64,000 nt of DNA from a phage: assembly GCA_036253495.1 (NCBI GenBank), contig GCA_036253495.1_4125.1; one strand, 5' to 3'. The notes beneath the pieces were generated by a model. The model was not told the origin of the DNA. It saw only the letters and a list, made by a program, of their open reading frames with translations, and did not search any database. Every line of letters starts with the position of its first letter. Positions within the stretch are counted from its first letter, which is position 1. Positions 1 to 64,000 of the stretch are shown here, piece by piece. A program made the translations under genes and the position numbers.

Positions 1-20
1 ACCATATAAGGGTAACAGTT

Positions 21-110
21 ATGCACATGAATCCGTTCATAGTAGTAATTGCAATCATTATGGCAGTACAGGCCGTATTAGTTTACTTAAGCAAAGCAGG
101 AGTTATCTAA
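21..110 (+). CDS. hypothetical small hydrophobic peptide (29 aa)
   Basis: ATG21..TAA110 read by eye, below track cutoff; one hydrophobic helix. Confidence 0.25.
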   Translation: MHMNPFIVVIAIIMAVQAVLVYLSKAGVI

Positions 111-111
111 A

Positions 112-285
112 ATGATCCATGTAGAATTATCAGTACTGAAAGATTTGTTTTATCGGATGGGTACTACTGGCGAATATCCGAAGGGTGATACCGCAAAACT
201 TTTTGTATCACTCGACTTATGGCAACGCGAACAATTAGTAACGTCCTGGCGTAAAGGTAAAGCCGACAAGGGGGCCGTAGCATGA
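112..285 (+). CDS. hypothetical protein (57 aa)
   Basis: ATG112..TGA285 read by eye; stop overlaps next ATG. Confidence 0.3.
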   Translation: MIHVELSVLKDLFYRMGTTGEYPKGDTAKLFVSLDLWQREQLVTSWRKGKADKGAVA

Positions 286-431
286 AAGAATACATTTTCG
301 AAGTTACGTTTTTGGGTAAAGGTATGCATCAACTGATACGGTCCAGCGGATACAGTGTTAACCAGGCGTGGAATAACTTAAAACAAATGTACCCGAACGC
401 TATCACATATCGCAACCCTCGCGAGGCATAA
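282..431 (+). CDS. hypothetical protein (49 aa)
   Basis: ATG282..TAA431 read by eye; ATGA coupling. Confidence 0.3.
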   Translation: MKEYIFEVTFLGKGMHQLIRSSGYSVNQAWNNLKQMYPNAITYRNPREA

Positions 432-440
432 AATAAATTG

Positions 441-560
441 AAAAAAGGGATTGACTCCGGTCAGTCCCTTTGCTATTATATACGCATAGAAACAAATTAG
501 CCCACCGGGTGCATAAATGTATCTATTGTTTGCTGGTGGAGGTATTATCTAGTACTGAAA
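441..560. repeat. conserved intergenic element, copy 1 of 3
   Basis: AAAGGGA..TCCCTTT hairpin containing TTGACT-N17-TATTAT, GGGTGCATAAATGTATCTA box, GCTGGTGG at 532-539; near-identical at 3745 and 6823. Confidence 0.75.
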
Positions 561-578
561 ACTATTTTTAAAAAGTAC

Positions 579-645
579 TTGCATTGTACTTAGAATCAAG
601 TATAATGTTTTACATCAGGACGGGGAATGAAACAAGTAACCCCGT
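579..645 (+). promoter_or_regulatory. sigma70-like early promoter + 5' stem-loop
   Basis: -35 TTGCAT 579-584, -10 TATAAT 601-606, A/T-rich upstream, hairpin ACGGGG..CCCCGT 620-645. Confidence 0.6.
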
Positions 646-694
646 TAAGTAGTCCAGGAGTAAGACATAAGAAAACCTCCCCTGATAAAATAGT

Positions 695-722
695 TTGACA
701 ATAGAAAGTAAACGAGTATAAT
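695..722 (+). promoter_or_regulatory. sigma70-like promoter
   Basis: TTGACA 695-700, 16-nt spacer, TATAAT 717-722. Confidence 0.55.
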
Positions 723-754
723 ACTTACATCAACCACTGATAAGGAAACATAAA

Positions 755-1030
755 ATGCGGATTCTACTGACAGCTAACGAAATCGAGCAAGTACTGACTA
801 CTAACCTGGAACAATGGAAACGTGATGCAGATATCCAGGCGGTACAATGGCTTAACGATAAGTTAACGCCAGATGACTTAAGCAAGATTGTTGACCCTCA
901 ATTCTATGAAGATATTCACGACACGGCTTTAAGCGTCGAGGATGTACTTGATAAGCACTACATTGATATTGATTTGCAGGTTTACGGTCGTAAAAACTTT
1001 ATCACTATTCACGACATTTACAATACTTAA
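755..1030 (+). CDS. hypothetical early protein
   Basis: track ORF 91 aa; promoter upstream. Confidence 0.65.
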   Translation: MRILLTANEIEQVLTTNLEQWKRDADIQAVQWLNDKLTPDDLSKIVDPQFYEDIHDTALSVEDVLDKHYIDIDLQVYGRKNFITIHDIYNT

Positions 1031-1033
1031 GTA

Positions 1034-1092
1034 TTGACAAAGTATCTTAGTACTGTATAATAGTTTACATCAAGAGGGGAATGGTTCCCCTC
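1034..1092 (+). promoter_or_regulatory. sigma70-like early promoter + 5' stem-loop
   Basis: TTGACA 1034-1039, TATAAT 1056-1061, hairpin GAGGGGAATGGTTCCCCTC 1074-1092. Confidence 0.7.
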
Positions 1093-1115
1093 CTAACAAA
1101 GAGAGAGAAATAAAA

Positions 1116-1298
1116 ATGGCTAAGTGCACTATCTGTAAGAAAGAAATCGTATTAGTTCCAAGTGCCCGTGAACGTGCCGCTCGGTTCGGTGGCAAAGCGT
1201 CAGACTATACAAAAATGTTTACTGCCCATGCAGATTGCCAGGTAGCAAAACGTTCACAAGAAAGCGTAGAATTAATGCGTAAACTTTCCAAAAAATAA
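1116..1298 (+). CDS. hypothetical small Cys-containing protein
   Basis: track ORF 60 aa; SD GAGAGAGAAA; CxxC..HxxC. Confidence 0.65.
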   Translation: MAKCTICKKEIVLVPSARERAARFGGKASDYTKMFTAHADCQVAKRSQESVELMRKLSKK

Positions 1299-1302
1299 GT
1301 AT

Positions 1303-1363
1303 TGACAAAGTATCTTAGTACTGTATAATAGTTTACATCAAGTGAGGGGAATGGTTCCCCTCC
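1303..1363 (+). promoter_or_regulatory. sigma70-like early promoter + 5' stem-loop
   Basis: TTGACA 1303-1308, TATAAT 1325-1330, hairpin 1345-1363; same cassette as 1034. Confidence 0.7.
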
Positions 1364-1385
1364 TAACTAAAAGAGAGAAATAAAA

Positions 1386-1709
1386 ATGGCTATGATCCTC
1401 ACCCAGAAAGTAGAACTGAAAATTGTAACATCCTTTGACATTAAAGTTAATCGGTGGACTGATTCACACGGCAATACTTACCACTCTTGCTACGTGTCTG
1501 CGTTAATTGGCGACCGCTGGGAGGATTTAGGACATGAAACCTTTACTTACGGTTACGGCACACAAGGCGAATACACGGGCTTGGAGATCATTAAAGAAAC
1601 GGTTATAGGTTTCAACCCGAAAGAAAAAGTTATTCATCAAATAGAAAAAGAGATCAACAAAGAAATAACAGTTCGCTACAACGATGTAAAACGTAAGAAA
1701 GACATGTAA
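1386..1709 (+). CDS. hypothetical early protein
   Basis: track ORF 107 aa; cassette promoter+SD. Confidence 0.7.
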   Translation: MAMILTQKVELKIVTSFDIKVNRWTDSHGNTYHSCYVSALIGDRWEDLGHETFTYGYGTQGEYTGLEIIKETVIGFNPKEKVIHQIEKEINKEITVRYNDVKRKKDM

Positions 1710-1731
1710 TAGAATCCATTTAAAGTACTAT

Positions 1732-1760
1732 TTGACATTGCCCAGATAGTACTTTATAAT
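1732..1760 (+). promoter_or_regulatory. sigma70-like promoter
   Basis: TTGACA 1732-1737, 17-nt spacer, TATAAT 1755-1760. Confidence 0.6.
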
Positions 1761-1795
1761 AGACTCTAGCTTGTAGTACTAACTTAACTAATAGG

Positions 1796-2200
1796 ATGTA
1801 TACCATGATTACTAAATTCTACGCTACCCGTGAAGCTGCCCGTATTGTTGCACGCGAGGAAGGAGCAGCATTTAAAGACATGGGCACGACCGCACCGAAA
1901 GGCCAACGCTGGGCCGTACAGTTCAAAGAAATCTCTGATATTGTGAATTCACCTGAACCAGTACTAACAGCAGCAGAACAGAAGAAAGCTGATGAACTGT
2001 CAGCAGTACTTAACGCTCAAGATGAATTTATCGCGGGTTCTGATATCAAAGTACAGGTAAATGCTAATGCATGGACTCACGCGGATCACCTGGCTAACCT
2101 GAAGCGTCCAAGTGAACTGGTTCGCAACCAGAAAGAGATCCGACACGACCGTAAGGGTAATCGTGTAACAGTATACAGTAAACGCCGCCAGGTTATCTAA
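1796..2200 (+). CDS. hypothetical protein
   Basis: track ORF 134 aa (alt start ATG 1805). Confidence 0.65.
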   Translation: MYTMITKFYATREAARIVAREEGAAFKDMGTTAPKGQRWAVQFKEISDIVNSPEPVLTAAEQKKADELSAVLNAQDEFIAGSDIKVQVNANAWTHADHLANLKRPSELVRNQKEIRHDRKGNRVTVYSKRRQVI

Positions 2201-2222
2201 TAACTTGCAGTACTAACAACAC

Positions 2223-2248
2223 GGCGGGATCAGTTCCCGCCTTTTTTA
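2223..2248 (+). terminator. rho-independent terminator
   Basis: GGCGGGATCAGTTCCCGCC hairpin then TTTTTT. Confidence 0.75.
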
Positions 2249-2262
2249 TAGGATAAACTAAA

Positions 2263-2517
2263 ATGATTAAGGTACAACTATCTAAAGATAATATCTTGCG
2301 GGTACACTATAAAGCCCCTCAGAGAATCATCACAAAGGCCGTACAGCTTGCTAATGAGTTTATTAATGGTAATCTATTGCCCAGGAAGTTAAGCAACGGC
2401 AAACTGCGTGTAATCGATGTAGACACTAACAACAGGATAGTAATCGAGAATACCGGAAAGATAAACCTCTATGAACACCAACAATATAATAAGAAAATAA
2501 AACTAATATCACGTTGA
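2263..2517 (+). CDS. hypothetical protein
   Basis: track ORF 84 aa. Confidence 0.55.
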   Translation: MIKVQLSKDNILRVHYKAPQRIITKAVQLANEFINGNLLPRKLSNGKLRVIDVDTNNRIVIENTGKINLYEHQQYNKKIKLISR

Positions 2518-2542
2518 CAGTACTCAATTGTTTTAGTACTAT
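2514..2542 (+). promoter_or_regulatory. sigma70-like promoter
   Basis: TTGACA 2514-2519, 17-nt spacer, TACTAT 2537-2542. Confidence 0.55.
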
Positions 2543-2570
2543 GTATCTATACCAACACGGGAGAAACAAA

Positions 2571-2789
2571 ATGAAATTATCTAAAATCGAAAAGAAAACT
2601 ATTGATGAAGCAGTTAAGCACGGTTATACCTTTCGTAATGATTCACATTTTACCAATTTTCAACAAGGGTATCGTACTATTAAAAAACTAATTGACAAAG
2701 GTTTATTAGTTAAAGTAGATAACGGTAACGGCGTGGAGTATCAGCCAACACAAGACGCATTATCTTTAAAGAAATATGCAATTATCTAA
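2571..2789 (+). CDS. hypothetical protein (72 aa)
   Basis: track ORF begins at TTG inside promoter; SD GGGAGA + ATG 2571 preferred. Confidence 0.65.
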   Translation: MKLSKIEKKTIDEAVKHGYTFRNDSHFTNFQQGYRTIKKLIDKGLLVKVDNGNGVEYQPTQDALSLKKYAII

Positions 2790-2818
2790 TTGACAGTACT
2801 CAAATGTTTTAGTACTAT
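2790..2818 (+). promoter_or_regulatory. sigma70-like promoter
   Basis: TTGACA 2790-2795, 17-nt spacer, TACTAT 2813-2818; paralogous to 2514 promoter. Confidence 0.55.
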
Positions 2819-2854
2819 ATGTACATACCAACACGGAATAACTGGAGAAACAAA

Positions 2855-3082
2855 ATGATTAATATCTTAGAACGCATCAAAGAAACTACTACGCTGGTGG
2901 ATCTACTCAATGTACTGACTTTTAAAGTAACTCGGTTTAGTACTCCTGAATTTATCAACCTCATTGATAGTAAAGGTGAATACCGCATCACTATTGAAAA
3001 TGGTCGTGCTAATGTATTCAGTACTAAATCAGGTAAAACCGCAATTCATTCTGTAATTGCAAATAAAACTGTTGCAATCTAA
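2855..3082 (+). CDS. hypothetical protein (75 aa)
   Basis: SD GGAGAAA + ATG 2855; track start 2819 lies in promoter. Confidence 0.65.
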   Translation: MINILERIKETTTLVDLLNVLTFKVTRFSTPEFINLIDSKGEYRITIENGRANVFSTKSGKTAIHSVIANKTVAI

Positions 3083-3131
3083 TTAGTACTAACATATAAT
3101 AGTCACATCAAGGCAGGGAATACCTCCCTGC
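3072..3131 (+). promoter_or_regulatory. sigma70-like promoter + 5' stem-loop
   Basis: TTGCAA 3072-3077, TATAAT 3095-3100, hairpin GCAGGGA..TCCCTGC 3113-3131. Confidence 0.6.
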
Positions 3132-3151
3132 TATCTTAAAGAGTAAATGCA

Positions 3152-3736
3152 ATGCGTAATTATACTAAATTCATCCGGGCACTGGCAGAAATGGAAACTA
3201 ACAAAGAGATCCTTACAGCTTGTCGGTTGGCTGGTCTGGAGATCATCGGGGCCGGATCATCCCGTATCGTATTCGCTTTAAATGATCGGTTAGTGATTAA
3301 GGTCGCTAATTGTGACGCTGGCGTAGAACAAAATGAAACAGAATGTAAGGTATGGAATTTTTTAGATTATGACCGCCCTCACCTTAAACAGTACTTTGCT
3401 AAGGTGCATATGCATTTAAGCGATCCTGATAATATGTTTATTGTTATGGATCGTTTGAGTACTGCAAGCAAAGGCAGTGTAAAGCACGTTAACGCTTGCA
3501 ATGAATTAAAGTACAATGTCAAACGTAACACTATTGAACGCCAACACCATTTCGCTGATGCACTACAACACGTTGATGATACCTTATCAACACTAACGAT
3601 AAGAGATATCAGAAAGCAGAACATAGGCCAAGATCGCAATGGCCTGATTAAAGTACTTGATTACGGTTTAACCCGCAATATCTGGAATCAGTACTATAAA
3701 CAACGCGACGTAAAAGCCGTAACTATAACACGATAA
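3152..3736 (+). CDS. putative protein-kinase-like protein (atypical small Ser/Thr kinase fold)
   Basis: IIGAGSSRIVF (Gly-loop), VIKV (Lys), IRDIRKQN (catalytic loop), VLDYG (DFG-like) in kinase order. Confidence 0.45.
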   Translation: MRNYTKFIRALAEMETNKEILTACRLAGLEIIGAGSSRIVFALNDRLVIKVANCDAGVEQNETECKVWNFLDYDRPHLKQYFAKVHMHLSDPDNMFIVMDRLSTASKGSVKHVNACNELKYNVKRNTIERQHHFADALQHVDDTLSTLTIRDIRKQNIGQDRNGLIKVLDYGLTRNIWNQYYKQRDVKAVTITR

Positions 3737-3744
3737 AAAAGATT

Positions 3745-3870
3745 AAAAAAGGGATTGACTCCAGTCAGTCCCTTTGCTATTATATAGTCATTGAGAGATA
3801 ACTCACTGACCCATAGGGTGCATAAGTGTATCTATAATATAAGTATTGTCAGTACTGAAAACTATTTTAA
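3745..3870. repeat. conserved intergenic element, copy 2 of 3
   Basis: same hairpin/promoter-like module and GGGTGCATAAGTGTATCTA box as 441-560; no GCTGGTGG in this copy. Confidence 0.75.
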
Positions 3871-3878
3871 AAAAGTAC

Positions 3879-3940
3879 TTGCATTGTACTTAGAATCAAG
3901 TATAATGTTTTATATCGAGAGGGGGAAACGGTTCTCCCTG
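3879..3940 (+). promoter_or_regulatory. sigma70-like early promoter + 5' stem-loop
   Basis: TTGCAT 3879-3884, TATAAT 3901-3906, hairpin ~3919-3938; identical to 579-606. Confidence 0.7.
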
Positions 3941-3958
3941 GCAATAAGGAATAAAATC

Positions 3959-4180
3959 ATGACTACAATGACTTGCATTTACGCTTCCAATCTTCTGAAT
4001 GATGCGGCCTTTAATGTTGATTCAGAATATCAATGTTATCGGGATGAAAATAAAAAAGTTTTTGTAGTTGATAATAATGGTTTCCATATTGAATTGCAAT
4101 CCGGCTTCACTGGCGTTGATGGTAAATCAGTATGGGGCGTACAGGATGATAAAGGTACATATCATTTTAAACGTAATTAA
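3959..4180 (+). CDS. hypothetical early protein (73 aa)
   Basis: SD AAGGAATAAA + ATG 3959; track start 3791 spans promoter. Confidence 0.65.
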   Translation: MTTMTCIYASNLLNDAAFNVDSEYQCYRDENKKVFVVDNNGFHIELQSGFTGVDGKSVWGVQDDKGTYHFKRN

Positions 4181-4183
4181 GTA

Positions 4184-4242
4184 TTGACAAAGTATCTTAG
4201 TACTGTATAATAGTTTACATCAAGGGGAGAATAGTTCTCCCC
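4184..4242 (+). promoter_or_regulatory. sigma70-like early promoter + 5' stem-loop
   Basis: TTGACA 4184-4189, TATAAT 4206-4211, hairpin GGGGAGAATAGTTCTCCCC 4224-4242. Confidence 0.7.
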
Positions 4243-4263
4243 GATACTAAAAGGAATAAAATC

Positions 4264-4671
4264 ATGACTACTACTAATCAAGCTCGGTCCATCGCCAACG
4301 ATAAAAATCATGCTGCAATGGTCGCTGGTTACATTGAAGCTATGCAATTCAGTACTGTACACAATGAGAACGGCGAATACCTGGAAGATTATGAATTATC
4401 AGAGCAAGCCCATCAAGCGGCAGTGATTGCATGTTCACGTTTCCTTGCTGTACATGGTGAAGATATGGAAACAGTACAAAAACACCATAATCCTGATTAT
4501 ACTTATAATCATGCAGGTCATGATCTCTTTCTTACTCGCGAAGGTCACGGTACTGGCTTTTGGGATCGTGATATCGGTCACTATGACGATGTATTCACTA
4601 AGTACTGCGAAGAAATCAACGTTTGCGATCCCTATGTAGGCGATGATAATCTAATCTATATGGGCGAATAA
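4264..4671 (+). CDS. hypothetical early protein (His/Asp-rich)
   Basis: track ORF 135 aa; cassette promoter + SD AAAAGGAATAAA. Confidence 0.7.
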   Translation: MTTTNQARSIANDKNHAAMVAGYIEAMQFSTVHNENGEYLEDYELSEQAHQAAVIACSRFLAVHGEDMETVQKHHNPDYTYNHAGHDLFLTREGHGTGFWDRDIGHYDDVFTKYCEEINVCDPYVGDDNLIYMGE

Positions 4672-4677
4672 AAGTAC

Positions 4678-4736
4678 TTGACAAAGTATATCAGTACTGT
4701 ATAATAGTTTACATCAAGGGGAGAATAGTTCTCCCC
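4678..4736 (+). promoter_or_regulatory. sigma70-like early promoter + 5' stem-loop
   Basis: TTGACA 4678-4683, TATAAT 4700-4705, hairpin 4718-4736. Confidence 0.7.
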
Positions 4737-4758
4737 ACCAATAAAAGGAAACAACATT

Positions 4759-5031
4759 ATGTCAAGCTACTCCGCTACTATGATCATTAAAGATATGAAC
4801 GGTAATCCTACTTCTGCTGGTGGATCATTTGGAAACATTAACTTAGATGGTCGGTTATCAATGGAATCAGCCATCAATGCAGCGAAAGAAGTTTTTAAGA
4901 ATGAATGTACTGTAAGCAAGCTAGATTATATGGGCTTCGCTATCGAGAAAACTAAACGTTTTGTGGACTACAAAAATCCACTAATGATTGATACTAACCT
5001 GAAAGCTAACGAAGTGGAATACTTATTATGA
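4759..5031 (+). CDS. hypothetical early protein
   Basis: track ORF 90 aa; SD AAAAGGAAAC. Confidence 0.7.
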   Translation: MSSYSATMIIKDMNGNPTSAGGSFGNINLDGRLSMESAINAAKEVFKNECTVSKLDYMGFAIEKTKRFVDYKNPLMIDTNLKANEVEYLL

Positions 5032-5219
5032 CAGTTGAAGAAGTTAAAAAAGTACTGGCAGTACTACGCTATCATAATCATTGCAAGGTGAAGAATGATC
5101 CTGATTATGTTGATTCATCCCTGGAGGAAGACACCTTAAACGCGATAAGCCATATGCAAACATTAGCAAAGCGTATGACCGAAAAGAATAGGCCGGACTA
5201 TATCGGAAATAAAATTTAA
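5028..5219 (+). CDS. hypothetical protein
   Basis: track ORF 63 aa; ATGA overlap with previous. Confidence 0.6.
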   Translation: MTVEEVKKVLAVLRYHNHCKVKNDPDYVDSSLEEDTLNAISHMQTLAKRMTEKNRPDYIGNKI

Positions 5220-5226
5220 AAAGTAC

Positions 5227-5288
5227 TTGCATTGTAGTTAGATTAAAGTATAATGTTTTATATCGAGAGGGGGAAATGGTTTCCCCTC
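5227..5288 (+). promoter_or_regulatory. sigma70-like early promoter + 5' stem-loop
   Basis: TTGCAT 5227-5232, TATAAT 5249-5254, hairpin GAGGGGGAAATGGTTTCCCCTC. Confidence 0.7.
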
Positions 5289-5306
5289 AAGTCCAGGAGA
5301 TACACC

Positions 5307-5570
5307 ATGAACACTATCGAAATCACTATTAATGCTCACGTATACGACAACGTAGTACTGCAAACTACTATGACCGCTAACGATACCAGTACTTTGCGGA
5401 ATACTGTTATAAGTGCTGTATGTGCCGCTATCGGTGATGTATCCCTGGAAAATGCAGAACACATCAACAACGGTTTCACTATGTGCAAACGTGATAACGC
5501 AAAACATATCATCGTAGAAGGTTACGGCGGTGTAGAATATAACCTTTATATGAAAAAAGTACTTGCATAG
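5307..5570 (+). CDS. hypothetical early protein (87 aa)
   Basis: SD AGGAGA + ATG 5307; track start 5253 is in promoter. Confidence 0.65.
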   Translation: MNTIEITINAHVYDNVVLQTTMTANDTSTLRNTVISAVCAAIGDVSLENAEHINNGFTMCKRDNAKHIIVEGYGGVEYNLYMKKVLA

Positions 5571-5619
5571 TAACTAAAACAAAGTATAATGTTTTGCATA
5601 GGGGGAGATATCCTCCCCC
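5563..5619 (+). promoter_or_regulatory. sigma70-like early promoter + 5' stem-loop
   Basis: TTGCAT 5563-5568, TATAAT 5585-5590, hairpin GGGGGAGATATCCTCCCCC 5601-5619. Confidence 0.7.
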
Positions 5620-5638
5620 ACTAATAAGGAGTACTACG

Positions 5639-5863
5639 ATGGCTAATCATGATGAACTGATTCGGGAAGTAGCTAACCTGGCGGCAGAAAAGAAATCATT
5701 TGATTCTATCTATAACACCGCTCACCGTGATTCAGTACTGGCATGTAATCAGGATCAAAAAGATGAACTGATCGCAACCTATCATGAAGCATGGAAGTAT
5801 TACCGTCAATGGGAGAAAGAAGAAAAAGCATCAACCATAAGAGGATTAAATAATCTAGTATAA
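5639..5863 (+). CDS. hypothetical early protein (74 aa)
   Basis: SD TAAGGAG + ATG 5639; track start 5594 is in hairpin. Confidence 0.65.
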   Translation: MANHDELIREVANLAAEKKSFDSIYNTAHRDSVLACNQDQKDELIATYHEAWKYYRQWEKEEKASTIRGLNNLV

Positions 5864-5915
5864 CAATAAAAGGGGATGATAATATCCCCTTAATAATTTC
5901 TATAATAGGTTAACA

Positions 5916-6182
5916 ATGAAAAAGAAAACAACATATCGCTATAATAAAAATTATCAATCCGTTGTATTAGATCACTCTATGCTCCCGCTCGTTGTCCCTG
6001 CCGTTGGTGTAGTCTATCAATCCATATACTGGTCAAGGAAACAACAAAAGTACTTAAAAGGCCCACTAGCACGTTATGAGGGTAACGGTGTATGGTCCGA
6101 TCCGTTACATCCAATCACTACGCGTTATATTGAATATTTTCCTTATTGTGACTACATTGAAATACATCCTAAATTTAATTGA
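5916..6182 (+). CDS. hypothetical protein, paralog of 6263-6520
   Basis: track ORF 88 aa; shared LP..P..G..Y....W......Y.....Y.GNG.W.DP..PI pattern. Confidence 0.65.
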   Translation: MKKKTTYRYNKNYQSVVLDHSMLPLVVPAVGVVYQSIYWSRKQQKYLKGPLARYEGNGVWSDPLHPITTRYIEYFPYCDYIEIHPKFN

Positions 6183-6187
6183 TAGTA

Positions 6188-6241
6188 TTGACAGTACTAA
6201 CTGATAGTGTATAATGTTTTGCATAGGGGGAATACTCCCCC
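6188..6241 (+). promoter_or_regulatory. sigma70-like early promoter + 5' stem-loop
   Basis: TTGACA 6188-6193, TATAAT 6210-6215, hairpin GGGGGAATACTCCCCC 6226-6241. Confidence 0.7.
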
Positions 6242-6262
6242 AATATTAAAAGGGGAATCATC

Positions 6263-6520
6263 ATGGAACAATTCACACAATATCGGGTAAATCCTCAAGC
6301 TATGGCCTACGTAGAAGACCATAAAACGTTACCAGTACTGCAACCAGTTAAAGGCCGTATCTATCGTGGCCTTGCATGGAATACGGCCCAGGATGGATAT
6401 AAAACCGTTGCCGTGGGGATGTATTGCGGGAATGGTGAATGGTTTGATCCTAACAATCCGATTGCACTTGACAGTACTGAAAAAATGAAATGGGCCGACT
6501 ATATCGAGGATATCTCATAA
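6263..6520 (+). CDS. hypothetical protein, paralog of 5916-6182
   Basis: track ORF 85 aa; cassette promoter. Confidence 0.7.
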   Translation: MEQFTQYRVNPQAMAYVEDHKTLPVLQPVKGRIYRGLAWNTAQDGYKTVAVGMYCGNGEWFDPNNPIALDSTEKMKWADYIEDIS

Positions 6521-6526
6521 AACTAT

Positions 6527-6588
6527 TTGACAGTACTATCATATAGTGTATAATGTTTTACATAGAGCGGGGGAATAGTTCTCCCGCC
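6527..6588 (+). promoter_or_regulatory. sigma70-like early promoter + 5' stem-loop
   Basis: TTGACA 6527-6532, TATAAT 6549-6554, hairpin ~6565-6588. Confidence 0.7.
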
Positions 6589-6609
6589 AATAGTTTGGAG
6601 TAAAACATT

Positions 6610-6810
6610 ATGTCAATCGCTATCGCCCTGGTTGAAGTACTGAAAGAAGCTAAAGCTAACCTGATCGACGTAAAGATCCAGGAACTACAATCCGGCTTAA
6701 TCGGCTGTACTTGTACCGCTGGTGGGGCGACAGATTATCGTGAATTCGAATCACTCGAATCTATGGTTCGGTATCTTACAATGATCGTGGAAGATTGGAA
6801 GATCATCTAA
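6610..6810 (+). CDS. hypothetical early protein
   Basis: track ORF 66 aa; SD TTTGGAG. Confidence 0.65.
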   Translation: MSIAIALVEVLKEAKANLIDVKIQELQSGLIGCTCTAGGATDYREFESLESMVRYLTMIVEDWKII

Positions 6811-6822
6811 CAAAAAAGAATA

Positions 6823-6960
6823 AAAAAAGGGATTGACTCCGGTCAGTCCCTTTGCTATTATATACGCATAGACAAAAACTAGCCCACAGGGTGCATAGGT
6901 GTATCTAAAATATATAGTTAATAACGGTGAGTAACTATCTGCTGGTGGAGTGAAAACTAT
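6823..6960. repeat. conserved intergenic element, copy 3 of 3
   Basis: same module as 441-560; GGGTGCATAGGTGTATCTA; GCTGGTGG at 6941-6948. Confidence 0.75.
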
Positions 6961-6973
6961 TAATAAAAAACTA

Positions 6974-7002
6974 TTGACAAAGTATAGCAGTACTGCAATA
7001 AT
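6974..7002 (+). promoter_or_regulatory. sigma70-like promoter
   Basis: TTGACA 6974-6979, 17-nt spacer, AATAAT 6997-7002 (weaker -10). Confidence 0.5.
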
Positions 7003-7055
7003 GTATCTCGTAGGGCGGCAATGGTGCGACGGTCCACAAAGTTAGGAGATTCAAA

Positions 7056-7388
7056 ATGAGTACTTCAATCGCTATCGTAAACGCTTTCATCCGTACCAAT
7101 GTTTCATCTGTATTCATTGACGGGCTGGATCGGGAAGTAGAATACTCAATCATTATCGCACAAACTGCAAACGGTGCTCGGTATATCCTCAATGATAGTG
7201 AAGCAAATCACTACTACTACACTAAAGCTACTGGCTTTAAACGCATCGATGCGGACGTAGTATACGCTAAGATGAATAAGCTGGTAGACAAGATTAACGC
7301 TAAAGGTACTATCGATTTACAGTACTGGACCGAAACCGATCCAGAATATGGATCACATCGCTACCTGAATCCAGGTATTAAAATGTAA
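7056..7388 (+). CDS. hypothetical protein
   Basis: track ORF 110 aa; SD TTAGGAGA. Confidence 0.65.
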   Translation: MSTSIAIVNAFIRTNVSSVFIDGLDREVEYSIIIAQTANGARYILNDSEANHYYYTKATGFKRIDADVVYAKMNKLVDKINAKGTIDLQYWTETDPEYGSHRYLNPGIKM

Positions 7389-7395
7389 AAAGTAC

Positions 7396-7458
7396 TTGCA
7401 TAGTACTTAGTAAAGTGTATAATGTTTTACATAGAGAGGGGGAAATGGTTCTCCCTCC
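7396..7458 (+). promoter_or_regulatory. sigma70-like early promoter + 5' stem-loop
   Basis: TTGCAT 7396-7401, TATAAT 7418-7423, hairpin GAGGGGGAAATGGTTCTCCCTC. Confidence 0.7.
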
Positions 7459-7477
7459 TAAATTAAGGAGTTTTATC

Positions 7478-7879
7478 ATGACCTTCTCAATCACTTCTTA
7501 CGCTGACGTTTTAGTACTGGCTCGGACTTTTGGTAAAGATGCACTGGAGTACGCTGTAAGTAATGGTACTATCCAACCGGAGCAGTGCCGCATCATTGGA
7601 AACTGCAAACGTTGGGCGGTATCCAATACTATTGCACTGGAAAACTTCAACGATGGCAACAATGAATATTCTGTTGATGTAGTATTCGAAGCCGTTGATC
7701 TCGGCGGTATCTATAACACTAACCTGAATGATGTGCGTATCGTTCGCACGGGGTTCGGTGCTTATGATGTATCTATTCGTGAAGCTATGAACACCGGATA
7801 CATTAGCAAGGACTTACTTGCTCACATCATGCAGCTGTGGACGGAACGTAACGAAGCACGCACTATCTTAGGACTGTAA
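7478..7879 (+). CDS. hypothetical early protein (133 aa)
   Basis: SD TAAGGAG + ATG 7478; track start 7415 is in the -10. Confidence 0.65.
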   Translation: MTFSITSYADVLVLARTFGKDALEYAVSNGTIQPEQCRIIGNCKRWAVSNTIALENFNDGNNEYSVDVVFEAVDLGGIYNTNLNDVRIVRTGFGAYDVSIREAMNTGYISKDLLAHIMQLWTERNEARTILGL

Positions 7880-7903
7880 GCATTACACATCACCAAACAT
7901 CAT

Positions 7904-7923
7904 AGGCCGCTCTCTAGCGGCCT
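7904..7923 (+). other. GC-rich stem-loop without T-tract
   Basis: AGGCCGCTCTCTAGCGGCCT perfect inverted repeat; mRNA-stability or processing site candidate. Confidence 0.4.
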
Positions 7924-7947
7924 TAACTATATCAGGAGTACACACAC

Positions 7948-8157
7948 ATGATCTATACAGTATACAGCGTTCTAGGTACTATTGCAGGCGTACACGATAA
8001 CGTCAATGATGCTATGCGTACAGTACTGCAACAGGTTCCACTAAAGCCTAAGACTATTAAGCAGATGACAGCACGACTAACCAGGGCAAAGGCTGGCGGT
8101 GAAGTCTGGCAGGACTACGCGGATACGCAGATTATCATTGCAGTAAGTAATGATTAA
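7948..8157 (+). CDS. hypothetical protein
   Basis: track ORF 69 aa; SD CAGGAG. Confidence 0.6.
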   Translation: MIYTVYSVLGTIAGVHDNVNDAMRTVLQQVPLKPKTIKQMTARLTRAKAGGEVWQDYADTQIIIAVSND

Positions 8158-8202
8158 TGAATTAAATGATTCAGTACTAAAACTATTAGTCAGAAAATAA
8201 TC

Positions 8203-8231
8203 GGTGCATTTTTAAAATGCATCGTTTTTTA
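8203..8231 (+). terminator. rho-independent terminator
   Basis: GGTGCATT..AATGCATC hairpin then GTTTTTT. Confidence 0.6.
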
Positions 8232-8339
8232 TTTTAACCAGTACACTATAACGTATGAAATAGTTTCGACCTGTTATTATAACTTAGGGCAACTAGGGGC
8301 GGGTAATTGCTTAGCTCGTGTGAAGGGGTTCATAGGGTA

Positions 8340-8369
8340 TTGACTTTTTATATGAATCGTGTATTATAT
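8340..8369 (+). promoter_or_regulatory. sigma70-like promoter of the GTNYQ-family array
   Basis: TTGACT 8340-8345, TATTAT 8362-8367. Confidence 0.5.
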
Positions 8370-8397
8370 GATTGATATTAATTTTAAGGGAGTCCCT

Positions 8398-8595
8398 ATG
8401 CGTATTTTAACACAAGAAGAGCATCACGAAAGACTTATCAATAACATGGCTATGATAATGTATAAGTCTCATAAACGTGGTAATGCCTATAAACGTGAAT
8501 TAGTTATGGAACTATTCTTAGGAACTAACTTACAAAATGAATATGTTAAACTATATGTAAAAGAGTTATGTTTAGAGATAAATGGTAAACTATGA
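8398..8595 (+). CDS. GTNYQ-family small protein
   Basis: SD AAGGGAG + ATG 8398; motif LFLGTNLQ. Confidence 0.7.
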   Translation: MRILTQEEHHERLINNMAMIMYKSHKRGNAYKRELVMELFLGTNLQNEYVKLYVKELCLEINGKL

Positions 8596-8792
8596 AAATG
8601 CGTACATTAACTCAAGATGAATATCATCATATACTACGTAAAAACACGGCAAGAATTTACCAAAGCAATGTGCACTTAGAAAGAGTTGAGTTGTACCTGT
8701 TGATTACGATGGGAACAAACTATCAGGAAGTGTGGATAACTCACTATTTGGAATCTTTGAAAGCTGACATACGAGCTAGGAGAAAACTATGA
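8592..8792 (+). CDS. GTNYQ-family small protein
   Basis: track ORF; TMGTNYQ; ATGA coupling; near-duplicate of 8789-8989. Confidence 0.75.
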   Translation: MKMRTLTQDEYHHILRKNTARIYQSNVHLERVELYLLITMGTNYQEVWITHYLESLKADIRARRKL

Positions 8793-8989
8793 AAATGCGT
8801 ACATTAACCGAAAAAGAATATCAAGCTCTACTACGTAAAAACATGGTAAGGATTTACCAAAGCGATGTGCACTTAGAAAGAGTTGAGTTGTACCTTTTGA
8901 TTACAATGGGAACCAACTATCAGGAAGCATTGATATCGAAATATTTGGAATCTTTGAAAGCTGACATACGAGCGAGGTGCAAACATTGA
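8789..8989 (+). CDS. GTNYQ-family small protein
   Basis: track ORF; TMGTNYQ; near-duplicate of 8592-8792. Confidence 0.75.
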   Translation: MKMRTLTEKEYQALLRKNMVRIYQSDVHLERVELYLLITMGTNYQEALISKYLESLKADIRARCKH

Positions 8990-9195
8990 AAATCATAACA
9001 CAGACACAAGCATTTGGTCGTATATTGAAATACCTTGATGACATGATAGATATACATAGTGACCTCCCTAAAACTGTAATCGACGCCAAAAGAGCAGAAT
9101 ATCGCATGATGGCTGTACTGAACACAAACTTTCAGGAAGAGTATGTCAATGATTGGATTGGATTTTTAATTGAAGATATAAAGAGTAAACTATGA
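8986..9195 (+). CDS. GTNYQ-family small protein
   Basis: TTG 8986 after SD GAGGTG (track uses GTG 8977); motif LNTNFQ. Confidence 0.6.
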   Translation: MKIITQTQAFGRILKYLDDMIDIHSDLPKTVIDAKRAEYRMMAVLNTNFQEEYVNDWIGFLIEDIKSKL

Positions 9196-9404
9196 TTATA
9201 TTAACACCAGAGCAATATAGGAAACGTTACAATTCTAAGCAGATTGAAATCTTGCTGATATATGCAGACAGGGATGATGTATACTTATCAAAAGTTATGG
9301 AAAAAGAATTACTTATGGGTGTCTTCTTAGGAACTGACCACCAGAAATCTTATGTCCAAGAGTATCTAATAGCTCTTGAGAAATACATCAGGAGTAAACT
9401 ATGA
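9192..9404 (+). CDS. GTNYQ-family small protein
   Basis: track ORF; FLGTDHQ; ATGA coupling. Confidence 0.7.
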   Translation: MIILTPEQYRKRYNSKQIEILLIYADRDDVYLSKVMEKELLMGVFLGTDHQKSYVQEYLIALEKYIRSKL

Positions 9405-9625
9405 ACTGCATTAATAACTTTGAATACGAGGCTCGCTCAAGGTGTGCATCTCAAAAAGAGAACCACATTTACTTCACTATGATGTACTTATCTTGGAATG
9501 AAATTGAAGAAATGGTTGCTGAAGTATGGCTGTTTGAATTCATGGGGACGCAGTATCAGAATAGGTTTGTGGGTGAGTATCTTAATGTTCTTATGAAACA
9601 TATAGAAAGAAAGGGAATGAACTAA
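9401..9625 (+). CDS. GTNYQ-family small protein
   Basis: track ORF; FMGTQYQ. Confidence 0.7.
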   Translation: MNCINNFEYEARSRCASQKENHIYFTMMYLSWNEIEEMVAEVWLFEFMGTQYQNRFVGEYLNVLMKHIERKGMN

Positions 9626-9876
9626 TGAAAGTATTATCAAGCACTGAGTATCAATCTGCCCTATTCTCTTTACTAAACACCCTTCGCAAGAACAATGAAC
9701 TTTATCCTTCCCCTGAGAATGATGTAGTTAATGGTGACGTGTTTCTACTTAAATTCGTTGGAACTAATAAACAAGATATCTTCACTGATCGTTATATCAA
9801 TGCACTAAGAAACCTTGTAGCGTATAAAACCCGCCAGGCCAAAAGAGAATGGAAGAGACAATGCGATCCAGAATAA
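9625..9876 (+). CDS. GTNYQ-family small protein
   Basis: track ORF; FVGTNKQ. Confidence 0.7.
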   Translation: MKVLSSTEYQSALFSLLNTLRKNNELYPSPENDVVNGDVFLLKFVGTNKQDIFTDRYINALRNLVAYKTRQAKREWKRQCDPE

Positions 9877-10109
9877 ATCACATCATGTACGTTAAACTAT
9901 TTCAGAAACTAATCCACAAACACTATGATACAGTATCTGATAAACTCACTAATGATATCAGCAGACTTATTCACTGTGAAGCAGAGATGCTTGTACTGAT
10001 GACGGGAGACGATACACAAACAATCTCTAAGGCAATAGAGAACTATCTGGAAGCATATCAACAACATATAAGAACGGAAGTCTGGAGACGAGAGAATGAA
10101 AATCCTTAG
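9861..10109 (+). CDS. GTNYQ-family small protein (divergent)
   Basis: ATG 9861 (track 9849); degenerate motif MTGDDTQ. Confidence 0.55.
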   Translation: MRSRINHIMYVKLFQKLIHKHYDTVSDKLTNDISRLIHCEAEMLVLMTGDDTQTISKAIENYLEAYQQHIRTEVWRRENENP

Positions 10110-10311
10110 TGGGTATGAATATTACAGGCTGTTGCGAACTATACAAGCAAAAGTTTCTAGTATTTCTTTAAACAAATCTATTGCACAAGTGGACAAATGT
10201 GTTATAATAACTGAAATGAAGCTATCTATCTTCATTGGGACAAACTATCAAAGCATCTACACTGACGCATGGTTAGCAAGTCTACGTAACAAGGTGATAT
10301 CCAGAGAATGA
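10096..10311 (+). CDS. GTNYQ-family small protein
   Basis: track ORF; FIGTNYQ. Confidence 0.7.
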   Translation: MKILSGYEYYRLLRTIQAKVSSISLNKSIAQVDKCVIITEMKLSIFIGTNYQSIYTDAWLASLRNKVISRE

Positions 10312-10526
10312 AAAAATTACAAGGTTTTGAATATATTAAGCTTCTGCAAACCTGTGAAATCCAAAGAAGAAAGATTCAAAAGGCTAAAAGAATTACCGCA
10401 GAACGAAAGTTTACACTGATAACTGAAGTCTATGTAGAGGCACTCTTAGGCACAAACTATCAACAAACGTATATAGACCTATGGATTGATGCACTCCAGA
10501 AAGAGGTTAAAAGTAAATGCAAATGA
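10308..10526 (+). CDS. GTNYQ-family small protein
   Basis: track ORF; LLGTNYQ; ATGA coupling. Confidence 0.7.
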   Translation: MKKLQGFEYIKLLQTCEIQRRKIQKAKRITAERKFTLITEVYVEALLGTNYQQTYIDLWIDALQKEVKSKCK

Positions 10527-10741
10527 TTAATTTAAGTAAAGATGAATATTATGTACGTCTTGCAAAAACTTATTCATTACGCAAGGCCATTTATGAAAGT
10601 CACATTATTGAACAATCAAATAAGTGGATTGTAGTAAATGAAATCAAGATGCTTTCAGTCTTAGGAACAAACTATCAAGCGAGTGCTGTACTGAAGGTCA
10701 TTAATGCACTTCAAAATGAGGTCCAAAGTAAATGCAAATGA
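10517..10741 (+). CDS. GTNYQ-family small protein
   Basis: track ORF; VLGTNYQ; starts MQM overlapping ..KCK stop. Confidence 0.7.
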   Translation: MQMINLSKDEYYVRLAKTYSLRKAIYESHIIEQSNKWIVVNEIKMLSVLGTNYQASAVLKVINALQNEVQSKCK

Positions 10742-10995
10742 TCAATTTAAGTCAAGATGAATATAACGAGCGACTTGCAAAAATCTCACCTAAACGTAAT
10801 GCAATCTATCACAGCCAAGAAATTCAACACAGTAAGAAGATGATTATGTTTCGTGAGTTAAAGATGGGTGTCTTCTTAGGAACAAACTATCAAGAGACAG
10901 AAGTAAATCGCGTCATAACCGAGTTACTCATGGAAATCAGAGGTAAGCTGTACTTTCATCAAATGACCCAACCACTGAGGTGTAATGAGAAATGA
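10732..10995 (+). CDS. GTNYQ-family small protein
   Basis: track ORF; FLGTNYQ. Confidence 0.7.
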   Translation: MQMINLSQDEYNERLAKISPKRNAIYHSQEIQHSKKMIMFRELKMGVFLGTNYQETEVNRVITELLMEIRGKLYFHQMTQPLRCNEK

Positions 10996-11228
10996 ATAAA
11001 ATTAATAACATCAACTTAGCAGAAAGATTTGATAGAATTGGGGAAGCTCTGAGAAGATACGATAAAGCATATGGTCATTTAAGCTTTACCATAGAAACGA
11101 GATATGCCCTTGAAGAAGAGTTTAAAATGCATAGTCTCTTAGGCACACAGTATCAAAAACAATATGTTCAAAAATGGATTGAATGTTTAATCCAAACAAT
11201 TCATGTGAGGAACATAAAATGCAAATGA
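10992..11228 (+). CDS. GTNYQ-family small protein
   Basis: track ORF; LLGTQYQ. Confidence 0.7.
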   Translation: MNKINNINLAERFDRIGEALRRYDKAYGHLSFTIETRYALEEEFKMHSLLGTQYQKQYVQKWIECLIQTIHVRNIKCK

Positions 11229-11473
11229 TATACTTAACAGACGATGAAATAAAAGAAAGAATAATTAAATCCAGAAAACATACAAATCAACTGCCAAAAG
11301 ACCCAAATCAAACCCCTGCTGAAAGGAGTGCAGAAGTATTATATCAACAACTCCTGTACTTTCTTGGAACTGATAGACAGGATTATTATGTTCGATCGAT
11401 TCTTAGATATCTTAAAATGACTATTCAGGAAAAGATACATGACCAAATATATAAAAATCTTAACAGTCAATGA
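11219..11473 (+). CDS. GTNYQ-family small protein
   Basis: ATG 11219 (MQMIYL, family-typical; track 11183); FLGTDRQ. Confidence 0.65.
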   Translation: MQMIYLTDDEIKERIIKSRKHTNQLPKDPNQTPAERSAEVLYQQLLYFLGTDRQDYYVRSILRYLKMTIQEKIHDQIYKNLNSQ

Positions 11474-11690
11474 ATATCATAAGATTATCATGAAGACTAA
11501 TATTGAGAATTCTAAAAAATCAAATACCAAGTACATTCTGGAACACACATTTGAAGAACGACAATTAGCTTTAGTTGAAGCAAAACTTCTTGCACTATTA
11601 GGGACTAACTATCAAGACGAGTACGTAAGAAAACTAATATACCTTTTAACTAAACACATCAGGAAAAGAAATGCAGCACTTGACAGATGA
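11439..11690 (+). CDS. GTNYQ-family small protein
   Basis: track ORF; LLGTNYQ. Confidence 0.65.
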   Translation: MTKYIKILTVNEYHKIIMKTNIENSKKSNTKYILEHTFEERQLALVEAKLLALLGTNYQDEYVRKLIYLLTKHIRKRNAALDR

Positions 11691-11880
11691 CGAATACGGT
11701 GTTATCATCCTTGATGTTATCAATAAAGAATACCATAGGAAACAACGATACGCTTGTTATGAAGATAAACAGCTTTCTATAGCTGAACAACAATTAGTTC
11801 ATTTATTAGGAACAAACTATCAAGAACAATGCACTGAACGTTACCTGTATCTACTGTCGAGGAAAACACAAAGATTATGA
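11671..11880 (+). CDS. GTNYQ-family small protein
   Basis: track ORF; LLGTNYQ. Confidence 0.7.
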   Translation: MQHLTDDEYGVIILDVINKEYHRKQRYACYEDKQLSIAEQQLVHLLGTNYQEQCTERYLYLLSRKTQRL

Positions 11881-12092
11881 AAATTTTAAGCGAAGGTGAT
11901 GAAGTAATATTACTTATAGAGAATTCAAGTAAATTCTTAAACATATCACTGTCTGATATAGATGAAGATGACAAAGAAGTACTGAGAGCAGATTTAAGAG
12001 TACTGTTACATCTCGGAACAAACCTACAAGAACAATTTGTTGAGGACTACATCAATGAACTTAAAGAATCAGTACTGAGAAGATGCAAATGA
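11877..12092 (+). CDS. GTNYQ-family small protein
   Basis: track ORF; HLGTNLQ; ATGA coupling. Confidence 0.7.
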   Translation: MKILSEGDEVILLIENSSKFLNISLSDIDEDDKEVLRADLRVLLHLGTNLQEQFVEDYINELKESVLRRCK

Positions 12093-12325
12093 AAATCATT
12101 TCACCTACTGAATACAACCAACTATTAAGTAGTTTAATTCCAAAGTTGCATCGTAGCTGGTCAGCAGAATTATCACAGGATGAAAAAAATATTCTAATAA
12201 GTGAAATCTATGTTCTAGCTACTATAGGAACTAACTATCAAGAACACATCATCGTGGATTATATTAATACACTTAAAAGGGTAATACAATTAAAATGCAC
12301 AGACAGCACATACACAAACCCCTAG
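12083..12325 (+). CDS. GTNYQ-family small protein
   Basis: track ORF; TIGTNYQ. Confidence 0.7.
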   Translation: MQMKIISPTEYNQLLSSLIPKLHRSWSAELSQDEKNILISEIYVLATIGTNYQEHIIVDYINTLKRVIQLKCTDSTYTNP

Positions 12326-12525
12326 GAACAGCAGAATACATTGAACTAATGGCAGCAAACTTCTCATCCTTTCAGAAACTGAGGCAAGAATCAAATAATG
12401 ATTTAGAATATCATATCAAAAGTTCAGATTTAAGATTGTTACTCACTCTAGGAACAGACAGTCAGTACAAATTCGTACAGGAGCATATTAGAGCACTTTT
12501 AAATGGCATCAGGGATAAACTATGA
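12295..12525 (+). CDS. GTNYQ-family small protein
   Basis: track ORF; TLGTDSQ; start uncertain. Confidence 0.6.
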   Translation: MHRQHIHKPLGTAEYIELMAANFSSFQKLRQESNNDLEYHIKSSDLRLLLTLGTDSQYKFVQEHIRALLNGIRDKL

Positions 12526-12737
12526 AGGAAATATCAAATCAAGAGTACTTGGCACTATTCAGAAAAAATAAGAAAGAATTTATTGTACTTGATACAAGAA
12601 CTGATATAGGGGAACTTGAAAAAAATCTTTTGCGTTCAGATATGATAGTACTGATACTCTTAGGAACACAGCATCAAGAAAGAACTGTTAATTCACACAT
12701 AGAAATACTTAAGAAGCTTATACAGGAAAAGTTATGA
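12522..12737 (+). CDS. GTNYQ-family small protein
   Basis: track ORF; LLGTQHQ; ATGA coupling. Confidence 0.7.
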   Translation: MKEISNQEYLALFRKNKKEFIVLDTRTDIGELEKNLLRSDMIVLILLGTQHQERTVNSHIEILKKLIQEKL

Positions 12738-12955
12738 GAATCATAACACAAAAAGATATGTTTAAGTTAGCAAGGGATCATGCATCTGAAATTGATGCTA
12801 TAGTATCAAAAAGTTACAATGACCCTTATACACAAGATGTACACTACAATGAATTATGGGTGTATATACTTTTAGATACAAATTATCAAGAGCAAGCAGT
12901 ACAGAGGTATTTGAGTGCTTTAAGTACTGCTACTGCTAATGGAATAGGTGTTTAA
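12734..12955 (+). CDS. GTNYQ-family small protein
   Basis: track ORF; LLDTNYQ. Confidence 0.7.
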   Translation: MRIITQKDMFKLARDHASEIDAIVSKSYNDPYTQDVHYNELWVYILLDTNYQEQAVQRYLSALSTATANGIGV

Positions 12956-12957
12956 AA

Positions 12958-13299
12958 ATGAAAACTAATATTCAACTTAAGGTTTATAAATCATTTGCAA
13001 GTACATATATCAAATGCAGTCTATGTAAAGATGTAATGGACTACAAAGGTAAGCCATTCACGATTACTTACGATTCTACAAGAGGTTTTTATATATCTTT
13101 TGCTGATTACAAATATAACATGTACGAACACATTGACATTGAAGATTTAAGTACTTTATCTGAAGAAGAATACTTTCAAGAATCATTAGTATGGGATTTA
13201 GAGTTTCCTATGCCATTGGTACATAAGATGATAGTACTAATAAAAGAAACTAAACAGGAGCCTAATAGTGCTTATGAAGAACACATTATTGAGTACTGA
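12958..13299 (+). CDS. FQxS-family protein
   Basis: track ORF; motif SEEEYFQESLVWD. Confidence 0.7.
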   Translation: MKTNIQLKVYKSFASTYIKCSLCKDVMDYKGKPFTITYDSTRGFYISFADYKYNMYEHIDIEDLSTLSEEEYFQESLVWDLEFPMPLVHKMIVLIKETKQEPNSAYEEHIIEY

Positions 13300-13302
13300 A
13301 CC

Positions 13303-13533
13303 ATGAAAAGATTATCATTCGAAGAGTACTGCAAGCTTATTAATACTTTACAACCACAAATAAAACAAATAAATTCTCTTCCTATATCCCAAGAAGAACG
13401 TGCAGTACTGAAAGATGAGTTAATTTTAAAATGCACAGTAGGTACTAACTATCAAGCTGATAGTGTTCGTTATCTAATTTGGGGTTTAATGTGCATAATA
13501 GAGAACAAAGCAGTTGACAGTACTCTAATGTAG
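13303..13533 (+). CDS. GTNYQ-family small protein
   Basis: track ORF; TVGTNYQ. Confidence 0.7.
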   Translation: MKRLSFEEYCKLINTLQPQIKQINSLPISQEERAVLKDELILKCTVGTNYQADSVRYLIWGLMCIIENKAVDSTLM

Positions 13534-13582
13534 TGCTATAGTGTCAGTACTTTTTCGAGCGTTAAAATATAGGGTACAGATT

Positions 13583-13828
13583 ATGTTAAAATTTTTAAAT
13601 TTCCTTATCGTCTTGTGTATTGTTCTTGGGATTGCACCGTTTGTATTAGCGTATCTGGATTCAGATGAAATGCACAAGATGAATTGCACAAAGACAGGAC
13701 AGAGTAGAAAAGAGACGGTTATGATGCCCGTAACGGTTATTGTGAATAACATGCCGATTACAAACATGGTCCCTACCCTAACGACAACGTACCAGTACTC
13801 TTGTGATGACGGAGAGAGGTGGAGATAA
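13583..13828 (+). CDS. hypothetical small membrane protein
   Basis: ATG 13583 within track ORF 13541; N-terminal TM helix FLIVLCIVLGIAPFVLAYL. Confidence 0.45.
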   Translation: MLKFLNFLIVLCIVLGIAPFVLAYLDSDEMHKMNCTKTGQSRKETVMMPVTVIVNNMPITNMVPTLTTTYQYSCDDGERWR

Positions 13829-13835
13829 TGCGATA

Positions 13836-14162
13836 ATGCGTAAGATCAATTGTATAAAAAGAGCGAATACATGTTTCATTGCGTTGACCAATGTACCGGG
13901 TGGGTCTGGTGTTAAGATATTTGAGTACAATAAAGTTGATAATTGTTTCTATTGGGTAGAAGGTATCAAATCATATGAAAATACGATAGCAGTACCGAAT
14001 CTAGTTGATATCTCTGAAGAAGAAGAGTTTCAGTACATGTTAGTACACGATGATTCTTTTGGGTTGACATACAAAGAGATGAAGGAAGTACAAAGGCAGA
14101 TGATATCATGTATGAATATTTCTAAGCATTTCCTTCAAAATATTCATCCAATTTACGTATAA
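13836..14162 (+). CDS. FQxS-family protein
   Basis: SD GGAGAGAGGTGGAGA + ATG 13836; motif SEEEEFQYMLVHD. Confidence 0.65.
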   Translation: MRKINCIKRANTCFIALTNVPGGSGVKIFEYNKVDNCFYWVEGIKSYENTIAVPNLVDISEEEEFQYMLVHDDSFGLTYKEMKEVQRQMISCMNISKHFLQNIHPIYV

Positions 14163-14171
14163 GAGATTAAT

Positions 14172-14507
14172 ATGAAATTCAACATTCATAGAATTAATTC
14201 CGGTTGTATATTTGCTTATACGCATGAGAATTACAAGAAGTACATGAATCATGAAGTACATTATGTTTTTGAGGACGGTAAAGAATATTTTGCTTATTTG
14301 AGTCCCAGGAGTTTAGGTAAGTACGAGTTGCTTCAGGATCTTTCTCTTATGCAGGAAGATGAATTATTTCAGTACAGTCTAATTCATGACCCTTATATGT
14401 TTGATATAGATATTATGTGCAGTTTACAGAAGAGGATGAAAGAAGTTTGGGATTCGATTAAAAGAGGTGATTGTATAGAATATGATAGTATACAAGAAGA
14501 TGCCTAA
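14172..14507 (+). CDS. FQxS-family protein
   Basis: track ORF; motif QEDELFQYSLIHD. Confidence 0.7.
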   Translation: MKFNIHRINSGCIFAYTHENYKKYMNHEVHYVFEDGKEYFAYLSPRSLGKYELLQDLSLMQEDELFQYSLIHDPYMFDIDIMCSLQKRMKEVWDSIKRGDCIEYDSIQEDA

Positions 14508-14700
14508 CGGATATGAATTGAAGTACAGACATTTTATTCGAAATGTAGATTCAGATCCTTTTAATGTTAAAATGGCAGAGTTCGATTTATTATTTTATCT
14601 AGGAACGAGAGCACAGCCACAATTCGTTGATGCATACATAAGGGCTTTACGAACAGAGATAGTATGCACACCAAAGGAGTCTAAATGTACAAAAATGTAA
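14482..14700 (+). CDS. GTNYQ-family small protein
   Basis: track ORF; FYLGTRAQ; start uncertain (alt ATG 14500). Confidence 0.6.
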   Translation: MIVYKKMPNGYELKYRHFIRNVDSDPFNVKMAEFDLLFYLGTRAQPQFVDAYIRALRTEIVCTPKESKCTKM

Positions 14701-14942
14701 ACCATCATTTGTACGCATCAAAGTACAGGGATTTTTGTTTACAAGGGGGCGATGAAGATTTTGCTTTGCGATTATCGGAATTTAATATGTTATTTTATCT
14801 TGGTACATCAGTACAAGAAGAAATGGTACAGAAATTTATCAAGCACCTTGAACGAAAAATTCATACGCAAATTTTGGTTGTTAAGTTACAGAATGAGATA
14901 AATGAATACAATGCAGAATCTAACAATAGTACAGGATCTTAG
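14685..14942 (+). CDS. GTNYQ-family small protein
   Basis: track ORF; FYLGTSVQ. Confidence 0.65.
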   Translation: MYKNVNHHLYASKYRDFCLQGGDEDFALRLSEFNMLFYLGTSVQEEMVQKFIKHLERKIHTQILVVKLQNEINEYNAESNNSTGS

Positions 14943-15303
14943 ACCAGTAATAATGATGTTAAATGCAAGACGAGATTTATGGCACGAAATGCATAACAAG
15001 AAGGATTCATTTGCACAAATCAATTTAGTCTTTCAGGAGTTAATCCAGAGTGCATTGGATGTTATTGAACCAAAATACAAAGATGGTATATTCTGTGTAA
15101 AGAATGCAGTTCGTCCTCATGCAATTCCAAGGAAAATTAAGTTAGCTAGATTAACATTTGACGAGAGGGATTTCTTCAGTTATAATCCCAGTACAGCTTT
15201 ATATTTTATTCCTGATTCAGACAAATATCATCCTATCCATTACGGATGGATTATGTCTTATATAGTAAATGAAACGGAATACCCTATTAAATGGGAAAGA
15301 TGA
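14902..15303 (+). CDS. hypothetical protein
   Basis: track ORF 133 aa. Confidence 0.55.
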   Translation: MNTMQNLTIVQDLRPVIMMLNARRDLWHEMHNKKDSFAQINLVFQELIQSALDVIEPKYKDGIFCVKNAVRPHAIPRKIKLARLTFDERDFFSYNPSTALYFIPDSDKYHPIHYGWIMSYIVNETEYPIKWER

Positions 15304-15479
15304 TGATAGATGTTAAGACATTAAATGCATTACAGGATTCATTATTAGATAGTATTAAGCTGTATTACAATATGCATTTGAGGGGTGGTATCAATGATTA
15401 CAATTATTATTTGAGTGTAATTATATTTGAGCATCTTTCAGTACAGGATAGAATTTTACACAAGTACAAACATTATTGA
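15291..15479 (+). CDS. hypothetical small protein
   Basis: track ORF 62 aa. Confidence 0.45.
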   Translation: MGKMMIDVKTLNALQDSLLDSIKLYYNMHLRGGINDYNYYLSVIIFEHLSVQDRILHKYKHY

Positions 15480-15490
15480 GGAAACAAAAT

Positions 15491-15850
15491 ATGTTCAATA
15501 AAATCATGTTCATTTTAACATTTGTGTTTTTATCATTCACAAACACCGCTCATGCAGTACATGCAGAACAGGCATCATCGGATGTACCGTTATATGAAAC
15601 ATACAAATTTGATTGCAGATTGCAGAATAATGAAATAATCAATATCTTTTTACACAATACAGAAGTACCTTATTTGCAGATTGAAGCAACGAAGTACATG
15701 TATTATGGTACGAATTCGGTACAGGAATTTTTATTCAAACACACCAATCAGGATGTAATTATATCATTGCAGTACGTTGATAGTTCATTGTCTTTAATGC
15801 ATTTCAAGAATGCAGAGGGATTAGTTACAGTGCTCAAATGCTATAGGTAA
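15491..15850 (+). CDS. hypothetical secreted protein
   Basis: SD GAGGAAA + ATG 15491; signal-peptide-like MFNKIMFILTFVFLSFTNTAHA. Confidence 0.6.
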   Translation: MFNKIMFILTFVFLSFTNTAHAVHAEQASSDVPLYETYKFDCRLQNNEIINIFLHNTEVPYLQIEATKYMYYGTNSVQEFLFKHTNQDVIISLQYVDSSLSLMHFKNAEGLVTVLKCYR

Positions 15851-15856
15851 TAATAT

Positions 15857-16372
15857 ATGAATGAAATTGAATTATTAACGCACAAGATTAGTACAATAAT
15901 GCTTATGCTCAAAAATAATCATCCTATACATAAGTACATTGATATAGATGAATTACGCATAGAAGATAGGCATGGTAAATTATCGTTTATGTTTCACAAT
16001 GCAAATAATGCAGGGAATGTTAACGTTTGTATTGCAGCATTTACCCAAGCCAATCCAGTACAAACATCTCCTGTTGTATACGAAAATAAAGAAGGGTATT
16101 TGTGGGTAAACACAAACGATTATTTCTTTTATGATTTGAAACAAGATGATGAAGTAGAAGAACGAATTGATTTAATTGATATTAGTACAGATTGTAGTGC
16201 TGAATTATTTCAGAAATCGTTATTATATAGTCCTCGTCAAATGCATTATCTAAAGTTATTCAGTTCATTGTACGCGAATCCTTTAATTAAGGGTTTTAAA
16301 TTTTATATAAAAGTTCCTGACATTCAAGCAGTTTATGATATTTTGATGCAAGGATATAGTTATGAAGTATAG
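15857..16372 (+). CDS. FQxS-family protein
   Basis: track ORF; motif SAELFQKSLLYS. Confidence 0.7.
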   Translation: MNEIELLTHKISTIMLMLKNNHPIHKYIDIDELRIEDRHGKLSFMFHNANNAGNVNVCIAAFTQANPVQTSPVVYENKEGYLWVNTNDYFFYDLKQDDEVEERIDLIDISTDCSAELFQKSLLYSPRQMHYLKLFSSLYANPLIKGFKFYIKVPDIQAVYDILMQGYSYEV

Positions 16373-16670
16373 AATGCTCTATACAAAAGATATGATTTAT
16401 GTTGAATTAGAAGGCGATGAAGACGGTTGGAATTTGATTTATTCATGTAGTTCAGGTTGGTACATGGCACATTTAAATGATAACGAAGTCACAGATTATT
16501 TTGTAGATTTCAATACATTATCCGACGAAGAATTGTTTCAACAGCAATTAGTGATTGACACAGGTGGATATGATGTGTTATTATTAAAAAAGATACAGAA
16601 AGCTGTTATGAATTTTAATGCCCAGGTATCCGAATGGGAAAGGAAATATTATGACCTCGAAGTACAATAA
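16362..16670 (+). CDS. FQxS-family protein
   Basis: track ORF; motif SDEELFQQQLVID. Confidence 0.7.
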   Translation: MKYRMLYTKDMIYVELEGDEDGWNLIYSCSSGWYMAHLNDNEVTDYFVDFNTLSDEELFQQQLVIDTGGYDVLLLKKIQKAVMNFNAQVSEWERKYYDLEVQ

Positions 16671-17019
16671 TACATTTGATATCAATAAGTTAACAGAATG
16701 GTTTTATAATATTGAAATTGAAGCTATTCCGTATCATAAGTACGAACAAAGTGATTTGCGTAGTATAGATATTCGTGAGTTGTATGCATATTATCAGAGT
16801 GCATTAGAGATGCATAAGATATTTTTGAGTACAGAATACATGACACGTTGTAAGGATGCGTTTGATGAATTCAAGAAGAATGATAATTTAGTACAGAAAT
16901 ATGTAATAGCAAAGTACATGTACCTTCAGGGAATTACAAGTACAGTGGAATTCAATACAGTTCTTGCTTTAGTTGAGATTATTTTATTATGCAAAAATGT
17001 AAAGTGGAATTTAGTTTAG
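16651..17019 (+). CDS. hypothetical protein
   Basis: SD GGAAAGGAAA + ATG 16651 (track 16618). Confidence 0.55.
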   Translation: MTSKYNNTFDINKLTEWFYNIEIEAIPYHKYEQSDLRSIDIRELYAYYQSALEMHKIFLSTEYMTRCKDAFDEFKKNDNLVQKYVIAKYMYLQGITSTVEFNTVLALVEIILLCKNVKWNLV

Positions 17020-17486
17020 AGAGTGCTGTACAGTACGTTAAGTACATTGAAGGTGTATACAATATAATGAAAGCATATGAAGGAAAAGGATATGCTTCAA
17101 TAAATCACAAATATGATTATATTAACAATCAGTTAGAAGAATCAAATTCAGGTAAAGTGCTTTTTAGTTTTTTATATTTTGCTCCTGACAATGTATATCC
17201 TGATGAAAATGATCTTCGTCTGGAAAGAGATGACCTTTGGTATATGTATCCAGGACGTGATAAGCCAATGGATGATGCTTTGTTGGAAATCAAATACAGT
17301 ACAGAACCTTTGACACCGGAGTTGTGGTTCCAGTACAGTACAATACATGAAGAAATTGATATCTTTTTCTACGCAATATATAAGATGCTTTATGAGAATG
17401 GTGTGCTTAAGAATCATGTATATTTTTATTTCCAGCAAATGAAAAATGTATATGAGTCCTTTTACCCAACCGAGCCTGTATCGTAA
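16989..17486 (+). CDS. FQxS-family protein
   Basis: track ORF; motif PELWFQYSTIHE. Confidence 0.7.
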   Translation: MQKCKVEFSLESAVQYVKYIEGVYNIMKAYEGKGYASINHKYDYINNQLEESNSGKVLFSFLYFAPDNVYPDENDLRLERDDLWYMYPGRDKPMDDALLEIKYSTEPLTPELWFQYSTIHEEIDIFFYAIYKMLYENGVLKNHVYFYFQQMKNVYESFYPTEPVS

Positions 17487-17512
17487 GATATGGGCTTTTT
17501 TACGTTTTGGTA

Positions 17513-17541
17513 TTGACACAGTACAGAATCGGTGCTAACAT
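17513..17541 (+). promoter_or_regulatory. sigma70-like promoter
   Basis: TTGACA 17513-17518, 17-nt spacer, TAACAT 17536-17541. Confidence 0.45.
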
Positions 17542-17568
17542 ACCTGAACCATTTTTAAGGAGAACCCA

Positions 17569-18111
17569 ATGCAAACATCGCAAAAATCGCAAAAATCGCA
17601 AGTACAGAAAGCAATGACATTCAATGAAATTGGTGCATTTAAAGATAAGATTATTGATTGTATTGAATACGCGATTTGTAGTAATATCAAAAGTATAGAG
17701 GTATTTAACAAGTCAAATCGCTCTTACCATATGATGTACATTGCAAACAATAATGGTATCATTCCATTTGTTTCGGATAGTACAATATGGTTCGCTTGCG
17801 ATGTGAAAAAATACACAATAGGTTCATATGTCTTCGGTAAACATGGTGATCTAATTATTCCTGAGCATTGTATGCAAGAAGAAGAATATTTTCAAAAGCA
17901 ATGTGTACATGAACCATTAGAGATGGTTGCTTTATATATGATACCTTATATCTCTAAATGTGTTCATGAGAATAAAGCTCCGTGGAATCATGAATTTGTA
18001 TCGTTGAAGTTATTGTATAATGTTTTAGTACAATATTATGATTACAGACACGAGGGTACAATCAGCGATGTATGGGATTTCGAAAATTTAAGGGTAAAAA
18101 CATATGAATAA
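17569..18111 (+). CDS. FQxS-family protein
   Basis: track ORF; SD AAGGAGAA; motif EEEYFQKQCVHE. Confidence 0.7.
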   Translation: MQTSQKSQKSQVQKAMTFNEIGAFKDKIIDCIEYAICSNIKSIEVFNKSNRSYHMMYIANNNGIIPFVSDSTIWFACDVKKYTIGSYVFGKHGDLIIPEHCMQEEEYFQKQCVHEPLEMVALYMIPYISKCVHENKAPWNHEFVSLKLLYNVLVQYYDYRHEGTISDVWDFENLRVKTYE

Positions 18112-18742
18112 TTTTCCAAGAAATGCTTCACCGTATGAGGTGATGAAGTTCATGGAGCCTCATGTTCCTTATATGTTTGAAATGCTAAAGAAGTTCAATG
18201 CTATTTTCCCTGAGAATTCAAAATTGGAGATTCCATTTGATTCCGCATCCAGATACAGTGCATCCTGTGGTAAATTAGTTTTAGTTATCGGTAGTGACAG
18301 AATTGGTTTCAGGGAAGTATTTGACACGTCATTAGCATTTGGTATATTCGATAACAACAATAACATCACATACATTGACAAGTACATTTGCGACATAGCA
18401 GGTTCATCTAAGCCGGATTCCTTTGTGGATTCAGTTGCAGATTATGGTGTTTCAAAAGATGGTAATGTAATAAGTACAAAGACGTTCATATCATTATCGT
18501 TAGACGATGACATATGTTACATTGCAGGTCAAGAGTACGAGGGTGTAGAGGAAGTGCTTTTTCAAATGTCCTTAGTACAGAAGGATATGGTGGACCCTAC
18601 CGAAATCCTGAAGTTGTGCAAATATGCAAATGAGTACAAGAAATTGATTGAACCTGGGTTTAGTTTCAGTGCACAGAGTCCGCATTTTCAGATAAAAGTA
18701 TATGAAGATTTCATTTTGAAGTTAAAAGAGATTGTGTTATAA
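18104..18742 (+). CDS. FQxS-family protein
   Basis: track ORF; motif EEVLFQMSLVQK. Confidence 0.7.
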   Translation: MNNFPRNASPYEVMKFMEPHVPYMFEMLKKFNAIFPENSKLEIPFDSASRYSASCGKLVLVIGSDRIGFREVFDTSLAFGIFDNNNNITYIDKYICDIAGSSKPDSFVDSVADYGVSKDGNVISTKTFISLSLDDDICYIAGQEYEGVEEVLFQMSLVQKDMVDPTEILKLCKYANEYKKLIEPGFSFSAQSPHFQIKVYEDFILKLKEIVL

Positions 18743-18794
18743 TACGCAATAACATGCAATAACACACAATACAACAAAGACGGGAGTGATTTAG

Positions 18795-19331
18795 ATGATC
18801 CAGCACAAACATTTTGAGTACGAGTTCGCTGACAATTTAGTAAAAATCGTACAGGCGTTTGAGGCTGGGGATTTTGACCACATCTATCCTAAGCACAAGG
18901 AAGGATGGCTTGAGCCTAAGAGCGATATTGAAAAGTATCCATCTATTGTGTATTACAGGAGAGATACGGTAATGCACGCTGTAGGTGAGAAGATGCAGTT
19001 AGAGTATTGTCTTTTGTTCAATGCTATTACATCGGCTACATCAGCATCTGAAGAGTTCGCTCCAGTGAATTGGATTCGTTATTTGGATATGAGCAAGAGA
19101 GAGGAAGAAACCTTTTTTGCTTTAACAAAGCACGTTGATATTGCAACCTTGAATCCTAACATCCTGAGTCCTGAAGAATATTTTCAGGAGTCCTTAGTAC
19201 AAGATCCTTATGTTTTACAGGTGCAGCAAGTATATAATGTATTACGTGCTAATGTGAAAACGAATTTCTTTTTAGCTTTAACGTGGTACGATAGGTTAGT
19301 AAAAGATCTCAAAGAGATTAAGGGGGAGTAA
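18795..19331 (+). CDS. FQxS-family protein
   Basis: track ORF; SD GGGAGTGA; motif PEEYFQESLVQD. Confidence 0.7.
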   Translation: MIQHKHFEYEFADNLVKIVQAFEAGDFDHIYPKHKEGWLEPKSDIEKYPSIVYYRRDTVMHAVGEKMQLEYCLLFNAITSATSASEEFAPVNWIRYLDMSKREEETFFALTKHVDIATLNPNILSPEEYFQESLVQDPYVLQVQQVYNVLRANVKTNFFLALTWYDRLVKDLKEIKGE

Positions 19332-19897
19332 TGCTGGACCTTCAGGACATAGAAAGTACATGCAAAGCGATAGAAGATGATTTAGAATACATCAAGGGGT
19401 TGTATTTAATTGTAGATAGGATTTACAAAAATCCGAATGCGTTTCAGGAAACGTACCAGCATGATAAATTTCGTCACGAACCAATCATTACGCTTATGTC
19501 GGATTTATCGATTTACGAAAGAAAATCCAACAAATCACATAGTGTATTATTTGTGAGTACAGATAGATTTTACAGTACAACATCAATTTGTTCAGATGTA
19601 TCATGTGCATGGTTCAGTTCAAATGAATATATAACAGTTAAAAATAATGGCGAAAATGAGAAATTAAAAGTAAGTGAGCTTATTGATTTGATGCCATATA
19701 GTCCTGATGTTGTGTTTCAGTACAGTACATTGCACGATTATAATTCAATACGATATCGTTATTTTGTTAAGCATTATTATGATACCTTCGGGGAGTTGAC
19801 GGAGAAGTTAACGTTGAGATTTGACCGTGATATCGATCTCGTTGCAATGCTTCAGTACATACAGTACGTGTTTGATAAGGACGCGGAAAAGGGGTAA
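19331..19897 (+). CDS. FQxS-family protein
   Basis: track ORF; motif PDVVFQYSTLHD. Confidence 0.7.
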   Translation: MLDLQDIESTCKAIEDDLEYIKGLYLIVDRIYKNPNAFQETYQHDKFRHEPIITLMSDLSIYERKSNKSHSVLFVSTDRFYSTTSICSDVSCAWFSSNEYITVKNNGENEKLKVSELIDLMPYSPDVVFQYSTLHDYNSIRYRYFVKHYYDTFGELTEKLTLRFDRDIDLVAMLQYIQYVFDKDAEKG

Positions 19898-20097
19898 TTT
19901 TAAAATGATAAATATAGGCTTGTTTTTGGGGGTCAAAAAAATTTTCGCTGAAAAACATGTTAAGGTATATGTTTAATATAAAATTTTATATTGTGTTTTT
20001 CAGAGTACAGTTCATGTTTCCTTAAACAAAAAATACCCCGCCGCCGAACGTGCTCCTTATATTGTAGTTTACCTTATTAATTATAGTAGAGGTTATT

Positions 20098-20454
20098 ATG
20101 AGCAATGATTTTGCTATTCACAGTTTTTTCTACAAAAAGGTTGAGTTCTATTGTAATCTCGTTAAGGGTGATACCAATCATTCGTTGGACCAATATATTA
20201 AGTACACCTCAAATGGATTTTCTTTTATTGATTACGGTCGAGTGGGTGGTGGTGTTAATGAACCTCTACTGGACTATACAGAAATGGATGAGGCTACACT
20301 ATTTCAGGAATCATTAGTGTTCGATAAGAAATATATTTGTACACTAGATGAAGTTATTGGTATTCAGAATATCATGAAAGAACACTCTGCGAAGTGCATG
20401 ATAGAATTAACTCAAGATAAGCACAAGACTGTTCAGTACCATTTCAATCTTTAG
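20098..20454 (+). CDS. FQxS-family protein
   Basis: track ORF; SD AGAGGT; motif EATLFQESLVFD. Confidence 0.7.
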   Translation: MSNDFAIHSFFYKKVEFYCNLVKGDTNHSLDQYIKYTSNGFSFIDYGRVGGGVNEPLLDYTEMDEATLFQESLVFDKKYICTLDEVIGIQNIMKEHSAKCMIELTQDKHKTVQYHFNL

Positions 20455-20465
20455 GGGTCTTAACT

Positions 20466-20810
20466 ATGACATACAATGAATACCGTGAAATAGATCTTCT
20501 CCAGAATACATTATATGAAATTGAAGATTTAATGCACGGATGGACAAGTCTTTCTTTCTTTAATGAAATGTTCGAAGAAATAAAAGTAGTACTACAGAAA
20601 AAACATAATGGTACTAAAATTAAAATAAAGACTTTCACTGGAGAAGTCTGGTGCGGAGAAATTGTGAAATACATTATAACTCGCAATAACGCATCATTCT
20701 GTTTGAATACTGGTCATTACAGAAATCATTTCAACAATAGCAGTACTCAAATTATTTCCGAGGAAGAATACAATGAGCACTGTAATAAACTTCTTAAGAG
20801 TAGATTCTAA
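20466..20810 (+). CDS. hypothetical protein
   Basis: track ORF 114 aa; no family motif. Confidence 0.55.
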   Translation: MTYNEYREIDLLQNTLYEIEDLMHGWTSLSFFNEMFEEIKVVLQKKHNGTKIKIKTFTGEVWCGEIVKYIITRNNASFCLNTGHYRNHFNNSSTQIISEEEYNEHCNKLLKSRF

Positions 20811-21136
20811 TGAATACTAAAATATATGTTTCTTCAAGTACAATGGGAAGTGGTTTTACTTATACGTGCTTTTTTACTACATTGAATAAAACACCTATAT
20901 TGATTATTCGTGATTTCAATGAATGTAATATAGAGTACGTATCCAAAACAGATAAGCTTCCTAATTACATCGAATGCGAATACATGGAGAACTATGAAAG
21001 TTTTATATTTCAGGAATCATTAGTATGGGATAAAGAAATCGATTTCTTTATGTACCTTGCATTACAAAAGTACTACAGAGATAACAAGGACCAAATAGTT
21101 CGTTCTTGCATTTATTCTATTAATCTGGAGTACTGA
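20810..21136 (+). CDS. FQxS-family protein
   Basis: track ORF; motif ESFIFQESLVWD. Confidence 0.7.
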   Translation: MNTKIYVSSSTMGSGFTYTCFFTTLNKTPILIIRDFNECNIEYVSKTDKLPNYIECEYMENYESFIFQESLVWDKEIDFFMYLALQKYYRDNKDQIVRSCIYSINLEY

Positions 21137-21306
21137 TGCTTAAAAAAGAACAAATGGAATCATTAATGAATGCAGTTATTCGTCGTTTTGTTAAAGACAT
21201 TAGTCATAAAAACTGTATTACAAATGACAGGTACGGTATAGAATTGTATATAGCTAATATTCACATGGCGTACAGAGAATATATTAAGACACGTCACAGG
21301 GGTTGA
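21136..21306 (+). CDS. hypothetical small protein (56 aa)
   Basis: ATG 21136..TGA 21306 read by eye; fills gap between coupled genes. Confidence 0.35.
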   Translation: MLKKEQMESLMNAVIRRFVKDISHKNCITNDRYGIELYIANIHMAYREYIKTRHRG

Positions 21307-21307
21307 A

Positions 21308-21790
21308 ATGAGTTTAGAAAGTGCATTGAAAGAAGCAAAGAAGATTCATGAGTACATGAATATGGCAAAAGAAGGTTCAGTTTACGGTATTTTCAAAGAC
21401 ACAAGTACTCAATATTATGTCTCTGATAACCTCATTGATAATGACTTCCCAGATACAGAAACGTGCGTACTAGATACCGACCCTAATGATTATGAATGTT
21501 TCATTGATATGCATAATGAGTACATGGTCTATGTTAATGATGGAGATATTACCATCTACAGTACTGTCCACGATACCGATGACATTATAATTCCGTGTGC
21601 AGTACTGGAAGGTCCGTGGGATAGTGAAGAGTATTACTTCCAACAAAGTACTGTATACAATGAAGAAGAACTTGATTGTATTGTAATTATGTGGTACTTT
21701 AAAAGTATTGGTTCTGAGAACTTCTATTTCGATTACAGATACGTAAAGAAAACTGTAGATAACGGTATTAATAAACTTCACAGGGGTTGA
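21308..21790 (+). CDS. FQxS-family protein (MSLESALKEAKK subgroup)
   Basis: track ORF; motif SEEYYFQQSTVYN; close paralog of 21792 and 22235. Confidence 0.75.
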   Translation: MSLESALKEAKKIHEYMNMAKEGSVYGIFKDTSTQYYVSDNLIDNDFPDTETCVLDTDPNDYECFIDMHNEYMVYVNDGDITIYSTVHDTDDIIIPCAVLEGPWDSEEYYFQQSTVYNEEELDCIVIMWYFKSIGSENFYFDYRYVKKTVDNGINKLHRG

Positions 21791-21791
21791 A

Positions 21792-22235
21792 ATGAGTTTA
21801 GAAAGAGCACTAGAACTAGCCAACAAAATACATCACTTCCACGATAACATAAAAAGTGGGTTCTATGGTGATAAAGTAAGTGCATTTGGTAATGAGTATT
21901 ATCTATCAGGTATAAAGACATACTCTGCTGATATTTTACTTATGGGTCATGATAAAGACAATACTATACAGTACTCTTCATGTAGTCAATATACTAGTTT
22001 TATGGTATATATTCCAGGTACTAAGATTACTTTTGACACAACAAATACACCTGTTGACTTCGGGGTACTTGATGGCCCGTGGGGTACTGAAGAGTATTAC
22101 TTCCAACAGAGTCTCATTTTTAACCAAGAAATGCTTGATTCCTTGGTTGTGTTGTGGTACTTTAAGGAATTGAATTTTGAACCATTCTTTCTTGACTGGG
22201 GAGCATGTGAATATTTAAGTACAGGGGATTTGTAA
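21792..22235 (+). CDS. FQxS-family protein (MSLESALKEAKK subgroup)
   Basis: track ORF; motif TEEYYFQQSLIFN. Confidence 0.75.
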   Translation: MSLERALELANKIHHFHDNIKSGFYGDKVSAFGNEYYLSGIKTYSADILLMGHDKDNTIQYSSCSQYTSFMVYIPGTKITFDTTNTPVDFGVLDGPWGTEEYYFQQSLIFNQEMLDSLVVLWYFKELNFEPFFLDWGACEYLSTGDL

Positions 22236-22690
22236 TGTCGTTACAAAGTGCATTGAAAGAAGCAAAGAAGATTCATGAGTACATGATTAAGGTCAAAGGT
22301 GGAGAAATTCCAGGTATCTTCAAAATGTCAGAGACAGAATATTGCACGAAGAATATTGAGGATTTTGATGGTTCTGATACATTAGTACTGCAATGTGATG
22401 ATTATGATCATGATAATTGTGGTTATAACCCTTTGTACTACTTTATCAATTACTACCCAGGGTCAGATATAACCGTATACAACCCTGATTATTATGGTAA
22501 AGATTTGACAATTCCGTTTTCAGTACTGGATGGTCCGTGGGATAGTGAAGAGTATTACTTTCAGCAAAGTACTGTATATACTGAACATGAACTCGATACT
22601 CTGGTCATTATGTGGTACTTTAAAAGTATAGATTCAACATGTTTCTATATGGATTATGAATACATAGAGACACAGAAATATAAGAGGTAA
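22235..22690 (+). CDS. FQxS-family protein (MSLESALKEAKK subgroup)
   Basis: track ORF; motif SEEYYFQQSTVYT. Confidence 0.75.
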   Translation: MSLQSALKEAKKIHEYMIKVKGGEIPGIFKMSETEYCTKNIEDFDGSDTLVLQCDDYDHDNCGYNPLYYFINYYPGSDITVYNPDYYGKDLTIPFSVLDGPWDSEEYYFQQSTVYTEHELDTLVIMWYFKSIDSTCFYMDYEYIETQKYKR

Positions 22691-22695
22691 TTGTA

Positions 22696-23142
22696 ATGTT
22701 TTTTTATTATTATGAAGTAAATGATAAGTTGGTTCAGGATATTGTACAAATAATCAAGTACTTCAATGATAATCCTAACGTATTGGGTAGTGAGCTTGAA
22801 TACGAGAAAGGTGGGTGTGTATATTTTACTTTCTGTGGTGGGTGCTCGGAAGAGCAATCATTTTTCAATTCTTATTCAAATTACATCTCCTATAATGCAC
22901 TTGCAGACGAGTTGATTGTGGTACGTGACAGTAGTGATGACCGTACAGTGTATACCAGAGAGACAATACAAAGTGTAGGTAATGAAGAAGGATACTTTCA
23001 ATTGAGTACAGTACTTAATCATGAAGAACTACATGTATTACGTTTGTTTTATCTTATTAGTACTATGAACTTGAAGCACGATCAGGTATACATTGATTTA
23101 GATTACTTTGAGTACTTACGTAAGATTAGTTCTAAAAAATAA
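22696..23142 (+). CDS. FQxS-family protein
   Basis: track ORF; motif EEGYFQLSTVLN. Confidence 0.7.
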   Translation: MFFYYYEVNDKLVQDIVQIIKYFNDNPNVLGSELEYEKGGCVYFTFCGGCSEEQSFFNSYSNYISYNALADELIVVRDSSDDRTVYTRETIQSVGNEEGYFQLSTVLNHEELHVLRLFYLISTMNLKHDQVYIDLDYFEYLRKISSKK

Positions 23143-23152
23143 GTTCATGCTA

Positions 23153-23180
23153 TTGACAAGAGCCTGTACTGTGTTACAAT
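23153..23180 (+). promoter_or_regulatory. sigma70-like promoter
   Basis: TTGACA 23153-23158, 16-nt spacer, TACAAT 23175-23180. Confidence 0.5.
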
Positions 23181-23214
23181 GCACAGTAATATTAATTCAA
23201 AAGGTGCACATTAA

Positions 23215-23748
23215 ATGATTATTGATGCTTACAATGCTGAGGAAATGCAGGAATTATCTCGTAAAATCAACATTATAGTTCCTTTGCTTAAGGATTGCAG
23301 TACTGGTTTGATTCCATCACGAGACATTATTAAAGAAGGATACTACCTACAGGCAGTCTATAAGGGTGGTACATTTCATCGTTGTCGTGTATTACGTGAT
23401 GGCCTTCCTGCACTTACACTCATTGGTATTGGTATTGCCTTATGCGGTACGAACCGTTTGTACTTGAATGAAAAAAATCAAATCATGAATTTGTTTTATA
23501 CAGGAAAAAGTACTGAATTATATTTTGGTATTCAGAACTGGTGGGATACAGTAAAGAGTAGTACTATTGAAATCCCAAAATACAATTACAACGCATTTGA
23601 AGAGCAGATGTTTCAATTGTCATGTACAGATGACATGTACATGATTCTACGTCTATATATGGAGATGCAAATGAACTTCAGAAGTAATTTATACATTGAT
23701 ACTTCAACATTTGAATTCGAAGATGTATTCGTTGATGGTATACTATGA
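23215..23748 (+). CDS. FQxS-family protein
   Basis: track ORF; motif EEQMFQLSCTDD. Confidence 0.7.
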   Translation: MIIDAYNAEEMQELSRKINIIVPLLKDCSTGLIPSRDIIKEGYYLQAVYKGGTFHRCRVLRDGLPALTLIGIGIALCGTNRLYLNEKNQIMNLFYTGKSTELYFGIQNWWDTVKSSTIEIPKYNYNAFEEQMFQLSCTDDMYMILRLYMEMQMNFRSNLYIDTSTFEFEDVFVDGIL

Positions 23749-23972
23749 AGTATATTCCAAAACACCAGTACTACAGGATGTGTTCTGACATTTACACAAA
23801 ATGGAATACATTTCATCCCCTTTTGAAGAAGAGGCGTCCATATCATGATTACAAGTTGAATCATTTTCTTGGAACTAATTATCAAGAGGTTGTGATGAAA
23901 GATTACATTTTTAACCTTCAGAAATTAATTCAGAATAAAGTTCAAGGAAAGGGGGAGTCACCGTGGGTATAA
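23745..23972 (+). CDS. GTNYQ-family small protein
   Basis: track ORF; FLGTNYQ; ATGA coupling. Confidence 0.7.
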   Translation: MKYIPKHQYYRMCSDIYTKWNTFHPLLKKRRPYHDYKLNHFLGTNYQEVVMKDYIFNLQKLIQNKVQGKGESPWV

Positions 23973-24169
23973 GACACAGAGACATGCAAGATATTCTTAA
24001 CCAATACAGTGCTCAAATGTTCACTGCAATCAGGTCTTCCAATCAAAATGACGTGTCGGAATTACAGTTACTGATGTACATAGGGACACAATACCAGGAG
24101 GCTTCAGTTGAGACGTATATTAAGTACCTATTGGGTATTATAAGGATGAAAAATGGACAATACTTTTGA
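23963..24169 (+). CDS. GTNYQ-family small protein
   Basis: track ORF; YIGTQYQ. Confidence 0.7.
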   Translation: MGIRHRDMQDILNQYSAQMFTAIRSSNQNDVSELQLLMYIGTQYQEASVETYIKYLLGIIRMKNGQYF

Positions 24170-24389
24170 ACAAGCACCAGCATCGGATTTTAGTTATGGG
24201 TTTATTATAGATATATTTTCTGGTACTGAAGAATCGGATATACCTCTCTATATCTTTGCTAATATGCGTTATATTTTTCGTATTGCAGAGGACAGTGACA
24301 AATCTGATATGTCTTTTATGATTAAAAAAATTATATACCTATCGTGCTATGAATATATGAATAAAATGAGCGAACACTATGACCTATGA
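24153..24389 (+). CDS. hypothetical protein
   Basis: track ORF 78 aa. Confidence 0.5.
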   Translation: MDNTFEQAPASDFSYGFIIDIFSGTEESDIPLYIFANMRYIFRIAEDSDKSDMSFMIKKIIYLSCYEYMNKMSEHYDL

Positions 24390-24927
24390 TGAGATAATTT
24401 CTTTTGCAAATAAGTTAAGTACACTAACCAAATTGACGGAAGTAGTACTGCAAGATGAGCGTATACTTTCTAGGAGTGAGCTAATTGTTTCACAACACGA
24501 TTACATGACGTATATGTCTTTCAGATCGTCAGGCCGAACAATTATTAAGTTCGGTTCTGTTCCTGAAACAAATGGAAAATTATCTATGTGCACCCATAAC
24601 AATGGGGAATTGTATGGATTAGTGTACAGAAAAGATTCGACAGTACTGAATACTTTTAATGCAGGTGCGAGTGCAGTTGATGTTACATCATTAAGCGATG
24701 TTGACAAACACATAGATTTACCACACCTTGAAATTAATGAAGAAAGTGTTTTTCAGTTAAGTACAGTGTACAATGATATTGAAGTGTTTGGTATTTCTTT
24801 GTGGAATATCCTTCGTTTAAGGGATGATGCTCCTGTATTTGTATATGCAAATTATGAAGACATTGATACTTGTATTGATGAAATGGAGAAATACATTGAT
24901 CAATTTAAACAAAACTTCCACATTTGA
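24379..24927 (+). CDS. FQxS-family protein
   Basis: track ORF; motif NEESVFQLSTVYN. Confidence 0.7.
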   Translation: MTYDEIISFANKLSTLTKLTEVVLQDERILSRSELIVSQHDYMTYMSFRSSGRTIIKFGSVPETNGKLSMCTHNNGELYGLVYRKDSTVLNTFNAGASAVDVTSLSDVDKHIDLPHLEINEESVFQLSTVYNDIEVFGISLWNILRLRDDAPVFVYANYEDIDTCIDEMEKYIDQFKQNFHI

Positions 24928-25474
24928 TATTCACGAGAAAGCTAAGCTACTCATCAGTACTGCTGAATATTATTACGATACAGTACTGAGTCAATCACCT
25001 TCTACATTTCGTGATTTAGTTAAATCATTTAATAAAACACAAAAAGAATGTGAGCTTTCATATAATGGTGTGAACTTTATGTATATTAAACCATATATGT
25101 CAAAGCGTGATTTGATTAAATGCAATGATGATTTCAAGATTGATCGTGATTTAAATCGTTTCTTCTACGATGTAAGAAGCAATCTGTATCAACTTACATT
25201 AAATTCCAGTACTTCTTTCATTATTGGATTGGGTAAGAATTTAGGCACAGGTACTTCATTTTATAATAAAGGTGCAGTACAAGATGTGGATCTCAATCCA
25301 AGTACTGATGTTGCATTCCAACAGGATTTGATTATGAATGTGGATTCAGCATCAGTATACAGTTCTAATGTTCTGTGTAAGGAATTTCAGAATTCCAAAA
25401 TTCTTGAGTTATTGTACATTGCGGATTGCAATATACTGTACAAATTTTGTACTCATCTGAAGGAGATTTTATGA
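24896..25474 (+). CDS. FQxS-family protein (divergent)
   Basis: TTG 24896 after SD GGAGA (track 24824); motif TDVAFQQDLIMN. Confidence 0.55.
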   Translation: MINLNKTSTFDIHEKAKLLISTAEYYYDTVLSQSPSTFRDLVKSFNKTQKECELSYNGVNFMYIKPYMSKRDLIKCNDDFKIDRDLNRFFYDVRSNLYQLTLNSSTSFIIGLGKNLGTGTSFYNKGAVQDVDLNPSTDVAFQQDLIMNVDSASVYSSNVLCKEFQNSKILELLYIADCNILYKFCTHLKEIL

Positions 25475-25839
25475 AAAAAGAAATTAGAATCCAATTCGGT
25501 ATGAGGAAAAAAGAGGTCATTTGTACACTGAATCATGAGGTCGTGGAAAGGTTTGATGCATTACAAAAATTCTCCCATTTTGTTCTTGTACTATATGAAA
25601 ATGGGTCTTTTAAAATCTTCACATATGATGATTCAAAAAATTATCGTAATGATTTTGTAAATCTTACAGTACTGTCAGAAGAGGAATTCTTTCAGGAAAG
25701 TACAGTTTGGGATTTACCAGGAGCACCAATTGAATACGTCCGTGCTACACAGGTAGAGATGATCAAAGCAATGCAGAACTATCCAGAAGATCATATGACT
25801 AAGTTTCCTGAATCTATTCATGTAGAGGTTGAGTACTGA
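25471..25839 (+). CDS. FQxS-family protein
   Basis: SD AAGGAGA + ATG 25471 (ATGA with previous); motif SEEEFFQESTVWD. Confidence 0.7.
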   Translation: MKKEIRIQFGMRKKEVICTLNHEVVERFDALQKFSHFVLVLYENGSFKIFTYDDSKNYRNDFVNLTVLSEEEFFQESTVWDLPGAPIEYVRATQVEMIKAMQNYPEDHMTKFPESIHVEVEY

Positions 25840-26177
25840 TGGATTTAGTAAAAGTTACTATAGCCAAACATCAGTACTATGTAATGATTGAGTTAGGTTA
25901 TAACCACAAGAAAGAACATTTTTATTATCTTACATATGAAAAGAATATGTTCAAGATAATCACTAATAATTTAGCACGAGATGTATATCATATTTTTGAT
26001 TACAGTGATTATAGTGAAGAAGAGTTATTTCAGGAATCATTAGTATGGGAGTACAATAGAATTGTAGATATTGAAAAGTTAATTAAGTATCAACAACTAA
26101 TGAAAGATATAATGAATAACTATCCATGTAAACTACAAAGAGAACTGGAATTTATTGTCCAATACAAAGAGGTTTAA
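25839..26177 (+). CDS. FQxS-family protein
   Basis: track ORF; motif SEEELFQESLVWE. Confidence 0.7.
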   Translation: MDLVKVTIAKHQYYVMIELGYNHKKEHFYYLTYEKNMFKIITNNLARDVYHIFDYSDYSEEELFQESLVWEYNRIVDIEKLIKYQQLMKDIMNNYPCKLQRELEFIVQYKEV

Positions 26178-26179
26178 TT

Positions 26180-26716
26180 ATGTTAGATTATGACAGAATA
26201 GAGAAAGATGATTGGGACGGTACTCACCATTTAAAGGTTGACACTTTTGAACACGCTCGCAGTACTGCTCAAGATCTTATGCAAATCCATGAGTTCATTT
26301 GTAATAACAGAGAGACTTCTATTTGGACAAAATCTGACAGATTTATTGATTCAAGTTATGATTACTTCAGTATTCGTTCAAATCATCTAGATGATGACGG
26401 GTACAGTGTTGATATGTTCAATATCAACAAATTTAATGACCCTGAATATGATCCAAAATACAGCGGTGGATTTTTAAGTTATTCCCCTAACTATGACAGA
26501 ATAAAGTTCTTTTACGTAGATACTGACATTGTTCTTCCATTTATCGAAGAAGAACTTACAGAAGAACTGTTCTTTCAGATGAGTACTGTTGACGACCCGT
26601 ACATAGTTGGTGTACAATTCATGTTCTCTTGGCTTAAACAGAATAACTTCCCTCCTTTTTATGTTGACCTTACTTTTTACGATCTAATTTGGAATTTTGT
26701 TCGTAATCCATCTTGA
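26180..26716 (+). CDS. FQxS-family protein
   Basis: track ORF; motif TEELFFQMSTVDD. Confidence 0.7.
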   Translation: MLDYDRIEKDDWDGTHHLKVDTFEHARSTAQDLMQIHEFICNNRETSIWTKSDRFIDSSYDYFSIRSNHLDDDGYSVDMFNINKFNDPEYDPKYSGGFLSYSPNYDRIKFFYVDTDIVLPFIEEELTEELFFQMSTVDDPYIVGVQFMFSWLKQNNFPPFYVDLTFYDLIWNFVRNPS

Positions 26717-26741
26717 CACCTCCTTCTGTGCATGATATAAT
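26713..26741 (+). promoter_or_regulatory. sigma70-like promoter
   Basis: TTGACA 26713-26718, 17-nt spacer, TATAAT 26736-26741. Confidence 0.65.
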
Positions 26742-26772
26742 CTTTTTCATCTAATACGAAAAGGATCATATC

Positions 26773-27279
26773 ATGCAATTCAATCCTGAACTCTCATACA
26801 GTAATGCTATAACTTTTGCAGACAATTTAATTCGCATTCATAACTTTTTAAGAGATGTTGAAACTAATTTTGACGTTACATATGTGGACCCCAAAAGTGG
26901 TGAAATGTTTACCGATACAGTACAGGTATCCAGTATCCTGTCATTTCGTATGCATATGTTATACAGCAAAGTTGAAGCACATAATAATGTCAGAATTCTT
27001 GGTTCGTCATTCTTTGGATTCAATGCGAAAGCGAAAGGTACTCTTCGTTTTTATAAAGAATTTTTGGAGTACGAAGATATAGAATATATAGATCTCATTG
27101 ATATCAATGATGAGTGTGAATACTTTCAGTACTGCACAATCTATTCAGAAGATGTGGTTTTTGCATTAACTGCAATATCTGAATTGCATAAAAAATTACC
27201 ACCAGATGCCCAATTTTACTTTGACCTTAGTGATTATGATATCATGTTGGATCATATTAATCGTGTAGGAGAATTGTAA
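26773..27279 (+). CDS. FQxS-family protein
   Basis: track ORF; SD AAAGGA; motif ECEYFQYCTIYS. Confidence 0.7.
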   Translation: MQFNPELSYSNAITFADNLIRIHNFLRDVETNFDVTYVDPKSGEMFTDTVQVSSILSFRMHMLYSKVEAHNNVRILGSSFFGFNAKAKGTLRFYKEFLEYEDIEYIDLIDINDECEYFQYCTIYSEDVVFALTAISELHKKLPPDAQFYFDLSDYDIMLDHINRVGEL

Positions 27280-27782
27280 TGCCTGATATTAGTAAACTTA
27301 ATTACGATGAGATTGAACAGTACGCAAAAGATATCTACGAAATCTATGATGAATTCAAGAACAATACTACAGCATTTGGTTCAATGTATTCTCGAAAAAA
27401 GAGTCTTAACAGGGATAGGAAAAGTTGTTTAACATATACACAGAAATCGGGCGAAATGATGGAAATCTTCTGTGAATCATTTGATGATAGTGAATATAGT
27501 GTAGGCATGAATTACCTATCTTACTCAAAAAAAGGTGAAGTTGTAGTAGATTTACGTCTTGAAAATGGTCGTAATAGAAAGAGTAGTATCAATGAAGAAG
27601 ATGTAAAACTAATTTCTGAAGAAGATTACTTTCAGTTAAGTACTACTATGAATATGTTGGTATTGAGTGTCATAACACTCTACGGTTTCCTTCGATATAA
27701 GCATGAAATTGAAACTGACTTCTATTTTGATTTGAATGATTTTGAAGTATGCAAGGGATATCTAAATGGGAAAAGTAGTTGA
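27279..27782 (+). CDS. FQxS-family protein
   Basis: track ORF; motif SEEDYFQLSTTMN. Confidence 0.7.
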   Translation: MPDISKLNYDEIEQYAKDIYEIYDEFKNNTTAFGSMYSRKKSLNRDRKSCLTYTQKSGEMMEIFCESFDDSEYSVGMNYLSYSKKGEVVVDLRLENGRNRKSSINEEDVKLISEEDYFQLSTTMNMLVLSVITLYGFLRYKHEIETDFYFDLNDFEVCKGYLNGKSS

Positions 27783-28104
27783 TATTGAGTACATGCACGA
27801 TGGTGATGAAATTTTCATTGTCCAAAAAGAATGCAAGGCTGGACATTGGGTTATCTTCTCTGTAGAAGAGGATGAATCCATTGTATCTTTTATTTCTACT
27901 AAACACAAAGATACGAATTTAGAACTTCTTTACAATTTAAGTGAAGAAGAACTATTTCAAATGAGCACTGCATTTGAATATGATGTATACGAATTATTAG
28001 ATGTACAGAATATTTTGTTGGAGTCTCTTCAGAAACTAAAACACAAAGATTTATTTCTGGTTAAATCATTTATGATGCACAAATATACACTTGAGGTGGA
28101 TTAA
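27766..28104 (+). CDS. FQxS-family protein
   Basis: track ORF; motif SEEELFQMSTAFE. Confidence 0.7.
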   Translation: MGKVVDIEYMHDGDEIFIVQKECKAGHWVIFSVEEDESIVSFISTKHKDTNLELLYNLSEEELFQMSTAFEYDVYELLDVQNILLESLQKLKHKDLFLVKSFMMHKYTLEVD

Positions 28105-28535
28105 TGTATTTTGAAATTATAAAAGTTAAATCAAAGGCGTTACTTAATACAAGATTTCAAACGTATGGTTGCACTCATAGTGTAATGCTGGATGATAATA
28201 ACGAATTGTATTATTCTAAAGTAACACAACCAGTACCGGAGAATAAATTCTATATCTATTCTCACAAAGATAACTCACAATATGACATTGAGAATCTCGC
28301 TGTAATGCCACCTGACGAGCTATTTCAGTACAGCTTAGTATGTCCTTACCGTGGTGATATTGACCTTCTCAAGAAGATTCAGGAGGGTTTAATGGACTTT
28401 GTGCCTAAGTCTAGCCCTGAATATTTTTCAACTAATGTAGAGTTTTTAAAGATCGAAAGAGAAATTCCTGATTATATGCTTAGTGATGATGAGTTCTACG
28501 ATAAGCATTTCCCAGGAAAAAAATGGAGAGATTAA
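28104..28535 (+). CDS. FQxS-family protein
   Basis: track ORF; motif PDELFQYSLVCP. Confidence 0.7.
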   Translation: MYFEIIKVKSKALLNTRFQTYGCTHSVMLDDNNELYYSKVTQPVPENKFYIYSHKDNSQYDIENLAVMPPDELFQYSLVCPYRGDIDLLKKIQEGLMDFVPKSSPEYFSTNVEFLKIEREIPDYMLSDDEFYDKHFPGKKWRD

Positions 28536-29005
28536 TGACATTCCAGGAAGATATTGATTTTGCAAAAAAGATTTACAAAATTCATCTTATAATGGAAAGT
28601 ACTGAGTTCCAAAAGCGTTCATATGTCGATAAGATTAAAAGCTGTGATAAAAGTTCATTTGTCATAAAACTACCAACATTCAAATCCAAAAGAGAGGCCA
28701 TCTACGCTACGATTTATGATGATTCAGAATACAATCTAATGGATTTGTACATGACCTTTACCCCAGGGAATACACTTGTATGTTACTTCCAATGGGAGGA
28801 AGAGACAATTGTACTTGATAATATAAGTTCTTATAAGCCCACTGAAGAGACGCACTTTCAGTTATCTTTGATCTATACAGAAGAAACGGTTCGTGCTATA
28901 ATGTTGTATTCATATCTCAATAGTGTAAATGCCAGTGCTTTCTATCTGGATTTAGTACATCTTGAACTTATTGAGGAATTACTTGCAGAGGAACTTTCTC
29001 TATGA
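28535..29005 (+). CDS. FQxS-family protein
   Basis: SD GGAGAG + ATG 28535 (track 28523); motif EETHFQLSLIYT. Confidence 0.7.
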   Translation: MTFQEDIDFAKKIYKIHLIMESTEFQKRSYVDKIKSCDKSSFVIKLPTFKSKREAIYATIYDDSEYNLMDLYMTFTPGNTLVCYFQWEEETIVLDNISSYKPTEETHFQLSLIYTEETVRAIMLYSYLNSVNASAFYLDLVHLELIEELLAEELSL

Positions 29006-29472
29006 TAGAATCCGACGAGTTAGTACTGGATGGTCACGTTATCCGATACGATTCATTTGCGGCGTGTATTGATTTTGCAAAGATTTTGATGAAGATTTAT
29101 CATGCTGGTAATAATGGTAAATTTGACAAAGTGTTTGAAAAATCATTTACTCATAATGCATGGTATTACGCTGGTACTGAAGTTTTAAACATAGGGGAAT
29201 CAGTGTGTGATAATGAATCATTCATGAGCTTTGATTACTATTATATTCAGTACCATTCATACCTTGATAAAATTTGTGTTCATGACAGTGATTTTAAAGT
29301 ATTACCTTCATATATTGAAATATGTAATGAAGAGATGTACTTTCAAAACTCATTATTATATACAAGTAATATACTTTTACTATCTGTGATTGTAACATAC
29401 TTAAGAAGCGAAGGACTTAATTCCTTTTATATTGATTTGGATTTCTTTAATACATTTTTGGAACATTTATAA
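29002..29472 (+). CDS. FQxS-family protein
   Basis: track ORF; motif NEEMYFQNSLLYT. Confidence 0.7.
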   Translation: MIESDELVLDGHVIRYDSFAACIDFAKILMKIYHAGNNGKFDKVFEKSFTHNAWYYAGTEVLNIGESVCDNESFMSFDYYYIQYHSYLDKICVHDSDFKVLPSYIEICNEEMYFQNSLLYTSNILLLSVIVTYLRSEGLNSFYIDLDFFNTFLEHL

Positions 29473-29481
29473 AGGTGCTAT

Positions 29482-29988
29482 ATGTCGAGGAAACTATCAG
29501 AACTAATAAAGTTCGCAAAGGATTGTCTTGATACAATAACTTATTTGTACGTTAATGAAGTTAATTTGCATAGATATTTCGCTATCCATCACAGTACTGA
29601 ATCGTCTTTCAATATTCGTCACGGTGCTCATAGTATATATTTTCATACTAAAGCTGAAGATCGTCTGGCTCATTCTATGTTTGAGAAAGGTAAAACGGAC
29701 TATATTCTATTTCGTTCAGATGGTTCTGATATAAAATATATTTCACACCAAAGAGGAAAAGCCCAATTTATTAATCATATACTTCCGTACATTACGGATT
29801 TAACGGATGAAAATTATTTCCAAAATTCATTAATTTACAATGACTCTGAACTTAAAGCTATGTTTATTCTATCGTACTTTAAAAAATATAGTGAGTTTCA
29901 GAGAATTAGTTTTGAATTTGCTTCAATGAAGCACTTTATTAAACAGGTAAGGATTTTAAAAAATGCTGACAAACGAAACAATAGATAA
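29482..29988 (+). CDS. FQxS-family protein
   Basis: track ORF; SD AAAGGTG; motif TDENYFQNSLIYN. Confidence 0.7.
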   Translation: MSRKLSELIKFAKDCLDTITYLYVNEVNLHRYFAIHHSTESSFNIRHGAHSIYFHTKAEDRLAHSMFEKGKTDYILFRSDGSDIKYISHQRGKAQFINHILPYITDLTDENYFQNSLIYNDSELKAMFILSYFKKYSEFQRISFEFASMKHFIKQVRILKNADKRNNR

Positions 29989-30574
29989 AATTAGTCAGAT
30001 AAGTTTAGAACTAATTCGTATTCATGAATTTGCATGGCGTCTAACAAATCGTGTTATTTCATTTCATACCAGTACTGACCAAAATTCTACATACAAATTT
30101 GACCGTGGTGACAAATGGTTTGATTTAATGGATGAAAATGATAAATGTATCATCTGCGTAAGAACTGAATTGACCGACCGCAACAGTGCAAGAGATTTAG
30201 ATATATATATGCCCAGTTCTTATATTTGTATCTCAAGAAGCGATGGTATTTTTATTAGTTCATCTGGACTTAATTATCTTAATAAAGTCTACATTGATAT
30301 GGATGAAGAAGAATACTATGTCACAACACATGAACCTGAATTTCTGGATATTCCAGATGATGATGTACTCGACGAAACATTGTTTCAGTACTCATTAATT
30401 CACAACGCCTGTGTTATTGATGCTATTAAATTTTGTAAAAATCTATCCCCTAAATTACCATTAACAAAGTATATCAAATTAGAACCTGAAATATTCAAAG
30501 AACAGGACTGGGATGGGTTATTACTTAAATTAAAAAGTATTACTGAAGAAAACATATGTACAATTGAGGATTAA
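29963..30574 (+). CDS. FQxS-family protein
   Basis: track ORF; motif DETLFQYSLIHN. Confidence 0.7.
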   Translation: MLTNETIDKISQISLELIRIHEFAWRLTNRVISFHTSTDQNSTYKFDRGDKWFDLMDENDKCIICVRTELTDRNSARDLDIYMPSSYICISRSDGIFISSSGLNYLNKVYIDMDEEEYYVTTHEPEFLDIPDDDVLDETLFQYSLIHNACVIDAIKFCKNLSPKLPLTKYIKLEPEIFKEQDWDGLLLKLKSITEENICTIED

Positions 30575-30578
30575 TTGA

Positions 30579-31211
30579 ATGAGTACAAAAAGAAAACCAA
30601 TTTCAAAGTACGTTTTTCATCGCCTAGAATATAAGCACTGCATTGCGTATGCACGAGCCTTAACGGACATATTACCACGTCTGAAAGATGATAAGTTCCT
30701 TGAATGTTATGACATGCGTTTTCATAACAATGTTCTTGAGTACATAGAATCAGATGATAGTGAGTTGAATGAAGTATGGCTTGATTTCAGTCCTAGTGGT
30801 TTAGATAAAAATAGAGTTGGGAACTTGGGTCTATTTTATACGCACTGCTTGAACTTCGATTTGTCAGATAAAACATTAGTACTGGATAGTAATGAGGTAC
30901 TTAGATTGAACCTCAATGTTATGGATTATTCAGAAGAATCATTCTTTCAAAATAGTTTAATATATGAACCGAATGATTTATTATATACTATTGTTTTCCC
31001 ATATCTACATGAGCACCTTAAAGGTACTACAGTTCAAAGAGCAGACATTACCTTTAGTTTAGTAAATTTATTCAAGTACAGTGACGTATTCAAAGAAATA
31101 TGTATTGAAGGCGGTTACTTCGATGACCTTGCTGATTTGAATAACATGGCGTTTGAAAATGATAATTATTTTAACGATACCTATATAGGCGGTTCAAGGA
31201 TAATGAAATGA
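30579..31211 (+). CDS. FQxS-family protein
   Basis: track ORF; motif SEESFFQNSLIYE. Confidence 0.7.
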   Translation: MSTKRKPISKYVFHRLEYKHCIAYARALTDILPRLKDDKFLECYDMRFHNNVLEYIESDDSELNEVWLDFSPSGLDKNRVGNLGLFYTHCLNFDLSDKTLVLDSNEVLRLNLNVMDYSEESFFQNSLIYEPNDLLYTIVFPYLHEHLKGTTVQRADITFSLVNLFKYSDVFKEICIEGGYFDDLADLNNMAFENDNYFNDTYIGGSRIMK

Positions 31212-31759
31212 GTTTACCATTAACAATAAACCCAGTACTAAAAGATCTATCTAAAGTTATTATGAACTTTTTTCCTATTGTACTACAAGATATAAAACCT
31301 ATATCAAATCTTGGTTCATGTTATATTCGACACAGTAATAATAAAAACGGTACTATAGGTACTTTGTACATTAGTGATAGTTCATTGTTTCTTTTGCACC
31401 CTGAGTTATCAGATGAAGAAATTGCAGATGGTTGTTCGGAGGCACAGAATCGTGTACTCACCCGTTATCCATATGTGTACATAAGCAGCATTAAACATAA
31501 AAATCTTGCTAATAACTTTTGCCAATGCAATCACGGTGATAACTTAATAGATTTAAATGTTGACGATGGGGTGCTTTTCCAGTACAGTACTCTATATGAT
31601 CAGTTAACAATGGATATCATTGAGTTGGATAAGTTAGTGCGTGATTACATCCCTGATGGTTTCTATCTTACAATGGATCTTAATGTACTGAATTCCGTAA
31701 TGGAACAAGGCACTCTACCAAACATTCTGAGAGACTTACGAGCATTTAAAAGACCCTGA
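31208..31759 (+). CDS. FQxS-family protein
   Basis: track ORF; motif DGVLFQYSTLYD. Confidence 0.7.
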   Translation: MSLPLTINPVLKDLSKVIMNFFPIVLQDIKPISNLGSCYIRHSNNKNGTIGTLYISDSSLFLLHPELSDEEIADGCSEAQNRVLTRYPYVYISSIKHKNLANNFCQCNHGDNLIDLNVDDGVLFQYSTLYDQLTMDIIELDKLVRDYIPDGFYLTMDLNVLNSVMEQGTLPNILRDLRAFKRP

Positions 31760-31772
31760 TGGGTCTTTTTTC
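31751..31772 (+). terminator. rho-independent terminator
   Basis: AGACCCTGATGGGTCT hairpin (contains stop codon) then TTTTTT. Confidence 0.7.
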
Positions 31773-31781
31773 GTTTATAGG

Positions 31782-31810
31782 TTGACATTAGTAATGTAGA
31801 GTGTTAGAAT
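31782..31810 (+). promoter_or_regulatory. sigma70-like promoter of the MCP-like operon
   Basis: TTGACA 31782-31787, 17-nt spacer, TAGAAT 31805-31810. Confidence 0.6.
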
Positions 31811-31841
31811 ATTGTAACCTATTTAAAAGAGAGCGTATTTT

Positions 31842-32390
31842 ATGGATAGCATTGTAAATATTATTGAATGCATGATTTATATTTTTAAAAACAGTCCTGA
31901 TAATAAGACTGTTAATTTTGAGTTAGGTGAATTAAATATCAACCCAAAAGAATCTCCATCAGTATATTCTAATATTACATTGTTCATTAGTGGTTTAGGT
32001 TATGTCGTAAAGATCATTAATGCGACACAACGTAGACAAGAATACAAGATGGAAATTCTACGCGGAGATAGTGAAATTCGTCTATATAATGTATCACGCT
32101 ACACTAAGATACTGGTAAAACATTCTTATGAAGATGACGAGAAGTTAGCTGTAGCTAAAATTGATTCAAACACTTTCAAAGAACAAATGTTCATGGCTGC
32201 TATGTCATATGATCAATTAACTTATAATAAGCTAGAAATGGGTTATAAATTACTTAGGTTATTAGAAGATCATTATGAAATTACAATTATGGACAAATTG
32301 CTTACCAAAAGCCAAGAGGAACTAGAGAAAATGCATTTGTTATTAAAAAAATATATTGATGATAATTTAAATTATGGAGAAGTACGTTGA
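31842..32390 (+). CDS. hypothetical protein, degenerate FQxS-family member
   Basis: track ORF; SD AAAAGAGAG; degenerate motif [13 protein letters not shown]; first gene of operon. Confidence 0.65.
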
Positions 32391-33799
32391 AAAGTAATTT
32401 AGAAAATATACGCAAAAAAGCCGATAATTTAGTACTATGTTGTATAGGGGCTTTATTCGCTGTTACTTTAGTTTCCGGTGTTGTTCATGGTAGTTTTATT
32501 ATTGCACTAATCGGTGCAGTTTTATTATTAGTAATGCTAACTCCTTTACTATTTGTTGAAAGTAATGCGTTCACTCGAACGTTGTTAAGTATAAATGTGA
32601 TGTGCTGGAGTGCGTTACTAATACATCTTGGCTTAGGGATGGTGGAATGGCACTTTACAGTTTTTGTCTTTTTAAGTTTATTGATTGTATGGCGTGACTG
32701 GCGTTGTGTATTAGCAGGTTCAGTACTGATTGCTATACATCATTTATTATTTGGATTGTTACAGGGTGCTGGAATTCCAATATTATTCGTGTTTTCTTTT
32801 CACCATATTTCGTTATGGCACATTATAGAGCACGCAATATATGTAGTAGTACAGGCAATAGTTCTGATGTACGTAGCGTACATTATGGAGAAAGATGCAA
32901 ATGAAGCAGATGAAATTCAACGAATTGCAAGATCAGTGAATTCTGAAGACGGCAATATTACTTTAGAAATACAAAATAATCATTTCAACTCCGAATTTGC
33001 ACAGACTTTTAGTAAAACAATATCAGCTATGCGTGAGGCAATTGAACAAGTACAAATTACAGTTCAGTCAATGAAAAGCAACTCCTATCATCTCGAAAGT
33101 AAAAGTAATGATTTAGCTTTCAGAACTGAAACACAAGGACAGGCACTTACTCAAATCGCTGCTGCTATGGAAGAATTAAGTGCTACATCTGCAAATACAT
33201 CTGATAACTCCAATACTGCAAAAAGTATGGTTAAAACTACAAAAGAATCCAGTACTAATGCAATTGAAAGTATCAATAATTGCAAAGAGCAGATGGATAG
33301 AATTAAAGAAGATTCTAATGCTATAGTTGCTATACTCAAAAATATAGAAACTATTGCTTTCCAGACTAATATTCTTTCTTTAAATGCCAGTATTGAAGCT
33401 GCTAAAGCTGGTGAACATGGACGTGGATTCTCTGTTGTTGCACAGGAAGTTCGTAACTTAGCAATGAAATGTGATGCATGTAGTAAAGAAATTAAAGAAA
33501 TCGTTGATAACTCCGTAAAAAACAACAACCAAGGAATAGAACAAATCAACGAAACTGCAAGTGATATTGATTCTATTGTAAAAAATGTTGATTCACTCTT
33601 GCAGTTCATTGATGATTTAGCTATAATGGCTGAACAACAAAGCATTGCAATCCTTCAGGTTACTGAGAGTGTTAATATGATGGACCGTTCAGTACAGCAA
33701 AATGCGGAGCATGTAAAGGACACAATGATGATGGTAGACAATCAACAGTCTGAAGTACATGCTTTACAAAAAGCCACTTCGATTTTTAACGTGAAATAA
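32387..33799 (+). CDS. methyl-accepting chemotaxis protein-like transducer (multi-TM N-terminus + MCP signalling domain)
   Basis: SD GGAGA + TTG 32387 (alt ATG 32534); 5-6 hydrophobic helices; canonical MCP core [32 protein letters not shown]. Confidence 0.85.
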
Positions 33800-33806
33800 T
33801 TTTAAA

Positions 33807-33833
33807 GCCAGGGTATTGACTCTGGCTTTTTTC
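33807..33833 (+). terminator. rho-independent terminator
   Basis: GCCAGGGTATTGACTCTGGC hairpin then TTTTTT. Confidence 0.75.
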
Positions 33834-33872
33834 TTTGCTATTATTTTAATATTATTTAACCGAGGATATCAT

Positions 33873-34427
33873 ATGGACAATTACCTATTAATCTTACAAA
33901 TTTACAACGAACTGGGAAAACTTCTTGAAACGTGTAATTCACAGGGACGTAAATTAAGAATCGGTTTCGATTATGAAATTGAATACACAGGAGAGGGTAT
34001 TGCAACGCAGCAGATGTTCACAGAAGAAAATAAAACTATTCTGTGCGTTTACCCACATGAAGGTGATGAGGAAGACTGTGTTGTTGATTTTTCATATGAC
34101 AGTTCTTGGGCTTTTATTTCACGTAATCCTCGAATGAAAGAGGCAGTGGATTACAAAGAACCATCATATGATCCTATTGCGTTGTTCAGTACTGAGAATT
34201 TAGAAGAACAAAATTTCCAGAGTTCTGTAACTCACGATAAATTAATCACTGATGCACTTACGATTGAAGCTTTAGCACGTAACTATAAATTTGATTTCAA
34301 TCTCAATAATTATTATATGTCATATAGTGCAACAGCATCATTACTCACTGATGATCAATTAGTAGTATTACTCAAGGACTTGAAAAACTACGCACAAACG
34401 AGAAAAGAACATGAAAACACTAATTGA
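33873..34427 (+). CDS. FQxS-family protein
   Basis: SD GAGGA + ATG 33873 (track start 33816 lies in terminator); motif EEQNFQSSVTHD. Confidence 0.7.
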   Translation: MDNYLLILQIYNELGKLLETCNSQGRKLRIGFDYEIEYTGEGIATQQMFTEENKTILCVYPHEGDEEDCVVDFSYDSSWAFISRNPRMKEAVDYKEPSYDPIALFSTENLEEQNFQSSVTHDKLITDALTIEALARNYKFDFNLNNYYMSYSATASLLTDDQLVVLLKDLKNYAQTRKEHENTN

Positions 34428-34983
34428 TATTTTTAAAGTACTAGAAGAACTTACTCATAAGTTAGATGAACAAAAAAGAACTGAGAATATTTTTCATTAC
34501 TTCAACAATCCAATGTACCGATTAGTTTTTGATTGCAGTACTTTGTATCGTTATGCTAATATCCAAATACAACACTGCATTCAACATAAAACCAAAAATA
34601 TATGGTCAGTTGATGCTTCTTATGTGGCATCAGGCAGAGAGAGTAAATTTTTGGGTTCAGTTTCTGATTGTAGTCTTACTGTGAATAAACTCAAAGAAAC
34701 TAACGAATTAATCGTCAGAAATTTGTACGATGATTATTATGATGATGAAGAATATCTTCATATTGCACCTGAGCTACAAAATCCAGAAGAGCGAGAAGCA
34801 TATCTTTTCCAGTTGTCGTTGCTCCCAGGTTATGATATGATAGCTAAAGCTGATTTTGTATATCAACTATCAATGCAACTTGGTAGTGGGGAGTGTTCTG
34901 CTTTCAATAATCTATACAATGAAAGTACTGAAACACAAGAAGAATTATTGGAGGAATTAAATGCATTTCTCAAATCTTTATAA
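34411..34983 (+). CDS. FQxS-family protein
   Basis: track ORF; motif EAYLFQLSLLPG. Confidence 0.7.
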   Translation: MKTLIDIFKVLEELTHKLDEQKRTENIFHYFNNPMYRLVFDCSTLYRYANIQIQHCIQHKTKNIWSVDASYVASGRESKFLGSVSDCSLTVNKLKETNELIVRNLYDDYYDDEEYLHIAPELQNPEEREAYLFQLSLLPGYDMIAKADFVYQLSMQLGSGECSAFNNLYNESTETQEELLEELNAFLKSL

Positions 34984-34987
34984 TTAC

Positions 34988-35539
34988 ATGTCCGAAGAGT
35001 ATCAATATTACACTAAGATGGTTTTGAAAGTGAATGCTATTCTTAATAGTGATTTATGTAAAACTAAAAAGACATTTAATCTCCCATATATGCGTTTGGC
35101 GATTACTAAAGACCAGGAAGGTATGTATGATCATGCAGTAGTTTCGATGAATGATCTACGTGTCTTTCTGATAATTAAGTACAATAAAGAAGATTTAACC
35201 AACAACGATGGGTACATTAACTACGATTATATTATTGGAGGAAATGCTGAAGTTCCAGGGACAAGTGAATTTGCAGGGATTGTTATTTCAGGTAAAAAAA
35301 TTCCAAAGATTAATCTTAACAGTAGTACTATAGAAGAAGAACTATTCCAGTTAAGTACTATGTACAGTACTAACGAATTGGATTTATTACTTTTCAGTAC
35401 AATCGTCAATCATGAACTGGATAAGAAAGACAAATACTGTCCATTGCAACAAATTGTTCATCGTTTCAAACGTAGTGAATTTAAAAGAATTCATGAAGGT
35501 CTGGACAGTCTTATTAACAATACTGGGGATTTCTCATGA
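34988..35539 (+). CDS. FQxS-family protein
   Basis: ATG 34988 just after previous stop (track 34961); motif EEELFQLSTMYS. Confidence 0.65.
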   Translation: MSEEYQYYTKMVLKVNAILNSDLCKTKKTFNLPYMRLAITKDQEGMYDHAVVSMNDLRVFLIIKYNKEDLTNNDGYINYDYIIGGNAEVPGTSEFAGIVISGKKIPKINLNSSTIEEELFQLSTMYSTNELDLLLFSTIVNHELDKKDKYCPLQQIVHRFKRSEFKRIHEGLDSLINNTGDFS

Positions 35540-36096
35540 AATATAGTCTTTACTATAGAGGGAAGTTCCTTGAGAAGTTTATTGAAGATTGTGTAGCTGC
35601 ACTGAGTTTAATTCGTGAAGGTGAATACATTAAAGTCAATCACACTGTACTAAGAGATCTTAATTTTTTTCTGAGTGGTGATTTGAATAATGATATGCAC
35701 TTCACAATAACGTACAACCACAAAGATATCATTGAAATCAATACACAACAACGACACATAAAAGAATACACCCGATTACGCAATACCAAGACAAAGCGTG
35801 TAGTAATTAAAAAAGGTGATGTAGAGTTGATGTGTAAAGATAGTACTGCAATAGATATCAGTACTTACTTCGATAATGAAGAAGATATGGATTGTGATTG
35901 CTTCCAGAAGAGTTTAATTATTGATGATCCGTATGTACTGTACGGTGCAGTACTGGCTCCGTTCTGTCAGAAGAACTTACCAGATGGATGTACGGTTGAA
36001 TTGAACTTGACAGAACTCATGAATGATGATATATTTGAGTACATGAGTACTAACTCCAAGGCAATGATTGAACATATTAAGGCAATCCAATGTTAA
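35536..36096 (+). CDS. FQxS-family protein
   Basis: track ORF; ATGA coupling; motif DCDCFQKSLIID. Confidence 0.7.
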   Translation: MKYSLYYRGKFLEKFIEDCVAALSLIREGEYIKVNHTVLRDLNFFLSGDLNNDMHFTITYNHKDIIEINTQQRHIKEYTRLRNTKTKRVVIKKGDVELMCKDSTAIDISTYFDNEEDMDCDCFQKSLIIDDPYVLYGAVLAPFCQKNLPDGCTVELNLTELMNDDIFEYMSTNSKAMIEHIKAIQC

Positions 36097-36575
36097 ATCC
36101 AGCAGACGTTATTAAATTTTGTAAAATTCTTGAGAAGTATTCTCATAAATTTGTGCACGAAGTACAGATAATGATTGATGGCATTCCCTTTAACTTCGTG
36201 AAAAACAACGACATTATCGCTGTGTTCTGTGGCTCATGGACATTTTGTGAACTCAACTGTCAAGAATCTCAAAATGTTATTGTGAAACGAAACATGATCC
36301 TATCAAGGGAAAGTTCAGTATTCATTGAACCAAGTGGTGAAATCATATACGAGAAAAAGAACGGCGACAGAACTTTAGATGATTTTATGGCTGAATTGAG
36401 CCTTGATAATGAGTTTCATAGAAATGCAGTACTGATACATAGTGCTATGGTGCATGAAACTAATTTAAATTCTATATCAATTAATTTCGGTGTTTATTCT
36501 TATTACAAATTTACATTTGATATGATATTTCAAACACTTAACAAACATCCTATATTCTGGAAATGCAATGAATAA
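36090..36575 (+). CDS. hypothetical protein, degenerate FQxS-family member
   Basis: track ORF; weak motif. Confidence 0.6.
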   Translation: MLNPADVIKFCKILEKYSHKFVHEVQIMIDGIPFNFVKNNDIIAVFCGSWTFCELNCQESQNVIVKRNMILSRESSVFIEPSGEIIYEKKNGDRTLDDFMAELSLDNEFHRNAVLIHSAMVHETNLNSISINFGVYSYYKFTFDMIFQTLNKHPIFWKCNE

Positions 36576-37026
36576 AGACGATTACGAATTACTGAAAAAG
36601 TTAATCCAGTACTGCCTCAATGAACTGGATAATGGTAAAGCTCGAAAATCAGGTTCATGGTTTGATGTAAGCTATCCATCAGACGGCGATGATATGATGA
36701 CATTATGGTCAAATGAAAGATACATTGATTATAGTGTAATGGATAATACTACTATAGATTATGTCAATGACAATGTATGGTATTTCAATACACAGTTAAT
36801 CATTGATATTAAAAGTATAGATTTAAGTACTGAGATTGATGAAGCAACCATATTTCAATTAAGTACTTTGTATTCTGATGAAGTGATATATCCGTTATTA
36901 CTTCTCCTACAGTTGCGAGCCATTGCAGCAGAACGTGGTTTCACATCCATATCATTTGCTCATGACATTGATGTACGAAGAGCTGAAATTACAAAATTAG
37001 TTGAGGGATATGATGGAACACTTTAG
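36568..37026 (+). CDS. FQxS-family protein
   Basis: track ORF; motif EATIFQLSTLYS. Confidence 0.7.
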   Translation: MNKDDYELLKKLIQYCLNELDNGKARKSGSWFDVSYPSDGDDMMTLWSNERYIDYSVMDNTTIDYVNDNVWYFNTQLIIDIKSIDLSTEIDEATIFQLSTLYSDEVIYPLLLLLQLRAIAAERGFTSISFAHDIDVRRAEITKLVEGYDGTL

Positions 37027-37504
37027 TACTAAAGACTTTGTGGAATTGCATAAAATTCTTGAAGAAAAATATATCAATGAACAATATGGTCGATTCGAAC
37101 TGGCTCCAGATATTATTCTTAAAATACAAAAAGATGGTATGATCCGAGTTGTATTTGAGCAGAAAAGAGGTTTAGACCATGACATTTTCATGCTCTTTGA
37201 TAGCAATAGTCCTATCTATGATGCACCAAGTTTCGATACAAGCACCATTGGTTCACAATCCGCAGTCTTTCATCCAGGAACTACTGTTGTAAAAATCGAT
37301 GGTGTAGATTGCAACATGCGACCTGTATCATTGGATGAAATTGATGAAGTTGAATTTCAGAACAGTACTGTGAATAATTATAGTGCAATGTTCACCTACA
37401 TGTGCTATCTTAACAGTACTTGTTGCAAATTTCTTATGTACACATCGTATGTAAATGAAGATGAAGTACTACACTATGTATTGAAAAAACTAAGAGAATT
37501 ATGA
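37013..37504 (+). CDS. FQxS-family protein
   Basis: ATG 37010/37013 (track TTG 37001); motif DEVEFQNSTVNN. Confidence 0.65.
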   Translation: MEHFSTKDFVELHKILEEKYINEQYGRFELAPDIILKIQKDGMIRVVFEQKRGLDHDIFMLFDSNSPIYDAPSFDTSTIGSQSAVFHPGTTVVKIDGVDCNMRPVSLDEIDEVEFQNSTVNNYSAMFTYMCYLNSTCCKFLMYTSYVNEDEVLHYVLKKLREL

Positions 37505-37505
37505 T

Positions 37506-38108
37506 ATGATCATTGACATGCCTATTCTTAATAAAATGCTTAACCCTGTCATTACGTTAGCTAAAAGTATTTCTAATAATGAAAAGTTGCATCTCCCATA
37601 CTCTATGTTAACGTATGCAACTGATTTTTACAGGATTGAAATCTCGGCATGTGAACAACGAATTACACTAGCATTCAAACGCCTTGGTGCTGGACTTGCA
37701 AATGATTTTGATATTTCACTGATACTTCATGGTGAATTAGAAGATAGTAAAATTCTGTCCTATGAAAGAATTCTTCGCAGTACAAATGAAATAAAATTAT
37801 TCAAAACATTTTCACATTATAATGGTTCTGATGTTTCATATTATTTTGATAAGGATTCATTTAAGAATATCAAAAGTGTTGAAGTGAAAGATTTCAGCGA
37901 AGAATGGTATTTTCAAAATACATTAATTCATTCTTTACCTTCATATGAAGAAATGAAGATGAACATTGATCTTTATGAAAAATTAAAATCAGAACTGAAA
38001 TGTAATTTTCTATTATCAATGAACTACAAAAAGATCAGTACTGATGTGGTATTGGAAGATGAACTAATGAAACGAATTTGGTCTGCTATACCAGTTATTA
38101 AGGAATAA
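37506..38108 (+). CDS. FQxS-family protein
   Basis: track ORF; motif SEEWYFQNTLIHS. Confidence 0.7.
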   Translation: MIIDMPILNKMLNPVITLAKSISNNEKLHLPYSMLTYATDFYRIEISACEQRITLAFKRLGAGLANDFDISLILHGELEDSKILSYERILRSTNEIKLFKTFSHYNGSDVSYYFDKDSFKNIKSVEVKDFSEEWYFQNTLIHSLPSYEEMKMNIDLYEKLKSELKCNFLLSMNYKKISTDVVLEDELMKRIWSAIPVIKE

Positions 38109-38110
38109 TA

Positions 38111-38650
38111 ATGCACATTGCAACATTATCAAATACTAAAGAATTTGAGCTATGGCCTGAGAAAGTTAACAGCTTAAGACAGCGTTATGTGAATTTCTGC
38201 CGTGGTATCAGGAAAGCCAGTAGAATGTCACATTCACTAAGCATGTCAATTGATGGTTGTGTTATGAATGCAGATAAGAACCGTTTGTACGTTGAATCAT
38301 ACAGTTCGCAAGCTCTGTACATTATGCTTCATGCTGGTACACAAATCCCACAGAATTCGATTGGTTGTTATTCAATTACATGGTCTGGACGAAAGTCTAC
38401 TAAATTATATCCGTGCAAAAGAAACGACCAATCGTTCAGTGTTGATATTAATTACTGTGAGTACACTGAAGAAGAACACTTTCAGCACAGTACTCTTCAT
38501 GATATCATTGAGTACAATGAATGCATCAATGTACTGGATAAATGTTATGATTTAGAACATAATACTGGTATCGTTGTAGTTAATAATTGCTTTTTTGATA
38601 GTGATGTACTTGATACATTAGATTATTTTTTAGAGGGTTACAATGACTAA
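38111..38650 (+). CDS. FQxS-family protein
   Basis: track ORF; motif TEEEHFQHSTLHD. Confidence 0.7.
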   Translation: MHIATLSNTKEFELWPEKVNSLRQRYVNFCRGIRKASRMSHSLSMSIDGCVMNADKNRLYVESYSSQALYIMLHAGTQIPQNSIGCYSITWSGRKSTKLYPCKRNDQSFSVDINYCEYTEEEHFQHSTLHDIIEYNECINVLDKCYDLEHNTGIVVVNNCFFDSDVLDTLDYFLEGYND

Positions 38651-39260
38651 CATTAGAACAGAGTATGTTAAGTACGAGAAAGCACTACGTGATTTACTAA
38701 ACATTGCACCGGATTTAATTAGAGCTAAACAAACACTATTTGACAAGTACGGTCCGAAAAGTGAACTCAAGCTATCAAAAAAGGGAAAACCCACACAATA
38801 TACAACGCTGTATAATAGATATAGCGTTGGGATTTGTAATATCTATACAGATGAATTAGTACTGGAATTAACCCAAGACGATGATGAAGAAGCACATGAT
38901 TTATTTCCTGAATTTGAAGAGTGCATGTTTAGTCCAGGTAATCCAGTGTTTTTAACCTTAAATGATGGAAGAAAAACGCTAAAAGAATCGTTCATCACAT
39001 ATGATGCCAAAACTAAAACACTAATGGATATTGAATCTGGGTATAAGACTGATCTGAAATCACTTGAAGATTGTAAGGGTGCATTGTTTCAGATGGGTGT
39101 AATCACAGAGGTTACCACTACACCAGAAGAATTATGGCTTATGGTTTCAGTACTGAATGATTGGTACAAAGTGAAGAGTCTACGAAATATGTTCATTTAT
39201 ATCAAGCCTGATTGCATCAAGAAAGAAACACTAATTAACAATATGGTAATACCTGAATGA
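38643..39260 (+). CDS. FQxS-family protein (divergent)
   Basis: track ORF; motif KGALFQMGVITE. Confidence 0.65.
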   Translation: MTNIRTEYVKYEKALRDLLNIAPDLIRAKQTLFDKYGPKSELKLSKKGKPTQYTTLYNRYSVGICNIYTDELVLELTQDDDEEAHDLFPEFEECMFSPGNPVFLTLNDGRKTLKESFITYDAKTKTLMDIESGYKTDLKSLEDCKGALFQMGVITEVTTTPEELWLMVSVLNDWYKVKSLRNMFIYIKPDCIKKETLINNMVIPE

Positions 39261-39856
39261 AAAAAGATCCAAATGAAGACTTAATCAATTCTTTAAGTAC
39301 TATCAAAGATTTGTGGTTACGATATCGTGGATTGTATAGTGTTAAAGATACAGAAAATAACATACTCCAAAGTCTTAAAATCACGATTCGAATGCAATTC
39401 AAAAATGGAATGGCAGTTGATGTTGAGATGAACAAAACTGGAGTTTATGTATATGATGGTTCTCGAACTGCAATCTTTATGGCAGAATTCATAGATGAAG
39501 ACTGTAATCTATATTGTTCATACGACATTGAAAGTGGTGATATCGAAATGTTCGCTAATGAACCTATCCTGCTCCGTTTCACTAAATCATGGAATGAAGA
39601 TTACATTATATATCAAAATGGAGGCTTCTTAAATTCCGATGAGGAACCCATCGATAACATAGAAGAAATGGCATTCCAGAGTAGTACTGTTAATGATGAT
39701 GCATTATCTTATCAAGAAATCCTTGACACAGTGAATGGTTATGATAAGATACAGGCTGCAATGAAAGAGAACGGTATCTGTTACCTTACAGTACTGGACA
39801 AACTCTTCTACGATGAACTGTGTTCGTACCTGAACTGTATTCTCACTGAGGATTGA
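39257..39856 (+). CDS. FQxS-family protein
   Basis: track ORF; ATGA coupling; motif EEMAFQSSTVND. Confidence 0.7.
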   Translation: MKKDPNEDLINSLSTIKDLWLRYRGLYSVKDTENNILQSLKITIRMQFKNGMAVDVEMNKTGVYVYDGSRTAIFMAEFIDEDCNLYCSYDIESGDIEMFANEPILLRFTKSWNEDYIIYQNGGFLNSDEEPIDNIEEMAFQSSTVNDDALSYQEILDTVNGYDKIQAAMKENGICYLTVLDKLFYDELCSYLNCILTED

Positions 39857-40272
39857 TGATGATTCTATACCATGCAAGTACTGTTAAAATTGACAACTTC
39901 TACATTCCTTATGGTGGTTTACATATGGGAGGGAAGCATAGTGCTCTTGAGGCTGCGTTACGCAAGCTGAGAAGCCCACTGAACGTTGTTGATGCTGACA
40001 CGGTGTACTTGCATACCTTAGAAGTTGACGTTGATAACGTGCTTCTGTGTGAGGATATGGGTAGTGATGACGAATGGCGATCACTTATTGAGTATTGTGA
40101 TACTGAAGGTTACGATGCAGTTCAGTACAAGAATGAATACGAGCCGGACAATGTTCCTAGTTATATGATTTGGGATACATCTAAAGTTCGTATTGTTGAA
40201 GTTGATGCTATGCATATGGATGAAGCTGAAATGATTATCGAAGATTTTCTTGATGAATATGAAGGTGTATAA
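39853..40272 (+). CDS. hypothetical protein (locally more GC-rich)
   Basis: track ORF 139 aa; no family motif; composition differs from neighbours. Confidence 0.6.
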   Translation: MMMILYHASTVKIDNFYIPYGGLHMGGKHSALEAALRKLRSPLNVVDADTVYLHTLEVDVDNVLLCEDMGSDDEWRSLIEYCDTEGYDAVQYKNEYEPDNVPSYMIWDTSKVRIVEVDAMHMDEAEMIIEDFLDEYEGV

Positions 40273-40796
40273 TGACTGATTCAATGACAGTACTGGTACG
40301 TACTAAGTTACTATTGAAGATTGGTGAGATTTTCACAGATCTTATGCACAATCAAATTGATATTACAGAACTAGATATTAAGCAACCGTGGGAAATTACA
40401 AGGTTCTCGGCGTTCCACCGATTGTCATATAAAGGTGAAACTGTTCTTGATTTTAATCACAAAGCAAAATTCATGGATTATGCCGCGTTGTACCGAAATA
40501 ATTATTCAGGTTGTATAACCAATAACTTCAAAGGAATAAAAGTACAGATTGAATCAATTGAATTTAACGAATTACTATATCCAGAATTTAAGTTAACTGA
40601 AGAATCTATGTTTCAGTACTCACTAATTCTAAAAGATCTAGAAACTCTAGAGTACTACAGAGAGTTAGTAGATATTTTTATGAATGTTCGTCTTTCAAAA
40701 GATATTGTGATATTCTGGTATACAGAGCGTATTACAGAGGAAGTACTTGAAGAATTTCTCGTAAATATGACAGCTATTAAGGAGAATTTATGTTAG
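40272..40796 (+). CDS. FQxS-family protein
   Basis: track ORF; motif EESMFQYSLILK. Confidence 0.7.
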   Translation: MTDSMTVLVRTKLLLKIGEIFTDLMHNQIDITELDIKQPWEITRFSAFHRLSYKGETVLDFNHKAKFMDYAALYRNNYSGCITNNFKGIKVQIESIEFNELLYPEFKLTEESMFQYSLILKDLETLEYYRELVDIFMNVRLSKDIVIFWYTERITEEVLEEFLVNMTAIKENLC

Positions 40797-41254
40797 ACAT
40801 TTTAGGAAACATTGATACGGTAAACTTTTTTATTCAAGACGCAATTATCAATATCACATCAAAGCCAATCCAAGTTAGAAGTAACTTTTATAGTGGGGAT
40901 GGTTATATGGTTGATATTGTTGAAGTTAAGAAAAATGTTTTCCAAATCAATATTCTCACACAAACGAGAACACAGATTTCTCGTATCATCATCAATAAAG
41001 ATGAAGCCGTCATTCGTTATAATTCAAAATTCATGATGTTCTTTAAAAAGAAAACTGGTATGTTCAGTACTAATCTCTTTGATGAATCATTTTATTCAAC
41101 CGATGTGGAATCTACCTTCTTCACACAAAGTACATTTATCAAATTTGATAGTATTGAGTTCGATTCAAATATCATGTCAGAAACATTACAATGCCTAAAG
41201 GTATTACATAATGAATTTACCAACTTTATCGATAGCCGAAACAAGATTAACTAA
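40790..41254 (+). CDS. FQxS-family protein (divergent)
   Basis: track ORF; motif STFFTQSTFIK. Confidence 0.6.
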   Translation: MLDILGNIDTVNFFIQDAIINITSKPIQVRSNFYSGDGYMVDIVEVKKNVFQINILTQTRTQISRIIINKDEAVIRYNSKFMMFFKKKTGMFSTNLFDESFYSTDVESTFFTQSTFIKFDSIEFDSNIMSETLQCLKVLHNEFTNFIDSRNKIN

Positions 41255-41669
41255 TATAAATGAATTAGTTAATGCTATCTTATCATGCAAATTAAAAATT
41301 GATACCAAATGTAAGTACAATGGTATTAATTTATACAAATTAAAATATTCACGAATACATAATTCAGTAAAATACATTTACGGTACTAGTCAAATCATCT
41401 TTGAAACGGTTACAGTGAACAGTAAATTACTTATTGATGTTTATATCAGTAATAAGATTAAAAATTCACAAAAAGTGTTGACAGTTTCTTCTGATAATGT
41501 TACTATGTTTGATACCAACAATAAGAAGTTAGATATTGATTTAGATGTTATTCTTGATGGTGACTTATTCCAGTACGAGTGTATTGGTCTAAATAATCCA
41601 TTTGATAAATCAGTACTAGTCAATTTAATCAAACATATTAAGGGTATTTTAGATGAAACTAACAACTGA
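41211..41669 (+). CDS. FQxS-family protein (divergent)
   Basis: track ORF; motif DGDLFQYECIGL. Confidence 0.6.
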   Translation: MNLPTLSIAETRLTNINELVNAILSCKLKIDTKCKYNGINLYKLKYSRIHNSVKYIYGTSQIIFETVTVNSKLLIDVYISNKIKNSQKVLTVSSDNVTMFDTNNKKLDIDLDVILDGDLFQYECIGLNNPFDKSVLVNLIKHIKGILDETNN

Positions 41670-42153
41670 TATGAAACTTTGCATTTCTTTGATTATGCGT
41701 TCATTCGATGACAAAAGGACAAGTAAAGTTACTATCACCAATGACCATTTACAATGCAGTACACTCAATAGTACTGTAGTTTTCGGATTACATAGCCTCC
41801 GTTTGACGATAGTAAATAATATTGACAATACGGCGATGTGTATTACCCCCTGCCACGTTCAGGATGAACATGGTGTTTATCTTCACCACATGGGGACTTC
41901 GTATTTCATTTTCAATGAAGAAAAGGGAGTACAAAAAGACTTTAACACGTTGTGCGTAGACGGCGGTGAATTGTTCCAGATGGGAACTTTATATCAGTGT
42001 GATTTTACTGATACATCTGAAGTACTTCCATTATTTCTTGATCTCATTAAGAATTTAGGTTCATTTACTGGTCGCTATAACAAATCATTAAAGGCACAGG
42101 CAATTCAAAATATCTCGGAAGCAATAGAATATTACGAAAACGCTGTGTCGTAA
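41653..42153 (+). CDS. FQxS-family protein (divergent)
   Basis: track ORF; motif GGELFQMGTLYQ. Confidence 0.65.
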   Translation: MKLTTDMKLCISLIMRSFDDKRTSKVTITNDHLQCSTLNSTVVFGLHSLRLTIVNNIDNTAMCITPCHVQDEHGVYLHHMGTSYFIFNEEKGVQKDFNTLCVDGGELFQMGTLYQCDFTDTSEVLPLFLDLIKNLGSFTGRYNKSLKAQAIQNISEAIEYYENAVS

Positions 42154-42193
42154 CACCAGCACATGGATGTGCGATGACGATCAAGGATAGATC

Positions 42194-42667
42194 ATGGAGA
42201 TTAAAACTGTTGAAAACGGAAAGATTGATGACATTTTAGAGTTGGACGCTTTCAAAGTGCATGATATAATGTTTAACGTAAGAGACATTATCCAATGCCT
42301 TTTCTTGTGCAGCAAGTCAATGTATGAACATTTCCATTGCCCACGTACTAATATTTTTATACTAACTATCAGTACTGAAAACTCATTTATAATGGGTATA
42401 CCAATGAATACGAATGAAGAATATATTGATTGTGTTGTTCGTAATGATCCTTCTATCACACCACAGAGTGAAGTGCATAAGAAGAAAAATACATATACTA
42501 TTAAAGACGATAAAATTATGATGTGCGTTACCAAGGGTTTTCTACTTGACAACTTCATAATCAAAGATAGTTATCATGACTTTAAAGTATCTGAGAAGCA
42601 AGTCAACGTAGTTCTATATGCAAGTGATATCGAGAGCCTTACAGTGAAAGATCCAGACCTGGAGTAA
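42194..42667 (+). CDS. hypothetical protein
   Basis: track ORF 157 aa; no family motif. Confidence 0.6.
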   Translation: MEIKTVENGKIDDILELDAFKVHDIMFNVRDIIQCLFLCSKSMYEHFHCPRTNIFILTISTENSFIMGIPMNTNEEYIDCVVRNDPSITPQSEVHKKKNTYTIKDDKIMMCVTKGFLLDNFIIKDSYHDFKVSEKQVNVVLYASDIESLTVKDPDLE

Positions 42668-42669
42668 TT

Positions 42670-42807
42670 ATGGCTAAGAAATCTAAAGTAAACAACTTTG
42701 TTGCAAAGCACTGTAATGAGTTTAATAAGGCTCAAGTGCACGTGGACCGCAAGAAAGCTGCAAAAAATGGAAAAATTAAACACCAGTCGAGATTTTATCT
42801 CGACTAA
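42670..42807 (+). CDS. hypothetical small basic protein (45 aa)
   Basis: SD GGAG + ATG 42670..TAA 42807 read by eye; Lys-rich. Confidence 0.4.
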   Translation: MAKKSKVNNFVAKHCNEFNKAQVHVDRKKAAKNGKIKHQSRFYLD

Positions 42808-42813
42808 TTTTTT
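42786..42813 (+). terminator. putative terminator overlapping the end of the small basic ORF
   Basis: GTCGAGATTTTATCTCGAC hairpin then TAATTTTTT. Confidence 0.5.
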
Positions 42814-42829
42814 GTCCGAGGAAATGTAA

Positions 42830-43666
42830 ATGTTCTTAAACTTCAAAGAGTATTCAGTACTTGATCATATCAAGATTCTATCTGAGAATCCTGAAACATT
42901 TGGTGCAGTAAAAACAGCAAATGGAGAATCTTATGATGTTTATAACATTACAGGACATACTGTTTCTGTAAAAAACAATATCCGTCCTTCGACACTAGAT
43001 ATTAATATTCGTAATAATGAAACTTATGAAACTTCACTATCATACGAATATGATTCAGATCTTAAGTCTGAAATATTCAACACACCATCAGTCCATTATT
43101 ACAAGTCAGAAGATACAATTCGTTACCGAGATACCACGATTAATGATATAGTTTTTAATCGTAGAATTAATGCCAGTGGTATAGTTTCAGTTCGTAGTAC
43201 TGATAGATTTGCAAAATATACTGTCGAAAATAATGTACGATCATTTGAAACAACTTTCCGTCTAACACAAGGTACAGAAGAAAGCAACATCACACTCCAA
43301 GAACGTTTGTCATCAGACGGGATTATTATGCGTAGTGTTGCTTTTTTCAGATATAACACCGAAGATGGGCGTCCAGTGATGTGTGATTTGGATATCACTC
43401 GTACAGGTGATAAAACAATTGCCACTATAACCTCTGGATACCGACATTCGTTTACATTAGAACTGGATGTACCTGATGCATCATTACTTGGTATTTTTGA
43501 TCCGCTGGCAGCATTTCAAGCAGAGTTAGTACTGAACCCTAAGCAGTACGAGATTCTTGATATCTTACGTAAAGGCATAGTTAATAAGTTGAAAACTTAC
43601 CAACAGTTAGGTGGTAAGATGAGTATAGTTAATACTATTCTCGAAAATATTGAAAGAGTAAGTTAA
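42830..43666 (+). CDS. hypothetical protein (278 aa) with weak FQxxL motif
   Basis: track ORF; SD GAGGAAA; motif LAAFQAELVLN near C-terminus. Confidence 0.65.
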   Translation: MFLNFKEYSVLDHIKILSENPETFGAVKTANGESYDVYNITGHTVSVKNNIRPSTLDINIRNNETYETSLSYEYDSDLKSEIFNTPSVHYYKSEDTIRYRDTTINDIVFNRRINASGIVSVRSTDRFAKYTVENNVRSFETTFRLTQGTEESNITLQERLSSDGIIMRSVAFFRYNTEDGRPVMCDLDITRTGDKTIATITSGYRHSFTLELDVPDASLLGIFDPLAAFQAELVLNPKQYEILDILRKGIVNKLKTYQQLGGKMSIVNTILENIERVS

Positions 43667-43686
43667 TACATGGAGATAGATTTAGT

Positions 43687-43989
43687 ATGGATACTAAATT
43701 TGAAATTAAATTCTTGACACAACCATATACTCCTAATACTGGGAAACGTTTTATTCCTGAAGGAGCAGTAGAGGTTGTTCACCCTGATGGTACTAAATTG
43801 TATTTGAATCCATGTTCATATGAGCGTGCTGTTGAAATGCTTATCATGAACTGTAAGCACAATACAAAGACAGAGGACAGTAAGTACATCAGTTATCTAT
43901 ATAGCGAGCACATCCTCGACTTCCAAGACGAGAATATGTTCATCCTTGCAATTCAAGACTTTGAAAATTGGATTGAAAATATTGTCTAA
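43687..43989 (+). CDS. hypothetical protein
   Basis: track ORF 100 aa; SD TGGAGA. Confidence 0.65.
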   Translation: MDTKFEIKFLTQPYTPNTGKRFIPEGAVEVVHPDGTKLYLNPCSYERAVEMLIMNCKHNTKTEDSKYISYLYSEHILDFQDENMFILAIQDFENWIENIV

Positions 43990-44055
43990 AATCATCTGGA
44001 CATATGACAATTCAATGATATAATGTTCGCATCTTTTTGATAAACGGAGATAAAG

Positions 44056-44442
44056 ATGAATACAAGTTCTATTCTAAAAGCAATTGGTGGTGTACTTCTC
44101 ATCGAGGTACAAGGTGAACCAAAACTATGTTGTTTAGAAGATATGAAACAAACTAAATTCTTTGGTACTGGTCAGATTTTCAATGCAATTCGTGTTTTGA
44201 ATGATAAAACAGTAGGTGACTACGGTCGTGCATGGCCTAACTATCGCAATGACGAAGGTGAAATCAGTACTGACTGGAAAACAATTGAAGCTGTTCGTCA
44301 GAATTGTGATTCAGATTGGGATTTCATTGTTGAAGTGTGTAATCAACTTCAAGAAGAAGTACCAGAGATTGTTGAACGTAAAGAAGTACTATCACAGCTA
44401 GAGAAGTTCCGTCACGGAACACTACAATACGAAGTACTGTAA
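44056..44442 (+). CDS. hypothetical protein
   Basis: track ORF 128 aa; SD ACGGAGA. Confidence 0.65.
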   Translation: MNTSSILKAIGGVLLIEVQGEPKLCCLEDMKQTKFFGTGQIFNAIRVLNDKTVGDYGRAWPNYRNDEGEISTDWKTIEAVRQNCDSDWDFIVEVCNQLQEEVPEIVERKEVLSQLEKFRHGTLQYEVL

Positions 44443-44496
44443 TATCTCCGATTATTAAAACAAACTAATTAAACATTATATAAAAAGGAATTTAAA

Positions 44497-44805
44497 ATGG
44501 AAGACAACGGAATGAAATTTGATATGTTTGAAGGTGTACCAGAGTTTGATTTCAACAAGCTTGAAAATGGCGAAGAAGCAGAACTCGTAAGTGTTACCTT
44601 AAAATCGGATACTAAGAAGAAATACTCTTCAGCAGTTCGTGCTCGTTCACAAGAAGAATATGAAACGTTCATTGAAAGTATTCATTATGAAACAATGACT
44701 CGTGCAGATGGAAGTACTTATGAAGTTCGCGTTACAGTACTGAAACCTGAAGTTAATCCTCTTGAGAATTTGAAACCAGTCTACTGCTGGGGAACCTCAA
44801 ACTAA
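44497..44805 (+). CDS. hypothetical protein
   Basis: track ORF 102 aa; SD AAAAGGAA. Confidence 0.65.
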   Translation: MEDNGMKFDMFEGVPEFDFNKLENGEEAELVSVTLKSDTKKKYSSAVRARSQEEYETFIESIHYETMTRADGSTYEVRVTVLKPEVNPLENLKPVYCWGTSN

Positions 44806-44820
44806 TACATAATAAAAAAA

Positions 44821-44846
44821 GGTCGGGAATATTCTCGGCCTTTTTG
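44821..44846 (+). terminator. rho-independent terminator
   Basis: GGTCGGGAATATTCTCGGCC hairpin then TTTTT. Confidence 0.75.
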
Positions 44847-44859
44847 TCTATGAGGCACT

Positions 44860-45699
44860 ATGAAATTAAATTTTATTATCAACTTTAATGTTAAAGAAAC
44901 CGATCATTACGCATCAGAAGATGACCGTGTTGCACCAGCTTCGTCTGAATACATCAGAAATGAAAATGTCCATATGCATGAAAATTATTTCGACTTTGGT
45001 AATTTTATTATCTACCGTGGATTTAAGGATGTTGTATTCCGTTCCAGATATGAAGACTTTGAACATGCACTCATTGATGTACCAGATGAATTAGTATTCC
45101 AGTTCATGTTACTTGGTATTAAAGATTATGACTTTATAGTTTATAACCATTATACTAAGCGTATTATGATTGGTAATGATTCATATGATCTTACTTATTA
45201 TTCCAGTACTGATGAAGATTTAGAAAATATTAAACGCCGTTCTGGTGGTATACGTAATTGTTCATCTTCAAACTCCAGTAGAATGAGTGAAAGGTTTTTT
45301 GATTTCAAAAATAGCAATAATAACGACTGTGAAGACGCGGACAATACTGAACATGTAATGTTTGAAATTGACCACAATAATGGATATAATGACTTCCTTA
45401 ATGTTCTGAAGCCTTATATCAATCATAAATTCATCAAAGATGTAAATCTGGTAGCTCGTGACTTACAGTACAGTGATCGTACTGGTGGTATGCCTGTACC
45501 AATGGATCGTGTATGTACGAACAATACAGTGTTTAATGTACCACGAGAAGATGTTGCATTTGTATTTCTGGCATTTTTGAATTCAGATGCACTATGGGAC
45601 GATAATGAAAGACAATTTAGTTCAAGACATATTGAAATAATTCGTCAAAATACATTACTACTGTGGAAGAAATTTACTGAAAATACCCAGGACAAATAA
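44860..45699 (+). CDS. hypothetical protein (279 aa), FQxS-like motif
   Basis: track ORF; motif DELVFQFMLLGI. Confidence 0.65.
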   Translation: MKLNFIINFNVKETDHYASEDDRVAPASSEYIRNENVHMHENYFDFGNFIIYRGFKDVVFRSRYEDFEHALIDVPDELVFQFMLLGIKDYDFIVYNHYTKRIMIGNDSYDLTYYSSTDEDLENIKRRSGGIRNCSSSNSSRMSERFFDFKNSNNNDCEDADNTEHVMFEIDHNNGYNDFLNVLKPYINHKFIKDVNLVARDLQYSDRTGGMPVPMDRVCTNNTVFNVPREDVAFVFLAFLNSDALWDDNERQFSSRHIEIIRQNTLLLWKKFTENTQDK

Positions 45700-45719
45700 A
45701 TTCTTGGTGATATAATGAT

Positions 45720-45752
45720 GAGTGGCAATATATCTTTGTCACTCTTTTTTTT
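45720..45752 (+). terminator. rho-independent terminator
   Basis: GAGTGGCAA..TTGTCACTC hairpin (one G-U) then TTTTTTTT. Confidence 0.7.
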
Positions 45753-46391
45753 AATCCTGAAAGGTTCCATATGGAAATGATTAAGAGCCTAATCCACTCG
45801 AAAATGTAGAGGGTAGATGAGTAGTCCTTTCAGTACGAACAGCAGATGAAACCCGTCAGATGTGGGCATATTATGAACCCCTCACGGCAATGCGGCTGTA
45901 TAAAGAACTCCGATAAGCACACAGAGAGTTCCTAGATAGACATATAAGGATCGCACCTTACCAGATTTGCTAAGGGAGATTTCATTAGAAATTGCGGTCA
46001 ACTATTTGTACAAGATAGTTGCGTCCAAAATTTGGTGAAATCAAATACCAGTACTGTTCATATGGTACTCGTATTATGTGTCGGGATGTTTAAGACCGAC
46101 GACCGTTGCTACAAGAACCGCGATAGAGAGAAACAGAGCAACCCGCTTTCGCCTCGTTAAGAGAATTCGTGATATGAAATATGTGAAGACCACCAGCGTC
46201 AAATTTTAATTCTTTCCCCCAGTGGGGGGATGAAATATGCTCTTCCAAACCTCGTCAATATTAATTAAAACCATTTAGTACTATTAGAATTATTCAGAGC
46301 GTAGCGATGAATTAATTCTACTGATGTTGATTGAGTGCTAACGAAATCAATATCGAGTACATTATTTGATGTTTCCTAAAAAGGAATAATA
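45753..46391. other. ORF-free, GC-enriched intergenic island; candidate structured RNA or degraded insert
   Basis: no ORF >=60 aa in any frame over ~640 bp in an otherwise gene-dense window; visibly more G+C; hairpin CCCCCAGTGGGGGG at ~46216-46229. Confidence 0.3.
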
Positions 46392-46934
46392 ATGCCTGTA
46401 TTTTCAAAGAACAAAACAACAGAGATCATTTATAAATCAAAAGAATTTGAAGTACTAGAAGAATTTGATAGAGATTCATTTGATGGATATAAAATAGTAA
46501 AAGAAAAAGGAACTATCAATCATATTGTTGAGTACATGGGAGGTGTAGAACTAGCAAAAATCACTTGTAGACCTACAAAAAACCCAGTAATTTTTTCTGT
46601 TCGCTATGGACATTACGGAGAAGAGCGATATAATTCTAATACAGTATCAAGGAAATTCCATGTTGTAGATGGGAAATTAGAAGGGGAATCCAGACAATAT
46701 AGTGTTCTTGGACTTCCTTTGTCAGTGAAGTACTTCCATCAAGGACATGATGTTACTATTGAAATTATGGATTTTATTGGGTTCAATGGTACAGTAGATG
46801 ACTTCAACTTCTATGTATTAGCAGAAGATGAAGCATTCAATATAATGATGAAGTACGGTTCTAGATTTAAATTTTTATATGAGTACAACCTGGACAGTAA
46901 ACTGTTCGATAATATCTTACAGAACTGTCTATAA
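46392..46934 (+). CDS. hypothetical protein
   Basis: track ORF 180 aa; SD AAAAGGAA. Confidence 0.65.
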   Translation: MPVFSKNKTTEIIYKSKEFEVLEEFDRDSFDGYKIVKEKGTINHIVEYMGGVELAKITCRPTKNPVIFSVRYGHYGEERYNSNTVSRKFHVVDGKLEGESRQYSVLGLPLSVKYFHQGHDVTIEIMDFIGFNGTVDDFNFYVLAEDEAFNIMMKYGSRFKFLYEYNLDSKLFDNILQNCL

Positions 46935-46951
46935 TTAAAGGACTTAATGAT

Positions 46952-47479
46952 ATGGGGAAAAAGGATAATCCCACAAAAAACAAACATTCGGTACACTTCA
47001 GTACTGGAAAAGATAACTGGACTACTCCAAAGGAATTCTTTGAAGATTTGGATGAAGTCTGGGGATTTACACTTGATGCAGCATGTGTTAAAGAAACTGC
47101 ATTATGTGACAAGTTTTTTACACCGGAAGATGATAGTCTTTCACAGGATTGGGGAAACAATATCGTCTTTCTTAACCCACCATACAGCGACCTGAAACCT
47201 TGGCTATCTAAGGCAGTTGATGCTTATAATAATGGTGCAACAGTACTGATACTTGTTCCATCACGTACTGATACAATTGCATTTCAGGAATATGCATCTA
47301 AGCTTTGTGACTGTATTTGTTTTATTAAAGGACGTTTAAAATTTGGCATCCCTGAAGAACCAGATAAAAAGACTGATAGTGCTCCATTCCCTAGCTGTTT
47401 AATAGTACTGGATAAGTACTTAACACCAGCTAAAATCAACCATCTTAAATCTATCGGTCAGGTGATGAAGAATATATGA
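46952..47479 (+). CDS. phage Dam-family DNA N6-adenine methyltransferase
   Basis: track ORF; NPPYS catalytic motif, FTLDAA, WTTPKEFFEDL N-terminal block. Confidence 0.8.
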   Translation: MGKKDNPTKNKHSVHFSTGKDNWTTPKEFFEDLDEVWGFTLDAACVKETALCDKFFTPEDDSLSQDWGNNIVFLNPPYSDLKPWLSKAVDAYNNGATVLILVPSRTDTIAFQEYASKLCDCICFIKGRLKFGIPEEPDKKTDSAPFPSCLIVLDKYLTPAKINHLKSIGQVMKNI

Positions 47480-48015
47480 AAGACACTTGTATAGTAACGT
47501 ATGGACGTATAAATCCAGTGCATTTGGGACATGGGTTAATTTTTGATAAAGCCGTATCGATGAAAGAACAATACAATGCTGATTTAAAAATATACCTTAG
47601 TACTACACAAGATTGTATTAAGAATCCATTACCACCTGAATTGAAAATGTATTACACTGAGGGTTTCTATCCAAGAATTCAACACAACATCAGTACTGAA
47701 GATAATCTTTTTGATATTATGCAGGAATTGAATGGTAAGTACAGTGATGTTCTTTTCATATGTGGTTCAGACAGGATAGAAAACTTTCAAAATGTACTTG
47801 ACAGATACAATGGAAACTTGTATAATTTTCGTAATATAAAAGCAATCCAAGCTGGTATAGACCGAACCGTTAGCAAGTACAGTTCAACTGAAATGCGTTC
47901 TTTTGCTAAGCGTGATGATTTTGAAAGCTTCAGTTCTTATCTACCAGGTGATGATAATGACTTGAAAATAAAACTTTTTAAAGATGTAATAAAATACATG
48001 AGGAAAGAACCATGA
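47476..48015 (+). CDS. HxGH-motif nucleotidyltransferase (NMN/NaMN adenylyltransferase-like)
   Basis: YGRINPVHLGHG (GxFxPxHxGH-type) near N-terminus and SSTEMR (ISSTxIR-like) near C-terminus; ATGA coupling to methyltransferase. Confidence 0.6.
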   Translation: MKDTCIVTYGRINPVHLGHGLIFDKAVSMKEQYNADLKIYLSTTQDCIKNPLPPELKMYYTEGFYPRIQHNISTEDNLFDIMQELNGKYSDVLFICGSDRIENFQNVLDRYNGNLYNFRNIKAIQAGIDRTVSKYSSTEMRSFAKRDDFESFSSYLPGDDNDLKIKLFKDVIKYMRKEP

Positions 48016-48305
48016 CAGTACTCTTCAAAACTAACCCAGTACTATGGGAACAAAATGAAAGTTCAGGATATCGTAATATCCAAGTAGAATACAAAGGTAA
48101 CACTATTGTATCGGTTGTTGCGAACAAAACCCTAGGTGAATGGACATGTCAAGTGGTTCCAATGGGTTATTCATATCGTCTGGATGAAGTTGAATTTCTC
48201 GCTAATCTTTATTCACAAATGCAGTTCATTATGAACTTCCTTTGTACTGATACTGAACTTACACACGATGATGTAATCAACTTACTGGACAATTTACATG
48301 TCTGA
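48012..48305 (+). CDS. hypothetical protein
   Basis: track ORF 97 aa; ATGA coupling. Confidence 0.6.
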   Translation: MTVLFKTNPVLWEQNESSGYRNIQVEYKGNTIVSVVANKTLGEWTCQVVPMGYSYRLDEVEFLANLYSQMQFIMNFLCTDTELTHDDVINLLDNLHV

Positions 48306-48588
48306 AATAAATGATATCACTTCTATCATATTGGATGAGTGTATTTTAGGATCATACGAAACATTTTCAGTACTAGACGGTATAGAACTATGGCACATTA
48401 AATGCCGTGGTATCAATGGCTTCAGTACTGAATGCAAAAAACTCTTGACTTCGTGCAGTACTGAAGGTAAACTGTGTACAGTGAGGTCATCACCGAGTCT
48501 TTCATATACTGGATATATAATTTATCTTGGAAGTGATCATTTATTCTATCTCACCAAGGAGAACTATTTTGACAAATACAAACAGTAA
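48298..48588 (+). CDS. hypothetical Cys-rich protein
   Basis: track ORF 96 aa. Confidence 0.6.
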   Translation: MSEINDITSIILDECILGSYETFSVLDGIELWHIKCRGINGFSTECKKLLTSCSTEGKLCTVRSSPSLSYTGYIIYLGSDHLFYLTKENYFDKYKQ

Positions 48589-49186
48589 TACATATTTTCG
48601 TTACCTACGCCTTGGGCTATCACTTCGTCCAATTCGAGGTAAATGTGATTCTCTTGCTGATTTAGATTATGCATATTCCATTTATGATGATGGTGTACAG
48701 TATGTTCTGGGTGACTTCGGTGAGTTTGAAGAAACCAATGACAGTACTGGTATTATGGACGGCATTGAGAATCTAGATTGCATCGTAAACAGTTCAAGAC
48801 ATGATGTAATCAAAGAAATTCATAAATTTATTGAAACTAACACAGCAAAAACTACATGGTGTTTAGTAGGTACAGATCCACAAATGGCAATTGCTTTTGG
48901 TAATGAAGATGGATATGTAGCACAACTTATCATGGATTTTGCATCTAAAGAGAAATTTGAAGAATTCAAAGCAAAGATGGTTCAATCACTTCTTCAGATG
49001 GGTATCCCTGAAGATAAGATGCCAGAGATTCAAGATATTGAAGAATTTGTCTTAATTCCTTCAGATGAAAAATATGACGTATTATTCAGTACTCTGAACA
49101 TTCCAGGTGTTATCGTTGAAAGCTTTGATGACGATGATGGTGAAATCTACATCGAACTGGATGATGATGACGACGACGATGAATAA
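48569..49186 (+). CDS. hypothetical protein with poly-Asp C-terminal tail
   Basis: SD AAGGAGA + TTG 48569 (track ATG 48527); tail DDDDGEIYIELDDDDDDDE. Confidence 0.6.
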   Translation: MTNTNSNTYFRYLRLGLSLRPIRGKCDSLADLDYAYSIYDDGVQYVLGDFGEFEETNDSTGIMDGIENLDCIVNSSRHDVIKEIHKFIETNTAKTTWCLVGTDPQMAIAFGNEDGYVAQLIMDFASKEKFEEFKAKMVQSLLQMGIPEDKMPEIQDIEEFVLIPSDEKYDVLFSTLNIPGVIVESFDDDDGEIYIELDDDDDDDE

Positions 49187-49191
49187 TAATT

Positions 49192-49220
49192 ATGCCCGAC
49201 TTTGTTCGGGCATCTTTTTA
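49192..49220 (+). terminator. rho-independent terminator
   Basis: ATGCCCGACTTTGTTCGGGCAT hairpin then CTTTTT. Confidence 0.75.
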
Positions 49221-49231
49221 AGGAAAAGTAA

Positions 49232-49504
49232 ATGGACTATCGAGTACTGAATAGAACATATAAAGCTTTATACAAAACATATATTGAAAGTAAAGTACAT
49301 AATCCTATCATTTATAAAAATCCAGTTTATATTATATGGAATGAATATTTTACAATGATTCAAAATTACTTTTACTCTAACGAAATCTTTATAGATGGTG
49401 AAATGCGTAAGCTAACACGCGTTGATAGTATAGGTGGTGAAATTGTGTTATTCTATACTGATTCTATTATTGGACAACAATCTATAAATTTAGAGATATT
49501 ATAA
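49232..49504 (+). CDS. KYIGK-family small protein
   Basis: track ORF; MDYRVLNRTYK N-terminus; VDSIGGEI block. Confidence 0.65.
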   Translation: MDYRVLNRTYKALYKTYIESKVHNPIIYKNPVYIIWNEYFTMIQNYFYSNEIFIDGEMRKLTRVDSIGGEIVLFYTDSIIGQQSINLEIL

Positions 49505-49770
49505 TGAATTATAAGGATTTACATTTCACCTATAAACTAACATTTTATATGTATCGTTATGCTGATAACAACTTCATGGATAATGCATTTTATCATCGTT
49601 TGTGGAGTGATTATATAAATTCTTTACGTGAACATTTTATAGGTACTATAATTCAATACGAAGGTAAAACAGTAAAAATATTTCAAGTTGATAGTTACAA
49701 CGGGGATCTATGCTTCAAGGGTAGAGATTCTAGTGATGGATTACATGAGATTTATATCTATGAATTATAA
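49504..49770 (+). CDS. KYIGK-family small protein
   Basis: track ORF; MNYKDLHFTYK; HFIGT..VDSYNGDL. Confidence 0.7.
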   Translation: MNYKDLHFTYKLTFYMYRYADNNFMDNAFYHRLWSDYINSLREHFIGTIIQYEGKTVKIFQVDSYNGDLCFKGRDSSDGLHEIYIYEL

Positions 49771-50035
49771 GGATTTACAATTCACGTACAAAATTCTTCA
49801 TGAACAATATGAACGTGGTGAAGGAATATTAACTTACGATGAACGAGATTTTTTTCTTACATTGTGGTGTGAATATTTGGCAATGATTAACGAGATTTTT
49901 GTTGATAAAGAATATATGATTGACGACATGACTGTACGTATTATCAGAATTAAAAGTTATAATGGAAGTCTTGTTGGAATTTACTATAACAATGAAAAGG
50001 CGAAAAGCGGATTTGTTGATTTGGAGTATCTATGA
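49760..50035 (+). CDS. KYIGK-family small protein
   Basis: ATG 49760 (MNYKDLQFTYK; track 49688). Confidence 0.65.
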   Translation: MNYKDLQFTYKILHEQYERGEGILTYDERDFFLTLWCEYLAMINEIFVDKEYMIDDMTVRIIRIKSYNGSLVGIYYNNEKAKSGFVDLEYL

Positions 50036-50295
50036 ACTATAATGATTTACAATTCACGTATCAACTTTTATATGATGATATGAATAACGAATTAGGTTTC
50101 TACTATGAAGTACGTAATAAAATATGGTCAAATTATCTATCTGAGATACAACATCATTTTATAGGACTTCCAATACGTAGAAATAATAAAAACTATCGTT
50201 GTACTGATGTAGTAAGTCATAGAGGTAGGTTGCGTTTAGAATTCTACCGCAGAGACGGGGACTTCATTGGTATAAATTTACTGGATTTTAAATGA
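50032..50295 (+). CDS. KYIGK-family small protein
   Basis: track ORF; MNYNDLQFTYQ; HFIGL..CTDVVSHRG. Confidence 0.7.
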   Translation: MNYNDLQFTYQLLYDDMNNELGFYYEVRNKIWSNYLSEIQHHFIGLPIRRNNKNYRCTDVVSHRGRLRLEFYRRDGDFIGINLLDFK

Positions 50296-50580
50296 TGAAA
50301 AACAACTTAAAGGAAATACAAGTATTTTATAGATTCTTATACTTGTCATATGTAACAGATGAGTACTATGAAAGTGTGTATTATTTTTTTATGGCAACAT
50401 TACCGTACTATAGTAAGAGATTTATATATAGGAAAATCTATCATATCCAATGGTGAAAAATGTACCTGTACAGATGTTGTTAGTTTTAATGGTTCTTTAA
50501 CACTGTGTTTCAGATGCGATAATAATAGTGGGTCATTTTCATTAAACGTATATCAGTTAGAAGGAATAAATTTTGAATAA
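50295..50580 (+). pseudogene. KYIGK-family paralog split by a +1 frameshift
   Basis: N-terminal half (ATG 50295, 56 aa, family-like) in one frame; C-terminal half (YIGKS..CTDVVSFNG) in the +1 frame as track ORF 50359-50580. Confidence 0.45.
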
Positions 50581-50773
50581 GTGTCCATATTGTAACAGTA
50601 CTCAATTAGCTCGTTTCCGCTTAGATTCAGACTGGGCCACTGGTGCTGGGGATTTCTTTCCCATCAATGATGATGCGGAATACACTGAAGAACAGCACAA
50701 AGATTTTGATAAATCATGGCGACCTGACATTGAGTGCATTTATTGCCTTAATTGTGAGCGTGTACATGACTAA
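50573..50773 (+). CDS. small zinc-ribbon protein
   Basis: track ORF 66 aa; CPYC..CIYCLNC. Confidence 0.6.
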   Translation: MNKCPYCNSTQLARFRLDSDWATGAGDFFPINDDAEYTEEQHKDFDKSWRPDIECIYCLNCERVHD

Positions 50774-51029
50774 AGCTGAACTAATAGTTCATACATATAA
50801 AATGATATACAGTACTGAGTTATCCTGTGGTGCAGATAATCCAGTACTGGACTATTTTATAGAATCTTTGAAAGAACATTATATTGGTAAATCACTGATT
50901 CTTAATAATATTAATTTCACTGTAAAGGATGTAGCACCTGGAAAAAACGTACTAATAGTATGTGTTACTTCATCTGATAACCCAGTATACCCAATAACAA
51001 TAATTTTTGAGGTATTAGGTGATTTATGA
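50766..51029 (+). CDS. KYIGK-family small protein
   Basis: ATG 50766 (track 50643); EHYIGKSLIL. Confidence 0.65.
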   Translation: MTKAELIVHTYKMIYSTELSCGADNPVLDYFIESLKEHYIGKSLILNNINFTVKDVAPGKNVLIVCVTSSDNPVYPITIIFEVLGDL

Positions 51030-51316
51030 ATATCATTTTAATACAGAAAACATATGCTATATTGGTGAAAGATTATTCCATTACATTCGATTCACAAGAA
51101 AGTGCTCTACATAACCTATACAAAAACGTAACACAAGAATACAGAAATATGTTTTCTGACTTAGTAGTAGGAAGATATTTCAGTACTAGAAAATATCCAA
51201 AACTTCAAGCAGAGGATGTTTCTTTTTATTTCAATGGTCATATTACTATTCATAGTTTAGACCAAAATTCACCAACGTACTTAAACTTTTCATTCGATGA
51301 GGTAACCTTTTTATGA
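51026..51316 (+). CDS. hypothetical small protein (KYIGK-family-like N-terminus)
   Basis: track ORF 96 aa. Confidence 0.6.
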   Translation: MNIILIQKTYAILVKDYSITFDSQESALHNLYKNVTQEYRNMFSDLVVGRYFSTRKYPKLQAEDVSFYFNGHITIHSLDQNSPTYLNFSFDEVTFL

Positions 51317-51495
51317 GAACATTATTTTTTATCTGGAGTCTTTTTTCTCTTGCAGTACTGACAGTTGCAGGTGCTTATTCATTTTTAACAATGAATACAT
51401 GGTATATCAATTTACTATTTCCAATTGTCGGTGTAGGTTTAGGATTTACTTTACATAGTGTATGTAAGGATTTCAATGACAAATCAAACAAATGA
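51313..51495 (+). CDS. small membrane protein (two TM helices)
   Basis: track ORF 60 aa; ATGA coupling. Confidence 0.55.
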   Translation: MRTLFFIWSLFSLAVLTVAGAYSFLTMNTWYINLLFPIVGVGLGFTLHSVCKDFNDKSNK

Positions 51496-51760
51496 AGTAC
51501 TTATTGCTGAAACAATGAAGATGATTTATAGTATTACTACAGCACAGAATATGCCCTATCCCATTAAGTCTTTATTGAGGACCGTGTATCTTGTGACTGT
51601 GCAGGAATACTATAAATCCAAGCACAAAAGCATTATTAGTGTTTATCGTGATTATGAAAGGATTCGTATTTTGTACTGGAACAAGAACCGAGTACGTTCT
51701 GAATGTGACCTTGCGGACTTCAAATTAGAGAATCTTTATTGTTATAAAGCGGGACAGTAG
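51476..51760 (+). CDS. hypothetical small protein
   Basis: SD TAAGGA + ATG 51476 (track 51458). Confidence 0.6.
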   Translation: MTNQTNEVLIAETMKMIYSITTAQNMPYPIKSLLRTVYLVTVQEYYKSKHKSIISVYRDYERIRILYWNKNRVRSECDLADFKLENLYCYKAGQ

Positions 51761-51818
51761 TATAAGTAGTGATATAATTGTTGGTATGGAATAATAACTA
51801 ACACAAGGAGCGTGTAGA

Positions 51819-52547
51819 GTGATTGACCGTATCAGATTTGCCAGCGAGTTAGCAAACCAATTAAACATTGCAAATTTCCAAATGCTAACATCCGTAATGG
51901 CAGAACATGCAACTGCATATTCAGTAAGTGGTGTCCAATGCGGACAAGAGAATTTACTAGCTGATGTATACAGTGAAGTGCAAGGTAAACAATATTCAGT
52001 CAAAACATACAAGGATAAGTTTGTTAGTCTGTATATGAACGGCGATATTGAAGAAGAACGTAAGTTTACCGATTTTATTATTGAACGTCGTGTATCAGGT
52101 GTGTCAAACCCGAATGCTGCAAGTGATGTAGTATTTGATGAAGTACTGAAAGATATATACGAAAATGAAGCGAAAAGTAAGAATCATTACAATGTACGTG
52201 AAACTAACACAGTGCTCTTGGGATATGATGAAGACGAATTTTTCTATTATTTCCGTATAACTGAAGTACCTTTTGATTATAAAAAACCACATACCACATG
52301 TGCTCGTGAATTTACTGAAAAGAGTAAAAACTACAAAAAGCACGAAGGCAATCGTTGTAGTGTAAATGGTTATGATGAGAATGGTGTACACATTTATGAA
52401 TGGGTACATCCGAACTGTCAGACTTACACACGTTGCCTTAAAAAGAGATATAATTTAGAAGAACATGAGTCTTTCTACTTCAAAGTTAAGAAGCAAGATT
52501 ATAACAGACCAGACGATTCTGAATTACTTGGTATGATTTACTTCTAA
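51819..52547 (+). CDS. hypothetical protein (242 aa)
   Basis: track ORF; SD AAGGAG + GTG 51819. Confidence 0.65.
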   Translation: MIDRIRFASELANQLNIANFQMLTSVMAEHATAYSVSGVQCGQENLLADVYSEVQGKQYSVKTYKDKFVSLYMNGDIEEERKFTDFIIERRVSGVSNPNAASDVVFDEVLKDIYENEAKSKNHYNVRETNTVLLGYDEDEFFYYFRITEVPFDYKKPHTTCAREFTEKSKNYKKHEGNRCSVNGYDENGVHIYEWVHPNCQTYTRCLKKRYNLEEHESFYFKVKKQDYNRPDDSELLGMIYF

Positions 52548-52555
52548 GGTAAGTT

Positions 52556-52834
52556 ATGAATTTACAAAGAGATGTGTGGACATATGAATATCTTTTAGAA
52601 CTTTATGGTGATATGTATATTAAAAATAAACCATACATAGACGATATAAGGGCTATGATAGATGATTTTTCTTCTGAGTTTATTCCACTTTATACTAATA
52701 AAGAAGTTACACATAAATCAATGAATAAATCAGGTATCATTGATGAAATTGATTTTGATACACATGGTGTGTATTTTTATATTATTTTCTCCAATGATAC
52801 TGTTGGTATATACACGTATAAAGAATTAAAATAA
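52556..52834 (+). CDS. hypothetical protein
   Basis: track ORF 92 aa. Confidence 0.6.
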   Translation: MNLQRDVWTYEYLLELYGDMYIKNKPYIDDIRAMIDDFSSEFIPLYTNKEVTHKSMNKSGIIDEIDFDTHGVYFYIIFSNDTVGIYTYKELK

Positions 52835-52841
52835 GTACAGG

Positions 52842-52867
52842 CCAGCATGGATTGCTGGTCTTTTTTG
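52842..52867 (+). terminator. rho-independent terminator
   Basis: CCAGCATGGATTGCTGG hairpin then TCTTTTTT. Confidence 0.75.
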
Positions 52868-52877
52868 TAGGTACATT

Positions 52878-53177
52878 ATGGACAAAATACAATTAGTTAG
52901 TAGTACTATAACAATGCTTGCTGATGTTGCCAGATGGAGCAGTGGTGGTTCCGTTAGTACTATGCTCGGTATACTCACGCAATACACCTATACATGCAAT
53001 GGAATGTTATATGGTAAGGAGGTTGAAATTGATGATCCCTATGGAATTCCCATATCATATGACCGAGGTGTAATAAAAAGGGTTACTCTGAGACTAACAT
53101 ATCATCCATATTTTGTAGTAGAACTTCCAGATGGAAAATTAAGAGAATATGTTGCTAAAAGGTTAAAACTAAAATGA
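52878..53177 (+). CDS. hypothetical protein
   Basis: track ORF 99 aa. Confidence 0.6.
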   Translation: MDKIQLVSSTITMLADVARWSSGGSVSTMLGILTQYTYTCNGMLYGKEVEIDDPYGIPISYDRGVIKRVTLRLTYHPYFVVELPDGKLREYVAKRLKLK

Positions 53178-53752
53178 ATATTGTAGAATTAAGTACTAAG
53201 CTGATTACTATGCGTAACGAGTGGTACAATTGGTATTATAACGGTACTGACATGGATTTTTCAAAATATCCATTTATGGAATCAGGATGTGATTCAAGAT
53301 ACCGCTGGTTGAGTAAAGATGATTCTGGTTTACATATTCGAGTTGATGATAGTGGTCAGGGAATTATAAAAGATTTACTTCAAGTTGAAGAACTCGTCCA
53401 TGATGAGTGGTGTGATAATGATCCATACCTAGGAAATATAATTTATGTAACTGAAGATGATTGTATATTCGTCATTCAGCGTCATGGTGATTCTATGTTT
53501 TATATAGCAGACAGCAGTACACCTGAAGGTGCAGCATCAGATGGTCTTATTCCTAAGATTAATATATTAGATTTTGGCTTACCTGAGCACTTCCAGATGA
53601 GTACTCTATTCGATATTCCACCGTTTGAGTTCTTTGACGAATTTAAATTGTACTACAGTGATCTTCAGAAATTGAGTACAGAGAGTCGTATTGAAATAAC
53701 TGTCAGGTACATGGACGGGGCAAAATTAACCGACACGGGGATAGAATTTTGA
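53174..53752 (+). CDS. FQxS-family protein (outlier copy)
   Basis: track ORF; motif PEHFQMSTLFD. Confidence 0.65.
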   Translation: MNIVELSTKLITMRNEWYNWYYNGTDMDFSKYPFMESGCDSRYRWLSKDDSGLHIRVDDSGQGIIKDLLQVEELVHDEWCDNDPYLGNIIYVTEDDCIFVIQRHGDSMFYIADSSTPEGAASDGLIPKINILDFGLPEHFQMSTLFDIPPFEFFDEFKLYYSDLQKLSTESRIEITVRYMDGAKLTDTGIEF

Positions 53753-54438
53753 TTAAAGATTTAGATAGAATTTTATATGTACTAAGGGGTGTAATTACTT
53801 TACAACCACAGATTAACCGCATGGAGAGAGCCTTTGAATTAAAATCAAGAGAAACTCCATATTCACATATATCAAATGTAGTTGGCTCATTCTGCTCTGA
53901 AGACTCTGCATATGATATATATGTGTGTGAAGTACAGCCCAGTAATGATCTTGGTTTTGCAATCTTCGATAAAAATCAAGTACTGGTCAGTATGTTTCAG
54001 TGCAATAATCCTTTCTGGAAAACATGCCTGTACCCTGATTGGGCTATGCTTGACCCTACGAAGAGTAAGATTAAAGTATATGACTCTAAGAATGAAGAAG
54101 TTGTTATTGATTTGGATGAATCAATGACAGAGGAAGAACACTTCCAGCTTATGATGATGCGTGCGATGCCAGACTATGAAGCAATGATTAACACAGTACA
54201 ATACATTAAGGATACGATGAGATCATTGTGTAATCATGAGTTTTGTCATCCAGTATCTTATGAACATTTGGATTTAGATTTCAGTACTATCAAGTTTAAA
54301 GATAGTGTTATTGAATATATCCAAGAGAACACTAAATTTGATTTTATTAGTACAATGACAAATAATCCAAATACTAATTTCAGGCATCAGTACAATGAAT
54401 CTTTGTCTAATGGTCGAGATACCAGTTGGTGGAAATAA
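53749..54438 (+). CDS. FQxS-family protein (outlier copy)
   Basis: track ORF; motif EEEHFQLMMMRA. Confidence 0.65.
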   Translation: MIKDLDRILYVLRGVITLQPQINRMERAFELKSRETPYSHISNVVGSFCSEDSAYDIYVCEVQPSNDLGFAIFDKNQVLVSMFQCNNPFWKTCLYPDWAMLDPTKSKIKVYDSKNEEVVIDLDESMTEEEHFQLMMMRAMPDYEAMINTVQYIKDTMRSLCNHEFCHPVSYEHLDLDFSTIKFKDSVIEYIQENTKFDFISTMTNNPNTNFRHQYNESLSNGRDTSWWK

Positions 54439-54439
54439 T

Positions 54440-54703
54440 ATGAATATCCAAGATAGATTGCAATTGTTGCACACACTTGAAGAAGCTGCTTTTGAACTTG
54501 TTAATAAAATTGCACAAGAACTCCCAAAAGGAACCAACATTCGTGTTCGTGAAATGGATTATTTAACGGGAGAAATTGAAGAAAAAGTTCTAACAGTGAT
54601 CAAAGTAACATACTATGAATCAGAGTTATCAATTCAATGTAAGTCAGATAATGGTTACGTTTCCTACTATGGCACAGATGTAGATATAGAGGTAATTAGA
54701 TGA
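54440..54703 (+). CDS. hypothetical small protein
   Basis: ATG 54440 (track 54395). Confidence 0.55.
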   Translation: MNIQDRLQLLHTLEEAAFELVNKIAQELPKGTNIRVREMDYLTGEIEEKVLTVIKVTYYESELSIQCKSDNGYVSYYGTDVDIEVIR

Positions 54704-55845
54704 GTAATTTACGAGAAATATACAATGATTTAATGGAACTATGTGAATCTAATGATGCATTTTTCTATATAGATCACACAAGCCCTGGTGGTGGTTTATA
54801 CCGTGTATTCACCTATCGTCTGGCATCTTATACCGATTTCACAAATAAAAATGCACTAGAAACTCGTGGTTCTATGTGGGAAATTGATTCCAACGGAATT
54901 ATGATTCGTTGTGCAGCACGTACAATGAAAAAGTTCTTCAATGCATATGAAAACCCGTACACAATGTTCAGTACTGATACTACCTGTGATGATATTGCGG
55001 TTGTAATGCCTAAGCTAGATGGATCTATCATCAGCACATTCCGTGATAATGATGGTGAAATCCGTTGCAAATCACACACTTCGTTATCTTCTGACCATGC
55101 TATTAACAGTACTCGACTTTTGAACGAGAACCAAAATCTCTATCAATACATTGATGAAGCAGACCGTTTGGGCTATACTGTGAATCTGGAATACACAAGC
55201 CCAGAGTATCGAATTGTGTTACCATATCAGGTGGAACAGTTATTTGTTCTTAACGTTCGTCATCGTATTAGTGGTGAGTTGTTATGCGGTAAAGCACTAC
55301 GTGATAAGTTTCCATGCCTTTCACAGTACAGTACTAATATGACAGGTAATGACATTCATCATACATTCCCGATTATGCCTACATTTAAAGAGTCAATCGA
55401 TAAAGTACGTTCTATGATTGACATTGAAGGTTTTGTGTGTATAATGAAAGATGGTACAATGTGCAAAATCAAAACTGACTGGTATTGCTCTTTGCATTTA
55501 ACAAAAGATTCCATTCTTATTGATTCCCATTTATATGAAGCTGTACTGACTGGTGCAAGTGATGACTTAAAACAATTGTTCAGTACTGATACATATGCTA
55601 TGGATAAGATATTAAGAATGGAACAATTGGTATTTTCGTGCTATAATGCTTTACAAGATGAGGTAGAAAGCTTCGTCCATGCATACAAGCACTTAGAGCG
55701 AAAGGAATTCGCACAAAAGGTTCAGCAAGATTTACCGAATGTATTGAACCGACAAGGCTTGGCCTTTGCGTTGTACAATGGCAAAAGTGTCGATTATAAA
55801 GAGACTTTACTAAAGTACTACAAAGATGTACTAAAGGATTTTTAG
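54700..55845 (+). CDS. rnlA: RNA ligase 1 (T4 RnlA-like)
   Basis: 381 aa; collinear with T4 RnlA as I recall it: YNDLMELC N-terminus, ligase lysine motif PKLDGS, MKDG..KIK..DWY, GASDDLK. Confidence 0.85.
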   Translation: MSNLREIYNDLMELCESNDAFFYIDHTSPGGGLYRVFTYRLASYTDFTNKNALETRGSMWEIDSNGIMIRCAARTMKKFFNAYENPYTMFSTDTTCDDIAVVMPKLDGSIISTFRDNDGEIRCKSHTSLSSDHAINSTRLLNENQNLYQYIDEADRLGYTVNLEYTSPEYRIVLPYQVEQLFVLNVRHRISGELLCGKALRDKFPCLSQYSTNMTGNDIHHTFPIMPTFKESIDKVRSMIDIEGFVCIMKDGTMCKIKTDWYCSLHLTKDSILIDSHLYEAVLTGASDDLKQLFSTDTYAMDKILRMEQLVFSCYNALQDEVESFVHAYKHLERKEFAQKVQQDLPNVLNRQGLAFALYNGKSVDYKETLLKYYKDVLKDF

Positions 55846-55874
55846 TACTAACTAGCCCAGCACAAGGAGAAGTG

Positions 55875-56129
55875 ATGGCTAAACCTAAGTATAAAAATGA
55901 TGGTTCCCTTTCTCCTACTGAGTTCAGGAAAATACAACAAGAAATCGATGATTTACAGCACAAACGCTCAATGAAAGGTGTGAAGATTAGTAAGAAGCGA
56001 ATCGAGAATACTTTTGGGTGTAGTAGTACTGAATATAAGAAGAAAAGGAAACCAAAGGATGTTAAGCCGAGAATACATGATGTAACTCGCTATACATCAA
56101 AACGTGAAAATAAATTCGATCCACTATAA
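55875..56129 (+). CDS. hypothetical basic protein
   Basis: SD AAGGAGA + ATG 55875 (track GTG 55872); Lys/Arg-rich. Confidence 0.6.
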   Translation: MAKPKYKNDGSLSPTEFRKIQQEIDDLQHKRSMKGVKISKKRIENTFGCSSTEYKKKRKPKDVKPRIHDVTRYTSKRENKFDPL

Positions 56130-56138
56130 GGAGTTCAT

Positions 56139-56375
56139 ATGAAAGTTGAAGTTCAGCATAGTATTGTTCAGGATATGTCAGTGGTTAAGTTTCTTTCTCT
56201 GAAAGATTACTTCAGATGTATCAAGTTCCTTGAAGAATCTCAATTACAGTGGACCCCCTTAAAGTACAGTTCATCCAATGACACTGCTAGTATTCGTTGT
56301 GATGAAGCTGTACTTGTAAAAATCTCCAAGCGATTTGGAGTTGGGAAATACAATGAAAAACAATCATTCAAGTGA
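56139..56375 (+). CDS. hypothetical protein
   Basis: track ORF 78 aa. Confidence 0.6.
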   Translation: MKVEVQHSIVQDMSVVKFLSLKDYFRCIKFLEESQLQWTPLKYSSSNDTASIRCDEAVLVKISKRFGVGKYNEKQSFK

Positions 56376-56607
56376 TTTGTTATATTATAAAGTACTATCA
56401 GAATGTTTGACAGATGTATTGTACCGTGAGAGTAATACTCTACGTGCAAAATATATTAACAAAAGAGTACGTTATAAATCATCTTATGATGGGATGAATG
56501 TTTATGGTAAAATCACTAATGTATATGTAGATGATGATTTTACATTGAATATCACTGTCGATAATTGTATTGGTATCTCAATTGATGATATTATTGAGGT
56601 AATCTAA
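56353..56607 (+). CDS. KYIGK-family small protein
   Basis: ATG 56353 (track 56335); AKYINKRV. Confidence 0.6.
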   Translation: MKNNHSSDLLYYKVLSECLTDVLYRESNTLRAKYINKRVRYKSSYDGMNVYGKITNVYVDDDFTLNITVDNCIGISIDDIIEVI

Positions 56608-56918
56608 TGAATAAAGCATTAAAAGAACTTCATAATTTAATGAATGCAGAAATTGAATTAACTAATACTATTTCTGAAATTGTTCATGATATGATTACAC
56701 AATACAAGAAATCACTCATTGGTAAGAAAGTTGAATGCTGGGATTACAACACTAAAACATGGTTCGAAACTATCATTAGTGATGTTAATGTTAAATTTCA
56801 TGTAGTTACTCATCACATTTCTGACGAGTGCTATGTAGAAGTAACTATAGGACACAACACGCGACATGAACGTTTTTCGTGGTACAATCTAAAGAATGTG
56901 AAATTTATTGAGGATTAA
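56607..56918 (+). CDS. KYIGK-family small protein
   Basis: track ORF; SLIGKKV. Confidence 0.65.
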   Translation: MNKALKELHNLMNAEIELTNTISEIVHDMITQYKKSLIGKKVECWDYNTKTWFETIISDVNVKFHVVTHHISDECYVEVTIGHNTRHERFSWYNLKNVKFIED

Positions 56919-57851
56919 ATGCCAACTATTACACTAACAGTTGGATTGCCAGGATGTGGTAAAACCACGTGGGCAGTGCAAGAAATTAAAAAAGCAAAGT
57001 CCAAGACTATCAACATCAACCGTGATGATATTCGAGAGTCTATGGCTGGGTCACATGATGCTTATAAATTCACTGATGCGAACGAGAAGTACGTAACTAA
57101 TCAACAGTTCAGTGCAGCAAACGCCGCAGCAGCGAATGGATGGAACATTATTGTGTCCGATACGAACCTGAAACAAGGTTTTCGTGATGAATGGAAACGT
57201 TGGGCTAAAGATAATGGCTACGACTACAAAGAAAAGAACTTCTACGAAGATTTTGTACCGAATGAAGACCGTGGTGCAGATGTTCATGAATTCTTTAAGA
57301 TTAAGGAATTCGTGAAGCTCTGTAAGAAACGCAACCTTCTTCGTGAGCGTTCAGTACAAGATGAAATCATTGACACTATGGCAGATACGTACTATTATAG
57401 TAAGGCGATGCACATTGGTTACTATGGTAATGCACGTGAAGCTGCTATCATTGTTGATATCGACGGTACTCTTGCTCATAAGTGGGGACGTAACCCGTTT
57501 GATGAAAGTACTGTCCTTCAGGATACACCAGATGAAGAAGTAATTCTGTCTGTCATTGCTGAGGCTGTTTTCCATAAGCGTAAGGTAATCGTCATGAGTG
57601 GGCGTACTGAAGGGTGTCGTGCTGATACTGAACAGTGGCTTAAGAATTGGGGCATTCCCTACGATGTATTGTTAATGCGAGCTATCGATGATAAACGTCC
57701 TGATGATGTTGTCAAATTCGAGTTGTATATGAATAACGTTGTTAATCATTACGATGTTAAGAAAGTATTTGATGACAGGGCCGCCGTTGTATTCATGTGG
57801 CGTAAGCTACTAGGCTTGAAAGTATTTCAGGTGGAACCTGGACTATTTTGA
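56919..57851 (+). CDS. pnk: polynucleotide 5'-kinase / 3'-phosphatase (T4 Pnk/PseT-like)
   Basis: 310 aa; kinase P-loop GLPGCGKTT, phosphatase DIDGTL, C-terminal RKDDV..K-like block; collinear with T4 Pnk as I recall it. Confidence 0.85.
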   Translation: MPTITLTVGLPGCGKTTWAVQEIKKAKSKTININRDDIRESMAGSHDAYKFTDANEKYVTNQQFSAANAAAANGWNIIVSDTNLKQGFRDEWKRWAKDNGYDYKEKNFYEDFVPNEDRGADVHEFFKIKEFVKLCKKRNLLRERSVQDEIIDTMADTYYYSKAMHIGYYGNAREAAIIVDIDGTLAHKWGRNPFDESTVLQDTPDEEVILSVIAEAVFHKRKVIVMSGRTEGCRADTEQWLKNWGIPYDVLLMRAIDDKRPDDVVKFELYMNNVVNHYDVKKVFDDRAAVVFMWRKLLGLKVFQVEPGLF

Positions 57852-57861
57852 TTATTACAAA

Positions 57862-57889
57862 GGGATCAGTACTGATCCCTTTTCTTTTA
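57862..57889 (+). terminator. rho-independent terminator
   Basis: GGGATCAGTACTGATCCC hairpin then TTTTCTTTT. Confidence 0.75.
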
Positions 57890-57903
57890 ATTTAGGTGAT
57901 ATA

Positions 57904-58164
57904 ATGGATAATAGTTATGATGTACATTTCAAACAATGCCAGTTGGTTTTACACTCCCTAATGGAAGAGTTGCGAATCAAGTACATAGGCAAAATTGCTA
58001 CATGTTTATCAACTGGAAGACGTGGGCAAATTGTAGAGATTTATTATTCTCCACTTAGTGATGAAATTAAAATAAAAGCTAAAATATTCCTAACTGGATC
58101 TAACAATTTCTTGGGTGAACATATGGTAAAAATTATCTCTGAATTATCGATAACGGATGAATAA
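57904..58164 (+). CDS. KYIGK-family small protein
   Basis: track ORF; IKYIGKIA. Confidence 0.7.
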   Translation: MDNSYDVHFKQCQLVLHSLMEELRIKYIGKIATCLSTGRRGQIVEIYYSPLSDEIKIKAKIFLTGSNNFLGEHMVKIISELSITDE

Positions 58165-58166
58165 AC

Positions 58167-58433
58167 ATGGATATTAATAAAGATTTTAGATTTATCAATT
58201 CGCATATACAAGTACTGAAAACATTAGTAAAACAAGTATCAGAAAAATACACAGGAACTTATGTTAGATGTGCTTTTGATGCAAATGACTGGCAACGAAT
58301 TATAAAAATAGATTCAGTTTATCTTGATACAAATAATAGTATTACAGTTTCAGGTATTGATATGTATGGTCATCGATATCAATTTACTACAAGAGCCACA
58401 ATAACTACAGTGGATGGATATGAATACGAATGA
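58167..58433 (+). CDS. KYIGK-family small protein
   Basis: track ORF; EKYTGTYV. Confidence 0.7.
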   Translation: MDINKDFRFINSHIQVLKTLVKQVSEKYTGTYVRCAFDANDWQRIIKIDSVYLDTNNSITVSGIDMYGHRYQFTTRATITTVDGYEYE

Positions 58434-58719
58434 ATTCCAAGCATTATTGAAAACATTATATCTTCTTAAAGAAGAATCTCTTGCAATGTATAATGAAAAA
58501 CAATACAAGTTTGAAGAACAACTCATTCATTTTCATGATGAATATCTTGACTTTTTGAATAAAAAATACTCAAATGTTCAGTGCAAATATCGAGGTAGTG
58601 ATGTTATTATTACCGAAATCGAATCCAGTACTTACGGATATCCATACCTTTGTTGCAAATATATCCCAAGTAATATAACATTTCGCTCAAGAATGTATTC
58701 GAGGTTTATTTTTTCATGA
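58414..58719 (+). CDS. hypothetical small protein (KYIGK-family-like)
   Basis: track ORF 101 aa. Confidence 0.55.
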   Translation: MDMNTNEFQALLKTLYLLKEESLAMYNEKQYKFEEQLIHFHDEYLDFLNKKYSNVQCKYRGSDVIITEIESSTYGYPYLCCKYIPSNITFRSRMYSRFIFS

Positions 58720-58997
58720 ATAATGATTCATTGAAGTTTTTTTATTATCATTATCGTATTTTACGTAGTTTATATTTTTCAGAATCCGATGAAAGATTAC
58801 TAACATCATTATCAGTACTGATGGATAATTACGAGAACGAATTATCAAAAGTGGTTTTTGGTGTCAATGTTCTAGATGATACCGATTTAACATGGACAAT
58901 TATTGAAGTGGCGACCTGGAATGGTAATATTTTGTACAGGTGCGAACGAGCAGGTTTTTTATGGGATGCAACATATGACGAGATTAGAATTGTATGA
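58716..58997 (+). CDS. hypothetical small protein (KYIGK-family-like)
   Basis: track ORF 93 aa; ATGA coupling. Confidence 0.55.
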   Translation: MNNDSLKFFYYHYRILRSLYFSESDERLLTSLSVLMDNYENELSKVVFGVNVLDDTDLTWTIIEVATWNGNILYRCERAGFLWDATYDEIRIV

Positions 58998-59274
58998 CAG
59001 GCAAGTGAAATTGATAAGAGATACTCGTCGTTTCTTTCATACTCAATTAGTAGACCCATGTTATGATATTTCCGATTTCCTTGAAACCTATCTCCTTGAT
59101 CTAACTACACCACTGCTTAAAAAATACGTAGGAACAAAAGCTATATATCTTGGAAGAGAAGTTGAAATTACCAACATATCATATTCTTATGGGGCATACA
59201 TGTATACGGCAAAATCTGATAATGGACAAAGATATTATGCAATACGATCAAGAGAACTTACTATTATTGGATAG
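58975..59274 (+). CDS. KYIGK-family small protein
   Basis: ATG 58966/58975 (track 58903); KKYVGTKA. Confidence 0.55.
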   Translation: MTRLELYDRQVKLIRDTRRFFHTQLVDPCYDISDFLETYLLDLTTPLLKKYVGTKAIYLGREVEITNISYSYGAYMYTAKSDNGQRYYAIRSRELTIIG

Positions 59275-59302
59275 GCATCTTGCTATTCTTATCGACCTTG
59301 TG

Positions 59303-59566
59303 ATGGAAAGTGATGTAAAAATTTTTGAAAGTAGATTTCTTGAGGATTATAAAACTGAATTGCAAGAACTGTACAAAGGTAAAAAAGTATTACTTAGTAC
59401 TGGTGACTATGGTAAAATTGAGTACGTGTATTATGAATGGAAAAAGGTTATATATTTTATAAAAACCAAAATAAAATACCAAAATAAAACAAGAACCTAT
59501 AAAGCATATTACGATTCAAATGAGATAGAGATTATATATGACCAACACGTTAATAACAAAAAGTGA
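59303..59566 (+). CDS. KYIGK-family small protein
   Basis: ATG 59303 (track 59150; alt 59222); ELYKGKKV. Confidence 0.5.
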   Translation: MESDVKIFESRFLEDYKTELQELYKGKKVLLSTGDYGKIEYVYYEWKKVIYFIKTKIKYQNKTRTYKAYYDSNEIEIIYDQHVNNKK

Positions 59567-59861
59567 ATTAGATTATTTGAATTATATAAACAGATACTTT
59601 CTGATTCTATATAATATACTTCTTGAAGAACAATGCACTAAATCAAACCATCAGTTATATAACTATATTAACTGTATAATTAGTGAAATATATGAATCAT
59701 TGGAAAAGAGATTTAAGTACAGAACTATTAAGTGCGAAGATGATATTGTATATATTCATGGTGTTTTTGGTACAGGATATGGAATATTCGTTGATTATAA
59801 AATACACCCATTTGATCCGTACATAGAAAATAGTATGTACATAGAAGAGATTGAACTATGA
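59538..59861 (+). CDS. hypothetical small protein, paralog of 59858-60175
   Basis: track ORF; VFGTGYGIFVDY. Confidence 0.6.
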   Translation: MTNTLITKSELDYLNYINRYFLILYNILLEEQCTKSNHQLYNYINCIISEIYESLEKRFKYRTIKCEDDIVYIHGVFGTGYGIFVDYKIHPFDPYIENSMYIEEIEL

Positions 59862-60175
59862 CACAAGAAGAATATAATAAATTAATAATGTACGAGAATC
59901 ATTTTAATTATTGTCTGAAATGGTTATTGTACATTGATAACGTTGAGATGGATATGTACAGAAAAGAGGTGAATAAACGTGTTAAAGATTTCTATTACGA
60001 ATTGACTGATCTTTTTTATAATAATGTAGTATATGAAGCAAATACCAGTCGTGATTATGACCTTTATATCAAGCAAATATGGGGTACTGACTACGGTCTG
60101 ATGATTGATTGCAGTACTGATGTTAATACAGACAGACCCAGTACTACATTGTATCTGGATGAGATTTTCATATGA
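59858..60175 (+). CDS. hypothetical small protein, paralog of 59538-59861
   Basis: track ORF; IWGTDYGLMIDC; ATGA coupling. Confidence 0.6.
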   Translation: MTQEEYNKLIMYENHFNYCLKWLLYIDNVEMDMYRKEVNKRVKDFYYELTDLFYNNVVYEANTSRDYDLYIKQIWGTDYGLMIDCSTDVNTDRPSTTLYLDEIFI

Positions 60176-60474
60176 ATGAACTATTACTTTGTCATAAAAC
60201 ATACATTATGCTATTCAGAACGTGCCATGATATGCGAATTGAGGGGATACTAGACTACCCAACTATGATGATTAACTTCAGGGTGTTAATGGATTCATAT
60301 TCACAATCTGTTATTGATGCATTTGAAGGTAGAGAAATAAAGTTCAAAAATGCCAGGACAAATAATGAGCTATGTGATACAATTAAATCAGTGGGGATTT
60401 CGGTTCCAAATGTGTACGTAATCCCATTGATGTACGGAAAAGTAGTATCCACTAACGAAATTATTAGTATATGA
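60172..60474 (+). CDS. hypothetical small protein
   Basis: track ORF 100 aa; ATGA coupling. Confidence 0.6.
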   Translation: MNELLLCHKTYIMLFRTCHDMRIEGILDYPTMMINFRVLMDSYSQSVIDAFEGREIKFKNARTNNELCDTIKSVGISVPNVYVIPLMYGKVVSTNEIISI

Positions 60475-60770
60475 TTAAAACATTATATGAAGCAGAAGAA
60501 ACATATAAACTTCTGTGGGAAACTTTTATTTTTGACAAATACTATAATAGAACTGAATGGTTAGAGGTAAGTAAAATATATCTTCAAATTTTAAATGATT
60601 ATTTTTGTCCGTTCGTTGCTGAATGTAAAAATAATCCAATTGAAGAAATTAATATAATCGAAATAGTAGATGGGTTTGGTGCGTGGTTGATATACCAAGA
60701 CAACTATCACTTTTCTAATTATATCGAAGATATCGGTAAAATAATTGTAATTAAAGGAGTCATACTATGA
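60471..60770 (+). CDS. hypothetical small protein
   Basis: track ORF 99 aa; ATGA coupling. Confidence 0.6.
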   Translation: MIKTLYEAEETYKLLWETFIFDKYYNRTEWLEVSKIYLQILNDYFCPFVAECKNNPIEEINIIEIVDGFGAWLIYQDNYHFSNYIEDIGKIIVIKGVIL

Positions 60771-61384
60771 TTTATGCACTATACGTACTATACGTACTTG
60801 GTCTGGTTATTGGTTGGTTTTTGGCAAAATCTTACAACCGTAATGCACTGGCATACACAGTATTTGGTATTATTTTTACGCCAGTACTAGAACTAGGTTT
60901 ACTAATTATTATGGGTCGCCGTGACATGACACCAGTCATTGACGATAATCGTGATAAAGCAGTACATGATGTACCAGTTTTTGAAGGATATACGCCAACT
61001 TTAACTGTTGATGACGTTTACATTGATGGTGCTGCTGAAGAAGTTAAATCAGTTCAGGAAGAAGTTGAAGAAGTTCCAGTAAAAGAAGAACCACAACCAA
61101 AAGCATCAACAACTAAAACAAAAGCAAAAACTTCTAAGAAAACAAAAGGTCGCAAGACTAGCACTAAAAATACCAAAAAAACCAGTACAACTCGCAAAAG
61201 CACTAAAACTGATAAGGAAGCATCTTCCAGTACTACCAGTACTGATGATGGTACAAGCACTGTTCTACTGACAGCAGCAACAACTGCCGCAATTATCAGT
61301 ACTTCATCCTATAGCGACTCATCTTCCTCTTATGACAGTGGCTCTTGTGATAGTTCAAGCTCAAGTTCAGGAAGCTGTGATTAA
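60767..61384 (+). CDS. membrane protein with Ser/Thr/Lys-rich low-complexity tail
   Basis: track ORF 205 aa; two N-terminal TM helices; tail KTKAKTSKKTKGRKTSTKNTKKTSTTRKSTK..SSSSSSGSCD. Confidence 0.65.
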   Translation: MIYALYVLYVLGLVIGWFLAKSYNRNALAYTVFGIIFTPVLELGLLIIMGRRDMTPVIDDNRDKAVHDVPVFEGYTPTLTVDDVYIDGAAEEVKSVQEEVEEVPVKEEPQPKASTTKTKAKTSKKTKGRKTSTKNTKKTSTTRKSTKTDKEASSSTTSTDDGTSTVLLTAATTAAIISTSSYSDSSSSYDSGSCDSSSSSSGSCD

Positions 61385-61728
61385 TGGTTCCGTTATCATC
61401 TGAACTAAGGTACTTCGAATCTCTCCTTGATCTTCAATCAGAATTCGTTAGTACCTTAAAAAATAAATTAATAGGCAAAAAAGTAAAATTCACTCAAGAG
61501 TATATTGACCACATCAATAAGGCTAAGGAGGATGAAGTAGATTCTGACTGGATTTATTGTGATGATGAAGCTTCTCATATCAACGAAAATACAGTTATGT
61601 TTATTACTTTGTTGCGAGTAAAGAATTCATCAATCTATGTTGATGTTGAATATGAAAATCCAAAAAGTTCTGAATGGTACGGATTCACTTACCGTTTAGA
61701 TCGTTTAGAACTAATAGAAGAGGAATAA
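61384..61728 (+). CDS. KYIGK-family small protein
   Basis: track ORF; NKLIGKKV. Confidence 0.65.
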   Translation: MVPLSSELRYFESLLDLQSEFVSTLKNKLIGKKVKFTQEYIDHINKAKEDEVDSDWIYCDDEASHINENTVMFITLLRVKNSSIYVDVEYENPKSSEWYGFTYRLDRLELIEEE

Positions 61729-61971
61729 ATGATTTTATTTTTTGCTTTGTATGGTGTAGGAGTACTGAGTACATTTATCAGTACTTTTCTTATCATCAAT
61801 TGGGGTTCTTTTAAAGATACCCCTACCACAATGATTAATATTAGTACCTGCTCTATGTTATCAGTACTGTGGCCTGTGTCGTTGGTGTATCTTTTCATTT
61901 CAATCTGTAAAGATTTTTACGATACACTAACAAAATTCAAGAAGAAGAAACATGACAAAGACGGAAATTGA
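61729..61971 (+). CDS. small membrane protein (two TM helices)
   Basis: track ORF 80 aa. Confidence 0.55.
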   Translation: MILFFALYGVGVLSTFISTFLIINWGSFKDTPTTMINISTCSMLSVLWPVSLVYLFISICKDFYDTLTKFKKKKHDKDGN

Positions 61972-62206
61972 ACAGTTAAAGATGTTACAATCGTTATCTG
62001 ATGATTTTGTCCAACGTGCTAAGCACAAATATATTGGTCAAGAAATTCTTCTTAAACACTCCAGAGGTTGGCAAAAAATATGCATAAGAGATATGGGAAC
62101 ATATTATGGTGATGTGCGATATTACGTAGATTGCTATGTTAATGACCAAATTGCCAATACTCAAGTTGTCACCTATGATAAAATTATATGGATTAAAGAA
62201 CAATGA
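61952..62206 (+). CDS. KYIGK-family small protein
   Basis: track ORF; HKYIGQEI. Confidence 0.65.
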   Translation: MTKTEIEQLKMLQSLSDDFVQRAKHKYIGQEILLKHSRGWQKICIRDMGTYYGDVRYYVDCYVNDQIANTQVVTYDKIIWIKEQ

Positions 62207-62946
62207 AACATTTCTTAGAAGTAACAGTTCCTGATGAAAAAGATTTGTATATAGTAGGAGACATTCACGGTAATGCAAAACTATGGGAACATACCAAGAA
62301 AGAATTTGGTATTACTCCTGAAGATTATGTATTCAGTTTAGGCGATTTAATTGACAGAGGTGAGCAAAGTGCTCACCTTTTGTTTGAGTTTTTATTCGCT
62401 GAGAATCGATATATGATCATGGGCAATCATGAATCGATGTGTATTGATTCTGCAACTCATCGTGACTGGTATCATTGCTGGACACAGAATGGGGGCGATA
62501 AGTTCCTGGAAGAAGTTGGTGTATCAGGAGTGGAATTCTTCCGTCAGTACTTGAACCAGCTACCTATGATTATCCAAATCAATCACAGAGGACTCAAGAT
62601 TGGCCTCGTACATGCAAGTGTAGACCTTAAGCACACTGACTGGAATAAGTTCATTACTGGGACAAAATCAATGTCCAGTGATACAATTGAGTCATGCCTA
62701 TGGGACAGAAAGACATTTGATTTCTGTAAAGCTAACAACGTCTTTAATGCACCACGTATTGCTAACGTCGATTACGTTCTTAGTGGTCATACCGCTGTGT
62801 TTGATCCCCTAATTTATGGAAACCGTATCTGGATTGACAGTCAGTTCCTTACTGGTGATTTGACTATTGCTACCCCACAAGGTGGTAAGATGCGTTATTT
62901 GCGTAAAGAAAAAGACGAATATTCATTCAGTCGATTCAAAAGGTAA
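62203..62946 (+). CDS. PPP-family Ser/Thr protein phosphatase (lambda-phosphatase-like metallophosphoesterase)
   Basis: GDIHGN, GDLIDRG, GNHE motifs in canonical order; ATGA coupling. Confidence 0.85.
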   Translation: MKHFLEVTVPDEKDLYIVGDIHGNAKLWEHTKKEFGITPEDYVFSLGDLIDRGEQSAHLLFEFLFAENRYMIMGNHESMCIDSATHRDWYHCWTQNGGDKFLEEVGVSGVEFFRQYLNQLPMIIQINHRGLKIGLVHASVDLKHTDWNKFITGTKSMSSDTIESCLWDRKTFDFCKANNVFNAPRIANVDYVLSGHTAVFDPLIYGNRIWIDSQFLTGDLTIATPQGGKMRYLRKEKDEYSFSRFKR

Positions 62947-62951
62947 TTATT

Positions 62952-63230
62952 ATGCATGACATGATTGATAGTGCATTAACCGAATTTAACTTTTTTAAAA
63001 AATCACTCGATACAATAATCAATGATACCAACCAACAAATGAAAGACCATTTAAGTGATAAATTGGTTGGTCGTTGGGTTGAGCTACCATATATAGATGG
63101 AACTACTGTTGGTGTGATTCATAGAATTGTAACAATTCATGAAGTGAAGGTGTATGTTGAAATTTTGGTTGACAATGAAACTAACAAATGTTTTGTACAA
63201 TTAAGCACTGAAGATTTAACTTTTTTATAA
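62952..63230 (+). CDS. KYIGK-family small protein
   Basis: track ORF; DKLVGRWV. Confidence 0.65.
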   Translation: MHDMIDSALTEFNFFKKSLDTIINDTNQQMKDHLSDKLVGRWVELPYIDGTTVGVIHRIVTIHEVKVYVEILVDNETNKCFVQLSTEDLTFL

Positions 63231-63239
63231 GGATATAAA

Positions 63240-63467
63240 ATGAAAGTAATTTATGTTCAGGTTGAAAAATATCAAACTGAAGATGGTCGCATTTTTGATT
63301 CAGCTAAACAAGCTGAGCATCATGAACGTATTATTTCTGGTGTTCGTCGCATTTGTCCTAAATGTAACGGAACACAACAAGTTCCCGATGAAGAATTTCG
63401 TCGCTATTATGCATGTCCAGATTGTGATGGTAAAGGATATGTAGAAAAACAAGAGGTATGGAAGTGA
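63240..63467 (+). CDS. small CxxCxGxG zinc-finger protein
   Basis: track ORF 75 aa; CPKCNGTQ and CPDCDGKG. Confidence 0.65.
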   Translation: MKVIYVQVEKYQTEDGRIFDSAKQAEHHERIISGVRRICPKCNGTQQVPDEEFRRYYACPDCDGKGYVEKQEVWK

Positions 63468-63877
63468 AACTATATTGCTTAACAAACATGTACTGTCAGG
63501 GTGTTCAGGCTGGCATTCAGGCATTTCATGCTGGTATTAAACTCGTCAAAGATTATGAAGGTTCAGTATTCAGTACTCTAATCGATGAATGGTATAATGA
63601 GCACGAAACTATTGTAATTCTCAATGCTGGCAACCAAGATAAATTAACCACTCATTACGAGAATCTATCCAAACAGGGCAAGGTTCCATTTGCTAAATTC
63701 AATGAACCAGGTTTGAACGATACCCTCACTAGTGTAGCAGTACTATGCACTGAAGAAATGATTGATGACATGGCACTGATGCGTACTAACGACCCAATGA
63801 CTGATTTACAGCTATGTCACAAATACGGTCATATGTACGAAACACTAAAAGCTATGAGTACAATGAGGACTATTTGA
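63458..63877 (+). CDS. hypothetical protein
   Basis: track ORF 139 aa. Confidence 0.6.
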   Translation: MEVKLYCLTNMYCQGVQAGIQAFHAGIKLVKDYEGSVFSTLIDEWYNEHETIVILNAGNQDKLTTHYENLSKQGKVPFAKFNEPGLNDTLTSVAVLCTEEMIDDMALMRTNDPMTDLQLCHKYGHMYETLKAMSTMRTI

Positions 63878-64000
63878 TGAATTTTCCTGAAAAGATTTTC
63901 GTCGCAAGACGTTTTGTTAGTGGGGATCAGGTTGACGGATATATTATCGACGCAACTAAAATGCACACTAAAGCATTTGAAACTAAGAAAGAACGTGTTG
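63877..64000 (+). CDS. hypothetical protein, 3'-truncated by window edge
   Basis: ATG 63877 overlapping previous stop; open to end of window. Confidence 0.45.
   Translation, partial: MNFPEKIFVARRFVSGDQVDGYIIDATKMHTKAFETKKERV

Follow-up and report, generated by a model that had tools for sequence, protein, structure and literature searches.

In the window, the 64,000-nucleotide stretch of phage DNA analyzed here, the fifth of five tandem paralogs has its coding sequence divided between two frames because a homopolymer run is one T too long; this T7 form was found in no other sequence, and the gene is intact in every ortholog. The event is ordinary and not programmed, a recently acquired knockout or else a consensus error, and it is confined to this record.

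One gene in two frames

The five paralogs, of ~90 codons each, lie at 49232-50580 (Table 1). The four intact ones are closely packed, with overlapping stops and starts, and are preceded by a terminator-like hairpin (49192-49213). In the ORF list and the six-frame translation, the frame-0 ORF of the split copy starts with ATGATG, giving 54 aa from 50292 or 53 aa from 50295, and the first of these ATGs shares bases with the stop codon, TGA, that ends the upstream paralog (ATGA). The +1-frame ORF carries the LYIGKS motif and the native stop; inspection of the sequence upstream of its ATG (50359) found no Shine-Dalgarno-like sequence. Against a profile made from intact paralogs and orthologs, the frame-0 piece matched profile positions 1 to 33 with its residues 2 to 33 only, and the +1 piece matched positions 30 to 89. 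The two are therefore colinear halves of one domain, and the original prediction of a paralog interrupted by a +1 frameshift, with a C-terminal half continuing at 50359-50580, is borne out. Its description of a family-typical N-terminal stretch of 56 aa needs correction in its length, which is 53 or 54 aa, with only the first 32 or 33 residues being native. The change of frame had likewise been placed too far downstream, at ~50440-50470, which is merely where the frame-0 stop falls; it occurs in the T7 run, some 60 to 80 bases upstream.

Table 1. Coordinates of the split gene, its paralogs, and the adjacent zinc-ribbon gene in the window
Feature	Position	Strand	Description
Intact paralog 1	49232-49504	+	Matches phrog_32291/phrog_21004 group
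Intact paralog 2	49504-49770	+	Matches phrog_32291/phrog_21004 group
Intact paralog 3	49760-50035	+	Matches phrog_32291/phrog_21004 group
Intact paralog 4	50032-50295	+	Matches phrog_32291/phrog_21004 group
Frame-0 remnant of split paralog	50292-50456	+	32-33 native N-terminal codons, 21 out-of-frame codons, TGA stop
+1-frame ORF of split paralog	50359-50580	+	73 aa; ~62 native C-terminal codons from the T run on
T7 homopolymer run	50384-50390	+	One-base insertion site relative to T6 in every relative having the run
Zinc-ribbon gene	50573-50773	+	66 aa, CxxC...CxxC, phrog_22354
Probable distant paralog	50766-51029	+	hhalign vs family profile, E = 1.9e-5
Probable distant paralog	51026-51316	+	hhalign vs family profile, E = 5.8e-6

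Deletion of one T yields a 94/95-codon ORF with no other lesion. The repaired protein (MKNNLKEIQVFYRFLYLSYVTDEYYESVYYFLWQHYRTIVRDLYIGKS...GINFE) differs by one residue from A4_415 of Escherichia phage A4 and is 99% identical to the metagenomic protein P0001, and the split is therefore far beyond chance; its residues 5 to 90 align with positions 2 to 99 of the 101 in the phrog_21004 profile (E = 3.4e-5). At the nucleotide level, the repaired ORF shows one to three synonymous differences and one nonsynonymous difference from its counterparts in A4 and the contigs L006 and L007. More diverged orthologs (P0002 to P0004; 67, 58, and 59% protein identity) are likewise single intact ORFs at the same position in the array, and pairwise Nei-Gojobori estimates between diverged orthologs (dN/dS of 0.24 to 0.57) point to purifying selection on the gene. 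Gene order is also kept in A4, 121Q, L006/L007, L009, L012, and L013, where the ortholog occupies the same array position and is followed by the 66-aa zinc-ribbon gene. Five GenBank genomes (PBECO4, UB, phAPEC6, Turkey3, and UE-S1; L016 to L020, at ~331-615) have no CDS annotated here, yet the 94-codon ORF is intact in each. Two separate small genes at this locus, which would have spoken against a split, were thus seen nowhere: all of the relatives compared carry a single gene.

The run length in related sequences

Alignment of the window with A4 and 121Q placed the sole gap within the gene in the run, which reads TTTTTTT in the window (50384-50390) and TTTTTT in both relatives. A 43-mer centered on the T7 run had no match in GenBank phage records in a search with a 28-base word, under which only T7-bearing records could match. 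The corresponding T6 42-mer, which doubled as a control for the low-complexity filter, matched 33 GenBank phage records, 29 of them at 100% identity, and all of these matches were ungapped over spans of 40 to 42 bases. Similarly, a T7 27-mer recovered no match in IMG/VR, metagenome contigs, or GTDB genome contigs, the T6 27-mer matched two metagenome contigs, and an exact look-up of the fragment proteins among 15 billion proteins returned nothing. The T6 form is also present in three Logan and three metagenome contigs (L006 to L008, L013, L014, and L015), and the three Logan contigs encoding P0001 are all T6. The nearest relative among these, the Logan contig L007, aligns with the window over 6,289 bases at 99.5% identity, with the extra T as the only gap. 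Overall, ~40 related sequences have T6, and the T7 allele was seen only in this window, with no independent occurrence in the collections searched. Two orthologs are devoid of any T run and encode the YYNLW segment by TACAATTTA; the run thus happens to occur within the coding sequence and is not a conserved signal.

Recoding, mutation, or consensus error

The original prediction had offered a programmed frameshift as one explanation. On this reading, ribosomes would shift by +1 or -2 on the U7/T7 run, or transcription would slip there, so that the full-length protein is made and the split is a regulated feature. Mechanistically, a trace of this protein could arise: within UUUUUUU, tRNA-Phe can form a perfect pairing again once it has moved by +1 or -2, and A/T runs allow RNA polymerase to slip. 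However, all of the relatives have a single frame with T6, and the two orthologs encoding this segment by TACAATTTA have no run, leaving nothing conserved to program. Frame 0 reads UAU UAU UUU UUU AUG across the run, with no slow, rare, or stop codon at the shift. We found no GGAGG-like or other Shine-Dalgarno-like stimulator in the sequence upstream of the shift (GAGTACTATGAAAGTGTGTATTA), and no stimulatory structure downstream, the segment 50391-50480 folding at -14.1 kcal/mol against a shuffle mean of -13.6 (z = -0.19). The change of frame required is +1 (or -2), which is where the family C terminus lies, whereas the only in-phase heptamer, U_UUU_UUU, leads into the -1 frame and reads FFYGNITVL before meeting a stop after nine codons; the slippery site thus lends programming no support. 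Efficient transcriptional slippage usually needs a run longer than seven (eight to nine or more); here the run is seven, and it is six in the relatives, which are in frame. Known programmed frameshifts (prfB at +1; dnaX, insertion sequences, and the tail-chaperone G/GT genes at -1) likewise have a U-rich slippery run at the junction. Unlike the prfB type, the window has no conserved split, no stop or slow codon, and no Shine-Dalgarno-like stimulator, and unlike the -1 systems, its heptamer leads to a stop in the -1 frame and the downstream structure is missing. We accordingly consider this explanation very improbable, and because the recoding signals are missing and the comparative data point the same way, a programmed event can for practical purposes be ruled out from the sequences compared. 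Scarcely any probability attaches, too, to a real but leaky T7 allele, in which spontaneous +1/-2 shifts or RNA polymerase slippage would yield a low level of full-length protein and the T6 and T7 forms would act as a reversible dosage switch for one paralog of this accessory array. That the ORFs are two genuinely separate small genes of 54 and 73 aa has practically no chance of being correct: both do have ATG starts, but they are colinear halves of one family profile, no relative has two genes here, and the 73-aa ORF lacks a ribosome-binding site, and its first ~10 codons are an out-of-frame reading of the native N-terminal half.

The choice then lies between a mutation in the phage and an error in the record. 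We give an even chance to the extra T being a very recent slippage mutation in the lineage of this isolate, in which case it would lie in the phage DNA and not merely in the assembly. It is a somewhat less than even prospect that the T is an error introduced at the homopolymer in base calling or assembly polishing, the phage itself having T6 and, like all its relatives, an intact 94/95-codon gene. The gain of one base in a homopolymer is a classic error type, T7 is unique among the ~40 related sequences, the ORF is otherwise perfect but for the few substitutions separating it from close relatives, and the gene is conserved under purifying selection everywhere else. To gauge how the rest of the record behaves, we can turn to its comparison with A4. 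Over the ~42 kb aligned at 21792-64000, the extra T is the only frame-breaking indel within a CDS, the other indels being multiples of three, compensating pairs, or intergenic. Among 157 A4 ORFs (plus strand, at least 55 aa) matched in the window at 80% identity or more, only the split gene is divided between two frames. Five of the 95 A/T runs of at least six bases aligned to A4 differ in length, namely, 1 of 76 in coding and 4 of 19 in noncoding sequence (Fisher P = 0.005); the latter are all intergenic (window/A4: 6822, A7/A6; 6964, A6/A7; 44814, A7/A6; 45744, T8/T10). Random errors would ignore coding status, and the differences, skewed toward noncoding runs, are therefore mostly genuine slippage filtered by selection. 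Runs thus often change in length by true mutation in this lineage, and the assembly is not generally error-prone at homopolymers. This pattern slightly favors a real mutation, and it counts against an error that only one coding run and no other ORF is affected and that the four noncoding differences show real slippage to be common in the lineage. Illumina consensus errors at T6/T7 are, moreover, very rare, although one error in 76 coding runs fits a nanopore (long-read) or Ion Torrent consensus. Against a fresh mutation stand the intactness of the gene and the purifying selection on it in ~40 other genomes, which make a tolerated knockout less expected; the absence of secondary decay 3' of the shift, which is equally expected for an artifact; and the possibility of a consensus error at a homopolymer of six to seven bases.

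If the extra T is a fresh mutation, replication slippage in the T6 tract would have produced T7 at 50384-50390 and split an otherwise intact, conserved accessory gene of 94/95 codons, the fifth in its array. Ribosomes initiating at 50292 or 50295 would then translate 32 to 33 native codons, fall out of register at the run, and add 21 junk codons before the stop at 50454-50456, and the C-terminal part would be left with no ribosome-binding site of its own. The break after residue 32 or 33 cuts the second helix (residues 27 to 45) of the predicted structure described below and removes the entire sheet, so that the truncated product should, on the model, be nonfunctional. The outcome would be a null allele of one paralog, a loss that the neighboring paralogs possibly buffer. 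A decaying copy, the other option raised in the original prediction, is only weakly apt as a description: this is at most a freshly inactivated copy, with no further lesion and no relaxed constraint, as removal of the one T restores the complete ORF. Nor does the run behave as a phase-variable locus, only T6 being present in the 33 GenBank records and the six metagenomic and Logan contigs. Like ordinary homopolymer-tract frameshift alleles and consensus errors in phage records, this case is a one-base change of a run within a CDS that occurs in a single record and leaves the rest of the ORF undamaged, and nothing sets it apart from them.

The biological importance is slight, and the practical value lies in flagging 50384-50390 in the genome record, where the two fragment CDSs should be recorded as a single disrupted gene, or else repaired into one gene of 94/95 codons. 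If T7 is the true state, one member of an uncharacterized Asteriusvirus-specific paralog family is naturally knocked out in this isolate, and setting it beside phage A4 could offer a first way into the role of the family. In that case, the peptide SVYYFFMATLPYYSK would mark the truncated product and the junction peptide SVYYFLWQHYR would mark a trans-frame product.

The paralog family and its genomic setting

The repaired protein and the four upstream paralogs match, end to end, phrog_21004/phrog_32291, which comprise small Asteriusvirus proteins of unknown function; the fifth copy of the window differs from these members in being interrupted. Searches with the family found no match in Pfam, and only families of unknown function in PHROGs. 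At E ≤ 0.001, a profile search of 1.84 billion representatives (50%-identity clusters) recovered 15 proteins, of which about a dozen are 88 to 101 aa long; the three weakest of those outside this length range are long repetitive proteins and probably spurious. A word-indexed search of 5.8 billion proteins recovered 12 family members, and neither of these two large searches yielded an annotated one. An AlphaFold2 model of the intact protein (16-sequence alignment; mean pLDDT, 89.6) predicts helices at residues 6 to 22 and 27 to 45 followed by a four-strand sheet (49 to 85), i.e., a helical hairpin with a small SH3/Tudor/KOW-like sheet. Foldseek searches of the PDB returned nothing significant (best E, ~0.1; TM-score, ≤0.44), the best of these nonsignificant matches being to small, generic barrels of the SH3/Tudor/KOW type, among them EF-P domain I, the PcrA/UvrD Tudor domain, and CarD. 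In BFVD, the significant matches were only to uncharacterized Asteriusvirus proteins; a 96-aa protein of slurp01 matched the family model with a TM-score of 0.78, and a RaK2 protein gave an E of 0.06 and a TM-score of 0.61. With no informative match from Pfam, PHROGs, the PDB, or BFVD, we refrained from naming a function for the family. The literature on the paralogs of 121Q/PBECO4 yielded nothing specific; it offered no more than a general remark on paralogous ORFs in the related phage CBB.

The zinc-ribbon gene downstream, which showed only weak, subthreshold Pfam matches (e.g., Lar_restr_allev), begins with TTG, and this start and the native stop of the split gene overlap by 8 bases. It may be translationally coupled to the split gene, and termination in frame 0, 117 bases early, might weaken such coupling, although AAGGA lies 7 to 8 bases before the TTG. 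Beyond it, profile comparison with hhalign points to two probable distant paralogs of the array family (Table 1), with the slurp01 match to the model as further evidence. The ORFs 52556-52834 and 51476-51760 were also considered as family members and were rejected (hhalign E of 0.15 and 0.3, respectively). The array lies within a long run of small plus-strand genes near those for a Dam methylase, an RNA ligase, and a polynucleotide kinase, a setting which suggests that its products could be accessory or host-takeover proteins. The four upstream paralogs (49232-50266) are >97% identical only in A4-like genomes and the Logan contigs, and the 121Q/PBECO4 group has different, longer genes (103 to 105 aa) upstream of 50266; the array is therefore a fast-evolving, lineage-variable cassette.

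The window itself belongs to an Asteriusvirus, a jumbo coliphage of the 121Q/PBECO4 kind. In searches of a GenBank phage collection without the window's own genome, megablast with 49000-52000 matched 36 records, all of them Escherichia or Salmonella jumbo phages of this kind, the Asteriusvirus label being that of those records whose taxonomy was looked up. Escherichia phage A4 (ON286972), the nearest GenBank relative, was the top match, at 98.6% identity across the entire query; in the remaining records, the alignment begins only at window position 50266, at 84 to 91% identity. Across the whole window, A4 is 98.6 to 99.6% identical over 21792-64000 and 93 to 98% identical over 1601-21814.

Some minor differences in annotation and gene content accompany these comparisons. 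In 121Q, the ortholog of the split gene (gp426; L002, 2529-2813) is annotated from an internal TTG, as 78 aa instead of 94, and in this phage and the five genomes with no annotated CDS, the start of the ortholog overlaps the upstream gene by ~38 bases. Besides the split gene, the only real gene among the 157 matched A4 ORFs with no full-length single-frame match is the ortholog of A4_329, in which a 2-base deletion at window position 11872, near the 3' end, alters the last ~8 codons; two further exceptions are a spurious ORF and one truncated by the end of the window. Finally, two segments of ~0.66 kb are missing from the window relative to A4, at ~42813-42830 (A4 61557-62213, coding for a putative HNH endonuclease, A4_397, and A4_398) and ~46942-46978 (A4 66328-66985, coding for A4_405, directly upstream of the Dam methylase gene), a pattern that looks like mobile or accessory genes carried by some phages and lacking in others.

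Follow-up and report, generated by a model that had tools for sequence, protein, structure and literature searches.

RNA repair in T4-like and jumbo phages

Defence systems that target tRNAs are now known to be common, and the means by which large phages evade such systems are under active study. Rnl1-type ligases are characterized by ATP-dependent sealing of 3'-OH/5'-PO4 RNA ends in tRNA anticodon loops, and T4-type Pnkp enzymes by 5'-kinase, 3'-phosphatase and 2',3'-cyclic phosphodiesterase activities in a homotetramer; in T4-type counter-defence against PrrC-like nucleases, the phage needs these genes to grow on nuclease-bearing hosts, and cut tRNA is religated in vivo. In phage T4, RNA ligase 1 (Rnl1, also RnlA or gp63) and the polynucleotide kinase/phosphatase Pnk (PseT) were genetically shown to act jointly (Amitsur et al., 1987, as cited in PMC6379707), and the Rnl1-specific C-terminal domain of the ligase confers specificity for tRNA repair (Wang et al., 2007, as cited in PMC6379707). 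The two genes lie on the same strand in the block rnlA-alc-pseT.3-pseT.2-pseT.1-pseT, in which four small genes occupy a gap of 1,432 bp. The rnl-pnk order recurs at a similar spacing in Roth17, Morttis and Vibrio K575, and gaps of 1.5-2.1 kb separate the two genes in other T4-like phages. For jumbo phages, RNA repair sets that combine an ATP-grasp-type Rnl1 with a PNK-HAD protein are read as a means of countering host effectors that cleave tRNA in the available sections of a recent survey (Iyer et al., 2021; PMC7824862).

A T4-like repair pair in an Asteriusvirus genome

The window, a stretch of 64,000 nucleotides, belongs to an Asteriusvirus jumbo phage of E. coli and is 98% identical to phage A4. 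The segment analyzed here is likely to carry orthologues of the two T4 enzymes that heal and seal tRNA, in an inherited T4-like order, together with two small proteins, o1 and o2, that may help and with KYIGK-type ORFs that are intruders. The following features were annotated:

52839-52861, + strand: terminator-like hairpin, the preceding one on this strand and the probable upstream boundary of a ~5-kb unit
54700-55845, + strand: Rnl1-type RNA ligase, 381 aa (Pfam PF09511 and PF20819, phrog_562, 2c5u)
55872-56129, + strand: o1, very basic small protein, 85 aa (phrog_15306)
56139-56375, + strand: o2, orphan protein, 78 aa
56335-56607, + strand: o3, KYIGK-type small ORF (leave-one-out profile; start at 56353 in A4)
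56607-56918, + strand: o4, KYIGK-type small ORF (phrog_31355; leave-one-out profile)
56919-57851, + strand: Pnk, 5'-kinase and 3'-phosphatase, 310 aa (HAD_PNKP, AAA_33, phrog_505, 1ltq)
57859-57892, + strand: intrinsic-terminator-like hairpin and U-tract (10-bp stem, 4-nt loop), 8 nt past the pnk stop

The pair itself is ordinary and already known, since its gene order is T4-like and public genomes carry the annotation: both genes are annotated in phage A4, and the pair in dozens of Asteriusvirus genomes. Rnl and Pnk are encoded 1,073 bp apart on the + strand, a closeness that the first-pass annotation had taken to suggest a compact counter-defence module. Because T4 and other T4-like phages share this linkage, it is the usual arrangement and not a special feature of the locus. 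The entire window was searched for a link of the locus to tRNA in the form of tRNA genes or members of known RNA families, and none were present.

The RNA ligase and the kinase/phosphatase

The ORF at 54700-55845 is, by its sequence, a T4 Rnl1-type ATP-dependent RNA ligase in which nearly all catalytic residues are kept. Its product is 100% identical to the 'RNA ligase' of phage A4 and matches the Pfam families RNA_lig_T4_1 (57.8 bits; cut-off 28.3) and, over residues 269-367, T4_Rnl1_C (PF20819; 55.8 bits, cut-off 27), as well as phrog_562 among the PHROGs (E=3e-106) and T4 Rnl1 in the PDB (2c5u, E=8e-56). Like T4 Rnl1 (2c5u, 5tt6), with which it shares 37-40% identity over ~335 residues, it has the two-domain PF09511 and PF20819 layout, an adenylyltransferase domain followed by the all-helical, Rnl1-specific C-terminal domain, and its gene precedes pnk on the same strand. 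The sequence PKLDGS occupies residues 104-109, so that motif I (K105-L-D-G-S) aligns with K99-E-D-G-S of T4; this K-x-D-G-S motif is invariant in five sequences, and K105 is the predicted AMP-accepting lysine. In T4 numbering, the residues kept are Y37, R54, K75, F77, K99, D101, G102, S103, E159, L179, R182, E227, G228, K240, K242, Y246 and D272. Equivalents of motifs III, IV and V are E164 (T4 E159), E243-G244 (E227-G228) and K256 with K258 (K240, K242), while the N-terminal subdomain retains R56 (T4 R54), K78 (K75) and F80 (F77), and D288 corresponds to T4 D272. R54, K75 and F77 provide the ATP contacts of this subdomain in T4, and the roles of R54 and K75 are described in PMC6379707. The ligase differs from T4 Rnl1 in an insertion of ~17 residues after the T4 ~190 region, in a rearranged middle of the C-terminal domain and in the presence of His126 at the position of T4 K119. 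This lysine is reportedly essential in mutagenesis of T4 Rnl1. Histidine is found there in four of four jumbo-clade orthologues, K117 and S118 being invariant, and since the replacement is clade-wide and under purifying selection, it is not taken to exclude membership in the Rnl1 family.

The ORF at 56919-57851 can likewise be assigned from its sequence as a T4 Pnk-type kinase/phosphatase. Its product is 99.7% identical to the '3'-phosphatase, 5'-polynucleotide kinase' of A4 and matches HAD_PNKP (PF25109; 143.7 bits, cut-off 27.6), AAA_33 (53.7 bits) and phrog_505 (E=4e-95), and in the PDB T4 Pnk (1ltq, E=3e-36) and Pnkp1 (4xrp, E=1e-29). A P-loop kinase domain (residues 1 to ~165) precedes a HAD phosphatase domain of the DxDxT type (~175-310), as in T4 Pnk, to which the protein is 33-37% identical over its full length. 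The P-loop GLPGCGKTT lies at residues 9-17 and the phosphatase motif DIDGTL at residues 180-185. In the kinase, K15, T16 (serine in T4), D36 (T4 D35) and R39 (T4 R38) match; in the phosphatase, the matching residues are D180, D182, T184, R191 and S227 (T4 D165, D167, T169, R176 and S211) together with R229, D262, K266, D285 and D286 (T4 R213, D254, K258, D277 and D278). Unlike T4 Pnk, the protein contains an insertion of 20-35 residues in the kinase domain and has the T4 segment ~216-227 deleted. The equivalent of the kinase lid arginine, T4 R126, is shifted in an ambiguously aligned region: phmmer places R138 opposite to it, and in the multiple alignment it falls one position off R142, which is part of an 'NLxR' segment invariant in the jumbo clade.

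The first-pass annotation had named both enzymes from collinearity with the T4 proteins and from the motifs PKLDGS, GLPGCGKTT and DIDGTL. The coordinates of both + strand ORFs are exact, the motifs are present, and the assignment to the T4 Rnl1 and Pnk types is borne out by the Pfam, PHROG and PDB matches, which chance cannot account for, and by the domain architecture and the catalytic residues. The ligase lysine and the Pnk catalytic residues, on which that proposal had been staked, were checked, and K105, K15, D36, R39, D180 and D182 are all there.

Conserved small ORFs between the enzymes

Four ORFs lie within the rnl-pnk gap. Its content had been given as small KYIGK-family and basic ORFs only, which is right for o3 and o4 (KYIGK-type) and for o1 (basic) but overlooks the distinct and conserved o2 (56139-56375), an ORF of neither the basic-repeat nor the KYIGK type. 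o1 measures 85 aa from a GTG at 55872 or 84 aa from the ATG at 55875 that is annotated in A4, is rich in basic residues (pI 10.1, 24 K/R), matches phrog_15306 (E=2e-41) and holds a conserved position directly 3' of rnl. Using tblastn, it was matched in 62 phage records, all of them RaK2-like jumbo phages. For o2, a beta-beta-alpha-beta-beta-alpha fold with 18 invariant positions is found, which is weakly ACT-like; an exhaustive profile search for distant relatives yielded just three strongly matching representative clusters, five others being fragmentary matches in long proteins. The gene abuts or overlaps pnk in XaC1, Kaldavass, XbC2 and EJP2. Both o1 and o2 score as non-members of the KYIGK-type family with the family profile. 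No significant BLASTP match relates any of o1 to o4 to T4 alc or pseT.1-3, and a relationship of o2 with PseT.1 was rejected at an hhalign probability of 0.15%. The jumbo-phage block differs from that of T4, with o1 and o2 as conserved inserts particular to it.

In four RaK2-like lineages and in two metagenome contigs, rnl and pnk enclose these two genes: the order rnl-o1-o2-pnk is kept in Asteriusvirus, Eneladusvirus, Alcyoneusvirus, Xanthomonas phage XaC1 and both contigs, while the remaining ORFs, flanking or intervening, are not conserved among the same relatives. Across genera, o2 shows 59-67% identity, compared with 49-64% for Rnl1 and 42-63% for Pnk, the highest conservation of any cassette gene and always at least that of the enzymes. 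Identity of o1 amounts to 59% in Eneladusvirus and 57% in XaC1, again at least as high as that of the enzymes, with the exception of Alcyoneusvirus (32%, shortened to 57 aa). Values of dN/dS range from 0.06 to 0.12 for rnl, o1, o2 and pnk, with 0.056 for o1 against PBECO4 and 0.12 for o2. Across RaK2-like jumbo phages, o1 and o2 are conserved along with Rnl1 and Pnk, and these small proteins may act together with the two enzymes. Their linkage is observed in one viral lineage, and common descent by itself could therefore account for some of it. Conserved linkage makes o1 and o2 candidate accessories of the pair.

A possible, if rather unlikely, extension of this reading, which would not replace it, is that rnl-o1-o2-pnk forms a four-component system in which o1, as a likely RNA-binding protein, and o2, as a small ACT-like domain, are dedicated accessories of the repair enzymes, perhaps by presenting or chaperoning tRNA and by serving as adaptor or regulator, or else inhibit a host anticodon nuclease directly. 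The invariable position of both genes amid the turnover of other ORFs, the cross-genus identities, the low dN/dS values and the basic character of o1 argue for such a system. However, linkage within one phage lineage provides its entire support, o1 is shortened and divergent in Alcyoneusvirus, and in T4 the two enzymes alone suffice, with unrelated genes between them. The accessories named in the available sections of the jumbo-phage survey are RlaP, 2H, cRec and KptA, not o1 or o2 (Iyer et al., 2021; PMC7824862), and none of these four domains was detected in the ORFs adjoining the pair. The stricter version, a four-gene tRNA repair cassette of RaK2-like jumbo phages that makes o1 and o2 indispensable to Rnl1 and Pnk, or else dedicated inhibitors or decoys of a host anticodon nuclease, is unlikely; if true, it would add an accessory layer without a T4 counterpart. 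The rnl-o1-o2-pnk core is the one new lead from this locus. Strongly constrained and locked between the healing and sealing enzymes in phages of Escherichia, Klebsiella, Erwinia and Xanthomonas, o1 and o2 are candidates, both specific and inexpensive to study, for new cofactors of repair or inhibitors of nucleases.

KYIGK-type ORFs as a local paralog family

The KYIGK-type family was defined by a hand-seeded alignment and leave-one-out profiles, for which the off-frame sequence f59003 served as a control and failed. With these profiles, o3 scored 15.6 bits and o4 16.0 bits, and in each case 0 of 3,000 decoys scored as well; single-sequence phmmer searches for the family found nothing even at E<=1, and o3 had no Pfam or PHROG match. 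Members are ~85-105 aa long and combine an N-terminal helix and a K-x-[YL]-x-G-K-x-V segment with a beta-rich C-terminus that carries 'I..V' and 'EIxxI' motifs. Further members in the window start at 52556, 58167, 58414, 58716, 59858 and 60172, and look-alikes at 57904, 59240, 59538, 60471, 54395 and 52878 stayed below significance. In PBECO4, KP13-7 and contig L009, the family profile also matches ORFs to either side of the cassette. The proposal that these ORFs could be accessories of the module does not hold, because paralogs flank the pair and the ORFs within it are absent or replaced in relatives: o3 is missing from PBECO4, Eneladusvirus and XaC1, and o4 is missing from Eneladusvirus and XaC1 and only ~38-41% identical to the ORF in the corresponding place in PBECO4, compared with 83-95% for the neighbours. 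The slot directly upstream of pnk that o4 occupies is hypervariable, and dN/dS of o4 is 0.40. o3 is variable filler outside the conserved cassette, and o3 and o4 alike are intruders without relation to it, from a family of divergent paralogs that is expanding locally.

Proposed role and alternative explanations

From homology with the T4 enzymes, we infer enzymatic activity, a tRNA substrate and a counter-defence role for the pair; the last is a reasonable extrapolation from T4 and has already been proposed for the sister phage phAPEC6, in a study suggesting that these phages counter Prr (PMC7247149). Following T4 biochemistry, cleavage of a tRNA anticodon loop by a host anticodon nuclease, PrrC-like or similar, would leave a 2',3'-cyclic phosphate and a 5'-OH. 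The 2',3'-cyclic or 3' phosphate would be removed by the C-terminal HAD domain of Pnk, with D180 of DIDGT as the nucleophile, and the 5'-OH would be phosphorylated by the N-terminal P-loop kinase (K15/T16, D36, R39). Rnl1, adenylylated on K105, would then transfer AMP to the 5'-phosphate and seal the break, its Rnl1-specific C-terminal domain directing it to tRNA anticodon loops.

T4 gp63 additionally promotes the attachment of tail fibres, and the ligase may therefore be retained for another reason. An improbable alternative is that the linkage is inherited synteny only, with Rnl1 serving mainly to attach tail fibres in the manner of gp63 and Pnk processing nucleic-acid ends in general, and that no dedicated counter-defence module exists. 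The PHROG and RefSeq family name 'RNA ligase and tail fiber protein attachment catalyst' fits this explanation, as does the toleration of variable, unrelated genes between rnl and pnk, and an order common to T4-like and RaK2-like phages could be a frozen ancestral arrangement. However, the catalytic residues of the ligase (with K119 as His) and its tRNA-specificity domain are under purifying selection, which tail-fibre attachment alone would not need, the linkage persists despite the replacement of neighbouring genes, and the joint action of the T4 enzymes was shown genetically (Amitsur et al., 1987, as cited in PMC6379707). That either enzyme, or both, is a relic with impaired catalysis, as the loss of K119 in Rnl1 and the insertion and uncertain R126 alignment in Pnk might suggest, is highly improbable, since both deviations are common to every RaK2-like orthologue examined and the enzymes have a dN/dS of ~0.11, which fits a functional clade-specific variant and not decay, and the other essential residues are intact.

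Transcription unit and neighbouring elements

Consecutive genes of the cassette are closely packed, with junctions of -23 to +26 nt. Eneladusvirus, Alcyoneusvirus and XaC1 likewise have a GC-rich hairpin and a subsequent T-run at the same position after pnk, and the hairpin at 57859-57892 is likely to be the end of the transcription unit, which spans ~5 kb from its probable upstream boundary at 52839-52861. Given the tight packing in one + strand unit and the conserved terminator, the cassette genes are probably co-transcribed. The upstream neighbour, a protein of 242 aa with a restriction-endonuclease-like fold, was considered as a repair accessory and set aside, as it falls outside the ligase-associated families described in the available sections of Iyer et al. 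(2021). Inside rnl, a perfect 12/12 sigma-70 consensus was detected at 55418-55445; as it overlaps the codons of the conserved DIEGFV motif, and as PBECO4 (CATCCT) and other genera do not preserve the -10 element, this match was rejected as an internal promoter and treated as coincidental.

Identity and catalytic residues of the putative repair pair

ORF calling shows the 52-60 kb region of the window to be densely packed with ORFs on the + strand. Here, the first-pass annotation had placed a T4-type RNA ligase and a polynucleotide kinase/phosphatase; both ORFs were recovered with exact coordinates and all three signature motifs, and Pfam, PHROGs and structure matches confirm the pair.

Features of the cassette and its surroundings
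52839-52861, +: preceding terminator-like site
54700-55845, +: rnl, Rnl1-type RNA ligase, 381 aa, PKLDGS motif
55418-55445, +: perfect 12/12 sigma-70 consensus (TTGACA-16/17-TATAAT) inside rnl, over DIEGFV codons
55872-56129: o1, 85 aa, pI 10.1, 24/85 residues K/R
56139-56375: o2, 78 aa
56335-56607: o3, KYIGK-type, leave-one-out profile member
56607-56918: o4, KYIGK-type, leave-one-out profile member
56919-57851, +: pnk, Pnk-type kinase/phosphatase, 310 aa, GLPGCGKTT and DIDGTL motifs
57859-57892: terminator-like hairpin and U-tract, 10-bp GC-rich stem, 8 nt past the pnk stop codon

The ligase carries RNA_lig_T4_1 and the Rnl1-specific C-terminal domain T4_Rnl1_C, each well over its curated cut-off, and matches phrog_562 (RNA ligase and tail-fibre attachment catalyst; E=3e-106), with T4 Rnl1 as its top solved structure (E=8e-56). 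Likewise, Pnk combines HAD_PNKP (143.7 bits) with a P-loop kinase domain, and its best matches are phrog_505 (polynucleotide kinase; E=4e-95) and the T4 Pnk structure (E=3e-36).

In pairwise and multiple alignments, the AMP-accepting lysine of T4 Rnl1, K99, corresponds to K105 of the window protein. T4 residues D101, G102, S103, E159, E227-G228, K240 and K242 are all kept, as are the N-terminal ATP contacts R54, K75 and F77, and Y37, L179, R182, Y246 and D272. R54 and K75 make essential gamma-phosphate contacts, and tRNA-repair specificity is set by the C domain (PMC6379707). The single deviation, T4 K119 to His126, recurs as His in every RaK2-like orthologue examined and is, judged from the alignment, a change across the whole clade and not a lesion. 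In Pnk, P-loop residues K15 and T16, D36 and R39, and the full phosphatase set (D180, D182, T184, R191, S227, R229, D262, K266, D285 and D286) are kept; the counterpart of T4 R126 is ambiguous, as phmmer pairs it with R138 and the multiple alignment puts it a single position away from clade-invariant R142. Since nearly all catalytic residues of the two enzymes are conserved, the loss that the first-pass annotation had named as evidence against its reading is not seen, and both proteins look functional. All RaK2-like Pnk proteins share a kinase-domain insertion of 20-35 residues relative to T4 Pnk (residues ~113-135 here), which is longest in Xanthomonas phage XaC1.

Escherichia phage A4 (Asteriusvirus, 355 kb) shares 98.1% identity with the window; for 35 further jumbo coliphages and Salmonella phages the figure is about 85%. 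The A4 proteins (Rnl1 100%, Pnk 99.7% identity) are already annotated as "RNA ligase" and "3'-phosphatase, 5'-polynucleotide kinase", and likewise in PBECO4 RefSeq, and a study of 224 jumbo phages describes, among its results, an Rnl1-type ligase with a PNK-HAD partner as a common RNA-repair set (PMC7824862). For the sister phage phAPEC6, a counter-defence role against Prr has also been suggested (PMC7247149). Therefore, the pair as first reported is already known and annotated.

Spacing and order of the pair

In T4, rnlA, alc, pseT.3, pseT.2, pseT.1 and pseT lie on one strand, ligase first, with 1,432 bp between the enzymes. Among phages found by both Rnl1 and Pnk protein searches, the T4 order recurs in Klebsiella phage Roth17 (gap 1,474 bp), Acinetobacter phage Morttis (1,696 bp) and Vibrio phage K575 (2,098 bp). 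The 1,073-bp gap is thus the usual T4-type layout, and the "compact" module first proposed shows no special compaction. None of the genes in between is homologous to those in T4.

The intervening ORFs

Of the four ORFs in the gap, o1-o4, the small KYIGK-family and basic ones had been put forward as possible accessories. For o3 and o4 this fails: they join a divergent KYIGK-type family with other members outside the pair, at 52556, 58167, 58414, 58716, 59858 and 60172 (leave-one-out profiles; across members, 0 to 41 of 3,000 shuffled decoys scored equally well). The edge of the family is soft, as several look-alikes fall below significance. In cassette comparisons, PBECO4 lacks o3, and the ORF in the o4 position there shares only about 38-41% identity with o4 (neighbours 83-95%); dN/dS for o4 is 0.40. 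Profile searches detected no family member in the cassettes of Eneladusvirus or XaC1; in both Alcyoneusvirus and a metagenome contig related to it, they found members inside the cassette and on both flanks. These two ORFs are intruders from a local paralog expansion and no part of the module. The family as a whole (52556-60474, scattered; roughly 85-105 aa) is hypervariable among close relatives (33-42% identity, neighbours 82-95%), and its pattern, a helix at the N-terminus and a beta-rich C-terminal part, is suggestive of a small barrel domain.

The accessory proposal survives as a possibility for o1 and o2, whose linkage is conserved: in Asteriusvirus, Eneladusvirus, Alcyoneusvirus, XaC1 and two metagenomic contigs, rnl and pnk enclose the two. 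By tblastn, 71 phage records carry o2 and 62 carry o1, exclusively RaK2-like jumbo phages. Flanking ORFs show no conservation across the compared genera, and neither does the extra ORF that other genera have between o1 and o2.

Protein identity to the window
Eneladusvirus: o2 67%, o1 59%, Rnl1 60%, Pnk 57%
Alcyoneusvirus: o2 67%, o1 32% (truncated, 57 aa), Rnl1 64%, Pnk 63%
XaC1: o2 59%, o1 57%, Rnl1 49%, Pnk 42.5%

Against PBECO4, dN/dS is 0.056 for o1, 0.12 for o2 and 0.11 for both rnl and pnk. Over the same comparison, dS across 54700-57851 is very uneven (rnl 1.15, pnk 0.62, o1 and o2 0.24-0.27), a pattern that may reflect recombination (a mosaic history) or constraint at the nucleotide level over o1-o2. 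For o2, 30 clusters were found among 5.8 billion proteins, every one at least 64% identical, and a profile search run exhaustively over 1.84 billion proteins gave only three strongly matching representatives; by these searches it is an orphan protein. Its 18 invariant columns include H7, S8, Q11, D12, K17, Y43-S44-S45, R53 and E56. From a linkage kept within one viral lineage, it can be proposed only tentatively that o1 and o2 take part in the process served by Rnl1 and Pnk.

Probable transcription unit

Cassette gene junctions range from -23 to +26 nt, Shine-Dalgarno-like sequences precede the starts, and the rnl start overlaps the preceding ORF by 4 nt. A matching hairpin and T-run follow pnk in all four lineages. 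Together with the preceding terminator-like site, this arrangement points to a roughly 5-kb unit ending with pnk, for which no promoter was defined. The sigma-70 consensus inside rnl was discounted because it lies over conserved codons and is not kept in PBECO4 or other relatives; a second perfect 12/12 match (TTGACA-16/17-TATAAT) occurs at 47798-47826 (+). Of use beyond the pair is one precise lead that can be tested: the core rnl-o1-o2-pnk plus its terminator, set apart from KYIGK-type filler.

Proposed pathway

What the analysis shows directly is homology, domain architecture, conserved residues, synteny and purifying selection; by analogy with T4, from which activity, substrate and counter-defence role are carried over, the pair probably serves a T4-type heal-and-seal pathway. 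Within Pnk, the HAD domain would strip the 2',3'-cyclic or 3' phosphate and the P-loop domain would add phosphate to the 5'-OH; Rnl1, through K105-AMP, would reseal the tRNA anticodon loop. Separate functions for Rnl1 and Pnk, with the shared gene order as inherited synteny, are unlikely, and decay of the enzymes is highly improbable. Overall, the gene pair stands and its first interpretation is borne out in part only.

Elsewhere in the window

About 150 of the 153 called ORFs lie on the + strand, including three large arrays in which small paralogous ORFs stand in tandem, with 23 members of about 70-95 aa (8359-14942 and 23745-24169), 22 of about 100-210 aa (12958-37026) and five of about 73-128 aa (49232-51029). 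By correspondence with the A4 annotation, ORF 62203-62946 (+) is a putative serine/threonine protein phosphatase and ORF 63240-63467 (+) a DnaJ-like 'molecular chaperone'; Klebsiella phage KP13-7 carries the phosphatase pphB at a similar place downstream of pnk.
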